A stretch of 30,430 nt of DNA. Source: an uncultured Thermodesulfobacteriota bacterium (lineage in GTDB: Bacteria > Desulfobacterota > B13-G15 > RBG-16-54-18). Below the pieces are notes generated by a model. The model did not search any database. It was not told where the DNA came from and saw only the letters and a list, made by a program, of their open reading frames with translations. Positions within the stretch are counted from its first letter, which is position 1, and every line of letters starts with the position of its first letter. This document shows positions 1-30,430 of this stretch, one piece after another. Made by a program: the position numbers and the translations under genes. The stretch covers positions 1 through 30,430 of the forward strand of contig CAYQOD010000001.1 of assembly GCA_964419065.1 (NCBI GenBank), given 5' to 3'.

Positions 1-22
1 CTGGCCAAAGAGGGACTCTAGA

Positions 23-52
23 TAAAGCTATCGCCTCTAGGCGATAGCTTTA
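23..52. repeat. Perfect 14-bp inverted repeat (TAAAGCTATCGCCT-ct-AGGCGATAGCTTTA)
   Basis: Arms 23-36 and 39-52 are exact reverse complements. Confidence 0.9.
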
Positions 53-146
53 GGGGTCAAGGATTCAAGAGGCCAAGGGGTCGAGTGAGTGAACCCAGGA
101 ATTTTAAAACACTTGAACCCTAGAACCCTTGCCCCCGAGAACCCTT
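53..146. repeat. Degenerate REP-like inverted element built from short GG(G/A)TTCAAG-type units
   Basis: Left units ggggtcaag/ggattcaag/ggggtcgag face right units cttgaaccc/tagaaccc/ttgcccc/gagaaccc around an AT-rich centre. Confidence 0.55.
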
Positions 147-297
147 TCCTCGAATTAAAGTCTTCGGCTAAAAGCAGGCCCCAATCTCAAGAGGGAGCAA
201 TAATAAGGGTATCTTTCTTCTGCCAGATGTGGGATAATGAAAAGGGTCGCGGGCGCGGGCCTGATGCTGCGAAATATATACGATTAAAGGTGGAAAA

Positions 298-789
298 ATG
301 ATCGAGATGAGGATATTGGGATTGATCTTTGATCCTAATTTCAACACGACGGTGATCGTCCTCCTGGACCCCCAACAGGAAAGGGTGCTCCCCATCTGGA
401 TCGGACCTATGGAGGGAAACGCCATTGCCATCGGCATGGAGAAGGTGAACACCCCTCGACCCATGACCCACGACCTGATGAAGAACCTCCTGGATGAATT
501 CCAGGTCGAGGTAACGAAGGTGGTGGTTACCGAGCTGAAAGACGATACCTTCTATGCCGCCATCCATCTGATAGTTGACGGCAAAGAATTAGAGATTGAT
601 TCCCGTCCCAGTGATGCCATTGCCTTGGCCGTCAGGATGGAGGCCCCCATCTATTGCACTGAAAAGGTTATGGAGGCGGCGGCCGATCTGGGACTCCTCA
701 AGCAGCGCAGTGAGATCGACGAATCTGAGGATCTAAAAAAGTGGTTAGAAAACCTCAATCCCGATGATTTCGGAAAATATAAGATGTAA
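298..789 (+). CDS. Bifunctional nuclease domain protein (DUF151/BFN family)
   Basis: Motifs LPIWIG..E..AI, PRPMTHDL, DDTFYA, IDSRPSDAIALA; 163 aa. Confidence 0.9.
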   Translation: MIEMRILGLIFDPNFNTTVIVLLDPQQERVLPIWIGPMEGNAIAIGMEKVNTPRPMTHDLMKNLLDEFQVEVTKVVVTELKDDTFYAAIHLIVDGKELEIDSRPSDAIALAVRMEAPIYCTEKVMEAAADLGLLKQRSEIDESEDLKKWLENLNPDDFGKYKM

Positions 790-984
790 CCTCCTCCACG
801 AGATTTTAAACTGCGTTCTCCCTGATTACGATACCGACTGTTGATAACACGTCCCTCTAGGAACATACCCCAGACCTCATAATAAGGAATTTCATTGTCG
901 GAGTCTGTGAGGACAAGAGCCCTTGAAATAAGTTAAAAAACAAAGAGACTGAACTACTTGCGGGATCGATCGTGTGCATTATTA

Positions 985-3582
985 TCACAATAATGGCGGG
1001 AGGGATTCAGTCTTGACCACCCTGAGGAGACCGGTCTCCTCAGGGGTGAGTCCAAGGACGTGCTGCAAGATTGATGCTGGTCTCACTCCCCCCTCTTTTC
1101 TGATCCCCACCTCTATCAACGACTCCGCTCCAAAGAGCTCCTCGATGGAAGGGGTCTCGGCATGGAGGGGAACACTGGGCTCGTAGGAATCCCGCCGCAC
1201 CAACTGGAGCCTCTCGACGAAAGGCAGGGCGTTCACCCGTCTCATCCCCTTCTTCTTTTCCAGAATGAGGTTAAGTTCTCCCTTCTGAAAGGTCTCTCGG
1301 AGTTTATCCCCCAGCTCCCCTTCTGAGAAGTCCCTGCCTATATTCTCCAGAGAGATGAGAAACCGGTCGACCTCAAATAGGGTGGGTAAGGGGTTGCCTT
1401 TCAAGGCCATCTCATGGGCATCGATGATGCATAATCCGAGGGGGAGTTCACGGTTCAACCGCTCCTGAAACTCCCCCGCCTTCATATAGCGGGCAAGATC
1501 CAGGTCCATAAACTCCACGAGGCTCTCCGTTCCGAGGGGGAGCGGGTTGGTGAAGGATATCTTGGGCAGGGGATGAAAACCTTCGGAGAACTTCATGGGG
1601 ATTTCGGCCCGACGGGCTGCCCTGGCTATGACATCGATCATCTCCAGGTGCCCTAAGAGCCTGGCCTCTCCCACCTTGACGAACTGCGCGCGGATCTTCT
1701 TCACCCACGGCCTCTTTCGCACCACCTCGCAGGAAGAGATGGATGAAGGGAGCGGTGAAAGAGTAGCATCTGCCAATACCATCTTTGTCGACCTCTTACA
1801 GGCACCACAACGCAGACACTCTCCTACACGGCAGTCCGGGGTCTCCATCCCCTTGTGCGCCTTCTCCCATTCATCTCTCAGGAATTCGTCTTCCACCCCA
1901 CATCTGAGATGACCCCATGGGAGGCCCTCAGATGGAGACCTCTTACGACAGGTGTAAAATGAGGCGTCGATCCCGGCATCGGCAAAGGCCGCCTCCCATT
2001 CACGCCACTTCAAGTGCTCTGTCCAACCATCAAATTTACAGCCGCGCTGATGTGCCCTCAGCAGGACCTCCCCCAGGCGTCTATCACCCCTGGCAAAGAT
2101 CCCCTCCAAGAAGCTCATCCGGGCATCATGCCACTTCAGTCGCAGACCCTTTCCCTTCAGCTCTTCCTTGAAGTATCGTTGTCGCTCCTGAATCTCCTCC
2201 AGTGTCAACTGGGGTTCCCATTGAAAGGGGGTGTGGGGTTTGGGGACAAAGGTGGAAATACTGACGTTCACCCCTCCTCTCCTCCTTCCCCGCTTCCCTT
2301 GCCGAGCGATCTTTTGGGCGAGGGTGATTATCCCACGAAGATCCTCTTCTTCCTCTGAGGGAAGTCCCACCATAAAGTAGAGCTTTATCAGATTCCACCC
2401 CGCATCATAAACCTGGGCCGCGGTCTCCAATAACTCCCGTTCATCGGTGACCTTGTTGATGATCCCCTGTAACCTCTCGGTGGCCGCCTCAGGGGCCAGA
2501 GTAAACCCCGTCTTACGTACCCTCCGCACCTCATCGATGAGTCCCTTGGTGAGGGTACCCACCCTCAGTGAAGGAAAGGATACGGCCACCTTCTCCTTTC
2601 CATACCGCGCCACCAGGGCCTGCAAGAGGGGAAGAATATGACTATAGTCACCTGCGCTCAGAGAGAGGAGAGAAATCTCATCGTAGCCCGTCCTCTTTAA
2701 GGATTCATCGATGGTATCCATCAGGATGTGAGGATTCCTCTCCCTCACAGGACGGTAGACATAGCCCGCCTGGCAGAATCTACACCCCCTGGTGCACCCC
2801 CTGGTTATTTCCACACTCAACCTGTCATGGACCACCTTCATAAACGGGACAACAGGGGTCAAGGGGTAGTAGCTATCATTGAGGTCGGGGACTGTCCTCT
2901 TCTTCACCCCCTGGTAATGCGCCAGGAGCGGTTCTATCATCCTAACTGCTCCATCTGAGCGGTAGCTGATCTTAAAAAACGAGGGTACGTAGACACCCCC
3001 GACGGAGGCCAATTCCCTCAATACGGTCTCCTTATCTCCTCCGGTCTCCTTCCAGCGTCTGATCATATTGACTACCTCAAGGAGGACCTCTTCCCCTTCA
3101 CCCAGGACGAAGGCATCGAAGAAGTCCGCCAAGGGCTCAGGGTTGAAAGCGCACGGCCCTCCTCCGATGACCAAGGGCATATCCTCCTCCCTTTCCTGTG
3201 CCAGCAGGGGGATCTGGGCGAGGGAGAGAATGTTCAGGACATTGGTGTAACAGAGTTCATACTGGAGGGAAAACCCTATCACATCGAAATCCCGCAAGGG
3301 GGTGCGGGACTCCAGGGTGGAAAGGAGGATACTCCGGGACCGGAGCAATTCCTCCATATCAAACCACGGACTGAAGGTCCGCTCGCACACGATCCCTTCC
3401 TGGGCGTTGAGCAAGCCATACAAGATCTGTATTCCGAGATGGGACATACCTATCTCATAGGAATCAGGAAAGACGAGGGCAAATCGCAGCGTGGCCCGAT
3501 GCACGTCCTTGTGACAGGAGTTTACCTCTCCCCCCATGTATCGAGAGGGCCTGTTTACCAAATGCAATAGATCCTGCATCAT
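985..3582 (-). CDS. B12-binding radical SAM protein (TIGR03960-type) fused to C-terminal radical-SAM-linked domain (TIGR03936/DUF2344-type)
   Basis: N-terminal PSRYMGGE, FPDSYEIGMSHLG; CxxxCxxC in RGCTRGCRFCQAG; C-terminal LGHLEM...FSEGFHPLPKISF. ATG 3582 preferred over 3588 because GGGAG lies 6 nt upstream of it. Confidence 0.9.
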   Translation of the reverse strand: MMQDLLHLVNRPSRYMGGEVNSCHKDVHRATLRFALVFPDSYEIGMSHLGIQILYGLLNAQEGIVCERTFSPWFDMEELLRSRSILLSTLESRTPLRDFDVIGFSLQYELCYTNVLNILSLAQIPLLAQEREEDMPLVIGGGPCAFNPEPLADFFDAFVLGEGEEVLLEVVNMIRRWKETGGDKETVLRELASVGGVYVPSFFKISYRSDGAVRMIEPLLAHYQGVKKRTVPDLNDSYYPLTPVVPFMKVVHDRLSVEITRGCTRGCRFCQAGYVYRPVRERNPHILMDTIDESLKRTGYDEISLLSLSAGDYSHILPLLQALVARYGKEKVAVSFPSLRVGTLTKGLIDEVRRVRKTGFTLAPEAATERLQGIINKVTDERELLETAAQVYDAGWNLIKLYFMVGLPSEEEEDLRGIITLAQKIARQGKRGRRRGGVNVSISTFVPKPHTPFQWEPQLTLEEIQERQRYFKEELKGKGLRLKWHDARMSFLEGIFARGDRRLGEVLLRAHQRGCKFDGWTEHLKWREWEAAFADAGIDASFYTCRKRSPSEGLPWGHLRCGVEDEFLRDEWEKAHKGMETPDCRVGECLRCGACKRSTKMVLADATLSPLPSSISSCEVVRKRPWVKKIRAQFVKVGEARLLGHLEMIDVIARAARRAEIPMKFSEGFHPLPKISFTNPLPLGTESLVEFMDLDLARYMKAGEFQERLNRELPLGLCIIDAHEMALKGNPLPTLFEVDRFLISLENIGRDFSEGELGDKLRETFQKGELNLILEKKKGMRRVNALPFVERLQLVRRDSYEPSVPLHAETPSIEELFGAESLIEVGIRKEGGVRPASILQHVLGLTPEETGLLRVVKTESLPPLL

Positions 3583-3602
3583 ATTCATCTCCCTTGTCAG
3601 AC

Positions 3603-3631
3603 ATGATATATGCCGAAGACCCTGTTGTCAA
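3603..3631 (-). promoter_or_regulatory. Sigma70-type promoter TTGACA-N17-TATCAT for the radical SAM gene
   Basis: Near-consensus hexamers with a 17-nt spacer just upstream of the SD. Confidence 0.7.
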
Positions 3632-3736
3632 CGAGCCCTCCCGAGCAGATTCTCCTCCCTCGCCCCGGTACCATCATCCCGTTCCCTTCAATCGGGTCTG
3701 TATCGTTCCGATCATACAGGGATTTCTTAAAAAAGC

Positions 3737-3764
3737 TTGACAAAATAATCCCGCTGTCTATAAT
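3737..3764 (+). promoter_or_regulatory. Sigma70-type promoter TTGACA-N16-TATAAT for the regulator/polyamine operon
   Basis: Both hexamers are perfect consensus. Confidence 0.75.
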
Positions 3765-3769
3765 ACCTG

Positions 3770-3787
3770 AGTTTATTTTAATAAACT
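3770..3787. promoter_or_regulatory. Palindromic operator candidate AGTTTATT-N2-AATAAACT
   Basis: Perfect 8-bp inverted repeat at the expected transcription start of the promoter above. Confidence 0.55.
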
Positions 3788-3809
3788 TTTTTCTTTTTTA
3801 ACAGGACCT

Positions 3810-4349
3810 TTGGTGAAGATTGGGGAAAAGATTAAGAGTCTCAGGCAACTGCGCTCGTTGACGCAGGAAGAACTGGCAGAGAGGGCTGATCTGACGAAGG
3901 GGTTCATCTCGCAGGTGGAGCGAGATCTCACCTCCATCTCGTTGGACAGCCTCATCCAGATCTTGGATGCCCTGGATGTCGATCTCGTCCACTTCTTTCA
4001 GGAGATGATAGAGGAACGGATCGTTTTTAAAAGAGAGGACAATGTCAGGATTAGCAGAAACGGGGTAGCTGCCTTTGAACTCCTGGTCCCCGGTTCTGCC
4101 AATAGGAGTATGGAGCCGGTCAGACTGACCTTGAAACAGGATGAAAAGACAGAAGAGGGAGAACCACACCCGGGCGAGGAGATGGGATATGTCCTCAAGG
4201 GGAGGGTGAAAATCCGGCTAGGAAATAATTTCTACAGCGCTAAGAAGGGGGAGTGTTTCTATTTCACGGCCAATAAAATCCACCAAATTGGGAATGCGGG
4301 GAAGGGAGAAGCGGTATTCCTCTGGATTACCTCTCCCCCATCCTTTTAA
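3810..4349 (+). CDS. XRE-family HTH transcriptional regulator with C-terminal cupin domain (PuuR-like)
   Basis: HTH LTQEELAERADLTKGFISQVER; cupin HPGEEMGYVLKG...FYFTANKIH; ends WITSPPSF. Start TTG 3810 or GTG 3813. Confidence 0.9.
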   Translation: MVKIGEKIKSLRQLRSLTQEELAERADLTKGFISQVERDLTSISLDSLIQILDALDVDLVHFFQEMIEERIVFKREDNVRISRNGVAAFELLVPGSANRSMEPVRLTLKQDEKTEEGEPHPGEEMGYVLKGRVKIRLGNNFYSAKKGECFYFTANKIHQIGNAGKGEAVFLWITSPPSF

Positions 4350-4426
4350 ATGAGCTGTTGGGAGAGGGTGTTCCAGAAACACCCGATGGTACACTATAAA
4401 TTTTAATGCTAAAGGGGGGTGGATAA

Positions 4427-4843
4427 TTGAAGGCATTAGGAAGACACCTTTTGGCAGAGCTCTTCGGGTGTGATGCGGACCTCCTGAACAATAAGGAGGC
4501 GATTGAAAAGGTCATGAACGGCGCTGCCCTGGTGAGCGGGGCCACGATCGTGGGGAGCGTCTTTCACCTCTTCAATCCCCACGGGATCAGTGGTGTGGTG
4601 GTGATTGCGGAATCCCATTTGGCCATCCATACCTGGCCGGAGTTCCGCTATGCCGCCGTCGACATCTTTACCTGTGGGGAGGAGGTGGACCCCTGGGAGG
4701 CCCATCATTACATCAAGAAGGAGCTCCGGGCGGAGTCGGTCTCAATAGTGGAGATGAAACGGGGTGAGCTCGATCCTCACAATGGTCGTTTATTTCACAA
4801 ACCCCCGCAGGCCATGACTGATTCAGGGCTCCTAAGGGTATAA
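4427..4843 (+). CDS. speD: S-adenosylmethionine decarboxylase proenzyme (short pyruvoyl type)
   Basis: [26 protein letters not shown] self-cleavage motif, DIFTCG. Confidence 0.95.
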
Positions 4844-4844
4844 C

Positions 4845-5321
4845 GTGGTACTGGGCGAATCACCGAAGGGCTTCTTCTTGGTGAGCGGTTCTGCAGAAGG
4901 GTTTACTCCCCTCAATGCCTTTGATGCTGCTTTGATAAATGCCGGCATTGGGGATATCAACCTAGTGAAGGTGAGCAGTATTATCCCCCCGGGGGGTCGC
5001 GAGATTGAACCGCGAGATCTTCCCCGCGGTGCCATTGTTCCGGTGGCGTACAGCTTTATCGTCAGTGACATCCCGGGAGAGGTCATCTCCGCAGCTGTGG
5101 CCGTGGCCCTCCCTAACAACGAGAAGGAAGCCGGGCTGATCATGGAGTATTCCTCTCATGGTCACAGGGAGGAGGCTGAAGAGATCGTGCGGACCATGGC
5201 GGTGGAGGGGATGAAGATTCGCAAAAGGGAGATGAAGGAGATAAAGAGTACCTCCGTCGAATATAAGGTGAAAACGATAGGGGCGGCAATGGCCGCGGTG
5301 GTTCTGTGGCCCTACCATTGA
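4845..5321 (+). CDS. pdaD: Pyruvoyl-dependent arginine decarboxylase
   Basis: LNAFDAALINAGIGDINLVKVS-SIIPP cleavage motif; starts 1 nt after the speD stop. Confidence 0.9.
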   Translation: MVLGESPKGFFLVSGSAEGFTPLNAFDAALINAGIGDINLVKVSSIIPPGGREIEPRDLPRGAIVPVAYSFIVSDIPGEVISAAVAVALPNNEKEAGLIMEYSSHGHREEAEEIVRTMAVEGMKIRKREMKEIKSTSVEYKVKTIGAAMAAVVLWPYH

Positions 5322-5331
5322 GTGATGAAAC

Positions 5332-5355
5332 CCGAAATCCCCATGGGGGTTTCGG
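5332..5355. repeat. Hairpin CCGAAATCCCC-ATG-GGGGTTTCGG
   Basis: 11-bp stem with one G-U pair; no U-tract follows. Confidence 0.6.
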
Positions 5356-5530
5356 TGCACCTCTGGCTAAAAACATACCTTCATTAAAAAAGTGATCAAG
5401 GATGCAAATAAAAGTTTCATAGTCCTCGTGAGCCATGAATCGAGCGGAAGGCCAGCCCCCTGAATCTTTGGGTCATGAGTTAAAAAATCTCCATACTGCT
5501 CCCCAAAAGGAAATATCCCATTGTGGGGGT

Positions 5531-5614
5531 TTCAGGGCCGATCATCGGCCCTGAAGGGAGGGCGAAGGCGACGATGAAGGTTGAAACCATTTCCAGCGTT
5601 TCTTCACGTCGCCT
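5531..5614. repeat. Two adjacent hairpins: perfect 12-bp palindrome (5531-5555) and an imperfect long stem (5566-5614)
   Basis: TTCAGGGCCGAT-c-ATCGGCCCTGAA; AGGCGACG(a)TGAAG ... CTTCACGTCGCCT. Confidence 0.7.
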
Positions 5615-5629
5615 CGGCATTAAATAGTT

Positions 5630-6484
5630 ATGGAATTACTACTCAATTCTCATACGTTCCTCGCCGCCAATTCCACCTATGATAAGAGTTCGATCGTCAT
5701 TGTCGGCTGTCCATTAGACAGTACCACTATCTTCCGGCCAGGGACCCGGTTCGCCCCCCAGGCCATACGCGAGGCTTCGTGGGGGCTAGAGACCTACAGC
5801 CCCCGCCTGAACAGGGATCTGGAAGGTTTGAAGATCTGTGATGTCGGGGATCTCACCCTCCCACTGGGTCATTCGGAGGGTGCCCTGAAGGCAATCGAGG
5901 GGTATCTGGCTACCGTTATGGGAGACGGCAAGTTCCCCATCCTCATGGGGGGTGAGCACCTCATCTCGCTGCCCGCAGTCTGGAAGTGTGCCCGACAGTA
6001 CCCTGACCTCCTCGTGGTCCAAGTGGACGCCCACGCAGACCTTCGCTCCGACTATGAAGGAGAATCCCTGTCGCACGCCACCGTGATGAAAAGGATTGTG
6101 GATCTCCTCGGGCGGGATAATATCTGTCAAGTGGGCATTCGGTCGGGGACGAAGGAAGAAATGCGCTCTGCACAAGAGATGGGGAGCCTCTGCGAGCCAG
6201 GGGAGGTCCTCAGCCGGGGAACAGGGCGGCCGGTCTATCTCACCGTCGACCTCGATATTTTGGACCCCGGGATTGCCCCTGGTGTCAGCACCCCCGAGCC
6301 AGGAGGGTTCACCTTTCATGAGCTCATCTCCCTCATCGACCATTTGAGGTCCCTGCAAGTAGTGGGATTTGACCTCGTTGAGCTCTGCCCGCCCTACGAT
6401 CTCACTCAACAGTCCGCTATGGCAGCGGCCAAGCTCCTTCGAGAGCTCATCCTCCAGTTCTGCTGGGAGAGTGATCGTCCGTAA
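5630..6484 (+). CDS. speB: Agmatinase (ureohydrolase family)
   Basis: GGEH, DAHADL, TVDLDILDP, GVSTPEPGG metal-binding motifs; RPGTRFAP. Confidence 0.9.
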   Translation: MELLLNSHTFLAANSTYDKSSIVIVGCPLDSTTIFRPGTRFAPQAIREASWGLETYSPRLNRDLEGLKICDVGDLTLPLGHSEGALKAIEGYLATVMGDGKFPILMGGEHLISLPAVWKCARQYPDLLVVQVDAHADLRSDYEGESLSHATVMKRIVDLLGRDNICQVGIRSGTKEEMRSAQEMGSLCEPGEVLSRGTGRPVYLTVDLDILDPGIAPGVSTPEPGGFTFHELISLIDHLRSLQVVGFDLVELCPPYDLTQQSAMAAAKLLRELILQFCWESDRP

Positions 6485-6525
6485 GGATTAATTCACCTTG
6501 CCAAGGAGCGTGAATTCAGGTAAGG

Positions 6526-8028
6526 ATGAAGAAAGATGTAGTTTGTAGAAGCATGATGGACTACGACGCGATCATCATCGGTGCCGGATTAGGGGGATTG
6601 GTGTGCGGCACCCTCCTCGCCCAGAGGGGGTGGCGGGTGGCCATCTTTGAGAAGAAGAACAGGGTTGGGGGATGTTGCGCCTCGCTGATGCGCGGCGGAT
6701 TTACCTTCGACCTCTCGGTGCAGTCCATGGGGGGGTGCAGGGAGGGAGAGCGGACCTGGAGGCTCTTGGACCAACTGGACCTCAGGGAACGGATCGAACT
6801 TCTCCACCTGGATCCGGCCCGTGAGTACCACTTCCCCGATCTCGTGATCCGGCAGTACGCCGATGTGGGATCCCACGTGGACCACCTCTGTTCTCTCTTT
6901 CCCCGCGAGCGGAAGGGCATCAACGAGGTCTACCGGATTTACCGCTCTCTTGCCGAGGAGATCGATCGCCTCCCTGAGACCCTCTCGTGGTTTGACCCCG
7001 CGCGGTTCGCCCGGGAGTTCCCCTCCATGTTTCAGTACCGGGACAAGACCCTCCAGGATGTGCTGGGTTCACACATCAAGGACCCAAAACTCAGGGTGAT
7101 CCTGGGGGTGAGGAGCTCTTACACCCTACTGCCACCCAGCAGACTCTCCCTTATCGCCATGGCTGCCCTCGAGATGAGCTACCTGCAGGGGGGAGTGGCA
7201 GTGGTGAAGGGGAAGATGGAGCAGCTACCTCAGCTCCTGGCCGCGGGGTTTCGAGACGCCGGGGGGCAGCTCCATACCCGGCAGGAGATAAGAAAGATCA
7301 TGGTAGAGGAGGGAAATACGGTAGGCGTGCAGCTCAAGGGGAGAGAAACGGTTACCTCCCGGGTAGTGGTCTCCAACGCCGATGCCACCTCCACCTTCTT
7401 GGGGATGGTCGGGAAGGAGTCCCTGCCGAACGGTTGGGTCAAGCGGCTGATGGGGATGCAGCCGTCTCTCTCTTACTTCATCGTCTATCTGGGCGTTGAG
7501 GGGGAACTGAACCTCTCGAATTCCAACAATGAGATCTTCCCTGGCTATGACCTGGAGGAGGAGTACCGATATCTGGATGAGGGGACGATTCCCCCAACTC
7601 CCCCCTACTATCTGCTCGCACCCTCCCAGGTGAACCCCTCTCACGCCCCCGCGGGATGTAGCACCGTGTGCCTGAGCTATAAGGCCCCCTATCACCTGCG
7701 GGAAAGGTGGAACGGGAAGACGCGGGAGGCCCTGGCCAAACGGATCATCGCCCAGGCCGAAGGGATGATCCCCCACCTGCGCAGAAGGATCGTCGTGCAG
7801 GTACGCTCCACCCCTGTAACCATCGAGCGGATGACGGGCAACCGCTGGGGTGCGGCCTACGGGTGGGCTCAGGTCCTGCGGCAAGCGGGGATCTATCGAC
7901 TCAACAGGGTATCCCCCATCGACGGGCTCTACCTGGCCGGCCACTGGACCGCCCCGGGAGGGGGGGTGGCTGCGGCCATGGCCTCGGGGCAGATAACCGC
8001 CGATCTGATTGGGGAGAGACTACAGTGA
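6526..8028 (+). CDS. Phytoene desaturase/CrtI-like FAD-dependent oxidoreductase
   Basis: N-terminal GAGLGGL...FEK...VGG dinucleotide fold; C-terminal GAAYG, GLYLAGHWTAPGGGV. Start may be 6553/6556. Confidence 0.85.
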   Translation: MKKDVVCRSMMDYDAIIIGAGLGGLVCGTLLAQRGWRVAIFEKKNRVGGCCASLMRGGFTFDLSVQSMGGCREGERTWRLLDQLDLRERIELLHLDPAREYHFPDLVIRQYADVGSHVDHLCSLFPRERKGINEVYRIYRSLAEEIDRLPETLSWFDPARFAREFPSMFQYRDKTLQDVLGSHIKDPKLRVILGVRSSYTLLPPSRLSLIAMAALEMSYLQGGVAVVKGKMEQLPQLLAAGFRDAGGQLHTRQEIRKIMVEEGNTVGVQLKGRETVTSRVVVSNADATSTFLGMVGKESLPNGWVKRLMGMQPSLSYFIVYLGVEGELNLSNSNNEIFPGYDLEEEYRYLDEGTIPPTPPYYLLAPSQVNPSHAPAGCSTVCLSYKAPYHLRERWNGKTREALAKRIIAQAEGMIPHLRRRIVVQVRSTPVTIERMTGNRWGAAYGWAQVLRQAGIYRLNRVSPIDGLYLAGHWTAPGGGVAAAMASGQITADLIGERLQ

Positions 8029-8036
8029 GAAGATCG

Positions 8037-8663
8037 ATGTCTATGAGATGTGGGTTTATCGGCTTCATCATCTGTGTGCTGGTGCTGGGTTGTGCACCGA
8101 AGCGGATGCCGGAGGAGGGGTGGGAGCGGATACCCCTCTCTCAAATCGTTCCGACGACCATCATGAGATATCAGGGGGTACGCTCGCTGCAGGCCCAGCT
8201 CTCCGTGAAGCTGGAGGTGCAGGATGACTTCTATCTCCTGCGAGGGATCCTCCTCTATGAAAACCCCGCCTCTCTGCGTTTACAACTCGCCTCGAGCCTC
8301 GGTCCGACAGTAGGAGAGGTAATCTACGCAGACGGTCTCCTCGTTATCCTCGTGCCCAGTGAAGGGAAACTCTACCGGGGGTGGCTGAATCAGGATTCCC
8401 AGCCAGGGGAAGATACCCTCTTTCTCACGCTGAACTTTCAGGATTACCATGATATGGGAACAGGGCAGTTTCCCACCACTATCTACGGCGTGGTTGAGAA
8501 CGCCGGCGTTAGGTTCGAGCTGCGTCTCAAAGAGCCGAAAATTGATCTCCCCCTGTCTGCGGAGGCCTTCACCACCCCCAGAGCAGGGTGGGAGGTCCAT
8601 CCCCTAGCGGACCTGAAGAAGCTCCTCCATACAGCCAAAGGACAGGGGATCAGTGAAGATTAA
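8037..8663 (+). CDS. Putative lipoprotein with LolA/LolB-like (DUF4292-like) fold
   Basis: 3' part of ORF 7707-8663. ATG 8037, 8 nt after the previous stop, gives a hydrophobic signal ending VLGC; beta-rich body; C-terminal LSAEAFTTPRAGWEV resembles LolA-type tails. Fold call is tentative. Confidence 0.65.
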   Translation: MSMRCGFIGFIICVLVLGCAPKRMPEEGWERIPLSQIVPTTIMRYQGVRSLQAQLSVKLEVQDDFYLLRGILLYENPASLRLQLASSLGPTVGEVIYADGLLVILVPSEGKLYRGWLNQDSQPGEDTLFLTLNFQDYHDMGTGQFPTTIYGVVENAGVRFELRLKEPKIDLPLSAEAFTTPRAGWEVHPLADLKKLLHTAKGQGISED

Positions 8664-9975
8664 GATCATTGTCCCTCGCTGGCCCAAGGACAGCTTCTGG
8701 GACGTCATCACCTTTAAGTTTCCCTCCCTGAACACCACTCTGCTGGCCGCCCTCACCCCGGTCGACCACCAGGTCTCCATCTACGACGAGAGCATCGTCC
8801 CCCTGGACCTTGATGAGAATTGTGACCTGGTCGCCATCACCGCCATGACCCCCCTGGCCCCTCGGGGATACGAGATCGCCGATGAGTACCGGCGCAAGGG
8901 GGTGCAGGTGATCATGGGAGGCATACATCCTACCTGGCTGCCTAATGAGGCTATCGCCCACTGCGATGCGGTAGTGATCGGTGAGGCCGATGAGATCTGG
9001 CCGGAGGTGGTGAGGGATGCGACCCGGGGGGAGCTGAAGCGGTTTTACCGGCAGCAGAGACGCACCGATCTCTCACGCCTACCCCTACCCCGTCGGGACC
9101 TCTTGAACTCCAAGGGGTACTTCTTCGAGAACACCATCCAGACCACCCGGGGGTGCCCCTTTGACTGTGAGTTCTGCTCCGTGACGGCCATCTATGGGGG
9201 GACCTATCGGACCCGCCCTCTCGAGGAGGTGGAGCGGGAGATCAGCTCCCTGCGTCGGGCAGCGGCCTACATCTTCTTCGTCGATGACAACGTCGTAGGC
9301 GACATCAGGTACGCCCGTAAGCTCTTCACCATGCTCTCCCAGTACCATCTGCGGTGGGTGAGTCAGAGTCCCATCACCATCGCCCAGAACGAGGAGCTGA
9401 TCCGTCTCATGGCTCGGGCAGGGTGCCACGGGATGTTCATCGGCTTTGAGAGCCTCAGCCCCAAGAACCTGGCCCTGATGGGGAAGAAGACCAACAAGGT
9501 GGAGCGCTACGAGGCGGGGATCAAGCGGCTCCATGACCATGGAATTGGGGTCCACGCCTCCTTTGTCTTCGGGTACGACTACGACGATCCTTCGGTCTTC
9601 GAGGGCTTCCTCTCCTTTGCTCACCGGACCAAGATCGATGGTGCCTTTTTGCCGATACTGACCCCCTTTCCCGGCACCAGGATCCACCAGCGGTTGAAAA
9701 AAGAGGGCAGGATCATCACCGAGGACTGGAGCAAGTACGATATGGCCACCGTGGTCTTCAGACCCAAGGGGATGACAGTCGAGCAGTTGCAGGAAGGGTT
9801 CTGGTGGGTCAACAGGGAGTTCTACTCCGTCCGCTCCATGTTCAGACGGATCTTTCAACCCTTCGCCCTGCGCCGAAGCCTTATCATCTTCGGACCTATG
9901 AACATCGGCCACTGGCCGGCGGTGCGCAGGGCCGAGCGGTATTTTTACCGAAAGGGGGCCCTGTCACATGCTTGA
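8653..9975 (+). CDS. B12-binding domain radical SAM protein
   Basis: Cobalamin-binding-like N-terminus (VAITAMT...VIMGGIHPT...VVIGEAD); TTRGCPFDCEFC; FVDDN; IGFES; LTPFPGT. Overlaps the upstream stop. Confidence 0.9.
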   Translation: MKIKIIVPRWPKDSFWDVITFKFPSLNTTLLAALTPVDHQVSIYDESIVPLDLDENCDLVAITAMTPLAPRGYEIADEYRRKGVQVIMGGIHPTWLPNEAIAHCDAVVIGEADEIWPEVVRDATRGELKRFYRQQRRTDLSRLPLPRRDLLNSKGYFFENTIQTTRGCPFDCEFCSVTAIYGGTYRTRPLEEVEREISSLRRAAAYIFFVDDNVVGDIRYARKLFTMLSQYHLRWVSQSPITIAQNEELIRLMARAGCHGMFIGFESLSPKNLALMGKKTNKVERYEAGIKRLHDHGIGVHASFVFGYDYDDPSVFEGFLSFAHRTKIDGAFLPILTPFPGTRIHQRLKKEGRIITEDWSKYDMATVVFRPKGMTVEQLQEGFWWVNREFYSVRSMFRRIFQPFALRRSLIIFGPMNIGHWPAVRRAERYFYRKGALSHA

Positions 9976-12475
9976 GCTCTTTCTGAAAAGGGCTGCTCGC
10001 CTCTCCGTGCGCCACCCCAAGCGGGTCCTGATCGCCTTTGTGCTGGTTCTCATCGCGGCCTTTCTGATCACCGGGAGGCTGCGCTTTGAGACCGATTGGT
10101 TGCAGCTTTTGCCCACCGACCAAGGGGCGCTCAAGGTCCTGGTGGAGGATCTGCGGGGGTTTGGCCAGTTGGAACGCCTCTATATCCTCGTGGAGGGGGA
10201 TCGGAAGGATACGATCATCGAGTCCGCCCAGGGGCTCAGGAGGTCTCTGGCCGAACTGGAGATCGGGGGTTCCAAGGCGTTTACACGGGTCTTTTCAGGA
10301 ATAGAAGCGGACCTTGCGGGATGGCAAGAGCTGCTTGACCTCTATGTCTCCCATCCCCAGCTCTACCTCAACGAGGATGAGGCGGGGGAGTTCACGGCGC
10401 GGCTCTCCGACGATAAGATCCGGGAGCAGATCCGCACGGCCAAGGGGCTGCTCATAAGCTACCTCTCCCCTGGCTGGAGGGATTTGGTCCTCACCGACCC
10501 CCTGGCGCTACGAGAACTGCTCTTGAAACGGTGGCAGGGAAAGTCCCCCTGGGCCCCCTCCCTGGCCGAGGGTTACCTCATCTCCCCGGATGGGGATACG
10601 CTGCTCATGGTGGCAGAACCGGCCTTCCCCTCTGCTGACTGGCGATCCTCCCAGGAGCTGGTGCAGAAGTTAAAGCCCATAACCAAGGCCTTTCCCCAGG
10701 TACGGATCTCCTTTGTGGGCCCCCATACCATGACCGTCGGCAAGGCGGGGGTGTTACAGAAGGATCTCCTCGTCTCCTTTGTGGGTTCGTTCATCATGGT
10801 GCTTGTCCTTTTCTATCTCGCCTACCGGCGGTGGGCAACGCTGCTCTTTGTCGGACTTCCGCTGCTGGTGGGGGTACAGCTCACCATGGGGGTCGCCGCA
10901 CTCTTTACCTCAGGGCTCAACCTCATCACGGTCTCCTTCGCTGCCATCATCGTGGGCTTGGGGATCGACTTTGCCATCCATATCTACCAACGCTACCATA
11001 ATGAACGCACAGCAGGTCGGGGGATGGAGACAGCGCTGGAGATCGCCCTGACGAAGACCGGAAAGGGGGTATGGACCGGAGGGCTTACCACCATCGCGGC
11101 CTTCCTCACCCTGGTACTGGCCCGCGTCAAGGGGATCATGGAACTGGGGGTGCTGGTCGCCGTGGGACTGGTCTTCTGCCTGCTGGCCACCTCCCTGGTG
11201 TTGCCCTCCTTTTTGGTCTGGATGGAGGGGAGGGGGTACCGGCATCGACCCCTGGGCGGGTGGGGTCTGGAGCGCCTCATCAATCTTCTGATAGCTCACT
11301 ATCGCACAATCATCATCGTCCTCATATCCCTGGCTATCGCCGGGGCATATCTGGGGGCTCGGGTGAAGATCATGGAAGGGGTGGAGGGATTTCGTCCCCG
11401 CGGACTGGAGGGCGTGCAGACCCTGGAAAGGATGCAGCAGGAGTTTGGAGGGGTAGGAAAGGGCATTACCGTGCTGCTCGAGGGAGCAGATCTGGATGGC
11501 CTCCTGCAGCAGCAGGAGGCCATCGCGGCATCCCTCCAGGATGAGTATGGGGAGAAAATCCTGTTTTTCTCTCACCTGGCCCAGTTTGCCCCCTCCACCG
11601 AGGGCCAACAACGGGTGCTGGCGGCGCTCCGTCAGGGGATGGACTACGAAAGGATCGCCCGATCCCTTACCACCGCCCTGAAGACAGAGGGCCTGAACCC
11701 GGCCCTCTTCGCACAACCCCGGCAGATGCTGCGGAGTCTGGCCCACGATCAAGTCCTCCTTGCCCCGACAGCGCTCTTGCAACAGCTCGCCAGCACACCC
11801 TTGGCCGAGATAATAGAGCGCTATGCGATGAAGACAGAGGGAGGGTACCGGTTGCGGCAGGAGATCCGATTCGATCCGACCGGGGTCGACCCCCTCCGGT
11901 TGCAGGAGGCGATCACGAGAATCGCCCCCCAGGCCCAGTGCACGGGCAACGAACTCATCGCCCTGGAATTGCGGGAGATGGTGAAACGCGATCTCACCCT
12001 CCTGGCTCCCCTGGCCCTGGTGTTGGTGCTCATTCTGCTCTTTTGGCACTTCAGAAACCCCCTCTGGGTGGTGATGGCCCTGTCTCCCCTCTTGGTTGGG
12101 GTAGCCTACATGCTGGGGATCAGCGTCCTTTTGGGAATAGAGTTTAACCCGACCAATGCGGTGGCGGTTCCTTTGATCATCGGCATGGGAATCGACGACG
12201 GCATCCATATCGTCCACCGCTACCGCGAGAGGAAGGATGTGGCGTCGGCGGTCAGGTTTACGGGCAAGGCGGTCATCATGACCTCATTAACCACCATGGC
12301 GGGTTTCGGCTCGTTAAGTACCTCGCACTTTCCGGCCCTCTCCTCCCTCGGCAAGCTTGTCATCATCGGCATGGGGAGCTGCCTGCTCACCTCCCTGGTC
12401 TTGCTCCCGTCCCTTATGGTAGCGGTTGGTGGCAAAACAGGACAAAAGAAAAAGGGATCTTTAAAGAAGGAGTAA
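9968..12475 (+). CDS. MMPL/RND-family membrane transporter (HpnN-like architecture)
   Basis: Two TM bundles each preceded by a large soluble loop; motifs GLGIDFAIH and GMGIDDGIH; TTIAAF and TTMAGF repeats. Overlaps the upstream stop. Confidence 0.9.
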   Translation: MLELFLKRAARLSVRHPKRVLIAFVLVLIAAFLITGRLRFETDWLQLLPTDQGALKVLVEDLRGFGQLERLYILVEGDRKDTIIESAQGLRRSLAELEIGGSKAFTRVFSGIEADLAGWQELLDLYVSHPQLYLNEDEAGEFTARLSDDKIREQIRTAKGLLISYLSPGWRDLVLTDPLALRELLLKRWQGKSPWAPSLAEGYLISPDGDTLLMVAEPAFPSADWRSSQELVQKLKPITKAFPQVRISFVGPHTMTVGKAGVLQKDLLVSFVGSFIMVLVLFYLAYRRWATLLFVGLPLLVGVQLTMGVAALFTSGLNLITVSFAAIIVGLGIDFAIHIYQRYHNERTAGRGMETALEIALTKTGKGVWTGGLTTIAAFLTLVLARVKGIMELGVLVAVGLVFCLLATSLVLPSFLVWMEGRGYRHRPLGGWGLERLINLLIAHYRTIIIVLISLAIAGAYLGARVKIMEGVEGFRPRGLEGVQTLERMQQEFGGVGKGITVLLEGADLDGLLQQQEAIAASLQDEYGEKILFFSHLAQFAPSTEGQQRVLAALRQGMDYERIARSLTTALKTEGLNPALFAQPRQMLRSLAHDQVLLAPTALLQQLASTPLAEIIERYAMKTEGGYRLRQEIRFDPTGVDPLRLQEAITRIAPQAQCTGNELIALELREMVKRDLTLLAPLALVLVLILLFWHFRNPLWVVMALSPLLVGVAYMLGISVLLGIEFNPTNAVAVPLIIGMGIDDGIHIVHRYRERKDVASAVRFTGKAVIMTSLTTMAGFGSLSTSHFPALSSLGKLVIIGMGSCLLTSLVLLPSLMVAVGGKTGQKKKGSLKKE

Positions 12476-12677
12476 TGGGGCGGCTGCGTTTGAAGTGGCC
12501 TATGACTATTCTTAAGTGAGTCCAAAATTCTATTTGCACTCCATGCTATCACGATATATAGTTTGAAGGTGGAAAATTAAGGAGCGATTTCCCACATTTC
12601 AGGGGATAACATACCAATGATTTTATATGCTAATAGCAATATCAAGCAAAATTTTTCCATCTATTAACAAGATAAAA

Positions 12678-13427
12678 ATGAGAAACCCCATAAGGAGATA
12701 ATACATTAAAAGCATTTGGATAATTGGATTAGGTACCCTTATAATCTATTCTCTCCTGGGGAGTTTTTCGTACGCTCAAGAAAAGCATTTTCCTCTAAAG
12801 CTCCTTATAACATCAAATAAATCTGTATATCACAAAGGAGAACCTATAGACCTTAAAATTTCATTACAAAACGTGAGCAATCACCAAATAACGTTGTTCC
12901 ATCCCCCTTCTCTTAACATGGCATGGTATGAGTGGGAGCTGAAATGTTCTGTGTCAAAGCCGGATGGGAATCATATGACCCTTGAGCCAGAAATCATGTT
13001 TGCAATGATTCCCAGGGTAAGAAAAGAAGACTTTCACATATTGCATCCAGGTGAGACAATACATATCCCAGTACGATTAGAAATTGAAGGTGACCCATTA
13101 AAAACCCACACGAAAAGTGGTTGGGTGGCTCTCATGGAAATTACAAAGTTCGAAAGTACTCTACCACCTGAAGCATTAAAGAGGAAATATCATATACAAG
13201 GGGAGATGAGTTATATTACTGGAGGGAAAGAATACTTAGCCATAAGAGATATTCTTCGAGATGTGTTCAATCTGAACGGGGAGTATCAAATAGAAGTTCA
13301 CTATAGCAATTTTCACAATACATTTTTAGCACCAAACGAAGGAACCAGTTATTTAGTTCCTGTTAGTGTTCATAACGCTTGGACAGGAAAGCTCTCTGAA
13401 AAAACTGCAATAACTATCCAGAAGTAA
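12678..13427 (+). pseudogene. Exported hypothetical protein with an in-frame TAA at codon 8
   Basis: ATG 12678 is in frame with ORF 12873-13427: MRNPIRR*YIKSIWIIGLGTLIIYSLLGSFSYAQE..., open apart from TAA 12699-12701; signal-peptide-like N-terminus. Confidence 0.6.
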
Positions 13428-13430
13428 GGT

Positions 13431-13500
13431 ATCTAACACCGAGATGGAGTTGGACTTTGAGAGGCGCGGCAATCCGCACTGCTGAACTCAGCCGTCAGCT
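13431..13500 (+). mobile_element. Degenerate integron attC-like site
   Basis: ATCTAAC (fits RYYYAAC) 3 nt after a stop codon; GAGATGGAG/CTGAACTC L-box-like arms; degenerate R' GTCAGCT; 70 bp. Confidence 0.5.
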
Positions 13501-13547
13501 TATTGCCAGAAGACAAGGGCTGAAGCCTTTGAAGGAGGGGTGATGCA

Positions 13548-14072
13548 ATGGCTGTTCCTGTAGACCATCATAATTATGTAAAGATGATAAAAGCGAATAT
13601 GCTGTTTCGGTATATGTCAGAGGAGGAATTCTTAAAATTTCTCGCCGGAGCAGAACTCATGAAGTATACCAATGGTGAGATAATAATCTCCCAGGGTGAG
13701 GTAAGTCAGTTTTTGTACTGTTTGATTAAGGGGAGCGTTGAAGTTTCCGCATACGAAAAAGAAGACGATTTCTTTATTTACGCCCTCGAAGAAGGAGAAA
13801 TATTTGGAGAGGCCGCCCTTTTTCTGACCGAACTCAGAATTGCAAACGTGAAAAGTTCAGGGGATTCTCTTATCATCAGAATAAACAGGAGTAACTTAAT
13901 CAAATTCATCAGTGAATATTCTCAAGCGGGCAATAGGATTCTTATCATGATCATATACAGCCTTCTCAAGAAACTGCGAGCATCCACAAAGGAGATCACC
14001 GTAGCCAGGAAGCTGTATGCTGAGGTGAAAAAAATGAAAGCCCAAATGGAAAAGCTCTTACAAGAGTTATGA
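13548..14072 (+). CDS. Cyclic nucleotide-binding domain protein (Crp/Fnr-like sensor without an obvious HTH)
   Basis: IISQGE...LYCLIKGSVEV...GEIFGEAALF...RIANV; SD AGGAGG. Confidence 0.85.
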   Translation: MAVPVDHHNYVKMIKANMLFRYMSEEEFLKFLAGAELMKYTNGEIIISQGEVSQFLYCLIKGSVEVSAYEKEDDFFIYALEEGEIFGEAALFLTELRIANVKSSGDSLIIRINRSNLIKFISEYSQAGNRILIMIIYSLLKKLRASTKEITVARKLYAEVKKMKAQMEKLLQEL

Positions 14073-14115
14073 ACGGACTTTGAGAATCCCGCACCACTGA
14101 GTTCGATCGTTCGGC
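14068..14115 (+). mobile_element. Second, internally deleted attC-like site homologous to 13431-13500
   Basis: Shares GGACTTTGAGA (11/11), ATCC(C)GCAC and a CTGAxxTC box with the first site; TGAAC (containing the stop codon) pairs with GTTC of GTTCGGC. Confidence 0.45.
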
Positions 14116-14186
14116 GTATTGATCGGTTTGCCCAGACTATTCAATGAAGTAACCACTTGAGTCGATTGGGAGAAAGGAGCTAGCCT

Positions 14187-14648
14187 ATGGATTACGTACG
14201 TGATATAGACTCGCTTATCCATACCCTATACGAATCTATCTCTGGTCCAGCAGGACAAGAACGTCAGTGGGATCAGATGCGTCACATGTTTTTCCCGAGG
14301 GCTCATATGATAAGAACTTCTGTTGCAGATGATGGTACCCCTCTAGCCCTTGTAATGGATGTTGAAACGTACATTGAAACAACTTCTGATTACTTTCAAG
14401 AACATGGATTCTATGAACGGGAGGTTGCCCGTCGCACTGAGATATTTGGCAATATAGCTCACGTTTTCAGTACTTATGAGGCTCGTCATAGCCCGGATGA
14501 TCCTAGTCCGTTCAGACGAGGTATCAATAGTATCCAGTTATTTTATGCCGGACAGCAGTGGTGGATAATTAATATGATATGGGACAACGAACGTGAGGAC
14601 AACCCAATGCCGGCAAAGTATTTGTCGTCAGGATCAGACGAACGATAA
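14187..14648 (+). CDS. Hypothetical protein, NTF2/SnoaL-like fold
   Basis: YESISGPAG..R.WD, FYEREVARRTEIFGNIAHVFSTYE, RGINSIQL, WWIINMIW pattern; SD AAGGAG. Confidence 0.7.
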   Translation: MDYVRDIDSLIHTLYESISGPAGQERQWDQMRHMFFPRAHMIRTSVADDGTPLALVMDVETYIETTSDYFQEHGFYEREVARRTEIFGNIAHVFSTYEARHSPDDPSPFRRGINSIQLFYAGQQWWIINMIWDNEREDNPMPAKYLSSGSDER

Positions 14649-14761
14649 CGTAATCAGGCAGTGTAACGGACCGCTTGTACAAGACACATGAGATTACTGA
14701 CGGAGTACTTGCTGAACGAGGGCAAAGTTGGTATCCTCTGCTCAAGGTTACCACGCATTGA

Positions 14762-14900
14762 AGCTAACCGCGCTATCGAACGGATTATATCGACGACCAA
14801 ATGATTTGAAAGTACTTTGACCAAGTGAGGTGTAGTAAACAAACGGCGCGACAGTTCAAGGCGCAGTTGTTTCGTAGTTCGATGTTGCGAGGTGTTATCT
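14762..14900 (+). mobile_element. Possible third attC-like remnant
   Basis: AGCTAAC/GTTATCT outer pair and ATCGAAC/GTTCGAT inner pair, but the spacers (6 vs 10 nt) are non-canonical. Confidence 0.25.
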
Positions 14901-15674
14901 GTGAGAAAGGGACAGGTTAGAGGTATCATCTTTGATATTGATGGGGTGCTGGAATTTCAGGGGGAGGTCTATCCTGGGGCAATTAAAACCATCAATGTGT
15001 TGAGAAACAGAGGTATTGTTCTGAGATTCTTGACCAACAGTACACTGAAGAGCCGCACGTCTTGTGCTGAAAAGTTAAGGAAGGCTGGTTTCCGGGTATT
15101 CGATGAAGAAGTCATTACCGCTTCGTATGCCACTGCGGTCTATCTTGGAACGTTACAGCCTCGCTCCTGCTGGGTAATGCTGGAAAGGGAAGGGCTTGAT
15201 GAGTTCAAGGGCTTCCAGCAAGATACGGAGAATCCAGAGTACATCGTCGTAGGGGATAACAGAAGTAGGTTTGATTTCGAACATCTAAACAAAGCCTTGA
15301 GCCTGTTACTCAAAGGGGCGAAGTTGATAGGTATGCAGTCAGAGCTTATTGATACGAGCATGGGGGAGGCAGAACTGAACGTTGGCTCCTGGGTAGGAAT
15401 GTTAGAAAGAGCGGCTGGCGTGGAGACGACATACATAGGGAAACCCAATCCTTACGTATTTGATCTGACGGTGAAGATGATGGGACTGGACAAGAGTGAG
15501 GTGATTATGGTGGGGGACAGGGTGTCCACTGATGTGAAGGGGGCAAAGGAGTTTGGGATAAGGTCAGTTCTGTTGAGGACAGGCGAGTTCGATGAGAGGG
15601 AGCTCGATGGAAGCATCGAGCCGGATTTCATCTGCAATTCTGTAGGGGATGTGCTGGCAGTAGTTGAACAGTAG
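14901..15674 (+). CDS. HAD-IIA family hydrolase (NagD/LHPP-like)
   Basis: FDIDGVL, FLTN, GKPNP, MVGDRVSTDV. GTG 14901 chosen for GAGGT upstream (ORF opens at 14892). Confidence 0.9.
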   Translation: MRKGQVRGIIFDIDGVLEFQGEVYPGAIKTINVLRNRGIVLRFLTNSTLKSRTSCAEKLRKAGFRVFDEEVITASYATAVYLGTLQPRSCWVMLEREGLDEFKGFQQDTENPEYIVVGDNRSRFDFEHLNKALSLLLKGAKLIGMQSELIDTSMGEAELNVGSWVGMLERAAGVETTYIGKPNPYVFDLTVKMMGLDKSEVIMVGDRVSTDVKGAKEFGIRSVLLRTGEFDERELDGSIEPDFICNSVGDVLAVVEQ

Positions 15675-15861
15675 GAGAGGATCTCCTAATCGCTTTTGAA
15701 CGTCGATGGTGCAGCGTGTCTCGCGTCCTGTGAGAAGTTATCGCAACAAAACATGAAAGGAGGATTAAAAAGGCGTGAAGAGGAGGATATACTGGATTTT
15801 CATGGTTTGTGAGTGACGAAGCCATCATGGTCAAGTAGTCAACAAATGGAAAAAATCCGTT

Positions 15862-16599
15862 TTAATATTTAACCTCGGTGAGGAAGAGGCCGTGGGCAGG
15901 GGCGGTCATCCCTGCCCGGCGTCTGTCGCGGGCCCGAAGGATCTCCTCAAATTCCGCAGGGGAGGTCTTCCCCCGGCCCACATCCACCAGGGTCCCTACG
16001 ATGCTGCGGACCATCTCCCGCAAGAATGCATTGGCCTCCAAGACCACTATGATCAGGTCATTCTCCCTTCGTTCAATCTCCAGGCGCAGAACTTCCCTGA
16101 CCGAGTGGCGGTTCTCATCACCACTGGTCCGGAAGGAGGAGAAGTCATGAGTTCCGATCAGAACCTTCCCGCAACGCCGCATGGAGATGAGGTCGAGCTC
16201 ATGGGGGATAAACCAGGCAAAATGCCGCCGGATGGCCGAGGGATGGGAGCGGTTCAGGATACGGTATTCGTAGACCTTACTCTTTGCGCTGAAGCGGGCG
16301 TGAAAACCCTCCTCGGCCTCCTCAGCCGATCTGACGACGATATCTGGTGGCAGGAGGCTGTTTAACCCCCGCTGCAGGGAGGATAGATCTATGGTGCTCT
16401 CCGTTGTGAAGTTGGCCACCTGACCCAGGGCATGGACTCCGGCATCGGTCCTCCCCGCACCGATGAGGCTCACCTCCCCTTGGGTGATCTGGGCGATCTT
16501 CTCCCCCATCACCCCCTGAATGGTCCTGAGCCCCGGTTGGATCTGCCAGCCGTGGTAGGCGGTCCCGTCATACTCGATGGTCAGCTTGATGTTCCTCAT
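15862..16599 (-). CDS. truA: tRNA pseudouridine(38-40) synthase
   Basis: MRNIKLTIEYDGTAYHGWQIQ, GAGRTDAGVHALGQV, FHARF, APAHGLFL. Start ATG 16599 overlaps the upstream TGA. Confidence 0.95.
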   Translation of the reverse strand: MRNIKLTIEYDGTAYHGWQIQPGLRTIQGVMGEKIAQITQGEVSLIGAGRTDAGVHALGQVANFTTESTIDLSSLQRGLNSLLPPDIVVRSAEEAEEGFHARFSAKSKVYEYRILNRSHPSAIRRHFAWFIPHELDLISMRRCGKVLIGTHDFSSFRTSGDENRHSVREVLRLEIERRENDLIIVVLEANAFLREMVRSIVGTLVDVGRGKTSPAEFEEILRARDRRRAGMTAPAHGLFLTEVKY

Positions 16600-17723
16600 G
16601 GGACAAACCTCCTCAACCACCCCTCGTTGATCTGCACCGCCCCCTCCGGGCATATCTCCTGACAACAGTAACACCGGATACATTTTTTATAATCGATCCT
16701 TACCCCCATGTCGCTCAGGGATATCGCCTTGGGTGGACATATCTCGGCACAGACACCACACCCCTTGCAAGAGTCTCTCTCTACGACTGGCTTGGGGACA
16801 AAGACCTCCCTGAGTGTTTCCTTAACGAAACCGGGCAAACCCCACTCCAAATCAAATCGCCTGGGCAGGCGAAAACCCTCAGCTTTCACCTCCTCCACCC
16901 GCAGCCCCAGAACCGCTATTTTCTCCGGTTCTGTTCCCTCCAACCCCTTGCGGCGGGCGGCCTGGATGGTGGGGAGCTGCTCGGGGGCAACGCCGAGGAT
17001 CTGGCAGATGATGGTATCGAGGGCAAGGGGGTTTGCCCCGGCCAGGATCAGGCCGAGGGGTCGAGGATCTCCGCTTCCGGGGCCGTCTCCCTCCATGGCG
17101 ATGATCCCGTCCGCAATGGTCAGACCCGGTTTGACGATCTGGCAGATCTCAACCAACATACTGGCGAAATAGCGGTGATCTCTGCCCGCCTTCAGGTGCC
17201 ACTGGGCCTTGCGCATCCCTGGTATACAGCCAAAGATGTTCTTCACCCCCAGGGTGAACAACATCATCGTATGGGTCTTAACCTTGGGGAGGCTGATGAC
17301 CACATCGGCCTCCAGAACGGCCCTAGCCAGCTCAAATCTGCGAAAGGTATAATCCTCGCCGGTACGTATCTGAGCGACTTCTTCAAACTCAACGAGGGGG
17401 CAGCCCACTTCATTCGCCACTTCCTTCATCCCTGTCTGACCCGCAAGCCGGCGAAAGCTCCCCACGGAAGGGCTGTCCCCAATGAAAGGGATCCCACCCT
17501 CCTCCTGAACCAACTGGGCGGCAGCCTTCACCACAGAGGGGTGGGTCGTTACGCACTTGTCCGGGTGCTTAGCCGAAAGGAGGTTGGGCTTGAGCAGGAC
17601 CCGATCTCCCCGCCCCACGAATGCACCCATCCCGCCCAGGGGCTTTACTGCATCCCGCACCCCTGCCAACACCTGTGGGTAAGTGTAAGTAGGACACCTG
17701 GCGATGGAGACCCTCTCCACCAT
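16596..17723 (-). CDS. DUF362 domain protein with C-terminal 2x[4Fe-4S] ferredoxin domain
   Basis: VLLKPNLL, THPSVV, ISLPKVKTH, GVKNIFG, MEGDGP; CKGCGVCAEICP and CIRCYCCQEICP. Confidence 0.9.
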   Translation of the reverse strand: MVERVSIARCPTYTYPQVLAGVRDAVKPLGGMGAFVGRGDRVLLKPNLLSAKHPDKCVTTHPSVVKAAAQLVQEEGGIPFIGDSPSVGSFRRLAGQTGMKEVANEVGCPLVEFEEVAQIRTGEDYTFRRFELARAVLEADVVISLPKVKTHTMMLFTLGVKNIFGCIPGMRKAQWHLKAGRDHRYFASMLVEICQIVKPGLTIADGIIAMEGDGPGSGDPRPLGLILAGANPLALDTIICQILGVAPEQLPTIQAARRKGLEGTEPEKIAVLGLRVEEVKAEGFRLPRRFDLEWGLPGFVKETLREVFVPKPVVERDSCKGCGVCAEICPPKAISLSDMGVRIDYKKCIRCYCCQEICPEGAVQINEGWLRRFVP

Positions 17724-17892
17724 CGGTCAGACACCTCCCTTCCATATGTGGATGATTTCCGCCTTTGAGAAGGCCCACCAGACTGAGGCGCGATAACGGT
17801 CCGAGAGGTGATGGTGAGGGGTGCTGCGGCGTCCATGGTGGTGTATAGGGAAGATGGTGGCAGAAAAGAGGCCTTCACCCCCCAAGGTCTCT

Positions 17893-19185
17893 CTACGGTT
17901 CAAAGGCCTTGAAGAGAAGGACGCAGTTGACCCCGCCAAACCCCGCGGAGATGGAGAGGGCAGTCTTCACCTCCTTTGCTCGAGGTTCATTGGGGACATA
18001 GTCCAGGTCGCATTCGGGGTCCGGAAATTCATAGTTGATGGTAGGGTGAATAACCCCCCGTTCAATGGTGAGGATCGTAGCGATGGCCTCTGCACCCCCG
18101 TCCGCTCCGATGAGGTGACCGATCATCGACTTGGTGGAACTGATGGGTATCTGATAGGCGTAGTCCCCGAAGACCTTTTTGATGGCCTTGGTCTCGGTGA
18201 CATCATTCAGCTTGGTAGAGGTCCCATGGGGGTTGATGTAGTCGACCTCTCCGGGGGGGACCCCTCCCATTTCCAGGGCCAGCTCGATGGCCTTGCTCAA
18301 AGATGTGGCCGTTGGGTCCGGCTCGGCGATGTGGTAGGCATCAGCGGTCATCCCATAGCCGATGAGCTCGGCGTAGATGAGCGCACCCCTCTTGAGGGCA
18401 TGATTCAGTTCCTCCAAGACGATCACCCCTGCCCCTTCTCCCATGACGAAGCCATCTCGATACAGATCAAATGGTCGGCAGGCCTTGTGGGGTTCGTCGT
18501 TTCTGGTGGACATAGCCCGCAGGGCGATAAACCCCCCGAAAGAGAGGGGGGTGATGCAGGCGTCTGATCCACCGGTGAAGATCATCTCCTCAGGACCATC
18601 CTGAATTCTGCTGTAGCTGGTGGCAATGGCGTGGTTGGCCGAGGCGCAGGCTGAGGAGATCACATAGGTTGTCCCCCGGATTCCGAACCGCTCCGCGACG
18701 TTGGAGGCCACCGAACTGGTGTATACATTGGGGAGGGCGAAAGGGGAAATCCTCCGGGGACCACCGTGTTTCAGTAAGCTATCGTACGCGTCTTCCATAA
18801 TCTCCATGTTCTCGACCGCTACCCCCACGATCGCCCCTATTTTAAAGGGATCGGAGTGATTGAGCTCATATCTTCCCTCCACACCTTCTCGGGACAGGAG
18901 CTCTATCTCCCCATCTTCCAGGGCCAGTTTAGCCCCCACGAGGGCAAACTGAGAGGCCCTCCCCAGATATTTATCACCCTTGTGAACGGGGAGGTAATCA
19001 TGCACGGAGAAGTCCTTTATCTGTGCTGCTATTCTAGTCCTGAACTGCCCCATATCAAAATTGGGGAACCCTAAAAGATCTACACCCGATTTCCCCTCCA
19101 GGAGGGCTTTCCAATATGCCTCCTTGCCTATTCCGATGGGGGTAACCGGACCTAATCCCGTAATCACAATTCTCTTTCGCTTCAT
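17893..19185 (-). CDS. fabF: Beta-ketoacyl-ACP synthase II-like condensing enzyme (stand-alone, divergent)
   Basis: RIVITGLG, SACAS (catalytic Cys), NPHGTST and KSMIGH (catalytic His pair), FVMGEGAG, GFGG. Start ATG 19185. Confidence 0.85.
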   Translation of the reverse strand: MKRKRIVITGLGPVTPIGIGKEAYWKALLEGKSGVDLLGFPNFDMGQFRTRIAAQIKDFSVHDYLPVHKGDKYLGRASQFALVGAKLALEDGEIELLSREGVEGRYELNHSDPFKIGAIVGVAVENMEIMEDAYDSLLKHGGPRRISPFALPNVYTSSVASNVAERFGIRGTTYVISSACASANHAIATSYSRIQDGPEEMIFTGGSDACITPLSFGGFIALRAMSTRNDEPHKACRPFDLYRDGFVMGEGAGVIVLEELNHALKRGALIYAELIGYGMTADAYHIAEPDPTATSLSKAIELALEMGGVPPGEVDYINPHGTSTKLNDVTETKAIKKVFGDYAYQIPISSTKSMIGHLIGADGGAEAIATILTIERGVIHPTINYEFPDPECDLDYVPNEPRAKEVKTALSISAGFGGVNCVLLFKAFEP

Positions 19186-19228
19186 AGGCAAAGGTCGTTT
19201 CCTCACTATAAAGAATAAATTAAGCCTA

Positions 19229-19257
19229 ACGATAAAGGTATCGGAGAAATTTTTCAA
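19229..19257 (-). promoter_or_regulatory. Possible sigma70 promoter TTGAAA-N17-TATCGT for fabF
   Basis: Spacing is correct; hexamers are imperfect. Confidence 0.4.
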
Positions 19258-19297
19258 GAAAAAACTGATCTCAATGTTCTCATCCGGGCCGATAAAA

Positions 19298-19326
19298 TTG
19301 ACGTCTGCCTCATTTTTAGCTATGAT
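19298..19326 (+). promoter_or_regulatory. Sigma70 promoter TTGACG-N17-TATGAT for bamD
   Basis: 5/6 matches in both hexamers, 17-nt spacer. Confidence 0.7.
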
Positions 19327-19359
19327 GGGTTATTTTATAAGTAAGGGGGATATAATGAT

Positions 19360-20571
19360 ATGAAGTTCAACTATACACGGCTGATAGTAATGGTTATTGT
19401 CTCCTCGCTTCTGCTTTTCGGCTGCGCTGGCAAGAAGAAGAACCTCCCCCTCCCCAAAGACCCTGCCGTACTCTACACAAAAGGGACTGTCCTCTTCAAC
19501 AAAGGGAAATACAAAGAGGCCATAAAGGCCTTCACCCAACTCAAGAACTACTTCCCCTCTGATGAACTCTATGCCCTCAAGGCCGACCTCCGGATCGCGG
19601 ACTGTCACTTCTTCCGGAAGGAATATCCGGAGGCGATATCACGGTATACGGAGTTTAAAAAACAACATCCCTTTCACCCTGACGTCCCCTATGTGGAGTT
19701 TCAGAGAGGGCTCTGTTATTATCAACAGATATTATCGAAAGATCGAGACCAAGAGGCCACGGAAAAGGCCCTAACCGCCTTTCAAAATGTGGTCTCCAAC
19801 TATCCTGATAGTATCTTCGCCCAGAAGGCCCGGGAGAAGATCACCTTCTGTCGGCGGAGGCTGGCGGAAAACGATCTCTACATCGCCCGTTTCTATCTCC
19901 GCAAGAGGGAATACCCTGCTGCGGAGAAAAGGGCCGCTCTGGTCTCTGAAAGATATCCTGAGTCTGGGATAGGTGATGAGGCACTCTACTACCTCGCCAT
20001 CGCCCTCCATAAGCAGGAGAGAAATCCTGAGGCCCTGACCCCCTTGACACGACTGGTAGAGGATTACCCCCAAAGTCCTTTCGCCAAAGAAGGAAAGAAG
20101 CTCTTGGCCAGCCTGAAGACGGAAGGAGTGGTGGAGGTCCCTTCGGTACGTGAGGGAGGGGAGATGATGGCATCCACGCCCTTGGGCACAACGACGAAAG
20201 AAAAGTTTCCCTTCCAGATTACCGCCAGGCATACTGAGAAGATCCCTGAGAAGAATGCCGTCATGTATACGGAAGAAGTAGTCGTCTTGGGCGAAGGGGC
20301 GGTCATTCGTGCCGATTCCCTCATGGTGACCATGGGAGGGGAAGATGTCCCCAGGGAGATGGTGGCCATGGGTGAGGTGAAGGTGCAGGGAGGGGGGGAA
20401 GAGATCTTCTGCAAAAAGGCCGTTTGGTCCCCGACGCAAAATCTCTTGGTGATGACGGGCGATGCCAAGATCAGGGGATTTGCAGAGTGGACACGGGGAG
20501 ACGAGATCACCCTTGACCTCGATACCGGCAGGATAGAGATCAAAGGTAAGAAGGTGGAGCCTATGGATTAA
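19360..20571 (+). CDS. bamD: Outer-membrane assembly lipoprotein BamD fused to a C-terminal LptA/OstA-like domain
   Basis: Lipobox LFGC; TPR motifs YPEAISRYTEFKKQHP, YVEFQRGLCYY, RDQEAT..AL..F..VV..YP.S, LAENDLYIARFY; from about nt 20206 PFQITA...IRADSL...MVAMGEVKV...KAVW...LVMTGDAKI...RGDEITLDL. Confidence 0.85.
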   Translation: MKFNYTRLIVMVIVSSLLLFGCAGKKKNLPLPKDPAVLYTKGTVLFNKGKYKEAIKAFTQLKNYFPSDELYALKADLRIADCHFFRKEYPEAISRYTEFKKQHPFHPDVPYVEFQRGLCYYQQILSKDRDQEATEKALTAFQNVVSNYPDSIFAQKAREKITFCRRRLAENDLYIARFYLRKREYPAAEKRAALVSERYPESGIGDEALYYLAIALHKQERNPEALTPLTRLVEDYPQSPFAKEGKKLLASLKTEGVVEVPSVREGGEMMASTPLGTTTKEKFPFQITARHTEKIPEKNAVMYTEEVVVLGEGAVIRADSLMVTMGGEDVPREMVAMGEVKVQGGGEEIFCKKAVWSPTQNLLVMTGDAKIRGFAEWTRGDEITLDLDTGRIEIKGKKVEPMD

Positions 20572-20615
20572 ATCGAGGTCACGAGGGCCCTGCATGGTGA
20601 AAGATCGGGTTTGGA

Positions 20616-20642
20616 GGGGGATCGTATCCCCCCTTCTTTTTA
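20616..20642 (+). terminator. Possible intrinsic terminator after bamD
   Basis: GGGGGAT-cgt-ATCCCCC stem followed by CTTCTTTTT. Confidence 0.5.
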
Positions 20643-20654
20643 TTGGTTCCAGGG

Positions 20655-21986
20655 ATGGATAAGGTCTATCTGATCAGTTTGGGTTGCCCCAAGAACCGGG
20701 TCGACTCCGAGGTGATCTTGGGTCTCTTAGCCCACGATGGCTTTGCGCTCACCTTCACGTTGGAGGGGGCGGACGTGGTCATCATAAACACCTGCGCCTT
20801 TATCCAGGAGGCGGTACAGGAATCCGTTGAGACGATTCTCGAGGCGGTCCACGAGAAGGAGAGAGGAAGGGTTCAGAGGGTAGTGGTCACTGGATGTCTC
20901 CCCCAGCGCTATGGTGAGGCATTGGCCCATGAGATCCCCGAGGTAGATCTCTGGAGCGGGGCCGGTGACTTTCCTCAGATACCCCAGCGGTTGAGAGAGG
21001 AGGGTCCAAAAGTATTGATAGGAGAACCTCGCTATCTCTATGACCACCGTACCCCTCGCATTATCACCAATACCCTCCACTCTGCTTATGTGAAGATTGC
21101 CGAGGGGTGCTCGCACCGCTGCACGTTTTGCTTAATACCTCAGCTCCGGGGACGATATAGAAGCAGAAGGGCGGATTCGGTGGTTCATGAAGTAAAGGAT
21201 TTGGCCGACAAAGGAGTGGTAGAGGTAATCTTGGTGGCCCAGGATACCACCGCTTATGGGATAGACATGGGCGAGGAGGGAGGACTCTGGCGGCTCTTGA
21301 GGGATATGGTAAAGATCAGGGGACTGCGGTGGATCAGGTTGCTCTATACATATCCCCATCCAGACAATTTCCCCCCTGTCCTGCTGGAGATGATCGCCGG
21401 GGAGGAGAAGATCTGCTCCTATCTCGACATCCCCATCCAACATATCAATGATACGGTCTTGCGACGCATGGGACGGAGGGGCTCGGGGGGGAAGATCAGG
21501 GGATTGATCCACCGCATCAAGAGGGACTATCCCACCATCCACCTACGCACCACCCTGATGGTAGGATTCCCTGGAGAGGGCGAAGAAGAGTTCAGAGAGT
21601 TGGTGGACTTTGTCCAAGAAGCGAGGTTCACCCATCTGGGGGTGTTCACGTACTCCCCGGAGGAGGGTACCAGCGCTCATCGGATAAAGGGGAGGCCTCC
21701 CTTTCAGGTAGCCGAGGAAAGGGCTGCCCGGATCATGGAGTTGCAGCAGGGGATCTCGTGGGAGAGGAATAACGGGATGGTGGGATCGGTGGTTCCGGTC
21801 CTGATCGATGGGGTGAACGTCGAACCAGGGGGGCATTTACAGGGGAGGACTTCGTTTCAAGCCCCGGAGATTGATGGGGTGGTCTACATCGACAAGGGGA
21901 CAGCCAGAAGGGGTGAGATAGTGAGGGTAAAGATCACCCACGCAGAACCCTATGACCTGGTAGGTGAGGTTGAAGTAAGGTCTTGA
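20655..21986 (+). CDS. rimO: Ribosomal protein S12 methylthiotransferase
   Basis: ISLGCPKNRVDSE, NTCAFI, TGCLPQRY, KIAEGCSHRCTFC, QDTTAYG, QAPEIDG and a C-terminal TRAM domain. Confidence 0.95.
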   Translation: MDKVYLISLGCPKNRVDSEVILGLLAHDGFALTFTLEGADVVIINTCAFIQEAVQESVETILEAVHEKERGRVQRVVVTGCLPQRYGEALAHEIPEVDLWSGAGDFPQIPQRLREEGPKVLIGEPRYLYDHRTPRIITNTLHSAYVKIAEGCSHRCTFCLIPQLRGRYRSRRADSVVHEVKDLADKGVVEVILVAQDTTAYGIDMGEEGGLWRLLRDMVKIRGLRWIRLLYTYPHPDNFPPVLLEMIAGEEKICSYLDIPIQHINDTVLRRMGRRGSGGKIRGLIHRIKRDYPTIHLRTTLMVGFPGEGEEEFRELVDFVQEARFTHLGVFTYSPEEGTSAHRIKGRPPFQVAEERAARIMELQQGISWERNNGMVGSVVPVLIDGVNVEPGGHLQGRTSFQAPEIDGVVYIDKGTARRGEIVRVKITHAEPYDLVGEVEVRS

Positions 21987-22018
21987 GCGAAATGCCGAGC
22001 GGATGAACCTCATCCCTC

Positions 22019-22327
22019 TTATCCTTGGAGAGTTATCAACATGACACGTACCAGAACCAGCACCCATCCAATAATCACCACGACCCACGCGAGCTTTTTG
22101 GTGATCTGTACAATCACTAAGAAGATCGTTACTATCGCCAGGAGCCCTATCGTTTCCGCCAGATCACTGGGTATCGTTACTGAAGGCAGGATCGAATGGA
22201 TGAGGGCAGCGATCAAGTCCCCGATCCAGTTGGCGATGGTGGAGAGGAACTGCAGGATCTTTACCAGCATCTCATCGAAACCCTCAGGTGGTTTAAGCAC
22301 TCCTTGCTGCAGGAGAGGTAATTCCAT
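22019..22327 (-). CDS. Small hypothetical membrane protein
   Basis: Two to three hydrophobic segments; the real start may be ATG 22270 (MLVKILQF). Confidence 0.6.
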   Translation of the reverse strand: MELPLLQQGVLKPPEGFDEMLVKILQFLSTIANWIGDLIAALIHSILPSVTIPSDLAETIGLLAIVTIFLVIVQITKKLAWVVVIIGWVLVLVRVMLITLQG

Positions 22328-22436
22328 ATCTTTCGTGCCGAAAAGACCTTCCCTTTTGAATTGCGGGGCAATTAATCAGCCTGGTGCTGCATGTGCATAG
22401 TAGCCTCTGTGTGTTGCAAGTCTGTTATAAACTTCA

Positions 22437-22597
22437 GAAGGGGCAGATTAGATAAGGTTGATGTGCGGCATCCATCGCCTGAACTGTCGATCATGTTTCT
22501 GTCGAAGGGTTTGAATAGGTGGCCACACCACTTCAAGTGAAATGGCGACTCCGGCCGTCTTACGGACCTTCCTATTCGTATATTCTCCATCGCTCAT
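22437..22597 (-). pseudogene. Decayed 2H-phosphoesterase (2'-5' RNA ligase-like family) fragment
   Basis: ATG 22597 gives ...KTAGVAISLEVVWPPIQTLRQKHDRQFRRWMPHINLI*; deleting ATCTG (22444-22448) restores HINLIYPF, followed by a stop. Confidence 0.6.
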
Positions 22598-22607
22598 CAG
22601 CGAGGAT

Positions 22608-23309
22608 TTACGGTTTCCACCTGATGACCTGGTTTTCGAAATCTATGCTATATTCGAGGCCCCGCAAAAAGTTCATCCCCAGTAATCCGTCATGTGGGAC
22701 TGACGGACCACTGTGAAGTAAGATCAAGACCTGGATGCCGGTCTTCTCATGTGGTCCGACCCTGATATAGTCCATCTTTACCAGTCTGGCATTGACCACT
22801 TTACCTCCCGGCACCCGCACCGAGGCATTCTCCGAATACGTAATAGGTAATCGCTTGGCGATCTCCTGATGGATTGATACCAACTCAGCCCCTGTATCCA
22901 GAACGAGCGTGACCTCAACTTGTGTCCCCTTATAGCCGAGGCTGACAGGCACCAATACGGCATTCCCCTGTATCGTTACCTTCGTTTGAAGGCTCCTTTC
23001 GTACTCCTCTTGGGTGATTTGTTCCTTCTCTCTTTCTCTCTCTTCCAACCATTCTTCCACCCCCCGGCTCTGGCTCTCCTCTGCCTCCCCCCCTTCTCCT
23101 CCAGAGGGACTTTTAGGCTTATCCTCGTACACTTTCAGATTATTCCTGTATTCACTCGGTATCTTGCCCTCATCATCGACGCATGTGAACGTCCCCTTTT
23201 TGTCAGTATAACAGTAGGTATCCGAGCGCAGCTCGAGCGGAAACGAAAGCATTCCGATGAACAGCAGTAGCAGCGTAAAAACAGTGATCTTTGTCTTTTT
23301 GTTATTCAT
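22608..23309 (-). CDS. Retropepsin-like (clan AA) aspartic protease with signal/TM segment and DUF4124-like N-terminal domain
   Basis: VLDTGA catalytic motif, DGLLGMNFL; N-terminal YCYTDKKG...IPSEYR. Confidence 0.85.
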   Translation of the reverse strand: MNNKKTKITVFTLLLLFIGMLSFPLELRSDTYCYTDKKGTFTCVDDEGKIPSEYRNNLKVYEDKPKSPSGGEGGEAEESQSRGVEEWLEEREREKEQITQEEYERSLQTKVTIQGNAVLVPVSLGYKGTQVEVTLVLDTGAELVSIHQEIAKRLPITYSENASVRVPGGKVVNARLVKMDYIRVGPHEKTGIQVLILLHSGPSVPHDGLLGMNFLRGLEYSIDFENQVIRWKP

Positions 23310-23321
23310 CTCGCTTCGCGT

Positions 23322-23330
23322 ATTATATCA
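23322..23330 (-). promoter_or_regulatory. Extended -10 element TGaTATAAT upstream of the protease
   Basis: TGn plus a consensus TATAAT, 12 nt before the ATG. Confidence 0.4.
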
Positions 23331-23516
23331 TACGCTGTATCCCGCAGCAATCCATCCCTGATCCCTGGGGTTGCGGGGGGACGCTGCAGTTCAAGGTAGA
23401 TAGTACTCTATTTCGCCATTTTTGCACAGCCAAATCCTCATCAAAAACCTCCCTGTCGGGTTAGGCCTTTGCACTTGCGCACAATCCACCATTGCTCGGC
23501 TGAGTTCACGGTAAGG

Positions 23517-23536
23517 CCCTCACCACGTGGAGAGGG
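23517..23536. repeat. Short REP-like hairpin CCCTCACCACGTGGAGAGGG
   Basis: Imperfect palindrome just after the 23557 gene stop; resembles 30369-30390. Confidence 0.45.
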
Positions 23537-23556
23537 AAGGAAGGGTGTTGAGGTTG

Positions 23557-24399
23557 CTACAGGATCTGTATCTCCTCCAAGATGCGTTTTTTAGTCGCTA
23601 AAGGCTCATGCTCTTTTTGAGCCTTTCCTGCGATCTCTTTCCCGAGCAAGGCAGCGCCGAGGGCTCCGGTGATCAACGGCTCGTCAGGCACCACGATATC
23701 GTGGTCCAACTGCTCGGAGAGGGCCTTCACCAGACCCTTGTTCTTGCCCCCTCCACCGGTCAGGACAACGAGGTCTTCTACCCGAAGCCGATTGACCATC
23801 CTGACCACCCTATCCGCTAAGGATCTATGAACCCCGGCAACCAGATCAGGGATAGGCACCCCTCGCGCTAGGCTGGTCGCCACCTCCTGCTGCGCCCATA
23901 TGGTGCAGATGTTGCTAATCTGCGCTGGATTCGTGCTCTGCAGGGATCTATCCCCGATCTCTTCCAGTGGTATCCCCAGGGTATCGGCGATCACCTCAAT
24001 GAACCTGCCGGTACCCGCGGCACACTTGTCGTTCATAACGAAATCGATCGGCCTGCCGGTTGCATCCACCTTTATGGCCTTGCTATCCTGGCCCCCAATA
24101 TCGATGATGGTCTTGGCATCGGGGAAAAGGCTGAAAATCCCCCTGGCGTGACAGGTGATCTCTGTAATCTGTTTATCGGCAAAGGGGACGTTGATCCTCC
24201 CGTAGCCTGTAGAGACGATATAGGTGATTTTATCAAAGGGTATGCCTGCTTCCTTCAAGGCCTCTTCCATGACCTTGTTGGCGAGCCTGCGCTGTTCCGG
24301 GCCAGTGGGGCCTATAACCGAAGCGATGATCCCATCGTCCAGGATCAACGCCTTGGTCATAGTGGAACCGACATCAATGCCTGCAAAGTACGCCGTCAT
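23557..24399 (-). CDS. ASKHA-type ATP-dependent activase, BzdQ/BcrA(alpha)-like subunit
   Basis: GIDVGST, STGYGR, EITCHARG, DIGGQDSK, MNDKCAAGTG, SNICTIWA, LTGGGG, GALGAA. Confidence 0.85.
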   Translation of the reverse strand: MTAYFAGIDVGSTMTKALILDDGIIASVIGPTGPEQRRLANKVMEEALKEAGIPFDKITYIVSTGYGRINVPFADKQITEITCHARGIFSLFPDAKTIIDIGGQDSKAIKVDATGRPIDFVMNDKCAAGTGRFIEVIADTLGIPLEEIGDRSLQSTNPAQISNICTIWAQQEVATSLARGVPIPDLVAGVHRSLADRVVRMVNRLRVEDLVVLTGGGGKNKGLVKALSEQLDHDIVVPDEPLITGALGAALLGKEIAGKAQKEHEPLATKKRILEEIQIL

Positions 24400-24411
24400 T
24401 GCCCTCTGGTA

Positions 24412-25815
24412 CTATGCTGCCTTGCTCTGCCGGATGGACTCCAGGGTTTCGATGAAGGCATCGATCTTGTTTCGTGTGTCGACCTCTGAGTATGAGGTGA
24501 TATCGATAATATCACTCTCCAGAATCAGGGAAGGGAGTTCACGGTATACCGTCTCTTTCTTCCCGTCCTTTCCGAGCATTAAGACAGGGATGGGTTTATA
24601 GATCTTCCTTAATTGGTGCAGCTGCCAGATGAGGCCCACGTGCCATGTGCGGCATGAAAACGCCTCGTGCATGACCACACCGTCGATCTTATAGTCCTCA
24701 ATCCACTGGATCAGGCGCTCCACATCGGGCTCTGATCCAGGTCGGTTCCTGGCCCTGTCATACCAGAAGGTCCAATATCCGAGCCAACGCCATGCAATAT
24801 GTTCGATGGGGTCCTTGGTCTCGGGTATATCCATCTCATAGAGGGGCATGACCATCCGGTAGGTCGTCTCGACAGGGAAGGTGGCACCCTTGCTGTTAAA
24901 GTAGTTGAAGTCGTTGAGGGCAAACCAGGCAGGCAATCCCCCTCCCCACATGAGCCGGTATTTCTCATGCTCAACCTCCCCCTCTCCCCTGGCGATCTTC
25001 TCCTCCAATTCTTTCTTGAGATTTACAAAGAAATTGTAGGCCTCCTGGGTGGCCATCATGAAGCATATAGGCACCATGGTATTCATGGCATCACCGGTAC
25101 CCATAGGAGAAGGCACCGCCCGTCGCAACTCATATGTCTTGTGGATCAGGTTCCAGGTCCGATTGGCCAGGTCAACGAGCTCGCGCAGACGATCATAATC
25201 CATCTTCTTTCCGGTCTGCTCCTCACAGAATCTTACCAGTCCGCGCAGCTGCTCGACGATATATTTATGATAGTACCCCCACACCTCCCGGTGATCTCGT
25301 TGCGGATCAAAGAGCGGATAGGGGAGGTCAATATTGTAGACTGGCACATCCGGCATAAACTGCTGAGCTGCCTGGTACCACTTGGACCTCGGGTCACAGA
25401 GGATCTGCCCACTCGATATCATGAAATCAGGCCTCGCCTGTCCCCCCCACGGGGCATCGGGAGGCATATCCCTCAGTTCTTCCCGCCACTGATCAAACCC
25501 GAGCCCGCACAGGGCATAGGTACAGAGGGAGCGAGAAAAGCCTAAAGATTCCGCCCTTTGAAGGAATCGCTCGGCATCCCGCTTTGCCCCGCAGATACCG
25601 GCAAAGTTCTCAGTCCACAGAGGCAGGATATCCAGGGCACGGAGGATCTCTTCGTGATGACAGACGATAAAGGTATAGGCTATCTTCTGCCCTCCCTCTG
25701 CCCGTGCCCGAAGGGTTCCGGCAATAAACTCCTTGACCATGGGGCCGATGGAGGCAGCCGCTTGGGTTGCGGTCATCCTCTTTTTGTGCTCTTTCTCTTT
25801 CTGTTCCTCAGCCAT
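24412..25815 (-). CDS. 2-hydroxyacyl-CoA dehydratase/benzoyl-CoA reductase family subunit, BzdO/BcrB(beta)-like
   Basis: ENF...C...AE..GFSRSLCTY, PDF...LCD.RSKWYQ, DLP, YRLMWGGG, IDGVVMHEAFSCR. Confidence 0.8.
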   Translation of the reverse strand: MAEEQKEKEHKKRMTATQAAASIGPMVKEFIAGTLRARAEGGQKIAYTFIVCHHEEILRALDILPLWTENFAGICGAKRDAERFLQRAESLGFSRSLCTYALCGLGFDQWREELRDMPPDAPWGGQARPDFMISSGQILCDPRSKWYQAAQQFMPDVPVYNIDLPYPLFDPQRDHREVWGYYHKYIVEQLRGLVRFCEEQTGKKMDYDRLRELVDLANRTWNLIHKTYELRRAVPSPMGTGDAMNTMVPICFMMATQEAYNFFVNLKKELEEKIARGEGEVEHEKYRLMWGGGLPAWFALNDFNYFNSKGATFPVETTYRMVMPLYEMDIPETKDPIEHIAWRWLGYWTFWYDRARNRPGSEPDVERLIQWIEDYKIDGVVMHEAFSCRTWHVGLIWQLHQLRKIYKPIPVLMLGKDGKKETVYRELPSLILESDIIDITSYSEVDTRNKIDAFIETLESIRQSKAA

Positions 25816-25831
25816 CGCCTAAACCCTCCTC

Positions 25832-25873
25832 ATCCCCCCTCATCCCCCTTTAGAAAAGGGGGGATGGGGGGAT
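25832..25873. repeat. REP-like C/G-rich hairpin between the two reductase subunit genes
   Basis: ATCCCCCC(t)CATCCCCCTT-TAGAA-AAGGGGGGATGGGGGGAT. Confidence 0.75.
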
Positions 25874-25891
25874 TTGAATTGGAAATCCTCT

Positions 25892-27052
25892 TTAGCCGAT
25901 CATCTCAAGAAACGCCTGGATCCTCGTCTTGAGTTGGCCGATGGTCCCTGCCGAGTAGAGATCTTCCAGGTGGAGGACCGGGAGATTGATGGATTGGTAG
26001 TACGCCTTTCGTGCGGGGACCTCAAACCCGAAGGGATCGCAGTATTTATACACGTAGAGGATTGCGCCGTCTACATTGAACTCCTTGGCATATGTCCCGA
26101 TATCACCGAACCGGTTGGCGATATCCCCCTCGAAGGTCCCCGCCGTATTCTCCCGGAAGGTCTTGGGACAGTTGACCTTATCCAGATACCGGCGACCAAG
26201 GGCCTCTATAGGATTTCCTTCGACATCAGTACGGGGGAAGTAATCCCTGGTCCCGTTGCAGAGGGTATCAGCCACTACAGTGGCCCCGAGTTCCTCCACG
26301 AGCTTGACCATCTCAATGTTATCCACACAGGGGCCATCGATGAGTATCCGCGGGCCTTTCTTCAGCAAAGATCTCTTCCTTCGACCAATCTCCGCCACGA
26401 TCTCGTCGAAGAGGGCATTGGCCTCGGTAACGGGCAGGCTCGATCCGACGGTGAGCACCATCATCACCTCTGTCCCTGAGATCAGGGGTGGATTAGCTTT
26501 CCTGAATTCATAGAGGGTCCGCGCCTTATCCCTCTTTTCATTGTGCAGTCGGATGGCCTCGGACAAGTCTTCGTCGGTGATCTCTTTGCCGACAAACTCT
26601 CCCAAGGTTTTTCGGAACGTGTCCAACTCTGCATTAAAAAAATCAAAGGATGATGGATCGCAGACTGTGGGGACGTTGACGAAGTGGAAGTACGGAATTC
26701 CCAGTGAGTAGCTCCAAACGCTGTAGCTCCTGACCATGCTGTCACAGGCGTGAGGAATGACCATCCCGGAGAGAAAGGCGTATCTGCCCTTCACCGAAAG
26801 ATCAAAACAGCTCCGGTAAAAGGGACACACGATGGTCTCCAGGAGGGTATCCCCTTTGGTGATGGGCTCATGGATGTCTCCCCGTACCCGAAAGGGGACA
26901 CATTCGGCTGCCGTGATCATCTCCAGGGGGACCAAGGAACAGACATAGCCGATCACCTTTGTACCTTTAGCGTTCAACTCCTTTGCCCGTACGCCATAAT
27001 CCTTGTAAAGTTCTTCTACCTTCGACAGTGCGTTACCCTTGGCTTCACTCAT
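25892..27052 (-). CDS. 2-hydroxyacyl-CoA dehydratase/benzoyl-CoA reductase family subunit, BzdN/BcrC(gamma)-like
   Basis: VIGYVCSLVPLEMI, CPFYRSC, PHACDS, DTLCNG, DGAILYVYKYCDP, TRIQAFLEM. Start ATG 27052 (SD GGAGA). Confidence 0.85.
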   Translation of the reverse strand: MSEAKGNALSKVEELYKDYGVRAKELNAKGTKVIGYVCSLVPLEMITAAECVPFRVRGDIHEPITKGDTLLETIVCPFYRSCFDLSVKGRYAFLSGMVIPHACDSMVRSYSVWSYSLGIPYFHFVNVPTVCDPSSFDFFNAELDTFRKTLGEFVGKEITDEDLSEAIRLHNEKRDKARTLYEFRKANPPLISGTEVMMVLTVGSSLPVTEANALFDEIVAEIGRRKRSLLKKGPRILIDGPCVDNIEMVKLVEELGATVVADTLCNGTRDYFPRTDVEGNPIEALGRRYLDKVNCPKTFRENTAGTFEGDIANRFGDIGTYAKEFNVDGAILYVYKYCDPFGFEVPARKAYYQSINLPVLHLEDLYSAGTIGQLKTRIQAFLEMIG

Positions 27053-27313
27053 CGGTTCTTCTCCCTTTCGCAGTCTCACTGTTAGATCACCATAACGTGC
27101 GTAAAACGGCAAGAGTTCGTTTTGTGGAGAGGTGCGTAGCAAAAGGAAAATCCCCATCTATCCCCGTAAAGGGGCTTGTTAAATTATACACATGCGAGAA
27201 ATGAAAGGCAATAAGAATATCGGCAGCTGAACTAAATAGTGTGAATAACGGTGTAGTAGCAGATAGGATAGAGGTCCCCGACTGATCTGCTACTGGCATG
27301 AACGACCTCTTTA

Positions 27314-28105
27314 TCAGGTCCCTATCTGTCCCCTGGCGATGATCGCTGCGCCGAGGGCGGCCGTCATATGGGGCTGGTGCGGCACGATGATCTCATGCCC
27401 TCTGATCTCCTTCAGGGCCTGGACAAGGCCTGCATCCCTTGCTCCGCCGCCCACCAGGGCCACGTCCTGCTCAACACCGACCCTCTCTGCCAGGCTGTTG
27501 ATCTGGGCCACCAGGGCCCTGTGCAGCCCTGCCAGGAGGTTTTCCTTGGCAGCACCCTCGGCGATCCTGGATATCGCCTCGGACTCCGCAAAGACGGCGC
27601 ACCCTGTGTTGAAACCCACCCTCTTTTTTGATTGTAAGGAAAGGGCTCCGATATCTTCCACCTTGACCTGTAACACCTTGGCAATTACCTGCAAGATCCT
27701 GCCGCTACCGCCGGCGCACTTGCCGCTCAACAGAAAGTTTTGTACGCTTCCGTTACCATCTATGCGAATGATCTTTGTATAGAGATCACCTACATCGATG
27801 ACGGTCCTCACCGAAGGAAAAAGCGATGAGACTCCTTTGACGTGACAGACGATATCATGTCTCACCTCATCGGCAAAGGTCACCTGTTTTGATCCATATC
27901 CAGTGGCGACGGTACGCGCAATATCCTCTTTTGTTATACCTGCCTCAGAAAGGAGTGTTTTCCGTATCCGATCAGCGGTGGCCTGGTAATCTCCCCCTGA
28001 CGGGCACTCAAAGGACGCCATGGGTTTGTGGTCACCGAGGATGATCCCCTTCGAGAAACATGAACCGATATCGATGCCCAATACAAAGGCCGCTTTTGTT
28101 CTCAC
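27314..28105 (-). CDS. Second ASKHA-type activase, BzdP/BcrD(delta)-like subunit
   Basis: GIDIGS, ATGYG, VIDVGDLYTK (instead of DIGGQD), SGKCAGGSG, TGCAVFAESE, LVGGGA, AALGAA. GTG 28105 preferred; ORF opens at 28132. Confidence 0.8.
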   Translation of the reverse strand: MRTKAAFVLGIDIGSCFSKGIILGDHKPMASFECPSGGDYQATADRIRKTLLSEAGITKEDIARTVATGYGSKQVTFADEVRHDIVCHVKGVSSLFPSVRTVIDVGDLYTKIIRIDGNGSVQNFLLSGKCAGGSGRILQVIAKVLQVKVEDIGALSLQSKKRVGFNTGCAVFAESEAISRIAEGAAKENLLAGLHRALVAQINSLAERVGVEQDVALVGGGARDAGLVQALKEIRGHEIIVPHQPHMTAALGAAIIARGQIGT

Positions 28106-28154
28106 GTCATTCTTCTCATGTCTGGACAACAATGAGACAGCTTAATATATCAAA

Positions 28155-28183
28155 AAAATAGTGATCTCGATACCGAGAGTCAA
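28155..28183 (-). promoter_or_regulatory. Sigma70 promoter TTGACT-N17-TATTTT for the reductase operon
   Basis: Correct spacing; the spacer holds a small palindrome TCTCG-N4-CGAGA. Confidence 0.5.
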
Positions 28184-28268
28184 GTTATGTCTCGCGGTTA
28201 CACACCCAAAATAGTCCGTATTATGCGTGCAGCACGGAACTTCGGCACGTTTCTAATTCGGAAAAAGT

Positions 28269-28302
28269 AAAGGGGGGCACCCATCAAGGGTGTAACCCCT
28301 TT
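28269..28302 (-). terminator. Hairpin downstream of pckG, possible terminator
   Basis: AAAGGGG-GGCACCC-atcaa-GGGTGT-aa-CCCCTTT, with TTTACTTTTT following on the minus strand. Confidence 0.45.
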
Positions 28303-28389
28303 CCTCCCTATTACCGCTGTCTCTCTCTTACGGGTTGTATTGTAGTGCTAAACGGACAGTGAATGTGGCCACCTCGGGCCAGCCGCAGA

Positions 28390-30276
28390 TTACAATGTAT
28401 GGGGGGTTATATAATCCCCATGTTTTGCTTGCGCCGCCTTTAACCTTTCACGCTGCTCTTCCAATACTTCAAATAAAAGCCGTGGCGTATCAGGAACCCT
28501 CGTGCGGTAGATCTCTATCAATCTATCAATCTTAGCCAAATGTTGAGGTACCCGAACAGAGAACTGTTGAATGTAGTCTGTTTCGGTGAAGTCCCTGTCG
28601 AGTGTCTCCTTAAAGAGCCTCTTCAGGTCTTCATATTTCGGGATGAACCCTGTAGGTGTCTTGATGGCCTCAACATCACCGTGCACCCGTAACTCCATCC
28701 ATTTGAGCCAGACGCGCTTATCGGTCTTGTGATTTGTAAATTTGCCGTCGGGAGCTCTCAAGAAGTAATTTACCGAGAAGATGCGTGGCGGGTGAGCTAC
28801 GTCTGCGCCAAAGGTGAGGTTGCCCTCTATGTACCGTCCAATAGGTATAGAGAGGAAGTCAAGATTGGACATGGGGTTGGACTCGCGTACCCCTTCTTTC
28901 CCCAAGGTAGCGGCCGTCGTTTCGGATTCCAGCGCCGCACCTTTCGTAATAATGCCGTGAACCCAATCAAAGGCCTCTTCTACCGGGACCCACGTGTCAG
29001 AATCTCGACCGCCGTATATTATCCCACTCAGTATGACACCCTGAGGGTCATGGAGTTCAGGACCCACATTGTCCAGGATCGCCAGGTCTAAGGTAAATCG
29101 GGCATTCTTATGGGAAGGTGGTATTTCCTTTCCTTCCTTATCTTTCTTGCCCAAGAACCAATCACCTGAGTGATTAATCCCTTCCTGAGGACACGGGCCA
29201 TCTTTCCCAATCCAGTACACCTCCCTGTCTTTGGTAACCAGGATATTTGAAAATATAATTTCACCGGGGGAATTGAGTGCTTTCCACAGGATCCGGTCGT
29301 CAACGGAATTTACCCCCTCAATTATCCCAAACATCCCCTTTTCAACGTTCACAGCGCGCACGTGACCATCTATCCTTCGAAGGTATGCGATATCATCGCC
29401 GATGATGCTCTCGTCTTCTATCGTGGCGGTAGACGTCTTTCCGCACATAGAAGGGAACGCCCCTGCAAAATACGTGATCCTCTCCCCCGGACCGTGCACG
29501 CCCATGATGAGCATATGTTCCGTCAGCCACCCCTCTTCCGAACCCCTCTTAATAGCCAGACGCATTGCCAGTTTCTTAAGCCCCAGGGTATTGCCACCAT
29601 ACTGCGTGTTCGTGCTGTAGATAGTCTCGTCTTCCAGATCGATGTATACCCTTCGTTTCTCAATATTTTTACTTACCAATAGCCCCAGTCCCGCTTCAAC
29701 GAGTTCTCCCTGCGAGTGTACGAATTTAAAGAATCGATCGTAGTTGCCTAACCTGACGAATTCCCGGTAACCCTGCCTGTACAATAGATCCTCACTATGG
29801 GCGACGTAGCTTGAATCCGTGAGCTGAACGCACGGTATCGAAAATTCAGAGTTTGGAGGGCCAAGGCAGAAAAATTTGACATACAATTCATGCCCTTCCA
29901 TTATATTACGCAAAATCTCACGGATCTCCCGAATACCATCCTCTCTGTCCATGGCGTTGATCTCAGGGCCGAGGTCGACACCCTTGGGCACAAGAAACTT
30001 GCTGGTCGCTTTGTCCCGGGCCTGATCGTAATATCCGTCAAAATGTGCGGTGTGCCCCTCGATAGCGAGTTTTGCTTCCTCTCGGTTTCTGATCGCTGCT
30101 TCTCTGACAAAGCGAATATCTTCCGCCGAATCAGTGCAGACAAAAACCCTCGCCGGGTTGCAGAGCTCTACATACTCAGCAATAAACGCATGAAGCGCAA
30201 GGTTGTCTATTGCCATGAGCTTTTCATACTGATCACCCAATCGATCCTTGAGTATGTCTCTTACCTTCTGATCCAT
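28390..30276 (-). CDS. pckG: Phosphoenolpyruvate carboxykinase (GTP)
   Basis: NTQYGGNTLGLKK, WLTEHM, GAFPSMCGKTSTA, IGDDIAY, NVEKGMFG, HKNARF, IIYGGRD, FSVNYFL. Confidence 0.95.
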   Translation of the reverse strand: MDQKVRDILKDRLGDQYEKLMAIDNLALHAFIAEYVELCNPARVFVCTDSAEDIRFVREAAIRNREEAKLAIEGHTAHFDGYYDQARDKATSKFLVPKGVDLGPEINAMDREDGIREIREILRNIMEGHELYVKFFCLGPPNSEFSIPCVQLTDSSYVAHSEDLLYRQGYREFVRLGNYDRFFKFVHSQGELVEAGLGLLVSKNIEKRRVYIDLEDETIYSTNTQYGGNTLGLKKLAMRLAIKRGSEEGWLTEHMLIMGVHGPGERITYFAGAFPSMCGKTSTATIEDESIIGDDIAYLRRIDGHVRAVNVEKGMFGIIEGVNSVDDRILWKALNSPGEIIFSNILVTKDREVYWIGKDGPCPQEGINHSGDWFLGKKDKEGKEIPPSHKNARFTLDLAILDNVGPELHDPQGVILSGIIYGGRDSDTWVPVEEAFDWVHGIITKGAALESETTAATLGKEGVRESNPMSNLDFLSIPIGRYIEGNLTFGADVAHPPRIFSVNYFLRAPDGKFTNHKTDKRVWLKWMELRVHGDVEAIKTPTGFIPKYEDLKRLFKETLDRDFTETDYIQQFSVRVPQHLAKIDRLIEIYRTRVPDTPRLLFEVLEEQRERLKAAQAKHGDYITPHTL

Positions 30277-30368
30277 CGCTTATCTTTAGAATATGATGTT
30301 TGATCCTTAAATGTAGCAGAAGCACTATCTACTTCCCCATTGCTCAGAAAATAAGCCTCCACTATATT

Positions 30369-30404
30369 CCTCTCTCCTTGAGGGGAGAGGATAAAGGTGA
30401 GGGG
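30369..30404. repeat. Partial REP-like element CCTCTCTCC-TTGA-GGGGAGAGG...AGGTGAGGGG
   Basis: Hairpin plus GGTGAGGG tail; similar to 23517-23536. Confidence 0.55.
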
Positions 30405-30430
30405 TGATATGGTACAATATCGGCCGGGTG

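Follow-up and report, generated by a model that had tools for sequence, protein, structure and literature searches.

The window, a 30,430-nt stretch at the start of a contig (CAYQOD010000001.1) from an uncultured Thermodesulfobacteriota bacterium of sulfate-reducer type, carries four consecutive genes on the + strand, for which the open reading frame list and the raw sequence agree. Genes 1 and 2 are separated by a gap of 8 nt, and the next two junctions are overlaps of 11 nt and 8 nt, as the first-pass annotation had described:

6526 to 8028, + strand: gene 1, CrtI/CrtISO-family FAD oxidoreductase ("PDH-like"); ATG 6526, TGA 8028, 500 aa
8037 to 8663, + strand: gene 2, LolA/LolB-fold lipoprotein (fold from a structure model); ATG 8037, TAA 8663, 208 aa
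8653 to 9975, + strand: gene 3, class B (cobalamin-binding) radical SAM enzyme (rSAM) with C-terminal DUF4070; GTG 8653, TGA 9975, 440 aa
9968 to 12475, + strand: gene 4, MMPL/HAE3-type RND transporter, HpnN-related; ATG 9968, TAA 12475, 835 aa

The same abutting or overlapping layout is found at two related loci (L001 and L004), and since the arrangement recurs on dozens of independent contigs, it is no chance adjacency: the genes are a genuine, conserved unit. Directly upstream lies a polyamine-biosynthesis array, overlooked in the first-pass annotation, which we treat as context outside the lipid module (3737 to 6484, + strand; promoter, regulator and polyamine genes, with gene assignments from Pfam/NCBIfam):

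3737 to 3764, + strand: consensus promoter, matching the sigma-70 consensus at 12/12 positions
3810 to 4349, + strand: HTH-cupin regulator
4427 to 4843, + strand: AdoMet decarboxylase
4845 to 5321, + strand: pyruvoyl arginine decarboxylase
5630 to 6484, + strand: agmatinase

No strong promoter or terminator was detected 5' of 6526, and the polyamine genes are probably co-transcribed with the four-gene module, judging from these signals. Within the window we found no ACP, KS/CLF pair, dehydratase, acyltransferase or LolA gene, and no squalene synthase, phytoene synthase, cyclase (squalene-hopene cyclase included) or hpn gene, in agreement with the absences reported earlier. The "atypical FabF" about 5.4 kb away, to which the module had been tentatively linked, is close to the canonical form, its Cys-His-His triad being intact. 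It is encoded on the opposite strand as part of another operon, and no other close-clade locus has it nearby; we do not retain the link.

Domain and fold assignments

The gene 1 product matches Pfam Amino_oxidase (125 bits) and NAD_binding_8 (62 bits), scores 188 bits against the crtI_fam model TIGR02734, under its cut-off of 238, and falls far under the cut-offs of the CrtISO and CrtD equivalogs. Its nearest solved structures, 4REP (E 3e-30) and 4DGK (E 1e-23), are CrtI/CrtD-type enzymes, and no signal peptide was found in it. We propose that it desaturates, isomerises or saturates a C–C bond in a long acyl or polyene chain. Most homologues are 493 aa long, so translation may really begin at the Met-Met at about 6553; the gap between the agmatinase gene and gene 1 would then be about 68 nt instead of 41, with no effect on the finding.

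Gene 2 had been called simply a lipoprotein, a description borne out by a signal peptide ending at a lipobox (Gly18-Cys19) that is invariant in 34 homologues, with Cys19 as the predicted lipidated residue and Ala at +2. The protein has no match in Pfam, NCBIfam or a PDB sequence search. Its AF2 model (pLDDT 75) retrieves in Foldseek best matches that are all LolA/LolB (E 3.6e-8, probability 1.0), and on this modelled LolA/LolB fold, typical of a lipid carrier or receptor, we place it on the export side of the module and propose that it receives or carries the lipid product at the outer membrane. It is homologous to a Geobacter LolB-like gene sited between LolA and MMPL genes (hhalign 97.7%), and its family is small, with 174 representatives at E<=1e-3 among 1.84 billion.

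The gene 3 product contains B12-binding (40.6 bits), Radical_SAM (75 bits) and DUF4070 (29 bits) domains, each above the Pfam cut-off, and a CxxxCxxC motif at residues 168-175 (C168-x3-C172-x2-C175). Its GTG start at 8653 is supported by the 20 of 20 aligned homologues that begin at the same Met-Lys-Ile. The best NCBIfam matches, BchE (104 bits) and PhpK (97 bits), are far under their cut-offs, as are the "ladderane" rSAM model TIGR04072 (76 bits, cut-off 360), HpnJ (78 bits, cut-off 578) and HpnR (65 bits, cut-off 650). The nearest solved structure is 9CCB (MgmA). Orthologues in Thermodesulfobacteriota MAGs are 67-87% identical, with a mean column identity of 82% in the alignment. The proposed role of this enzyme is to methylate a lipid chain or to form a C–C bond on it.

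Gene 4 encodes a transporter with two MMPL halves (Pfam MMPL, 136 bits) and the motifs GLGIDFAIH and GMGIDDGIH. Its best NCBIfam match is HpnN TIGR03480 (261 bits, cut-off 752); HAE3 TIGR00921 scores 236 bits (cut-off 352) and BstA, a sterol transporter, 175 bits. The nearest solved structures are those of HpnN (6WU0 and 5KHN), and the MmpL4/5 siderophore exporters are also among its PDB matches. We propose that it draws the product out of the inner membrane via the proton gradient. Thus, as the first-pass annotation had expected, none of the genes falls in a characterised clade: no curated equivalog cut-off is reached by any of the four proteins, and scores for HpnN, HpnP/R/J, BchE, CrtI/D and TIGR04072 are all far under theirs.

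Conservation and gene neighbourhoods

The 48 loci examined collapse to 35 distinct clusters at 97% nucleotide identity, and the unit conserved among them is a triad of the CrtI-like gene, the LolB-like lipoprotein gene and the rSAM gene. In the close clade, the lipoprotein gene is retained at 31/31 and the CrtI-like gene at 21/21 testable loci; in a 60-78% clade, where the rSAM is about 70% identical (the 70% clade), tblastn recovers the CrtI-like gene at 7/7 and the lipoprotein gene at 8/10. The CrtI-like gene is 5' of the lipoprotein gene at every testable locus of both clades (21/21 and 7/7). The conserved core of what was described earlier as a four-gene operon is therefore the triad. The MMPL gene stands directly 3' of the rSAM gene in about 8 of 12 distinct close lineages, as it does in L008 and L013; about one close lineage in three, and the majority of the 70% clade, have no such gene next to the triad. 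At L008, where the rSAM and MMPL genes are present, the 872 nt upstream contain no lipoprotein ORF, and L013 has the same four families reordered (Lipo-like, rSAM, MMPL, CrtI-like, then a second B12-rSAM).

In the 70% clade, a type II FAS-like cluster lies next to the triad or is fused to it; this cluster encodes an active/dead ketosynthase pair, a FabZ-like dehydratase, two SAM methyltransferases and LolA. In L010 the triad forms the 3' end of a same-strand array (KS, Sm_multidrug_ex, FabZ-like, MT, MT, LolA, KS, dead KS, CrtI, Lipo, rSAM), and L001, L002, L009, L011, L074, L120 and L121 carry these FAS-like genes 2-10 kb upstream. Paralogues of the rSAM (46-51% identical) are found in aryl-polyene-type clusters of Geobacter, together with LPLAT, GT2, FabG, KS/CLF, dehydratase, LolA, LolB-like and MMPL genes. 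There, the paralogue gene begins 3 nt after the end of a gene for an ApeF-like ACP, which shares 41-47% identity with E. coli ApeF. Hopanoid or carotenoid genes were found in none of the neighbourhoods examined, and the annotated +/-10 kb of L001, L002, L004, L120 and L121 contains no isoprenoid synthase, cyclase or hpn gene.

Comparison with known systems

The CrtI-like and B12-rSAM pairing mirrors, as had been noted, that of anammox "Cluster I" (KustE3603-3608), which comprises amxACP, amxFabZ, amxFabF2/amxFabFmut, a PDH and a cobalamin-dependent rSAM, has syntenic counterparts in Desulfotalea psychrophila, and whose PDH-like enzyme and B12-rSAM have been proposed in that literature as the chain-modifying enzymes. 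Both systems are flavoprotein–radical SAM pairs of anaerobes with a putative role in chain modification, and in L010 and similar loci genes for a FabZ-like dehydratase, SAM methyltransferases and an active/dead KS pair likewise accompany the two enzymes. However, the score against TIGR04072 places the window rSAM in a different orthologous group from the anammox enzyme; the window has a LolB-fold lipoprotein gene between the two enzyme genes and an MMPL exporter gene after them; it lacks ACP, FabZ and KS genes; and its host belongs to a Thermodesulfobacteriota lineage in which, to our knowledge, ladderanes are neither known nor expected. The triad is thus related to, yet distinct from, the enzyme pair suspected in ladderane synthesis.

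For the export half, the closest parallels are aryl polyene (APE) and flexirubin clusters, which encode ApeL (LolA-like), ApeM (RND/MMPL) and ApeN (DUF3261, LolB-like), or LolA2/LolB2. As in those clusters, an MMPL transporter and a Lol-fold lipoprotein sit beside lipid-chain biosynthetic genes, and the Geobacter paralogue clusters share with them the genes listed above, from the ApeF-like ACP to the MMPL transporter. In contrast, the window lipoprotein has no sequence relationship to E. coli ApeN/DUF3261 (hhalign probability 1.6%), its MMPL protein is only 25% identical to ApeM across about 240 residues (one half), and LolA and all core APE biosynthetic genes are missing from the window. We know of no APE cluster with a CrtI-like enzyme or a B12 radical SAM. 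LolA-like, RND and LolB-like proteins form a proposed outer-membrane export route for aryl-polyene lipids (PMC8253772) and likewise for flexirubin (PMC11885536).

The hopanoid system (the B12-rSAM C-methylases HpnP/HpnR, HpnJ and the RND transporter HpnN) also combines a B12 radical SAM with an HpnN-like MMPL protein for an outer-membrane-bound lipid; it differs in the low scores given above, in the absence of shc/hpn genes from the neighbourhoods examined and in the FAS-II-like context. Gene 3 itself shares with BchE (its best full-length match), PhpK, MgmA and Gmm an N-terminal B12-binding domain followed by a radical SAM core with CxxxCxxC, with scores of at most 104 bits, far under the equivalog cut-offs. 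Since BchE is a cyclase whereas PhpK, MgmA and Gmm are methylases, homology leaves the chemistry of gene 3 undecided.

Interpretation of the module

A lipid tailoring and export role, as first suggested, is the best reading of the locus. We lean, with somewhat better than even confidence, towards oxygen-independent tailoring and outer-membrane export of a specialised fatty-acid- or polyene-derived lipid, an acyl or polyene substrate being indicated by the KS/CLF-type FAS-II genes and ACP that adjoin the relatives. In the order of steps that we infer, the precursor would be built in related genomes by the active/dead ketosynthase pair, FabZ-like dehydratase, SAM methyltransferases and ACP. The CrtI/CrtISO-like flavoprotein may then alter C–C bond saturation or geometry in the long chain at the cytoplasmic face, and the B12 radical SAM would functionalise a chain carbon without oxygen, by C-methylation or C–C bond formation. 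The MMPL transporter, driven by the proton gradient, could lift the finished lipid from the inner membrane, and the LolB-fold lipoprotein would take it over on the outer-membrane side. Relatives, unlike the window, also encode a soluble LolA-like carrier.

Several observations sit against this reading. The flavoprotein and transporter have their nearest curated relatives in isoprenoid-related families (CrtI, HpnN), the MMPL gene is not always beside the triad, L008 is without a lipoprotein ORF and the window is without the ACP, KS/CLF pair, dehydratase, acyltransferase and LolA genes, and the lipoprotein and MMPL protein are, respectively, unlike ApeN/DUF3261 and distant from ApeM.

Could the module instead remodel acyl chains of bulk phospholipids in place, for instance by introducing methyl branches in mid-chain or altering trans/cis geometry, as a homeoviscous adaptation? 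Such a role would require no dedicated synthase, with the MMPL protein and lipoprotein merely redistributing modified lipids, and would fit the close clade, where no dedicated KS/CLF, ACP or acyltransferase was found within 10 kb, and the unusually high conservation of the rSAM, as for a housekeeping-type enzyme. Intact membrane lipids are, moreover, substrates of other radical SAM enzymes (review, PMC13459092). However, the FAS-like adjacency in the 70% clade and the ACP directly 5' of the paralogue point to a dedicated, probably carrier-bound precursor, and a LolB-like receptor with an MMPL transporter implies that the product is exported to a target and not remodelled in bulk; we consider remodelling unlikely.

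An isoprenoid module (hopanoid, squalene or carotenoid-type), with a CrtI-type desaturase, an HpnP/HpnR-like methylase and an HpnN-like transporter to the outer membrane, is similarly improbable. The best curated matches (crtI_fam, CrtISO, CrtD, HpnN, BstA, HpnJ and HpnR) and the nearest structures of the flavoprotein and transporter are indeed isoprenoid-linked, but each score is well under its cut-off, the synthase, cyclase and hpn genes are absent from the window and the five annotated neighbourhoods, and relatives are flanked instead by KS/CLF, FabZ-like, FabG, ACP and LPLAT genes. The hopanoid analogy (HpnP/HpnR/HpnN) drawn in the first-pass annotation finds no support in the context.

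More doubtful still is that the module makes, oxidises or exports a polyamine derivative, such as an acylated polyamine or siderophore-like compound. MmpL4/5, among the transporter's structural matches, export lipid-tailed siderophores, gene 1 has an amine-oxidase fold, and the arginine decarboxylase (PvlArgDC) and agmatinase genes lie same-strand and directly 5' of the triad in 19/19 testable close-clade loci, a linkage steadier than that of the MMPL gene, with the perfect consensus promoter ahead of the whole array and no convincing promoter or terminator between agmatinase and gene 1. Yet the linkage is found in 0/7 testable 70%-clade loci, the triad there adjoining FAS-like genes, and the flavoprotein's specific matches are carotenoid-type members, not polyamine or monoamine oxidases. 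The upstream polyamine set itself varies, with AdoMet decarboxylase in the window and carboxyspermidine dehydrogenase and decarboxylase in L004, which suggests an operon neighbourhood rather than a shared pathway.

A conserved triad with a frequent exporter

The first-pass annotation had described four same-strand genes joined by an 8-nt gap and two overlaps of 11 and 8 nt, an arrangement that both the open reading frames and the junctions bear out:

6526-8028, + strand: gene 1, CrtI-family flavoprotein with Amino_oxidase and TIGR02734 matches
8037-8663, + strand: gene 2, lipoprotein with a lipobox and a predicted Lol fold
8653-9975, + strand: gene 3, B12-binding radical SAM enzyme (B12-rSAM) with B12-binding, Radical_SAM and DUF4070 matches
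9968-12475, + strand: gene 4, MMPL transporter with two MMPL halves

As read in the sequence, the gap lies between genes 1 and 2. Genes 2 and 3 overlap by 11 nt, gene 3 beginning at a GTG before gene 2 has ended, and genes 3 and 4 overlap by 8 nt, the ATG of gene 4 coming ahead of gene 3's stop codon TGA. Homologues back this start for gene 3: all of them (20/20) open with Met-Lys-Ile at one alignment column.

We collected at least 80 loci from species-representative genomes with a profile of the B12-rSAM, and 33 more from metagenomes with a profile of the lipoprotein, which serves as an independent anchor; the presence of each gene was scored by tblastn, and the counts refer to testable loci. 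In the close clade, where the B12-rSAM is at least 78% identical, the lipoprotein is present at 31/31 loci, the CrtI-like gene at 21/21 and the MMPL gene at 10/17. The corresponding figures for the clade of 60-78% identity (the 70% clade) are 8/10 by tblastn, 7/7 and 2/8. Dereplication at 97% nucleotide identity reduced 48 loci to 35 clusters, and the MMPL gene stands directly 3' of the B12-rSAM in about 8 of 12 distinct close-clade lineages; close-clade loci that lack it carry an unrelated ApbA/PanE-type reductase 3' instead. Of the two loci of this second clade at which tblastn missed the lipoprotein, L013 encodes a divergent lipobox protein that matches the lipoprotein profile (hhalign probability 90%), and its gene order (lipoprotein-like, B12-rSAM, MMPL, CrtI-like, second B12-rSAM) presents the same four families, reshuffled. 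At the other, L008, the B12-rSAM and MMPL genes are present, and the 872 nt upstream are free of any lipoprotein ORF. Because the CrtI-like and lipoprotein genes are kept at nearly all testable loci while the MMPL gene is often missing, the conserved core is a triad of CrtI-like gene, lipoprotein and B12-rSAM, which the exporter often accompanies but which can do without it. The coupled four-gene unit first proposed is thus upheld for the three genes of the triad, and for the MMPL gene it is reduced to a common association.

The four proteins and their families

The first-pass annotation had also raised the prospect that the proteins might fall inside characterised clades; this was checked, and none of the four reaches a curated equivalog cut-off. 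On their Pfam and NCBIfam assignments, we place them outside the characterised equivalogs. Gene 1 has a FAD-binding Rossmann motif (IIGAGLGG, residues 16-23), an Amino_oxidase match spanning residues 22-495 and an NAD_binding_8 match of 62 bits (Pfam). It has the full-length amine-oxidase fold with an N-terminal Rossmann motif, but lies below the CrtI family cut-off, with 187.9 bits against TIGR02734 (NCBIfam curated cut-off 238.1) and 104-149 bits against the equivalogs CrtISO, CrtD and CrtO (cut-offs 500-1000).

The N-terminus of gene 2 reads MSMRCGFIGFIICVLVLG-C19-APK, a lipobox signal peptide with a residue other than Asp at +2, and neither Gly18 nor Cys19 varies among 34 homologues, which are about 205 residues long. 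No Pfam or NCBIfam model matches it at E<=0.01, including LolA, LolB and DUF3261, and a sequence search against the PDB gave nothing meaningful, so the informative evidence is the predicted fold. An AlphaFold2 model built on the homologue alignment (pLDDT 75, pTM 0.74) returned LolA or LolB for almost all of its 45 top Foldseek matches in the PDB (E down to 3.6e-8, probability 1.0, TM 0.5-0.6). Because of these matches and the lipobox, we assign gene 2 as a predicted Lol-fold (open beta-barrel with a helical lid), lipid-binding lipoprotein. In E. coli, a residue other than Asp at +2 directs a lipoprotein to the outer membrane, and by this rule the product of gene 2 would be located there. By sequence the family is small: when 1.84 billion representative proteins were searched with its profile, only 174 relatives reached E<=1e-3, and only 18 reached E<=1e-10. 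A relationship to ApeN can be dismissed, as hhalign against the E. coli protein gives a probability of 1.6%.

Gene 3 carries an N-terminal B12-binding domain (PF02310, 40.6 bits, cut-off 32.1) followed by the radical SAM core (PF04055, 75 bits) and DUF4070, and its CxxxCxxC motif (C168, C172, C175) is invariant in 21 sequences. This is the architecture of a class B cobalamin-dependent radical SAM enzyme, with predicted cobalamin binding and radical chemistry. Its best curated matches are BchE (104 bits), PhpK (97 bits) and HpnJ (78 bits), its best full-length relative is BchE and its best solved relative is MgmA (PDB 9CCB). Since BchE is a cyclase while MgmA, PhpK and HpnR are methylases, homology does not decide between these chemistries. 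The AlphaFold2 model of gene 3 (pLDDT 58, pTM 0.46) is too poor for structural inference or a fold search. Among the matches listed, the many orthologues 67-87% identical all come from uncultured "Deltaproteobacteria" or Thermodesulfobacteriota assemblies, so that, provisionally, no cultured carrier is found among them. Labels that annotation pipelines attach to homologues ("YgiQ family", "phytoene desaturase", "prolycopene isomerase", "retinol 13,14-reductase") were excluded as evidence.

Gene 4 matches PF03176 over two stretches (136 bits) and SecD_SecF_C (59 bits), and has one charged motif in each MMPL half (GLGIDFAIH and GMGIDDGIH). These Pfam matches place it in the MMPL/RND superfamily, but below the HpnN cut-offs: it scores 261.3 bits against TIGR03480 (cut-off 751.85), 175 bits against NF052374 (cut-off 1100) and 236 bits against HAE3 (cut-off 352). 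We do not count it as a member of the aryl-polyene (APE) transport set, as it is only 25% identical to ApeM over about 240 residues of a partial alignment. Scans of the window agree with the earlier statement that squalene-hopene cyclase, phytoene synthase and ACP are absent; no hopanoid genes were found near gene 4, and genes for squalene synthase, phytoene synthase or a cyclase, like those of the hpn type, are absent from the window and from all annotated flanks (L001, L002, L004, L120 and L121, loci with relatives of the module).

Lipid-synthesis genes beside relatives of the triad

The neighbourhood of the triad differs between clades. At L010, a locus of the 70% clade, a same-strand array runs through a divergent KS, an Sm_multidrug_ex membrane protein, a FabZ-like dehydratase, two SAM methyltransferases, a LolA protein whose best match is the flexirubin LolA2 model, and two further KS genes before reaching the triad. 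By alignment, one of the three KS active sites retains Cys-His-His and two have the triad of residues destroyed, a KS/chain-length-factor arrangement that resembles both ApeO/ApeC and the anammox amxFabF2/amxFabFmut heterodimer. The same FAS-like genes lie 2-10 kb upstream of the triad, with variable filler between, at seven more loci (L001, L002, L009, L011, L074, L120 and L121). The triad of the 70% clade thus adjoins a type II FAS-like cluster. In the 30 kb of the window, LolA, a FabZ-like gene, a methyltransferase, an LPLAT, an ACP and a KS/dead-KS pair are all absent. Co-location of the anammox Cluster I type (ACP, FabZ, KS/dead-KS) is accordingly missing from the window and partial at L010, where no ACP was seen.

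A paralogous B12-rSAM clade, 46-51% identical, has members in Geobacter, Desulfuromonadales, Syntrophorhabdus, Thermodesulfovibrionia and others. These lie within aryl-polyene-type clusters that contain polysaccharide deacetylase/DUF3473, GT2, SPASM-rSAM, a lipid-A-type acyltransferase, the B12-rSAM itself, an MCAT-like gene and a second B12-rSAM, together with FabG, KS, dead KS, a FabA-like dehydratase, LolA, a LolB-like lipoprotein and MMPL. The LolB-like gene of the Geobacter cluster is homologous to the lipoprotein of the window (hhalign 97.7%, E 1.6e-12), and at 13 such loci an ACP 41-47% identical to ApeF of E. coli CFT073 ends 3 nt before the rSAM start. The APE core set (ACP, KS/CLF, KR, DH, LPLAT, GT, ApeL/M/N) is present in the paralogous Geobacter clusters and not in the window, which has only an MMPL and a Lol-fold protein.

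Several of these clusters deserve mention in their own right. The Geobacter-type APE-like clusters with two B12-rSAMs and a SPASM-rSAM (L017-L033, for example L025 at 5824-21268), some of them in cultivable genera, have an ApeF-like ACP gene ending 3 nt before the first B12-rSAM and resemble a hitherto undescribed APE branch decorated with rSAM enzymes. Paired B12-rSAM paralogues also occur in Acidobacteriota/Holophagales (L031, L036), and a Nitrospirota MAG (Thermodesulfovibrionia, L016) has such a pair next to two KS/CLF pairs, with a CrtI-like gene farther off.

Polyamine genes upstream and an unlinked FabF

Upstream of the triad, on the + strand, lie genes for an HTH-cupin regulator, AdoMet decarboxylase, pyruvoyl arginine decarboxylase and agmatinase (3737-6484 with the promoter), headed by a 12/12 consensus sigma-70 promoter at 3737-3764. 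The 41-nt spacer before gene 1 contains only a ribosome-binding site and a weak hairpin that is AT-rich and lacks a T-run; nothing there makes a convincing promoter or terminator. Arginine decarboxylase and agmatinase stand 5' of the triad at 19/19 testable close-clade loci and at 0/7 in the 70% clade. The polyamine gene content itself varies, with carboxyspermidine dehydrogenase and decarboxylase at L004 and AdoMet decarboxylase in the window. This linkage may reflect either an inherited operon neighbourhood or real co-regulation. As to co-transcription, the sequence was found in public DNA runs only and in no RNA run. Rfam and tRNA scans of the window gave no match, including none to a cobalamin riboswitch. 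Between arginine decarboxylase and agmatinase there is a 309-nt gap (5322-5629) with no called gene, Rfam match or tRNA, the equivalent at L004 being about 22 nt.

A possible link to an "atypical FabF", suggested in the first-pass annotation, can be set aside because the FabF (17893-19257, - strand) is near-canonical, reaching 486.5 bits with TIGR03150 (cut-off 493.75) and 463 with PRK07314 (cut-off 387), has an intact Cys-His-His triad, sits on the opposite strand in an array with DUF362 and TruA, and has no counterpart downstream of or near the module at other close-clade loci. In its region (15862-19257, - strand), this orphan FabF, which has an N-terminal extension of about 25 residues, forms an apparent operon with a DUF362/4Fe-4S protein and TruA, with no acpP, fabG or fabD nearby.

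A proposed tailoring and export route

To our knowledge, the oxygen-free functionalisation of inert lipid chains by anaerobes is largely unexplained. A PDH-like (phytoene-dehydrogenase-like) enzyme paired with a B12-rSAM is the leading candidate for ladderane formation in anammox bacteria, and we know of no anammox bacterium that can be grown in pure culture. The module, by which we mean the triad together with the MMPL gene, most likely serves the tailoring and export of a fatty-acid- or polyene-derived lipid. For the steps beyond fold and domain assignment, we infer from gene context and published proposals that the cytoplasmic CrtI/CrtISO-like flavoprotein would first desaturate, isomerise or saturate a bond of the chain, after which the B12-rSAM could methylate a chain carbon or make a C-C bond without oxygen. 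The MMPL pump would then pull the product from the inner membrane, and the LolB-fold lipoprotein would take it at the outer membrane, assisted in relatives by a LolA-like carrier.

Comparable export routes have been proposed for APE lipids via ApeL/M/N (PMC8253772) and for flexirubin via LolA2/LolB2 (PMC11885536), and proposals for anammox Cluster I are available (bioRxiv 10.64898/2026.05.19.726425; review PMC13459092; Rattray 2009, PMC2649909). In its working, the module would combine the PDH/B12-rSAM pair of Cluster I with an APE-type Lol/MMPL export set, yet it is a member of neither. Its B12-rSAM lies outside the "ladderane-type" family TIGR04072 of anammox bacteria and Desulfotalea (75.9 bits, cut-off 360), its lipoprotein and MMPL protein differ from ApeN and ApeM, and genes 4 and 1 score below the cut-offs for HpnN and CrtI. 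Genome mining has noted "ladderane-like" clusters in Desulfobacterota with function unassigned (PMC9902471). In the searchable literature, we found no description of a triad with an embedded LolB-fold lipoprotein, or of its location in a polyamine operon. The carriers of the module among the matches listed are all uncultured.

Could the triad be a self-contained, oxygen-free machine for a lipid modification without precedent? Its target would be an outer-membrane lipid that uncultured Thermodesulfobacteriota derive from fatty acids, and the change might be a C-C bond formed by radical chemistry, a ring, or methylation in the middle of a polyunsaturated chain. We consider this rather unlikely. 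If true, the triad would be functionally akin to the anammox PDH/B12-rSAM pair, could stand in as a simpler and portable system for studying how ladderanes are made, and would yield a new lipid biomarker for anaerobes; in the clade of the window, it may then be co-regulated with polyamine synthesis as one part of an envelope programme.

The unit itself is genuine, highly conserved and portable to experiments, and it touches on an open question. As a compact three-gene relative of the anammox pair with export parts of its own, it would make a small construct for heterologous expression, would give a handle on the products of "ladderane-like" clusters mined outside anammox bacteria, and could be behind lipid biomarkers in sediments that are so far unassigned. 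It would also broaden the concept of dedicated outer-membrane routes, built from Lol-fold proteins and MMPL pumps, for lipids other than lipoproteins.

Other features of the window

DNA nearly identical to 5600-12500 occurs in runs labelled fossil metagenome, with a lower share in runs under other organism labels; such samples seem to contain the bacterium as an anaerobe from the environment or as a contaminant. A cluster at 23557-28132 (- strand) encodes two BcrAD/BadFG-type ATPases and two HGD-D subunits, of the benzoyl-CoA reductase/2-hydroxyacyl-CoA dehydratase type, which is consistent with a strictly anaerobic host. Right after the MMPL stop, G+C falls from 0.59-0.62 in the four genes to 0.41-0.46 (12476-15000), a stretch that holds two ORFs without a Pfam match (12873-13427 and 14187-14648) and a cNMP-binding protein (13548-14072), and that may be of different origin. 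At 985-3588 (- strand) lies an 867-residue radical SAM protein with Radical_SAM_N2, a weak B12-binding match and a C-terminal DUF2344, unrelated to the B12-rSAM of the module. A 233-residue protein with a retropepsin-like aspartyl protease domain is encoded at 22608-23309 (- strand). Finally, 19360-20571 (+ strand) encodes a BamD/YfiO-type TPR lipoprotein whose C-terminal part (residues 286-390) is an LptA/LptD_N domain; it is unusual for modules of outer-membrane protein assembly and LPS transport to be fused in this way.

Follow-up and report, generated by a model that had tools for sequence, protein, structure and literature searches.

In a clade of uncultured Thermodesulfobacteriota, a single gene encodes an outer-membrane lipoprotein that consists of a full BamD, a flexible tether and a folded jellyroll of the LptA family. 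The fusion of these modules is real, and the gene is orthologous across the clade. It is described here from a stretch of 30,430 nucleotides of an uncultured member of the phylum (contig CAYQOD010000001.1), which as a whole is called the window below. BAM and Lpt are the assembly lines of the outer membrane, the former for beta-barrel proteins and the latter for lipopolysaccharide (LPS), and both are essential. A published description of a BamD-LptA fusion was not found in a full-text literature search, most subscription journals lying outside its coverage. The sequences as such are already known, being present in public databases under the automatically assigned names 'BamD' or 'LptA'. What is new is that two well-known modules are combined in a way not described so far, which is widespread and probably arose more than once.

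Organization of the fused gene and its surroundings

An earlier note, made from the letters of the DNA alone, had read the open reading frame (ORF) on the forward strand as BamD fused to an LptA/OstA-like domain. This reading held. The frame has the extent that the note had given, codes for 403 amino acids and is interrupted by neither a stop nor a frameshift where the BamD half passes into the jellyroll half (Table 1). A promoter-like site, an AAGGGGG ribosome-binding site and a 3' hairpin followed by a T run make the gene look like a self-contained transcription unit with its own candidate promoter and its own terminator.

Table 1. Features of the bamD::lptA-like gene and of its immediate surroundings (positions in the window)
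Feature	Position	Strand	Remarks
Candidate sigma-70-like promoter	19298..19326	+	TTGACG-17-TATGAT, 10/12, consensus match only; 34 nt upstream of start codon
Shine-Dalgarno-like AAGGGGG	19343..19349	+	10 nt before ATG of fusion gene; read from sequence
bamD::lptA-like fusion gene	19360..20571	+	ORF with ATG start, 403 aa plus stop
Lipoprotein signal peptide, lipobox LLLFG-C	19360..19425	+	Cys22 codon 19423-19425; read from sequence
BamD TPR domain, aa 25-254, including invariant R191	19432..20121	+	Pfam/NCBIfam, AlphaFold2, Foldseek, dN/dS
Linker, disordered, weakly conserved, aa 255-284	20122..20211	+	pLDDT, amino acid identity, dN/dS
Internal GGAGG...ATGATG	20155..20169	+	Judged a chance product of Gly/Glu codons
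LptA/LptD_N-type beta-jellyroll, aa 285-401	20212..20562	+	Profiles, models, Foldseek, dN/dS
Intrinsic-terminator-like GC-rich hairpin GGAGGGGGATCGTATCCCCCCTTC plus T run	20613..20646	+	42 nt past stop codon

In the window, the fused gene is flanked by a divergent fabF-like gene on one side and by rimO on the other, and the remaining genes are ordinary housekeeping and catabolic ones. No lpt, lpx, bamA or other bam genes lie beside it in the window, and none of the fetched loci of the fused clade (10 kb on either side of the matches) contains lpt, lpx or bamA genes. When the window and about 1 Mb of fetched loci were searched for lpt genes, lptD included, and for further jellyrolls, only two unrelated lpt operons were found; these had been brought in as the nearest relatives of the jellyroll. 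The gene order truA-DUF362-fabF / bamD::lptA-rimO is conserved across the loci with a short linker, which identifies the short-linker fusion as one orthologous locus. None of the transcriptome runs searched for the window sequence holds it. The source samples of this sequence are labelled 'fossil metagenome'.

The BamD half

The earlier note had described the N-terminal half as a complete BamD-like TPR lipoprotein, and it is indeed complete, comprising a signal peptide, the lipobox cysteine Cys22 and a helical domain of the five-TPR type. The NCBIfam BamD model TIGR03302 matches amino acids 7-241 with 221.9 bits (cut-off 81.4), and the YfiO/BamD family of Pfam (PF13525) matches amino acids 34-215 with 138.3 bits (cut-off 25). 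The cut-off of the enterobacterial BamD equivalog NF008119 was not reached (83.7 vs 363), as is expected in a distant phylum, and the YbgF/CpoB models remained below their cut-offs on the fusion protein. The N-terminus, MKFNYTRLIVMVIVSSLLLFG-C22, reads as a lipoprotein signal peptide with its lipobox cysteine, and Cys22 is invariant in all 25 homologues aligned. Arginine R191 is also invariant in the homologue alignment and aligns with the arginine of 'AAANRAKKI' in the BamD of Neisseria. Its position is presumably that of the arginine contacting POTRA5 of BamA, which we take to be R197 in E. coli numbering.

The AlphaFold2 model of the full-length protein, built with an alignment of 25 sequences, has a pLDDT of 85; the TPR helices extend over amino acids 35-254 with pLDDT of about 90 or more over most of this length. 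Foldseek against the PDB identified the N-terminal half as BamD, with an E value of 1.4e-11 for 3qky and a TM(target) of 0.80-0.87 for E. coli BamD. The lipobox lipoprotein organization and the five-TPR-type fold are thus the same as in the BamD of E. coli (5d0o_D) and Rhodothermus marinus (3qky), with Foldseek TM(target) values of up to 0.87. However, the window protein is only 22-29% identical to the solved BamDs, and its C-terminus is longer by about 150 residues (tether and jellyroll), which are present in none of the characterised ones.

Three observations suggest that the fusion protein serves as the working BamD of its lineage within the BAM complex, namely its very high score on the BamD model, the invariance of R191 and the housekeeping synteny. 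The neighbourhoods of the fused genes are bamD-like, with parA-gidB and trx nearby as for the unfused bamD of related lineages.

The linker and the C-terminal jellyroll

The linker proved to be short, as the earlier note had described it, with about 30 amino acids, and it is fast-evolving and disordered, the AlphaFold2 pLDDT being below 50 at amino acids 261-281. Its amino acid identity to the close orthologues (L001-L009) is 21-39%.

For the region behind the linker, a beta-jellyroll of the LptA/OstA type and of about 120 amino acids had been claimed, and modelling yielded such a fold. The full-length AlphaFold2 model places ten beta strands at amino acids 285-401 (pLDDT 83-93), and the domain of about 117 amino acids, when modelled alone, reached a pLDDT of 92.4 and a pTM of 0.85. 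The LptD_N family (PF03968) matches amino acids 286-390 with 33.9 bits in the whole protein (cut-off 20.4) and with 36.3 bits in the C-terminal 152 amino acids alone, covering positions 1-112 of the 113 in the profile. Foldseek comparison of the C-terminal half of the full-length model with the PDB returned LptA/LptH. With the jellyroll-only model, the best 38 PDB matches were all LptA, LptH, LptD-N or LptC (TMq 0.63-0.74), and every significant PDB match was an Lpt jellyroll. The assignment to the LptA family therefore stands, with the nuance that the domain falls below the cut-off of the LptA equivalog TIGR03002 of NCBIfam (38.4 and 41.5 bits, cut-off 71.7). The protein gave no match to PF04453, the LptD barrel, and the ORF stops 2 residues after the last modelled strand. 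No internal signal peptide precedes the jellyroll.

The hydrophobic core and groove were represented by 28 columns, in each of which at least 80% of 150 canonical domains have a hydrophobic residue. In this comparison, which probes the fold core and not LPS binding, 24 of the 28 columns are kept in the short-linker clade and 27 in the long-linker forms described below. Of the four losses in the short-linker clade, two are in beta-strand 2 close to the N-terminal edge (domain positions 12 and 14), and the remaining two are at positions 45 and 98. The window jellyroll is not degenerate; it is a well-folded yet derived relative of LptA, as follows from its 38-41 bits on the LptA model and from the missing hydrophobics of beta-strand 2. 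An ability to dock or bind in the manner of LptA may have been lost with these changes. Its divergence from canonical LptA suggests that the jellyroll of the short-linker clade could have a specialised role in docking or capping and would not act as an ordinary bridge unit.

A search of 1.84 billion representative proteins with the domain profile produced 4521 relatives of the jellyroll. Among those that are not fused, the closest are genuine LptAs, many of them with 2-4 tandem jellyrolls; their genes are located in the operons kdsA-[lptC/lptA]-lptB and lptC-lptA-lptB-rpoN-hpf; these operon-encoded LptAs score 79-158 bits on TIGR03002, above the cut-off. A stand-alone orthologue of the jellyroll was not found among the relatives from the profile search, in which the short matches are fragments. 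Four proteins considered as such orthologues (P0121-P0124) were rejected as truncated gene calls of fused proteins.

With LptA (YhbN)/LptH, the window domain has in common the jellyroll fold over its full length (TMq 0.64-0.72), a colinear motif pattern and a PF03968 score above the cut-off. Unlike LptA/LptH, it is neither a free secreted protein nor encoded in an lptC-lptA-lptB operon, it lies below the equivalog cut-off, and its beta-strand 2 has turned polar. The N-terminal jellyroll of LptD shares with it the LptD_N family and the fold (TMq 0.63-0.74), and both are held at the outer membrane and are not free. In contrast to LptD-N, the window jellyroll is anchored by a lipoprotein and a flexible tether and has neither the 26-strand barrel nor OstA_C.

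Evidence for a single fused product

The earlier note had raised the possibility of a stop or frameshift in the linker; none was seen in four independent assemblies from four studies (about 47x, 54x, 72x and 7x), all of which span the whole ORF with zero indels. One strain was divergent; of the 12 substitutions listed for it, 10 are at codon position 3 of the fusion frame, and they lie in both halves. Independent gene callers produced the identical product of 403 amino acids on nine contigs. Among 5.8 billion proteins searched, about 100 fused protein clusters of 388-436 amino acids were found, which share 43-77% identity across 94-100% of their length; almost all of them contain both Pfam domains. 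The alignment of 25 homologues is colinear across the linker.

Inspection of the relatives likewise revealed one gene and not two separate ones. In species-representative genomes, all 12 loci that reach the jellyroll (L001-L012) carry it in the bamD frame; a further one, L013, is truncated where its contig ends and stays outside this count. With about 100 colinear clusters, these 12 loci and the four assemblies, the fusion lies far beyond what chance would produce. Two loci were considered as pseudogenes and rejected: L007 is N-masked past about amino acid 351, and L006 has an intact ORF, downstream of which part of its 3' end is duplicated. In comparison with the closer orthologues L001-L009, the dN/dS of BamD was 0.08-0.14, that of the jellyroll 0.19-0.39 and that of the linker about 0.3-0.9, these values being rough with dS near saturation. 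The ratios indicate purifying selection on both domains, and the pattern fits two functional domains on a flexible tether.

The sole point that speaks for an artefact or for two products is the GGAGG at 20155-20159, which is followed by in-frame ATGs at 20164 and 20167 and stands 7 nt before the second of them. The internal start that the earlier note had considered here was rejected, since the arrangement GGAGG-N4-10-ATG occurs at chance frequency (20 found in the window vs 17.5 +/- 3.7 expected) and the internal Met is not conserved among the orthologues. As that note itself had remarked, the product would also have no signal peptide, though the fold is periplasmic. Given in addition four independent assemblies with no indel, the colinear fused clusters (about 100 with the short linker and at least 570 with the long one) and no stand-alone domain orthologue found, it is extremely improbable, and effectively refuted, that a frameshift or assembly error joined bamD to an lptA-like neighbour or that two products are made via the internal GGAGG-ATG.

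Distribution and the long-linker form

The BamD-LptA architecture is not rare; it is widespread among uncultured Thermodesulfobacteriota, which are related to sulfate reducers. Its absence from model organisms, which the earlier note had supposed, is supported. The short-linker fusion belongs to uncultured 'Deltaproteobacteria'/Thermodesulfobacteriota MAGs such as RBG_13_52_11. Elsewhere in the phylum, Desulfuromonas, Geopsychrobacter, Syntrophobacterales and several uncultured lines have a plain BamD of about 250 amino acids, the BamD part being 46-50% identical in several of these uncultured lines.

In another form of the fusion, BamD is followed by 130-260 amino acids of P/S/E/A-rich repeats and then by the jellyroll. 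At least 570 clusters of this long-linker form were found in Thermodesulfobacteriota at E <= 1e-20 with P0113 as the query; the best 120 of the 570 all have both domains and a length of 489-718 amino acids. The owners are MAGs labelled 'Thermodesulfobacteriota' or 'Deltaproteobacteria'. The gene is found in two contexts, aminotransferase / gene-DUF4440-ffh-rpsP-rimM-trmD and parA-gidB / gene / trx, of which the second is similar to what surrounds the unfused bamD of related lineages. The databases name the fused proteins 'BamD' (JGI and NCBI), and one long-linker protein is named 'LptA' by NCBI.

The long-linker BamD::LptA proteins (P0113, P0194, P0119) and the window protein have the same two domains in the same order, and both forms are encoded in housekeeping neighbourhoods. 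They differ in genomic context and in the tether, which has 130-260 amino acids in the long-linker proteins and about 30 in the window. The long-linker jellyrolls also score higher on TIGR03002, with 81.2 bits for P0113, which passes the cut-off of 71.7, and 67.1 bits for P0119, just under it, against 38-41 bits for the window domain. By such scores, the long-linker jellyrolls appear to be nearly canonical LptAs.

A neighbour-joining tree was built from 169 jellyroll domains; it is rough, and weak because the domain is short. In it, the short-linker jellyrolls form one clade and the long-linker jellyrolls a second, and the two clades are not sisters, since they meet only at the root. This topology suggests at least two independent fusions, with a separate origin of the long-linker form. 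The BamD proteins of Binatia, with 510-544 amino acids, were considered as a third fused lineage and rejected, as their extension of about 300 amino acids is of acidic low complexity and contains no jellyroll.

Possible role of the tethered jellyroll

An even chance may be given to the reading that the tethered jellyroll of a housekeeping BamD docks on the N-domain of LptD or on LptA and in this way couples BAM to the LPS translocon. As the working BamD, the protein would sit in the BAM complex beneath the outer membrane, and the short linker would confine the jellyroll to about 10 nm from BamD, close to the outer membrane. There it could dock on another Lpt jellyroll via edge-strand beta-augmentation. 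To our knowledge, all Lpt jellyrolls join one another edge-to-edge; together with the position of the tether of about 30 residues near the outer membrane, this would make the periplasmic N-terminal domain of LptD the likeliest partner, with the terminal LptA of the bridge as the alternative. Such docking would keep BAM beside the LPS translocon. The jellyroll could also capture or protect the jellyroll of LptD during the folding of the LptD barrel by BAM and then pass it to the bridge. Alternatively, the benefit could lie in the co-localised insertion of outer-membrane proteins (OMPs) and LPS.

Precedents for a dedicated connection between BAM and LptD are found in E. coli, where BepA, a TPR protein docking on BAM, promotes LptD assembly, and LptM, a lipoprotein, assists LptD maturation. 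These proteins differ from the window protein in having no jellyroll homology and in being separate proteins and not domains of BamD; they act via protease/chaperone activity or oxidative maturation. The delta-proteobacteria have BamA and BamD, lack BamB, BamC and BamE, and are predicted to have evolved replacements for the missing Bam proteins (PMC3359395). The lack of BamB, BamC and BamE in delta-type lineages makes an added BamD module plausible. The earlier note had proposed that outer-membrane protein assembly is physically linked to lipid transport, and the case for such a link, which would here concern LPS, is strengthened by the recurrent fusion in more than one lineage. Genomic context gives no support to the connection with Lpt, as no lpt, lpx or bamA genes occur in the window or in the fetched loci of the fused clade.

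It is unlikely that the tethered jellyroll serves as the outer-membrane-proximal or the only LptA, in an order LptC, (LptA), BamD jellyroll, LptD that would build BAM into every bridge. This arrangement is more plausible for the long-linker forms than for the short ones, as P0113 passes the equivalog cut-off and P0119 nearly does, one long-linker protein bears the name LptA, the pattern of the hydrophobic groove extends to 27 of the 28 columns in the long forms and to 24 in the short ones, and P/S/E-rich tethers of 130-260 amino acids could extend deep into the periplasm. The window domain, however, is far under the equivalog cut-off and has lost the hydrophobics of beta-strand 2, and lineages in the same protein searches, which may or may not be those with the fusion, have ordinary multi-jellyroll LptAs in lpt operons.

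It is quite doubtful that the jellyroll was recruited to bind clients for BAM and takes no part in LPS transport. A module of this kind would use beta-augmentation to hold unfolded OMP strands, or would hold acyl chains of lipoproteins or LPS for co-assembly with OMPs, and it would take the place of periplasmic chaperones or of the missing BamB/C/E. It would agree with the lack of BamB, BamC and BamE in delta-type lineages (PMC3359395), with the divergence of the window jellyroll from LptA and with the finding of no Lpt genes nearby. Yet the partner from the LptA family recurs in more than one lineage and is almost canonical in the long forms, and the recurrence of this particular partner points to an LptA-specific property and not to that of a generic beta-sandwich. 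Moreover, no precedent was found for OMP binding by Lpt jellyrolls.

The further proposal that BAM is a structural part of the LPS bridge, with the BamD jellyroll as the proximal or only LptA, one supercomplex inserting both OMPs and LPS and the free LptA dispensed with, is rather improbable.

Significance of the fusion

The automatic names 'BamD' and 'LptA' mask the two-domain architecture of these proteins. A natural covalent fusion of BamD and LptA is Rosetta-stone evidence of joint function, an argument that draws on the presence of the fusion in hundreds of species-level clusters and on its having probably evolved more than once. The fusion bears on how Gram-negative cells coordinate the BAM and Lpt lines and on how newly folded LptD joins the periplasmic bridge. 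In E. coli, the BAM and Lpt machines are antibiotic targets. The fusion provides a testable lead on the coordination of BAM with Lpt, and what is learned from it could be transferred to E. coli.

Reading frame and occurrence of the fusion gene

The gene joining a BamD lipoprotein to an LptA-type jellyroll is overlapped on the opposite strand by an ORF of 274 aa. This ORF is most likely a non-coding shadow, because the third-position bias of strain SNPs across the fusion gene follows the + strand frame. From 98 to 100% of the sampled words of window 19300-20650 were found in 'fossil metagenome' runs of two studies, as well as in a third study with other labels. A strain about 99% identical over this region is present in public runs (X11-X14) labelled with a different organism, where it is presumably a contaminant or an associated microbe.

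In one of the loci carrying the fused gene (L006), a second, partial copy of the final ~45 jellyroll codons lies downstream of the intact fused ORF; it is probably an assembly repeat artefact. The 90%-identity cluster of P0308, composed of 519-aa BamD::LptA proteins, also includes a 40-aa entry named 'ZapE, partial [Neisseria meningitidis]' and a 50-aa fragment, both a clustering oddity of the protein collection.

Other genes of the window

Three successive genes could constitute a cluster for lipid modification and export. An arginase-family (agmatinase-like) gene adjoining a pyruvoyl-dependent arginine decarboxylase forms a polyamine synthesis pair. BcrAD/BadFG-type ATPase and HGD-D genes, two of each and the latter 2-hydroxyacyl-CoA dehydratase/benzoyl-CoA reductase-like, are followed by a PEPCK gene, and this set fits an anaerobic fermenter or syntroph.

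Features of the window and of other loci
Feature	Location	Strand
Agmatinase-like gene, arginine decarboxylase	window 4845-6484	
Amine-oxidase/desaturase-like flavoprotein; unassigned ORF then B12-binding radical SAM enzyme; MMPL/RND-type transporter	window 6526-12475	
Antisense ORF	window 19771-20595	-
BcrAD/BadFG-type ATPase and HGD-D genes	window 23557-28132	
GTP-dependent PEPCK	window 28390-30276	
Partial jellyroll copy	L006:5234-5395	
Binatia BamD homologue (example)	L036:9956-11560	
P0125	L057:2720-4990	

Extended BamD and tethered LptA domains

The Binatia BamD homologues (L036-L052) are 509-544 aa long: behind an ordinary BamD domain they carry a low-complexity, extremely acidic (D/E-rich) tail of ~300 aa, in which neither a Pfam match nor a jellyroll was found.

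P0125 (756 aa), encoded between kdsA and lptB, unites an LptC-like region and four LptA jellyrolls in one polypeptide; therefore the entire periplasmic bridge may be formed by a single protein. Sixteen jellyroll-like stretches occur within the 3303 aa of P0128. Like the BamD fusion, P0219 (405 aa, from the representative protein library) is a 'tethered LptA': behind its signal peptide and an unassigned N-terminal domain of ~170 aa, a P/E-rich linker leads to an LptD_N jellyroll at the C-terminus that scores 72 bits. Tethering may be a wider theme among LptA domains.

Follow-up and report, generated by a model that had tools for sequence, protein, structure and literature searches.

A widespread four-gene operon predicted to encode an ATP-dependent iron-sulfur radical enzyme of the benzoyl-CoA reductase/2-hydroxyacyl-CoA dehydratase family

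The operon analyzed here, on the minus strand at positions 23557-28183 of a 30,430-nucleotide stretch of DNA (the window) from an uncultured Thermodesulfobacteriota bacterium, is predicted from its gene content and motifs to encode an ATP-dependent, four-protein iron-sulfur radical enzyme of the benzoyl-CoA reductase (BCR)/2-hydroxyacyl-CoA dehydratase (HAD) family. Syntrophic and sulfate-reducing Deltaproteobacteria commonly carry this operon, and its neighbors in other genomes favor a 2-hydroxyacyl-CoA dehydratase-type reaction at least as strongly as the reduction of an aromatic ring. We tentatively prefer to read it as a 2-hydroxyacyl-CoA dehydratase-type enzyme that works through a ketyl radical and has BCR-like hardware.

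Results

Four co-oriented genes make up the operon in the order D-C-B-A, all on the minus strand: D (27314-28132; 272 aa from a TTG start, or 263 aa from an alternative GTG at 28105), the N-type (gamma, BzdN-like) subunit C (25892-27052; 386 aa), the O-type (beta, BzdO/HadB-like) catalytic subunit B (24412-25815; 467 aa) and the canonical activase-type ATPase A (23557-24399; 280 aa). Pfam assigns D and A to PF01869 and C and B to PF06050 (E-values 1e-50 to 1e-78), confirming the operon with two different activases and two different HgdA/B-family subunits described in a previous sequence-only reading. The open reading frame of C was called at 25892-27157 (421 aa), but its true start is likely the ATG at 27052, which is preceded by AAGGGAGAAG and yields a 386-aa product, in agreement with the 386-387 aa at which C genes are called on orthologous contigs. 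After a terminator-like hairpin that follows the PEPCK gene, a sigma-70-like promoter candidate (TTGACT-17-TATTTT, 28155-28183, minus strand, 9/12 matches), of which position 28183 is the first base, lies upstream of D, and a second promoter-like site (TTGCCT-17-TATAAT, 27183-27211, minus strand, 10/12 matches) within the 261-nt D-C gap could be the source of a C-B-A transcript. The evidence for both candidates is weak, because the region contains no more of these sites than shuffling leads one to expect. A putative 16-bp G+C-rich hairpin (25836-25871, minus strand) occupies the 76-nt gap between C and B, just upstream of the ribosome-binding site of B. A Syntrophus buswellii-like orthologue of the operon is transcribed in anaerobic digesters, where metatranscriptome RNA contigs span the D/C and B/A junctions.

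The motifs reported earlier for the two ATPases are all present: DIGGQDSK (residues 100-107) with the cluster cysteine pair KCAAG/ICTIW in A, and DVGDLYTK (residues 113-120) with KCAGG/GCAVF in D. Both proteins match PF01869 (7e-61 for A, 4.6e-50 for D) and TIGR00241 (274 and 212 bits, respectively). A carries Glu80, NDKC and the bridging-cluster residues Cys126 and Cys165, and these motifs, like GGQD and both cluster cysteines, are invariant across 76 orthologues. Alignment of D to HadI, HgdC, MbdQ, MbdP and DCCP-R reveals that its phosphate-2 motif has changed from GGQD to GDLY, its candidate catalytic base from Glu to Asp93 and NDKC to SGKC, while the bridging-cluster residues Cys139 and Cys178 are kept. 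These substitutions are fixed or nearly so across 57 D orthologues, in which G115-D116-L117 and both cluster cysteines are invariant; hence, the motifs of A and D are not due to chance. Judging from the roles described for G92, Q93, D94, E69, N112 and D113 in DCCP-R (PMC9351452), the ATP site is intact in A and degenerate in D.

HadI is the best PDB match for both ATPases. A is about equally similar to HadI and MbdQ (240 and 234 bits, respectively, in the PDB comparison, 288 and 292 bits with the ortholog profile), and the D profile scores 273 bits with HadI versus 224 with MbdQ and only 152 with MbdP. D was therefore rejected as an orthologue of the delta subunit MbdP and traced to an independent duplication, separate from that of the second Bzd ATPase. 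The heterodimeric ATPase of MbdONPQ, the 3-methylbenzoyl-CoA reductase of Thauera chlorobenzoica (PDB 9G87/9GAI), nevertheless offers a parallel, since MbdP is mildly degenerate as well (DIGGQTMK, with GGQT for GGQD, and Asp for Glu), although less extensively so than D.

C harbors six cysteines (C73, C111, C138, C300, C330 and C373, counted along the 421-aa frame) that are invariant in 71 C sequences, align with BzdN C36/73/100/263/293/327 and DCCP C76/114/144/309/341/374, and constitute the complete motif for a predicted [8Fe-9S] double-cubane cluster. HadC lacks two of the six (and holds a [4Fe-5S], not an [8Fe-9S], cluster), and MbdN keeps only three, so the motif is not general to BCRs. 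The C ortholog profile scores 206 bits with BzdN, 152 with HadC, 150 with DCCP and 88 with MbdN.

In B, C98, C140 and C388 provide the three cysteines for a predicted [4Fe-4S] cluster with an open iron site, and Glu69, Tyr100 and Tyr319 are the counterparts of BzdO Glu65, Tyr97 and Tyr298. None of the 81 sequences compared (that of the window plus 80 orthologues) varies at the cluster ligands, Glu69 or Tyr100, and these residues align with counterparts in BzdO, MbdO and HadB. Conservation is higher in B than in any of the other three proteins (mean column identity 0.83). B also presents the clade-specific motifs C140-D-x-R143 and C388-R-T-W, and additional conserved cysteines at 52, 75 and 103. 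Compared with BzdO, B has Arg143 in place of His131, Arg-Thr-Trp in place of Glu381-Gly382-Leu383, Leu in place of Gln274 and Cys52 (or, given an ambiguous alignment, Tyr47) in place of Trp46. The AlphaFold2 model of B (pLDDT 93.7) matches BzdO (3.7e-22), MbdO (1.7e-21) and HadB (6.6e-21) in Foldseek; the ortholog profile leans slightly to BzdO/MbdO (75 bits versus 64.5 for HadB) and the wider-clade profile favors HadB (359 bits) over BzdO (286) and MbdO (273). By profile score and predicted fold, B is equidistant from BzdO, MbdO and HadB.

None of the four proteins reaches the curated NCBIfam thresholds for BCR, HAD or double-cubane enzymes. Scores fall far short of every BCR equivalog threshold, and likewise of those for HadB (101 versus 750 bits) and HadC (133 versus 700). 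Deep branching is not resolved in a neighbor-joining tree of a comparison set without HgdA, FldB and LcdA, and the subunits fall into neither the BCR family nor the dehydratases, grouping with the latter having been set beforehand as a refuting test.

The operon had been taken for an orphan, but a B of 75-90% identity is encoded by no fewer than 80 species-level genomes, from Syntrophus, Syntrophorhabdus, Desulfatiglandales and NaphS2, and in most of them the genes again run D-C-B-A. About nine related genomes carry C-B-A without an adjoining D, and one further locus (L037) only C-B. Likewise, the reported lack of an adjoining CoA ligase holds for the window, in which Pfam and NCBIfam annotation places no dehydrogenase, ligase or transferase gene beside the operon, but not elsewhere. 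An AMP-forming acyl-CoA ligase adjoins the operon in 22 of the 80 loci, on the same strand and directly upstream in nearly every case, and a Liv-type ABC importer precedes it in at least 15 of these 22. These ligases are similar to FadD13, FadD5 and feruloyl-CoA synthetase rather than to benzoate-CoA ligase. At least five related loci present a GlcD/GlcF-type D-2-hydroxyacid dehydrogenase and a thiolase. Beside D-C-B-A, the GlcD+FeS+CCG enzyme (NCBIfam: GlcD, 391 bits; D-2-hydroxyglutarate dehydrogenase YdiJ, 209 bits) is found fused and co-directional (accompanied by a ligase and a thiolase), fused and divergent, or split and directly upstream. No dienoyl-CoA hydratase, dehydrogenase, ring hydrolase, ferredoxin or 2-oxoglutarate:ferredoxin oxidoreductase was seen on seven Pfam-annotated orthologous contigs (the L081-L083 trio, L091, L092, one further contig and the NaphS2 locus), no dearomatization gene is recurrent among the 80 loci, and a sister-clade ECH query found no match in the orthologous loci.

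A sister clade of B, at 46-48% identity, has the C-D-x-R and C-R-T motifs and the six cysteines in common with the operon group. On four of seven sister-clade contigs, the N-O pair has a D-isomer 2-hydroxyacid dehydrogenase gene no more than about 3 kb away (directly upstream on three); a family III CoA-transferase is present on 3/7 and a 2-oxoacid or indolepyruvate:ferredoxin oxidoreductase on 2/7; genes downstream encode an SDR, an enoyl-CoA hydratase and a thiolase. The six-cysteine motif thus also occurs in enzymes adjoining D-2-hydroxyacid dehydrogenases and family III CoA-transferases. One of these contigs, L090, encodes clear orthologues of both ATPases (56% identity for A, 53% for D), so that the two-ATPase module is also found alongside a family III CoA-transferase and an indolepyruvate:ferredoxin oxidoreductase.

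Discussion

In the dehydratase-type reading that we tentatively prefer, the competent ATPase A and its degenerate paralogue D would pair as a heterodimer, with a [4Fe-4S] cluster bridging them on two cysteines from each. By binding and hydrolyzing ATP, the sole intact site, that of A, would drive one low-potential electron onto a C-B heterodimer, the electron entering through the [8Fe-9S] cluster of C and passing to the [4Fe-4S] cluster of B. The acyl-CoA thioester would be held by B, with Tyr100 and Tyr319 contacting the thioester oxygen and Glu69 acting as acid/base. Most likely in HAD fashion, an (R)-2-hydroxyacyl-CoA would accept the electron, form a ketyl radical and lose its alpha-hydroxyl to give a 2-enoyl-CoA bound for beta-oxidation. 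The electron would then be recycled, so that ATP use would be catalytic and not stoichiometric. The substrate acid may be imported and/or made by the D-2-hydroxyacid dehydrogenase before activation by the AMP-forming ligase, 2-hydroxyglutaryl-CoA being one candidate.

Several lines of evidence favor this reading. The adjoining ligases and importers argue for a CoA-ester substrate, and the GlcD-type and sister-clade neighborhoods for a 2-hydroxyacid link. The local C-B-A sets reproduce the three-gene layout of HAD systems, HadI is at least as near to D and A as the Mbd ATPases are, and the best wider-clade score, with HadB, points the same way. The (R)-2-hydroxyisocaproyl-CoA dehydratase HadBC of Clostridioides difficile, with its activator HadI (PDB 3O3M, 4EHT), is likewise an alpha/beta PF06050 heterodimer with a three-cysteine [4Fe-4S] catalytic cluster and conserved Glu and Tyr, and relatives of the operon adjoin, in Had-like manner, 2-hydroxyacid dehydrogenases and CoA-activating enzymes. 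However, Had has one homodimeric activator gene instead of two paralogues, and a family III transferase, seen here at some sister-clade loci, in place of AMP-forming ligases. In the sole structurally solved HAD, the beta subunit is short of two of the six cysteines and the activator is a single homodimer (PMC11971306). The six cysteines and paired ATPases of Bzd-type BCRs, the best score of C with BzdN, the lean of the B ortholog profile to BzdO/MbdO, the S-C-R-T motif shared with MbdO after the third cluster cysteine and the wide HadB/HadC misses all speak against a dehydratase. The window itself lacks the adjoining genes, and the neighborhood evidence is drawn from a minority of loci and the sister clade.

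An ATP-driven, BCR-type two-electron reductase, with stoichiometric ATP hydrolysis by A-D and storage of two electrons on the [8Fe-9S] cluster of C, is the main rival and somewhat less probable. A four-subunit inventory with two different ATPases is that of all class I BCRs, and BzdNOPQ of Aromatoleum sp. CIB (PDB 8S02) shares with the operon two PF06050 and two PF01869 products, short ATPases (about 270-280 aa), the six-cysteine N-type subunit and the Glu and Tyr residues of the O-type subunit. The ligase and Liv-type transporter clusters are reminiscent of bzd-type clusters for the uptake of aromatic acids, and Syntrophus, Syntrophorhabdus, Desulfatiglans and NaphS2 belong to lineages of known aromatic-compound degraders. 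Two-electron accumulation has been proposed for the BzdN double cubane (PMC11971306), and strict anaerobes do hold ATP-dependent class I-type enzymes, such as the tetrahydronaphthoyl-CoA reductase of N47 and NaphS2 (PMC12016498). On the other hand, identity to BzdNOPQ is only 20-32%, the invariant Arg of B replaces BzdO His131, the NaphS2 orthologue lies outside the thn operon, the ligases are not of the benzoate type, sister-clade neighborhoods are of the 2-hydroxyacid type, and stoichiometric ATP use would be costly for syntrophs. Gene order differs as well, being D-N-O-A here and, by gene name, N-O-P-Q in bzd. What stands of the class I-like architecture proposed earlier is the subunit inventory, the deviant phosphate-2 motif and the BzdN-type six-cysteine motif. 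The inferred function, a Birch-type aryl-CoA reductase, is not supported, because BCR thresholds are missed, B is equidistant from BzdO/MbdO and HadB, D derives from an independent duplication, the six-cysteine motif is neither general among BCRs nor exclusive to them, ring-pathway genes were not seen on the seven annotated orthologous contigs and the operon is widespread.

Another radical reaction on a 2-hydroxyacyl-CoA or related CoA ester, exploiting the two-electron capacity of the double cubane, is improbable; an example would be ATP-driven reductive alpha-dehydroxylation of a 2-hydroxyacyl-CoA directly to the saturated acyl-CoA. It would reconcile BCR-like hardware with 2-hydroxyacid neighborhoods and fit both the glycolate oxidase family membership of GlcD and the clade-specific Asp141, Arg143, Cys52, His53 and His54 at or near BzdO substrate-pocket positions, but no enzyme of the family sets a precedent for it, and an enoyl-CoA product would better explain the neighboring thiolase, SDR and enoyl-CoA hydratase genes. 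Least probable is a small-molecule reductase (acetylene, azide or hydrazine type) without a CoA-ester substrate, resembling DCCP/DCCP-R of Carboxydothermus hydrogenoformans (PDB 6ENO, 7YYL): the six cysteines of C, its top NCBIfam match (the double-cubane reductase model) and the ASKHA-type ATPase, bridging [4Fe-4S] cluster and GGQD/Glu/NDKC network that DCCP-R has in common with A agree with it, but that match scores 208 bits against a 350-bit cut-off, DCCP forms homodimers that contain two double cubanes and has no known CoA-ester substrate whereas the predicted C-B heterodimer keeps the motif only in C, B lacks distal-cluster ligands and retains the counterparts of the tyrosines that bind the thioester in BzdO, and CoA ligases or CoA-transferases adjoin many relatives.

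Reductive alpha-dehydroxylation, if true, would also serve substrates without a beta-hydrogen, such as glycolyl-CoA and mandelyl-CoA. For the dehydratase-type reaction that we prefer, a catalytic need for ATP would suit energy-limited syntrophs.

Operon organization and genomic setting

The operon lies on the minus strand at positions 23557-28183 and encodes, in this order, the proteins here termed D, C, B and A. The D gene (27314-28132; PF01869) specifies 272 amino acids if translation begins at a TTG, or 263 if it begins at a GTG at 28105, and C (PF06050) is contained in an ORF spanning 25892-27157, within which an ATG at 27052, after AAGGGAGAAG, yields a product of 386 amino acids, the length called in orthologous contigs. 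B (24412-25815, 467 amino acids; PF06050) and A (23557-24399, 280 amino acids; PF01869) complete the set. The four-subunit architecture proposed in the sequence-only reading, with two different ASKHA ATPases (alpha and delta) and two different PF06050 subunits (beta and gamma), stands; all the motifs it had quoted are found in the operon proteins and, as it had also claimed, no ligase, hydratase or ferredoxin gene adjoins the operon in the window, where the flanking genes encode a GTP-dependent PEPCK and a secreted retropepsin-like protein. A promoter-like site (TTGACT-17-TATTTT) starts at 28183, after a hairpin behind the PEPCK gene, and a second one is located in the gap between D and C, neither of them rising statistically above chance. 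The intercistronic gap between C and B harbors a perfect-looking 16-bp G+C-rich hairpin (25836-25871), directly 5' of the B ribosome-binding site, which could influence mRNA stability or the translation of B; an Rfam scan returned no match.

Elsewhere in the window, an HTH-cupin regulator precedes a plus-strand set of polyamine biosynthesis genes (4427-6484), whose products are S-adenosylmethionine decarboxylase, pyruvoyl-dependent arginine decarboxylase and a member of the agmatinase/arginase family. The co-oriented run at 6526-12475 (plus strand) encodes a flavin amine-oxidase or phytoene-desaturase-like protein (500 amino acids), an overlapping 318-amino acid ORF without Pfam match, a B12-binding radical SAM protein (440 amino acids) and an MMPL/RND-type transporter (835 amino acids), and has the appearance of a gene cluster that modifies and exports lipids or isoprenoids. 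The region at about 12500-15000 is lower in GC (0.41-0.46) than its surroundings (0.52-0.62). It encodes a cNMP-binding protein and two ORFs lacking Pfam matches, and may be acquired DNA. On the minus strand (15862-17723), the listed coordinates of an ORF combining DUF362 and 2x[4Fe-4S] domains (16596-17723) and of the TruA ORF (15862-16683) overlap by 88 nt, and the start codon of one or the other is probably mis-set. A ketoacyl-synthase gene follows at 17893-19257.

Placement within the BCR/HAD family

The four proteins were compared with the benzoyl-CoA reductases (BCR), the 2-hydroxyacyl-CoA dehydratases (HAD) and the double-cubane cluster protein (DCCP). None of them reaches the curated equivalog thresholds for Bcr, Bzd, Had or double-cubane reductase proteins. 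Scores against BcrA-D (TIGR02259-63) or BzdN/O/Q (TIGR03190-92) range from 71 to 190 bits, below cut-offs of 313-578; those against the HadB and HadC equivalogs (NF052455, NF052456) are 101 bits for a cut-off of 750 and 133 for one of 700, and NF040772 (cut-off 350 bits) gives 208 bits for C and 64 for B. The same holds for the wider clade, since NCBIfam labelling of 112 full-length members placed no member near any curated cut-off. Profiles built from orthologs and compared with solved structures score 75 bits for B against both BzdO and MbdO and 64.5 against HadB, and 206 for C against BzdN, 152 against HadC, 150 against DCCP and 88 against MbdN. A search of 1.8 billion cluster representatives recovered 1229 relatives of B, the best 150 of which all score at least 127 bits, above every characterised enzyme.

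A phylogeny of the O-type subunit was built by neighbour-joining with 100 bootstraps. It covered four orthologues, 111 sequences representing clusters at 50% identity, and PDB-derived partial sequences of BzdO, MbdO and HadB; bootstrap support at its deep nodes is near zero and the clade is not placed. An AlphaFold2 model of B (pLDDT 93.7) matched BzdO (3.7e-22), MbdO (1.7e-21) and HadB (6.6e-21) in Foldseek, and the predicted fold is equally close to all three and does not discriminate among them. With no equivalog reached and neither tree nor fold discriminating, the operon falls on a deeply diverging, uncharacterised lineage within the BCR/HAD family, and no characterised member of its clade was found in the literature.

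Active-site and cluster-binding residues

Residues were read against the structural keys provided for BzdNO (PMC11971306) and for DCCP and its ATPase, DCCP-R (PMC9351452). In the alignment, the catalytic [4Fe-4S] ligands of B are C98, C140 and C388, which are invariant together with Glu69 (BzdO Glu65). B thus has the three-Cys [4Fe-4S]-OH2 site and the conserved Glu of class I BCRs, a combination that is undiagnostic because HadB has them too, and the operon likewise encodes the alpha/beta PF06050 heterodimer of HADs, with a three-Cys [4Fe-4S] cluster and catalytic Glu in alpha. The thioester contacts Tyr97 and Tyr298 of BzdO are represented by Tyr100 and Tyr319 of B. In Bzd-type enzymes the water ligand has a neighbouring His (BzdO His131); this residue is Arg143 in B, invariant in 81 of 81 sequences (the window and 80 orthologues), Phe in MbdO and Val in HadB, and, given the Phe of MbdO, it is not universal among BCRs. 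BzdO Glu381-Gly382-Leu383 is replaced by Arg-Thr-Trp in B and by Arg-Thr-Val in MbdO. A Cys52-His53-His54 sequence of B is sited in the beta1-alpha1 loop; the BzdO Trp46 position corresponds to Cys52 in the HMMER alignment and in one MAFFT alignment (Tyr47 in another MAFFT run), which leaves this equivalence uncertain.

C retains the complete set of six Cys that serve as ligands of the [8Fe-9S] double cubane of BzdN and DCCP, and they are invariant across 71 sequences; two of the six, the first and the fourth, are missing from HadC. MbdN, which belongs to a genuine aryl-CoA reductase, has only three of the six, which makes the double cubane an ancestral trait kept by some members rather than a reductase signature. 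The six-Cys motif was accordingly rejected as proof of a reductase, since MbdN lacks it and sister-clade enzymes in HAD-like contexts possess it.

Among the ATPases, A presents GGQD, the Glu base and NDKC, the full set of nucleotide-site elements known from DCCP-R. D, its degenerate paralogue (39% identical), still has both Cys for the bridging cluster as well as its phosphate-1 and adenosine motifs, but has G-D-L-Y in place of GGQD, Asp93 in place of Glu and S-G-K-C in place of NDKC, changes that are fixed or nearly so in 57 orthologues and that make D a conserved, probably non-hydrolysing partner. Ortholog profiles of A score 292 bits against MbdQ and 288 against HadI, and those of D 273 against HadI, 227 against HgdC, 224 against MbdQ and 152 against MbdP. 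On these scores D was rejected as an orthologue of the BCR delta subunit: MbdP displays a milder degeneration of the same kind (GGQT, Glu to Asp), but D is closer to HadI, implying that the asymmetry between A and D arose independently. On one sister-clade contig (L090) two ATPases follow the genes for the N- and O-type subunits, 56% identical to A and 53% to D, the D-like one reading DIGGQFSR, TDISCQ and LSEKCAGGSGR. The presence there of an A-like and D-like pair indicates that the duplication is older than both clades and that D degenerated stepwise.

By homology, the electron-injection machinery predicted for the operon is well supported. A and D would dimerize around a bridging [4Fe-4S] cluster, with a single functional ATP site between them, and the electron would then travel through the [8Fe-9S] cluster of C to the [4Fe-4S] cluster of B, which would hold a CoA thioester.

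Distribution, conservation and transcription

The complex had been described as an orphan, a claim not borne out by the 862 relatives of B in a 90%-clustered protein collection and the 133 loci encoding one in one-genome-per-species contigs. The best 120 of the 862 are 72-88% identical to B and come nearly all from Thermodesulfobacteriota MAGs, together with strain NaphS2. The best 80 of the 133 loci (75-90% identical), taken here as the orthologous group, belong to Syntrophaceae, including Syntrophus buswellii DM-2, Syntrophorhabdus, Desulfatiglandales, NaphS2 and 'Desulfobacteraceae' MAGs. The order D-C-B-A is kept in about 56 of these 80; a more divergent subclade of about nine loci has only C-B-A locally, with one ATPase nearby, and a further locus (L037) has only C-B. 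Mean column identity is highest for B (0.83), followed by A (0.72) and by C and D (0.65 each).

Digester metatranscriptomes contain transcripts of an S. buswellii-like orthologue, with RNA contigs that span the D/C and B/A junctions; no RNA evidence for the window itself was found among public runs. DNA near-identical to 23557-28183 (0.81-1.00 of sampled words) occurs in public runs labelled 'fossil metagenome' (X1-X10), and the source organism hence probably derives from sediment or ancient-sample microbiomes.

Gene neighbourhoods of the operon and its sister clade

An AMP-forming acyl-CoA ligase gene adjoins the operon in 22 of the 80 loci, almost always directly upstream and on the same strand. 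Seventeen of these ligases form one orthogroup (LIG-I, about 80% mutual identity), usually with LivH-LivM-LivFG and a long acyl-CoA synthetase encoded ahead of the ligase, and the other five form a second (LIG-II, about 34% identical to LIG-I), whose loci also carry a divergent thiolase and an 863-amino acid GlcD+FeS+CCG fusion. For this fusion the NCBIfam scores are 391 bits with GlcD and 209 bits with YdiJ, a D-2-hydroxyglutarate dehydrogenase. Both ligases resemble FadD13, FadD5 and feruloyl-CoA synthetase, and not benzoate-CoA ligase. At least five orthologous genomes encode a dehydrogenase of the GlcD/GlcF type, and its placement takes three forms: upstream and co-directional with the operon, downstream and divergent (L081-83), or split into GlcD and GlcF directly upstream. 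In the window, D-2-hydroxyacid dehydrogenase and CoA-transferase or ligase genes are absent beside the operon.

Dearomatisation genes were sought in the window, in seven Pfam-annotated orthologous contigs and, by clustering of neighbouring ORFs and tblastn, in the 80 loci. No dienoyl-CoA hydratase, hydroxyacyl-CoA dehydrogenase, ring hydrolase, ferredoxin or aryl-acid CoA ligase was found in the window or the seven contigs, none recurred among the 80 loci, and no locus of the orthologous group presented a recognisable dearomatisation gene set. The sole aromatic-type neighbours seen are molybdenum-hydroxylase sets (xanthine dehydrogenase/4-hydroxybenzoyl-CoA reductase family), one adjoining the N-O pair of a sister-clade contig (L087, 10374-14648) and one lying a few kb from D-C-B-A in an orthologous contig (L091, 14779-18023). 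In NaphS2 the orthologous operon sits behind a sigma-54 two-component system. Identity with the ATP-dependent tetrahydronaphthoyl-CoA reductase of NaphS2 and N47 was discarded, that enzyme being NPH_5888-5891 of the thn operon and the NaphS2 orthologue lying elsewhere. Genes for an MmdA-like carboxyltransferase occur near the operon in two or three genomes (L069, 12999-14567; L091, 12513-14424, with a biotin carrier; L005, 920-2452), recalling the arrangement of gcdA beside hgdCAB in Acidaminococcus. The hydroxyglutarate pathway to which the carboxyltransferase and biotin-carrier genes of NaphS2 and L091 might point was set aside as a hint only, the enzyme being MmdA-like and confined to those two or three genomes.

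The nearest sister clade (P0122 group) is distributed among Chloroflexota, Syntrophaceae, Spirochaetota and other lineages. The B-type subunit of this clade shares 46-48% identity with B, and the clade conserves the same six Cys and the C-D-x-R and C-R-T motifs. Four of seven sister contigs have a D-isomer 2-hydroxyacid dehydrogenase gene (2-Hacid_dh) no more than about 3 kb from the N-O pair, directly upstream in three; a family III CoA-transferase (CoA_transf_3) is encoded in three of the seven and a 2-oxoacid or indolepyruvate:ferredoxin oxidoreductase in two. Other neighbours include TRAP or Liv transporters, AMP ligases, OYE/FadH-like reductases, and sets of SDR, enoyl-CoA hydratase and DUF35/thiolase genes. 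These neighbourhoods match the gene logic of a pathway from 2-oxoacid through (R)-2-hydroxyacid and its CoA ester to 2-enoyl-CoA and beta-oxidation.

Proposed function and alternatives

On this neighbourhood evidence we tentatively favour, at somewhat short of even chances, a HAD-type reaction in which B would dehydrate an (R)-2-hydroxyacyl-CoA through a ketyl radical. The operon departs from known HADs in two respects, having two ATPase paralogues instead of a single homodimeric activator and a six-Cys C instead of the reduced-Cys beta subunit ([4Fe-5S]), the HAD side of the latter comparison being one structure and sequence, HadC. This second feature is shared with the [8Fe-9S] gamma subunit of Bzd-type class I BCRs. 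A BCR-type reduction with stoichiometric ATP consumption is the main alternative, on the unlikely side. The Birch-type aryl-CoA reductase put forward from the sequence is nevertheless not upheld, the BCR cut-offs being missed and the dearomatisation set being absent from the loci of the orthologous group. Another two-electron reaction, such as reductive alpha-dehydroxylation, would combine the reductase-type subunits with a 2-hydroxyacyl-CoA substrate and appears improbable. A small-molecule reductase like DCCP is very improbable, for DCCP is a homodimer with six Cys in each subunit, and in the operon only C has that site, the distal-cluster Cys being absent from B.

A broader proposal concerns the whole clade, that is, the operon together with its Chloroflexota and Deltaproteobacteria sisters, all of which have a six-Cys double-cubane partner and a half-dead ATPase heterodimer. 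The clade could conceivably constitute a third functional type of the BCR/HAD family, an ATP-driven two-electron reductase of strict anaerobes and syntrophs, although we regard this as rather unlikely. Such an enzyme could reduce an as yet unrecognised aryl-CoA in a Birch-type reaction, or take 2-hydroxyacyl-CoA straight to acyl-CoA by reductive alpha-dehydroxylation. If the proposal is true, the disabling of one nucleotide site would lower its cost to a single ATP per electron.

Within the BCR/HAD family, reductases are usually distinguished by a heterodimeric ATPase, stoichiometric ATP consumption and, in BzdN, a double cubane, and dehydratases by a homodimeric activator, catalytic ATP and loss of the double cubane. 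The operon and its sister clade mix reductase-type hardware with dehydratase-type neighbourhoods and so blur the features used to separate the two. The fixed degeneration of one ATPase site also constitutes a natural test of whether a single ATP site suffices for uphill electron transfer. These genes are abundant in Syntrophales, Desulfatiglandales, Chloroflexota and other lineages of anoxic sediments, aquifers and digesters, being widespread yet unstudied, and pipelines annotate them as 'benzoyl-CoA reductase' or '2-hydroxyacyl-CoA dehydratase', labels that serve as markers of anaerobic aromatic degradation. In coal-seam Syntrophaceae and Syntrophorhabdus MAGs, bcrB/C-type subunits were called by Prokka and none by BlastKOALA/KEGG (PMC10936416), which fits the idea that genes from this clade are wrongly counted as markers of benzoyl-CoA reductase. 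Settling the function of the clade would thus correct the inferences on aromatic degradation that are drawn from such labels.
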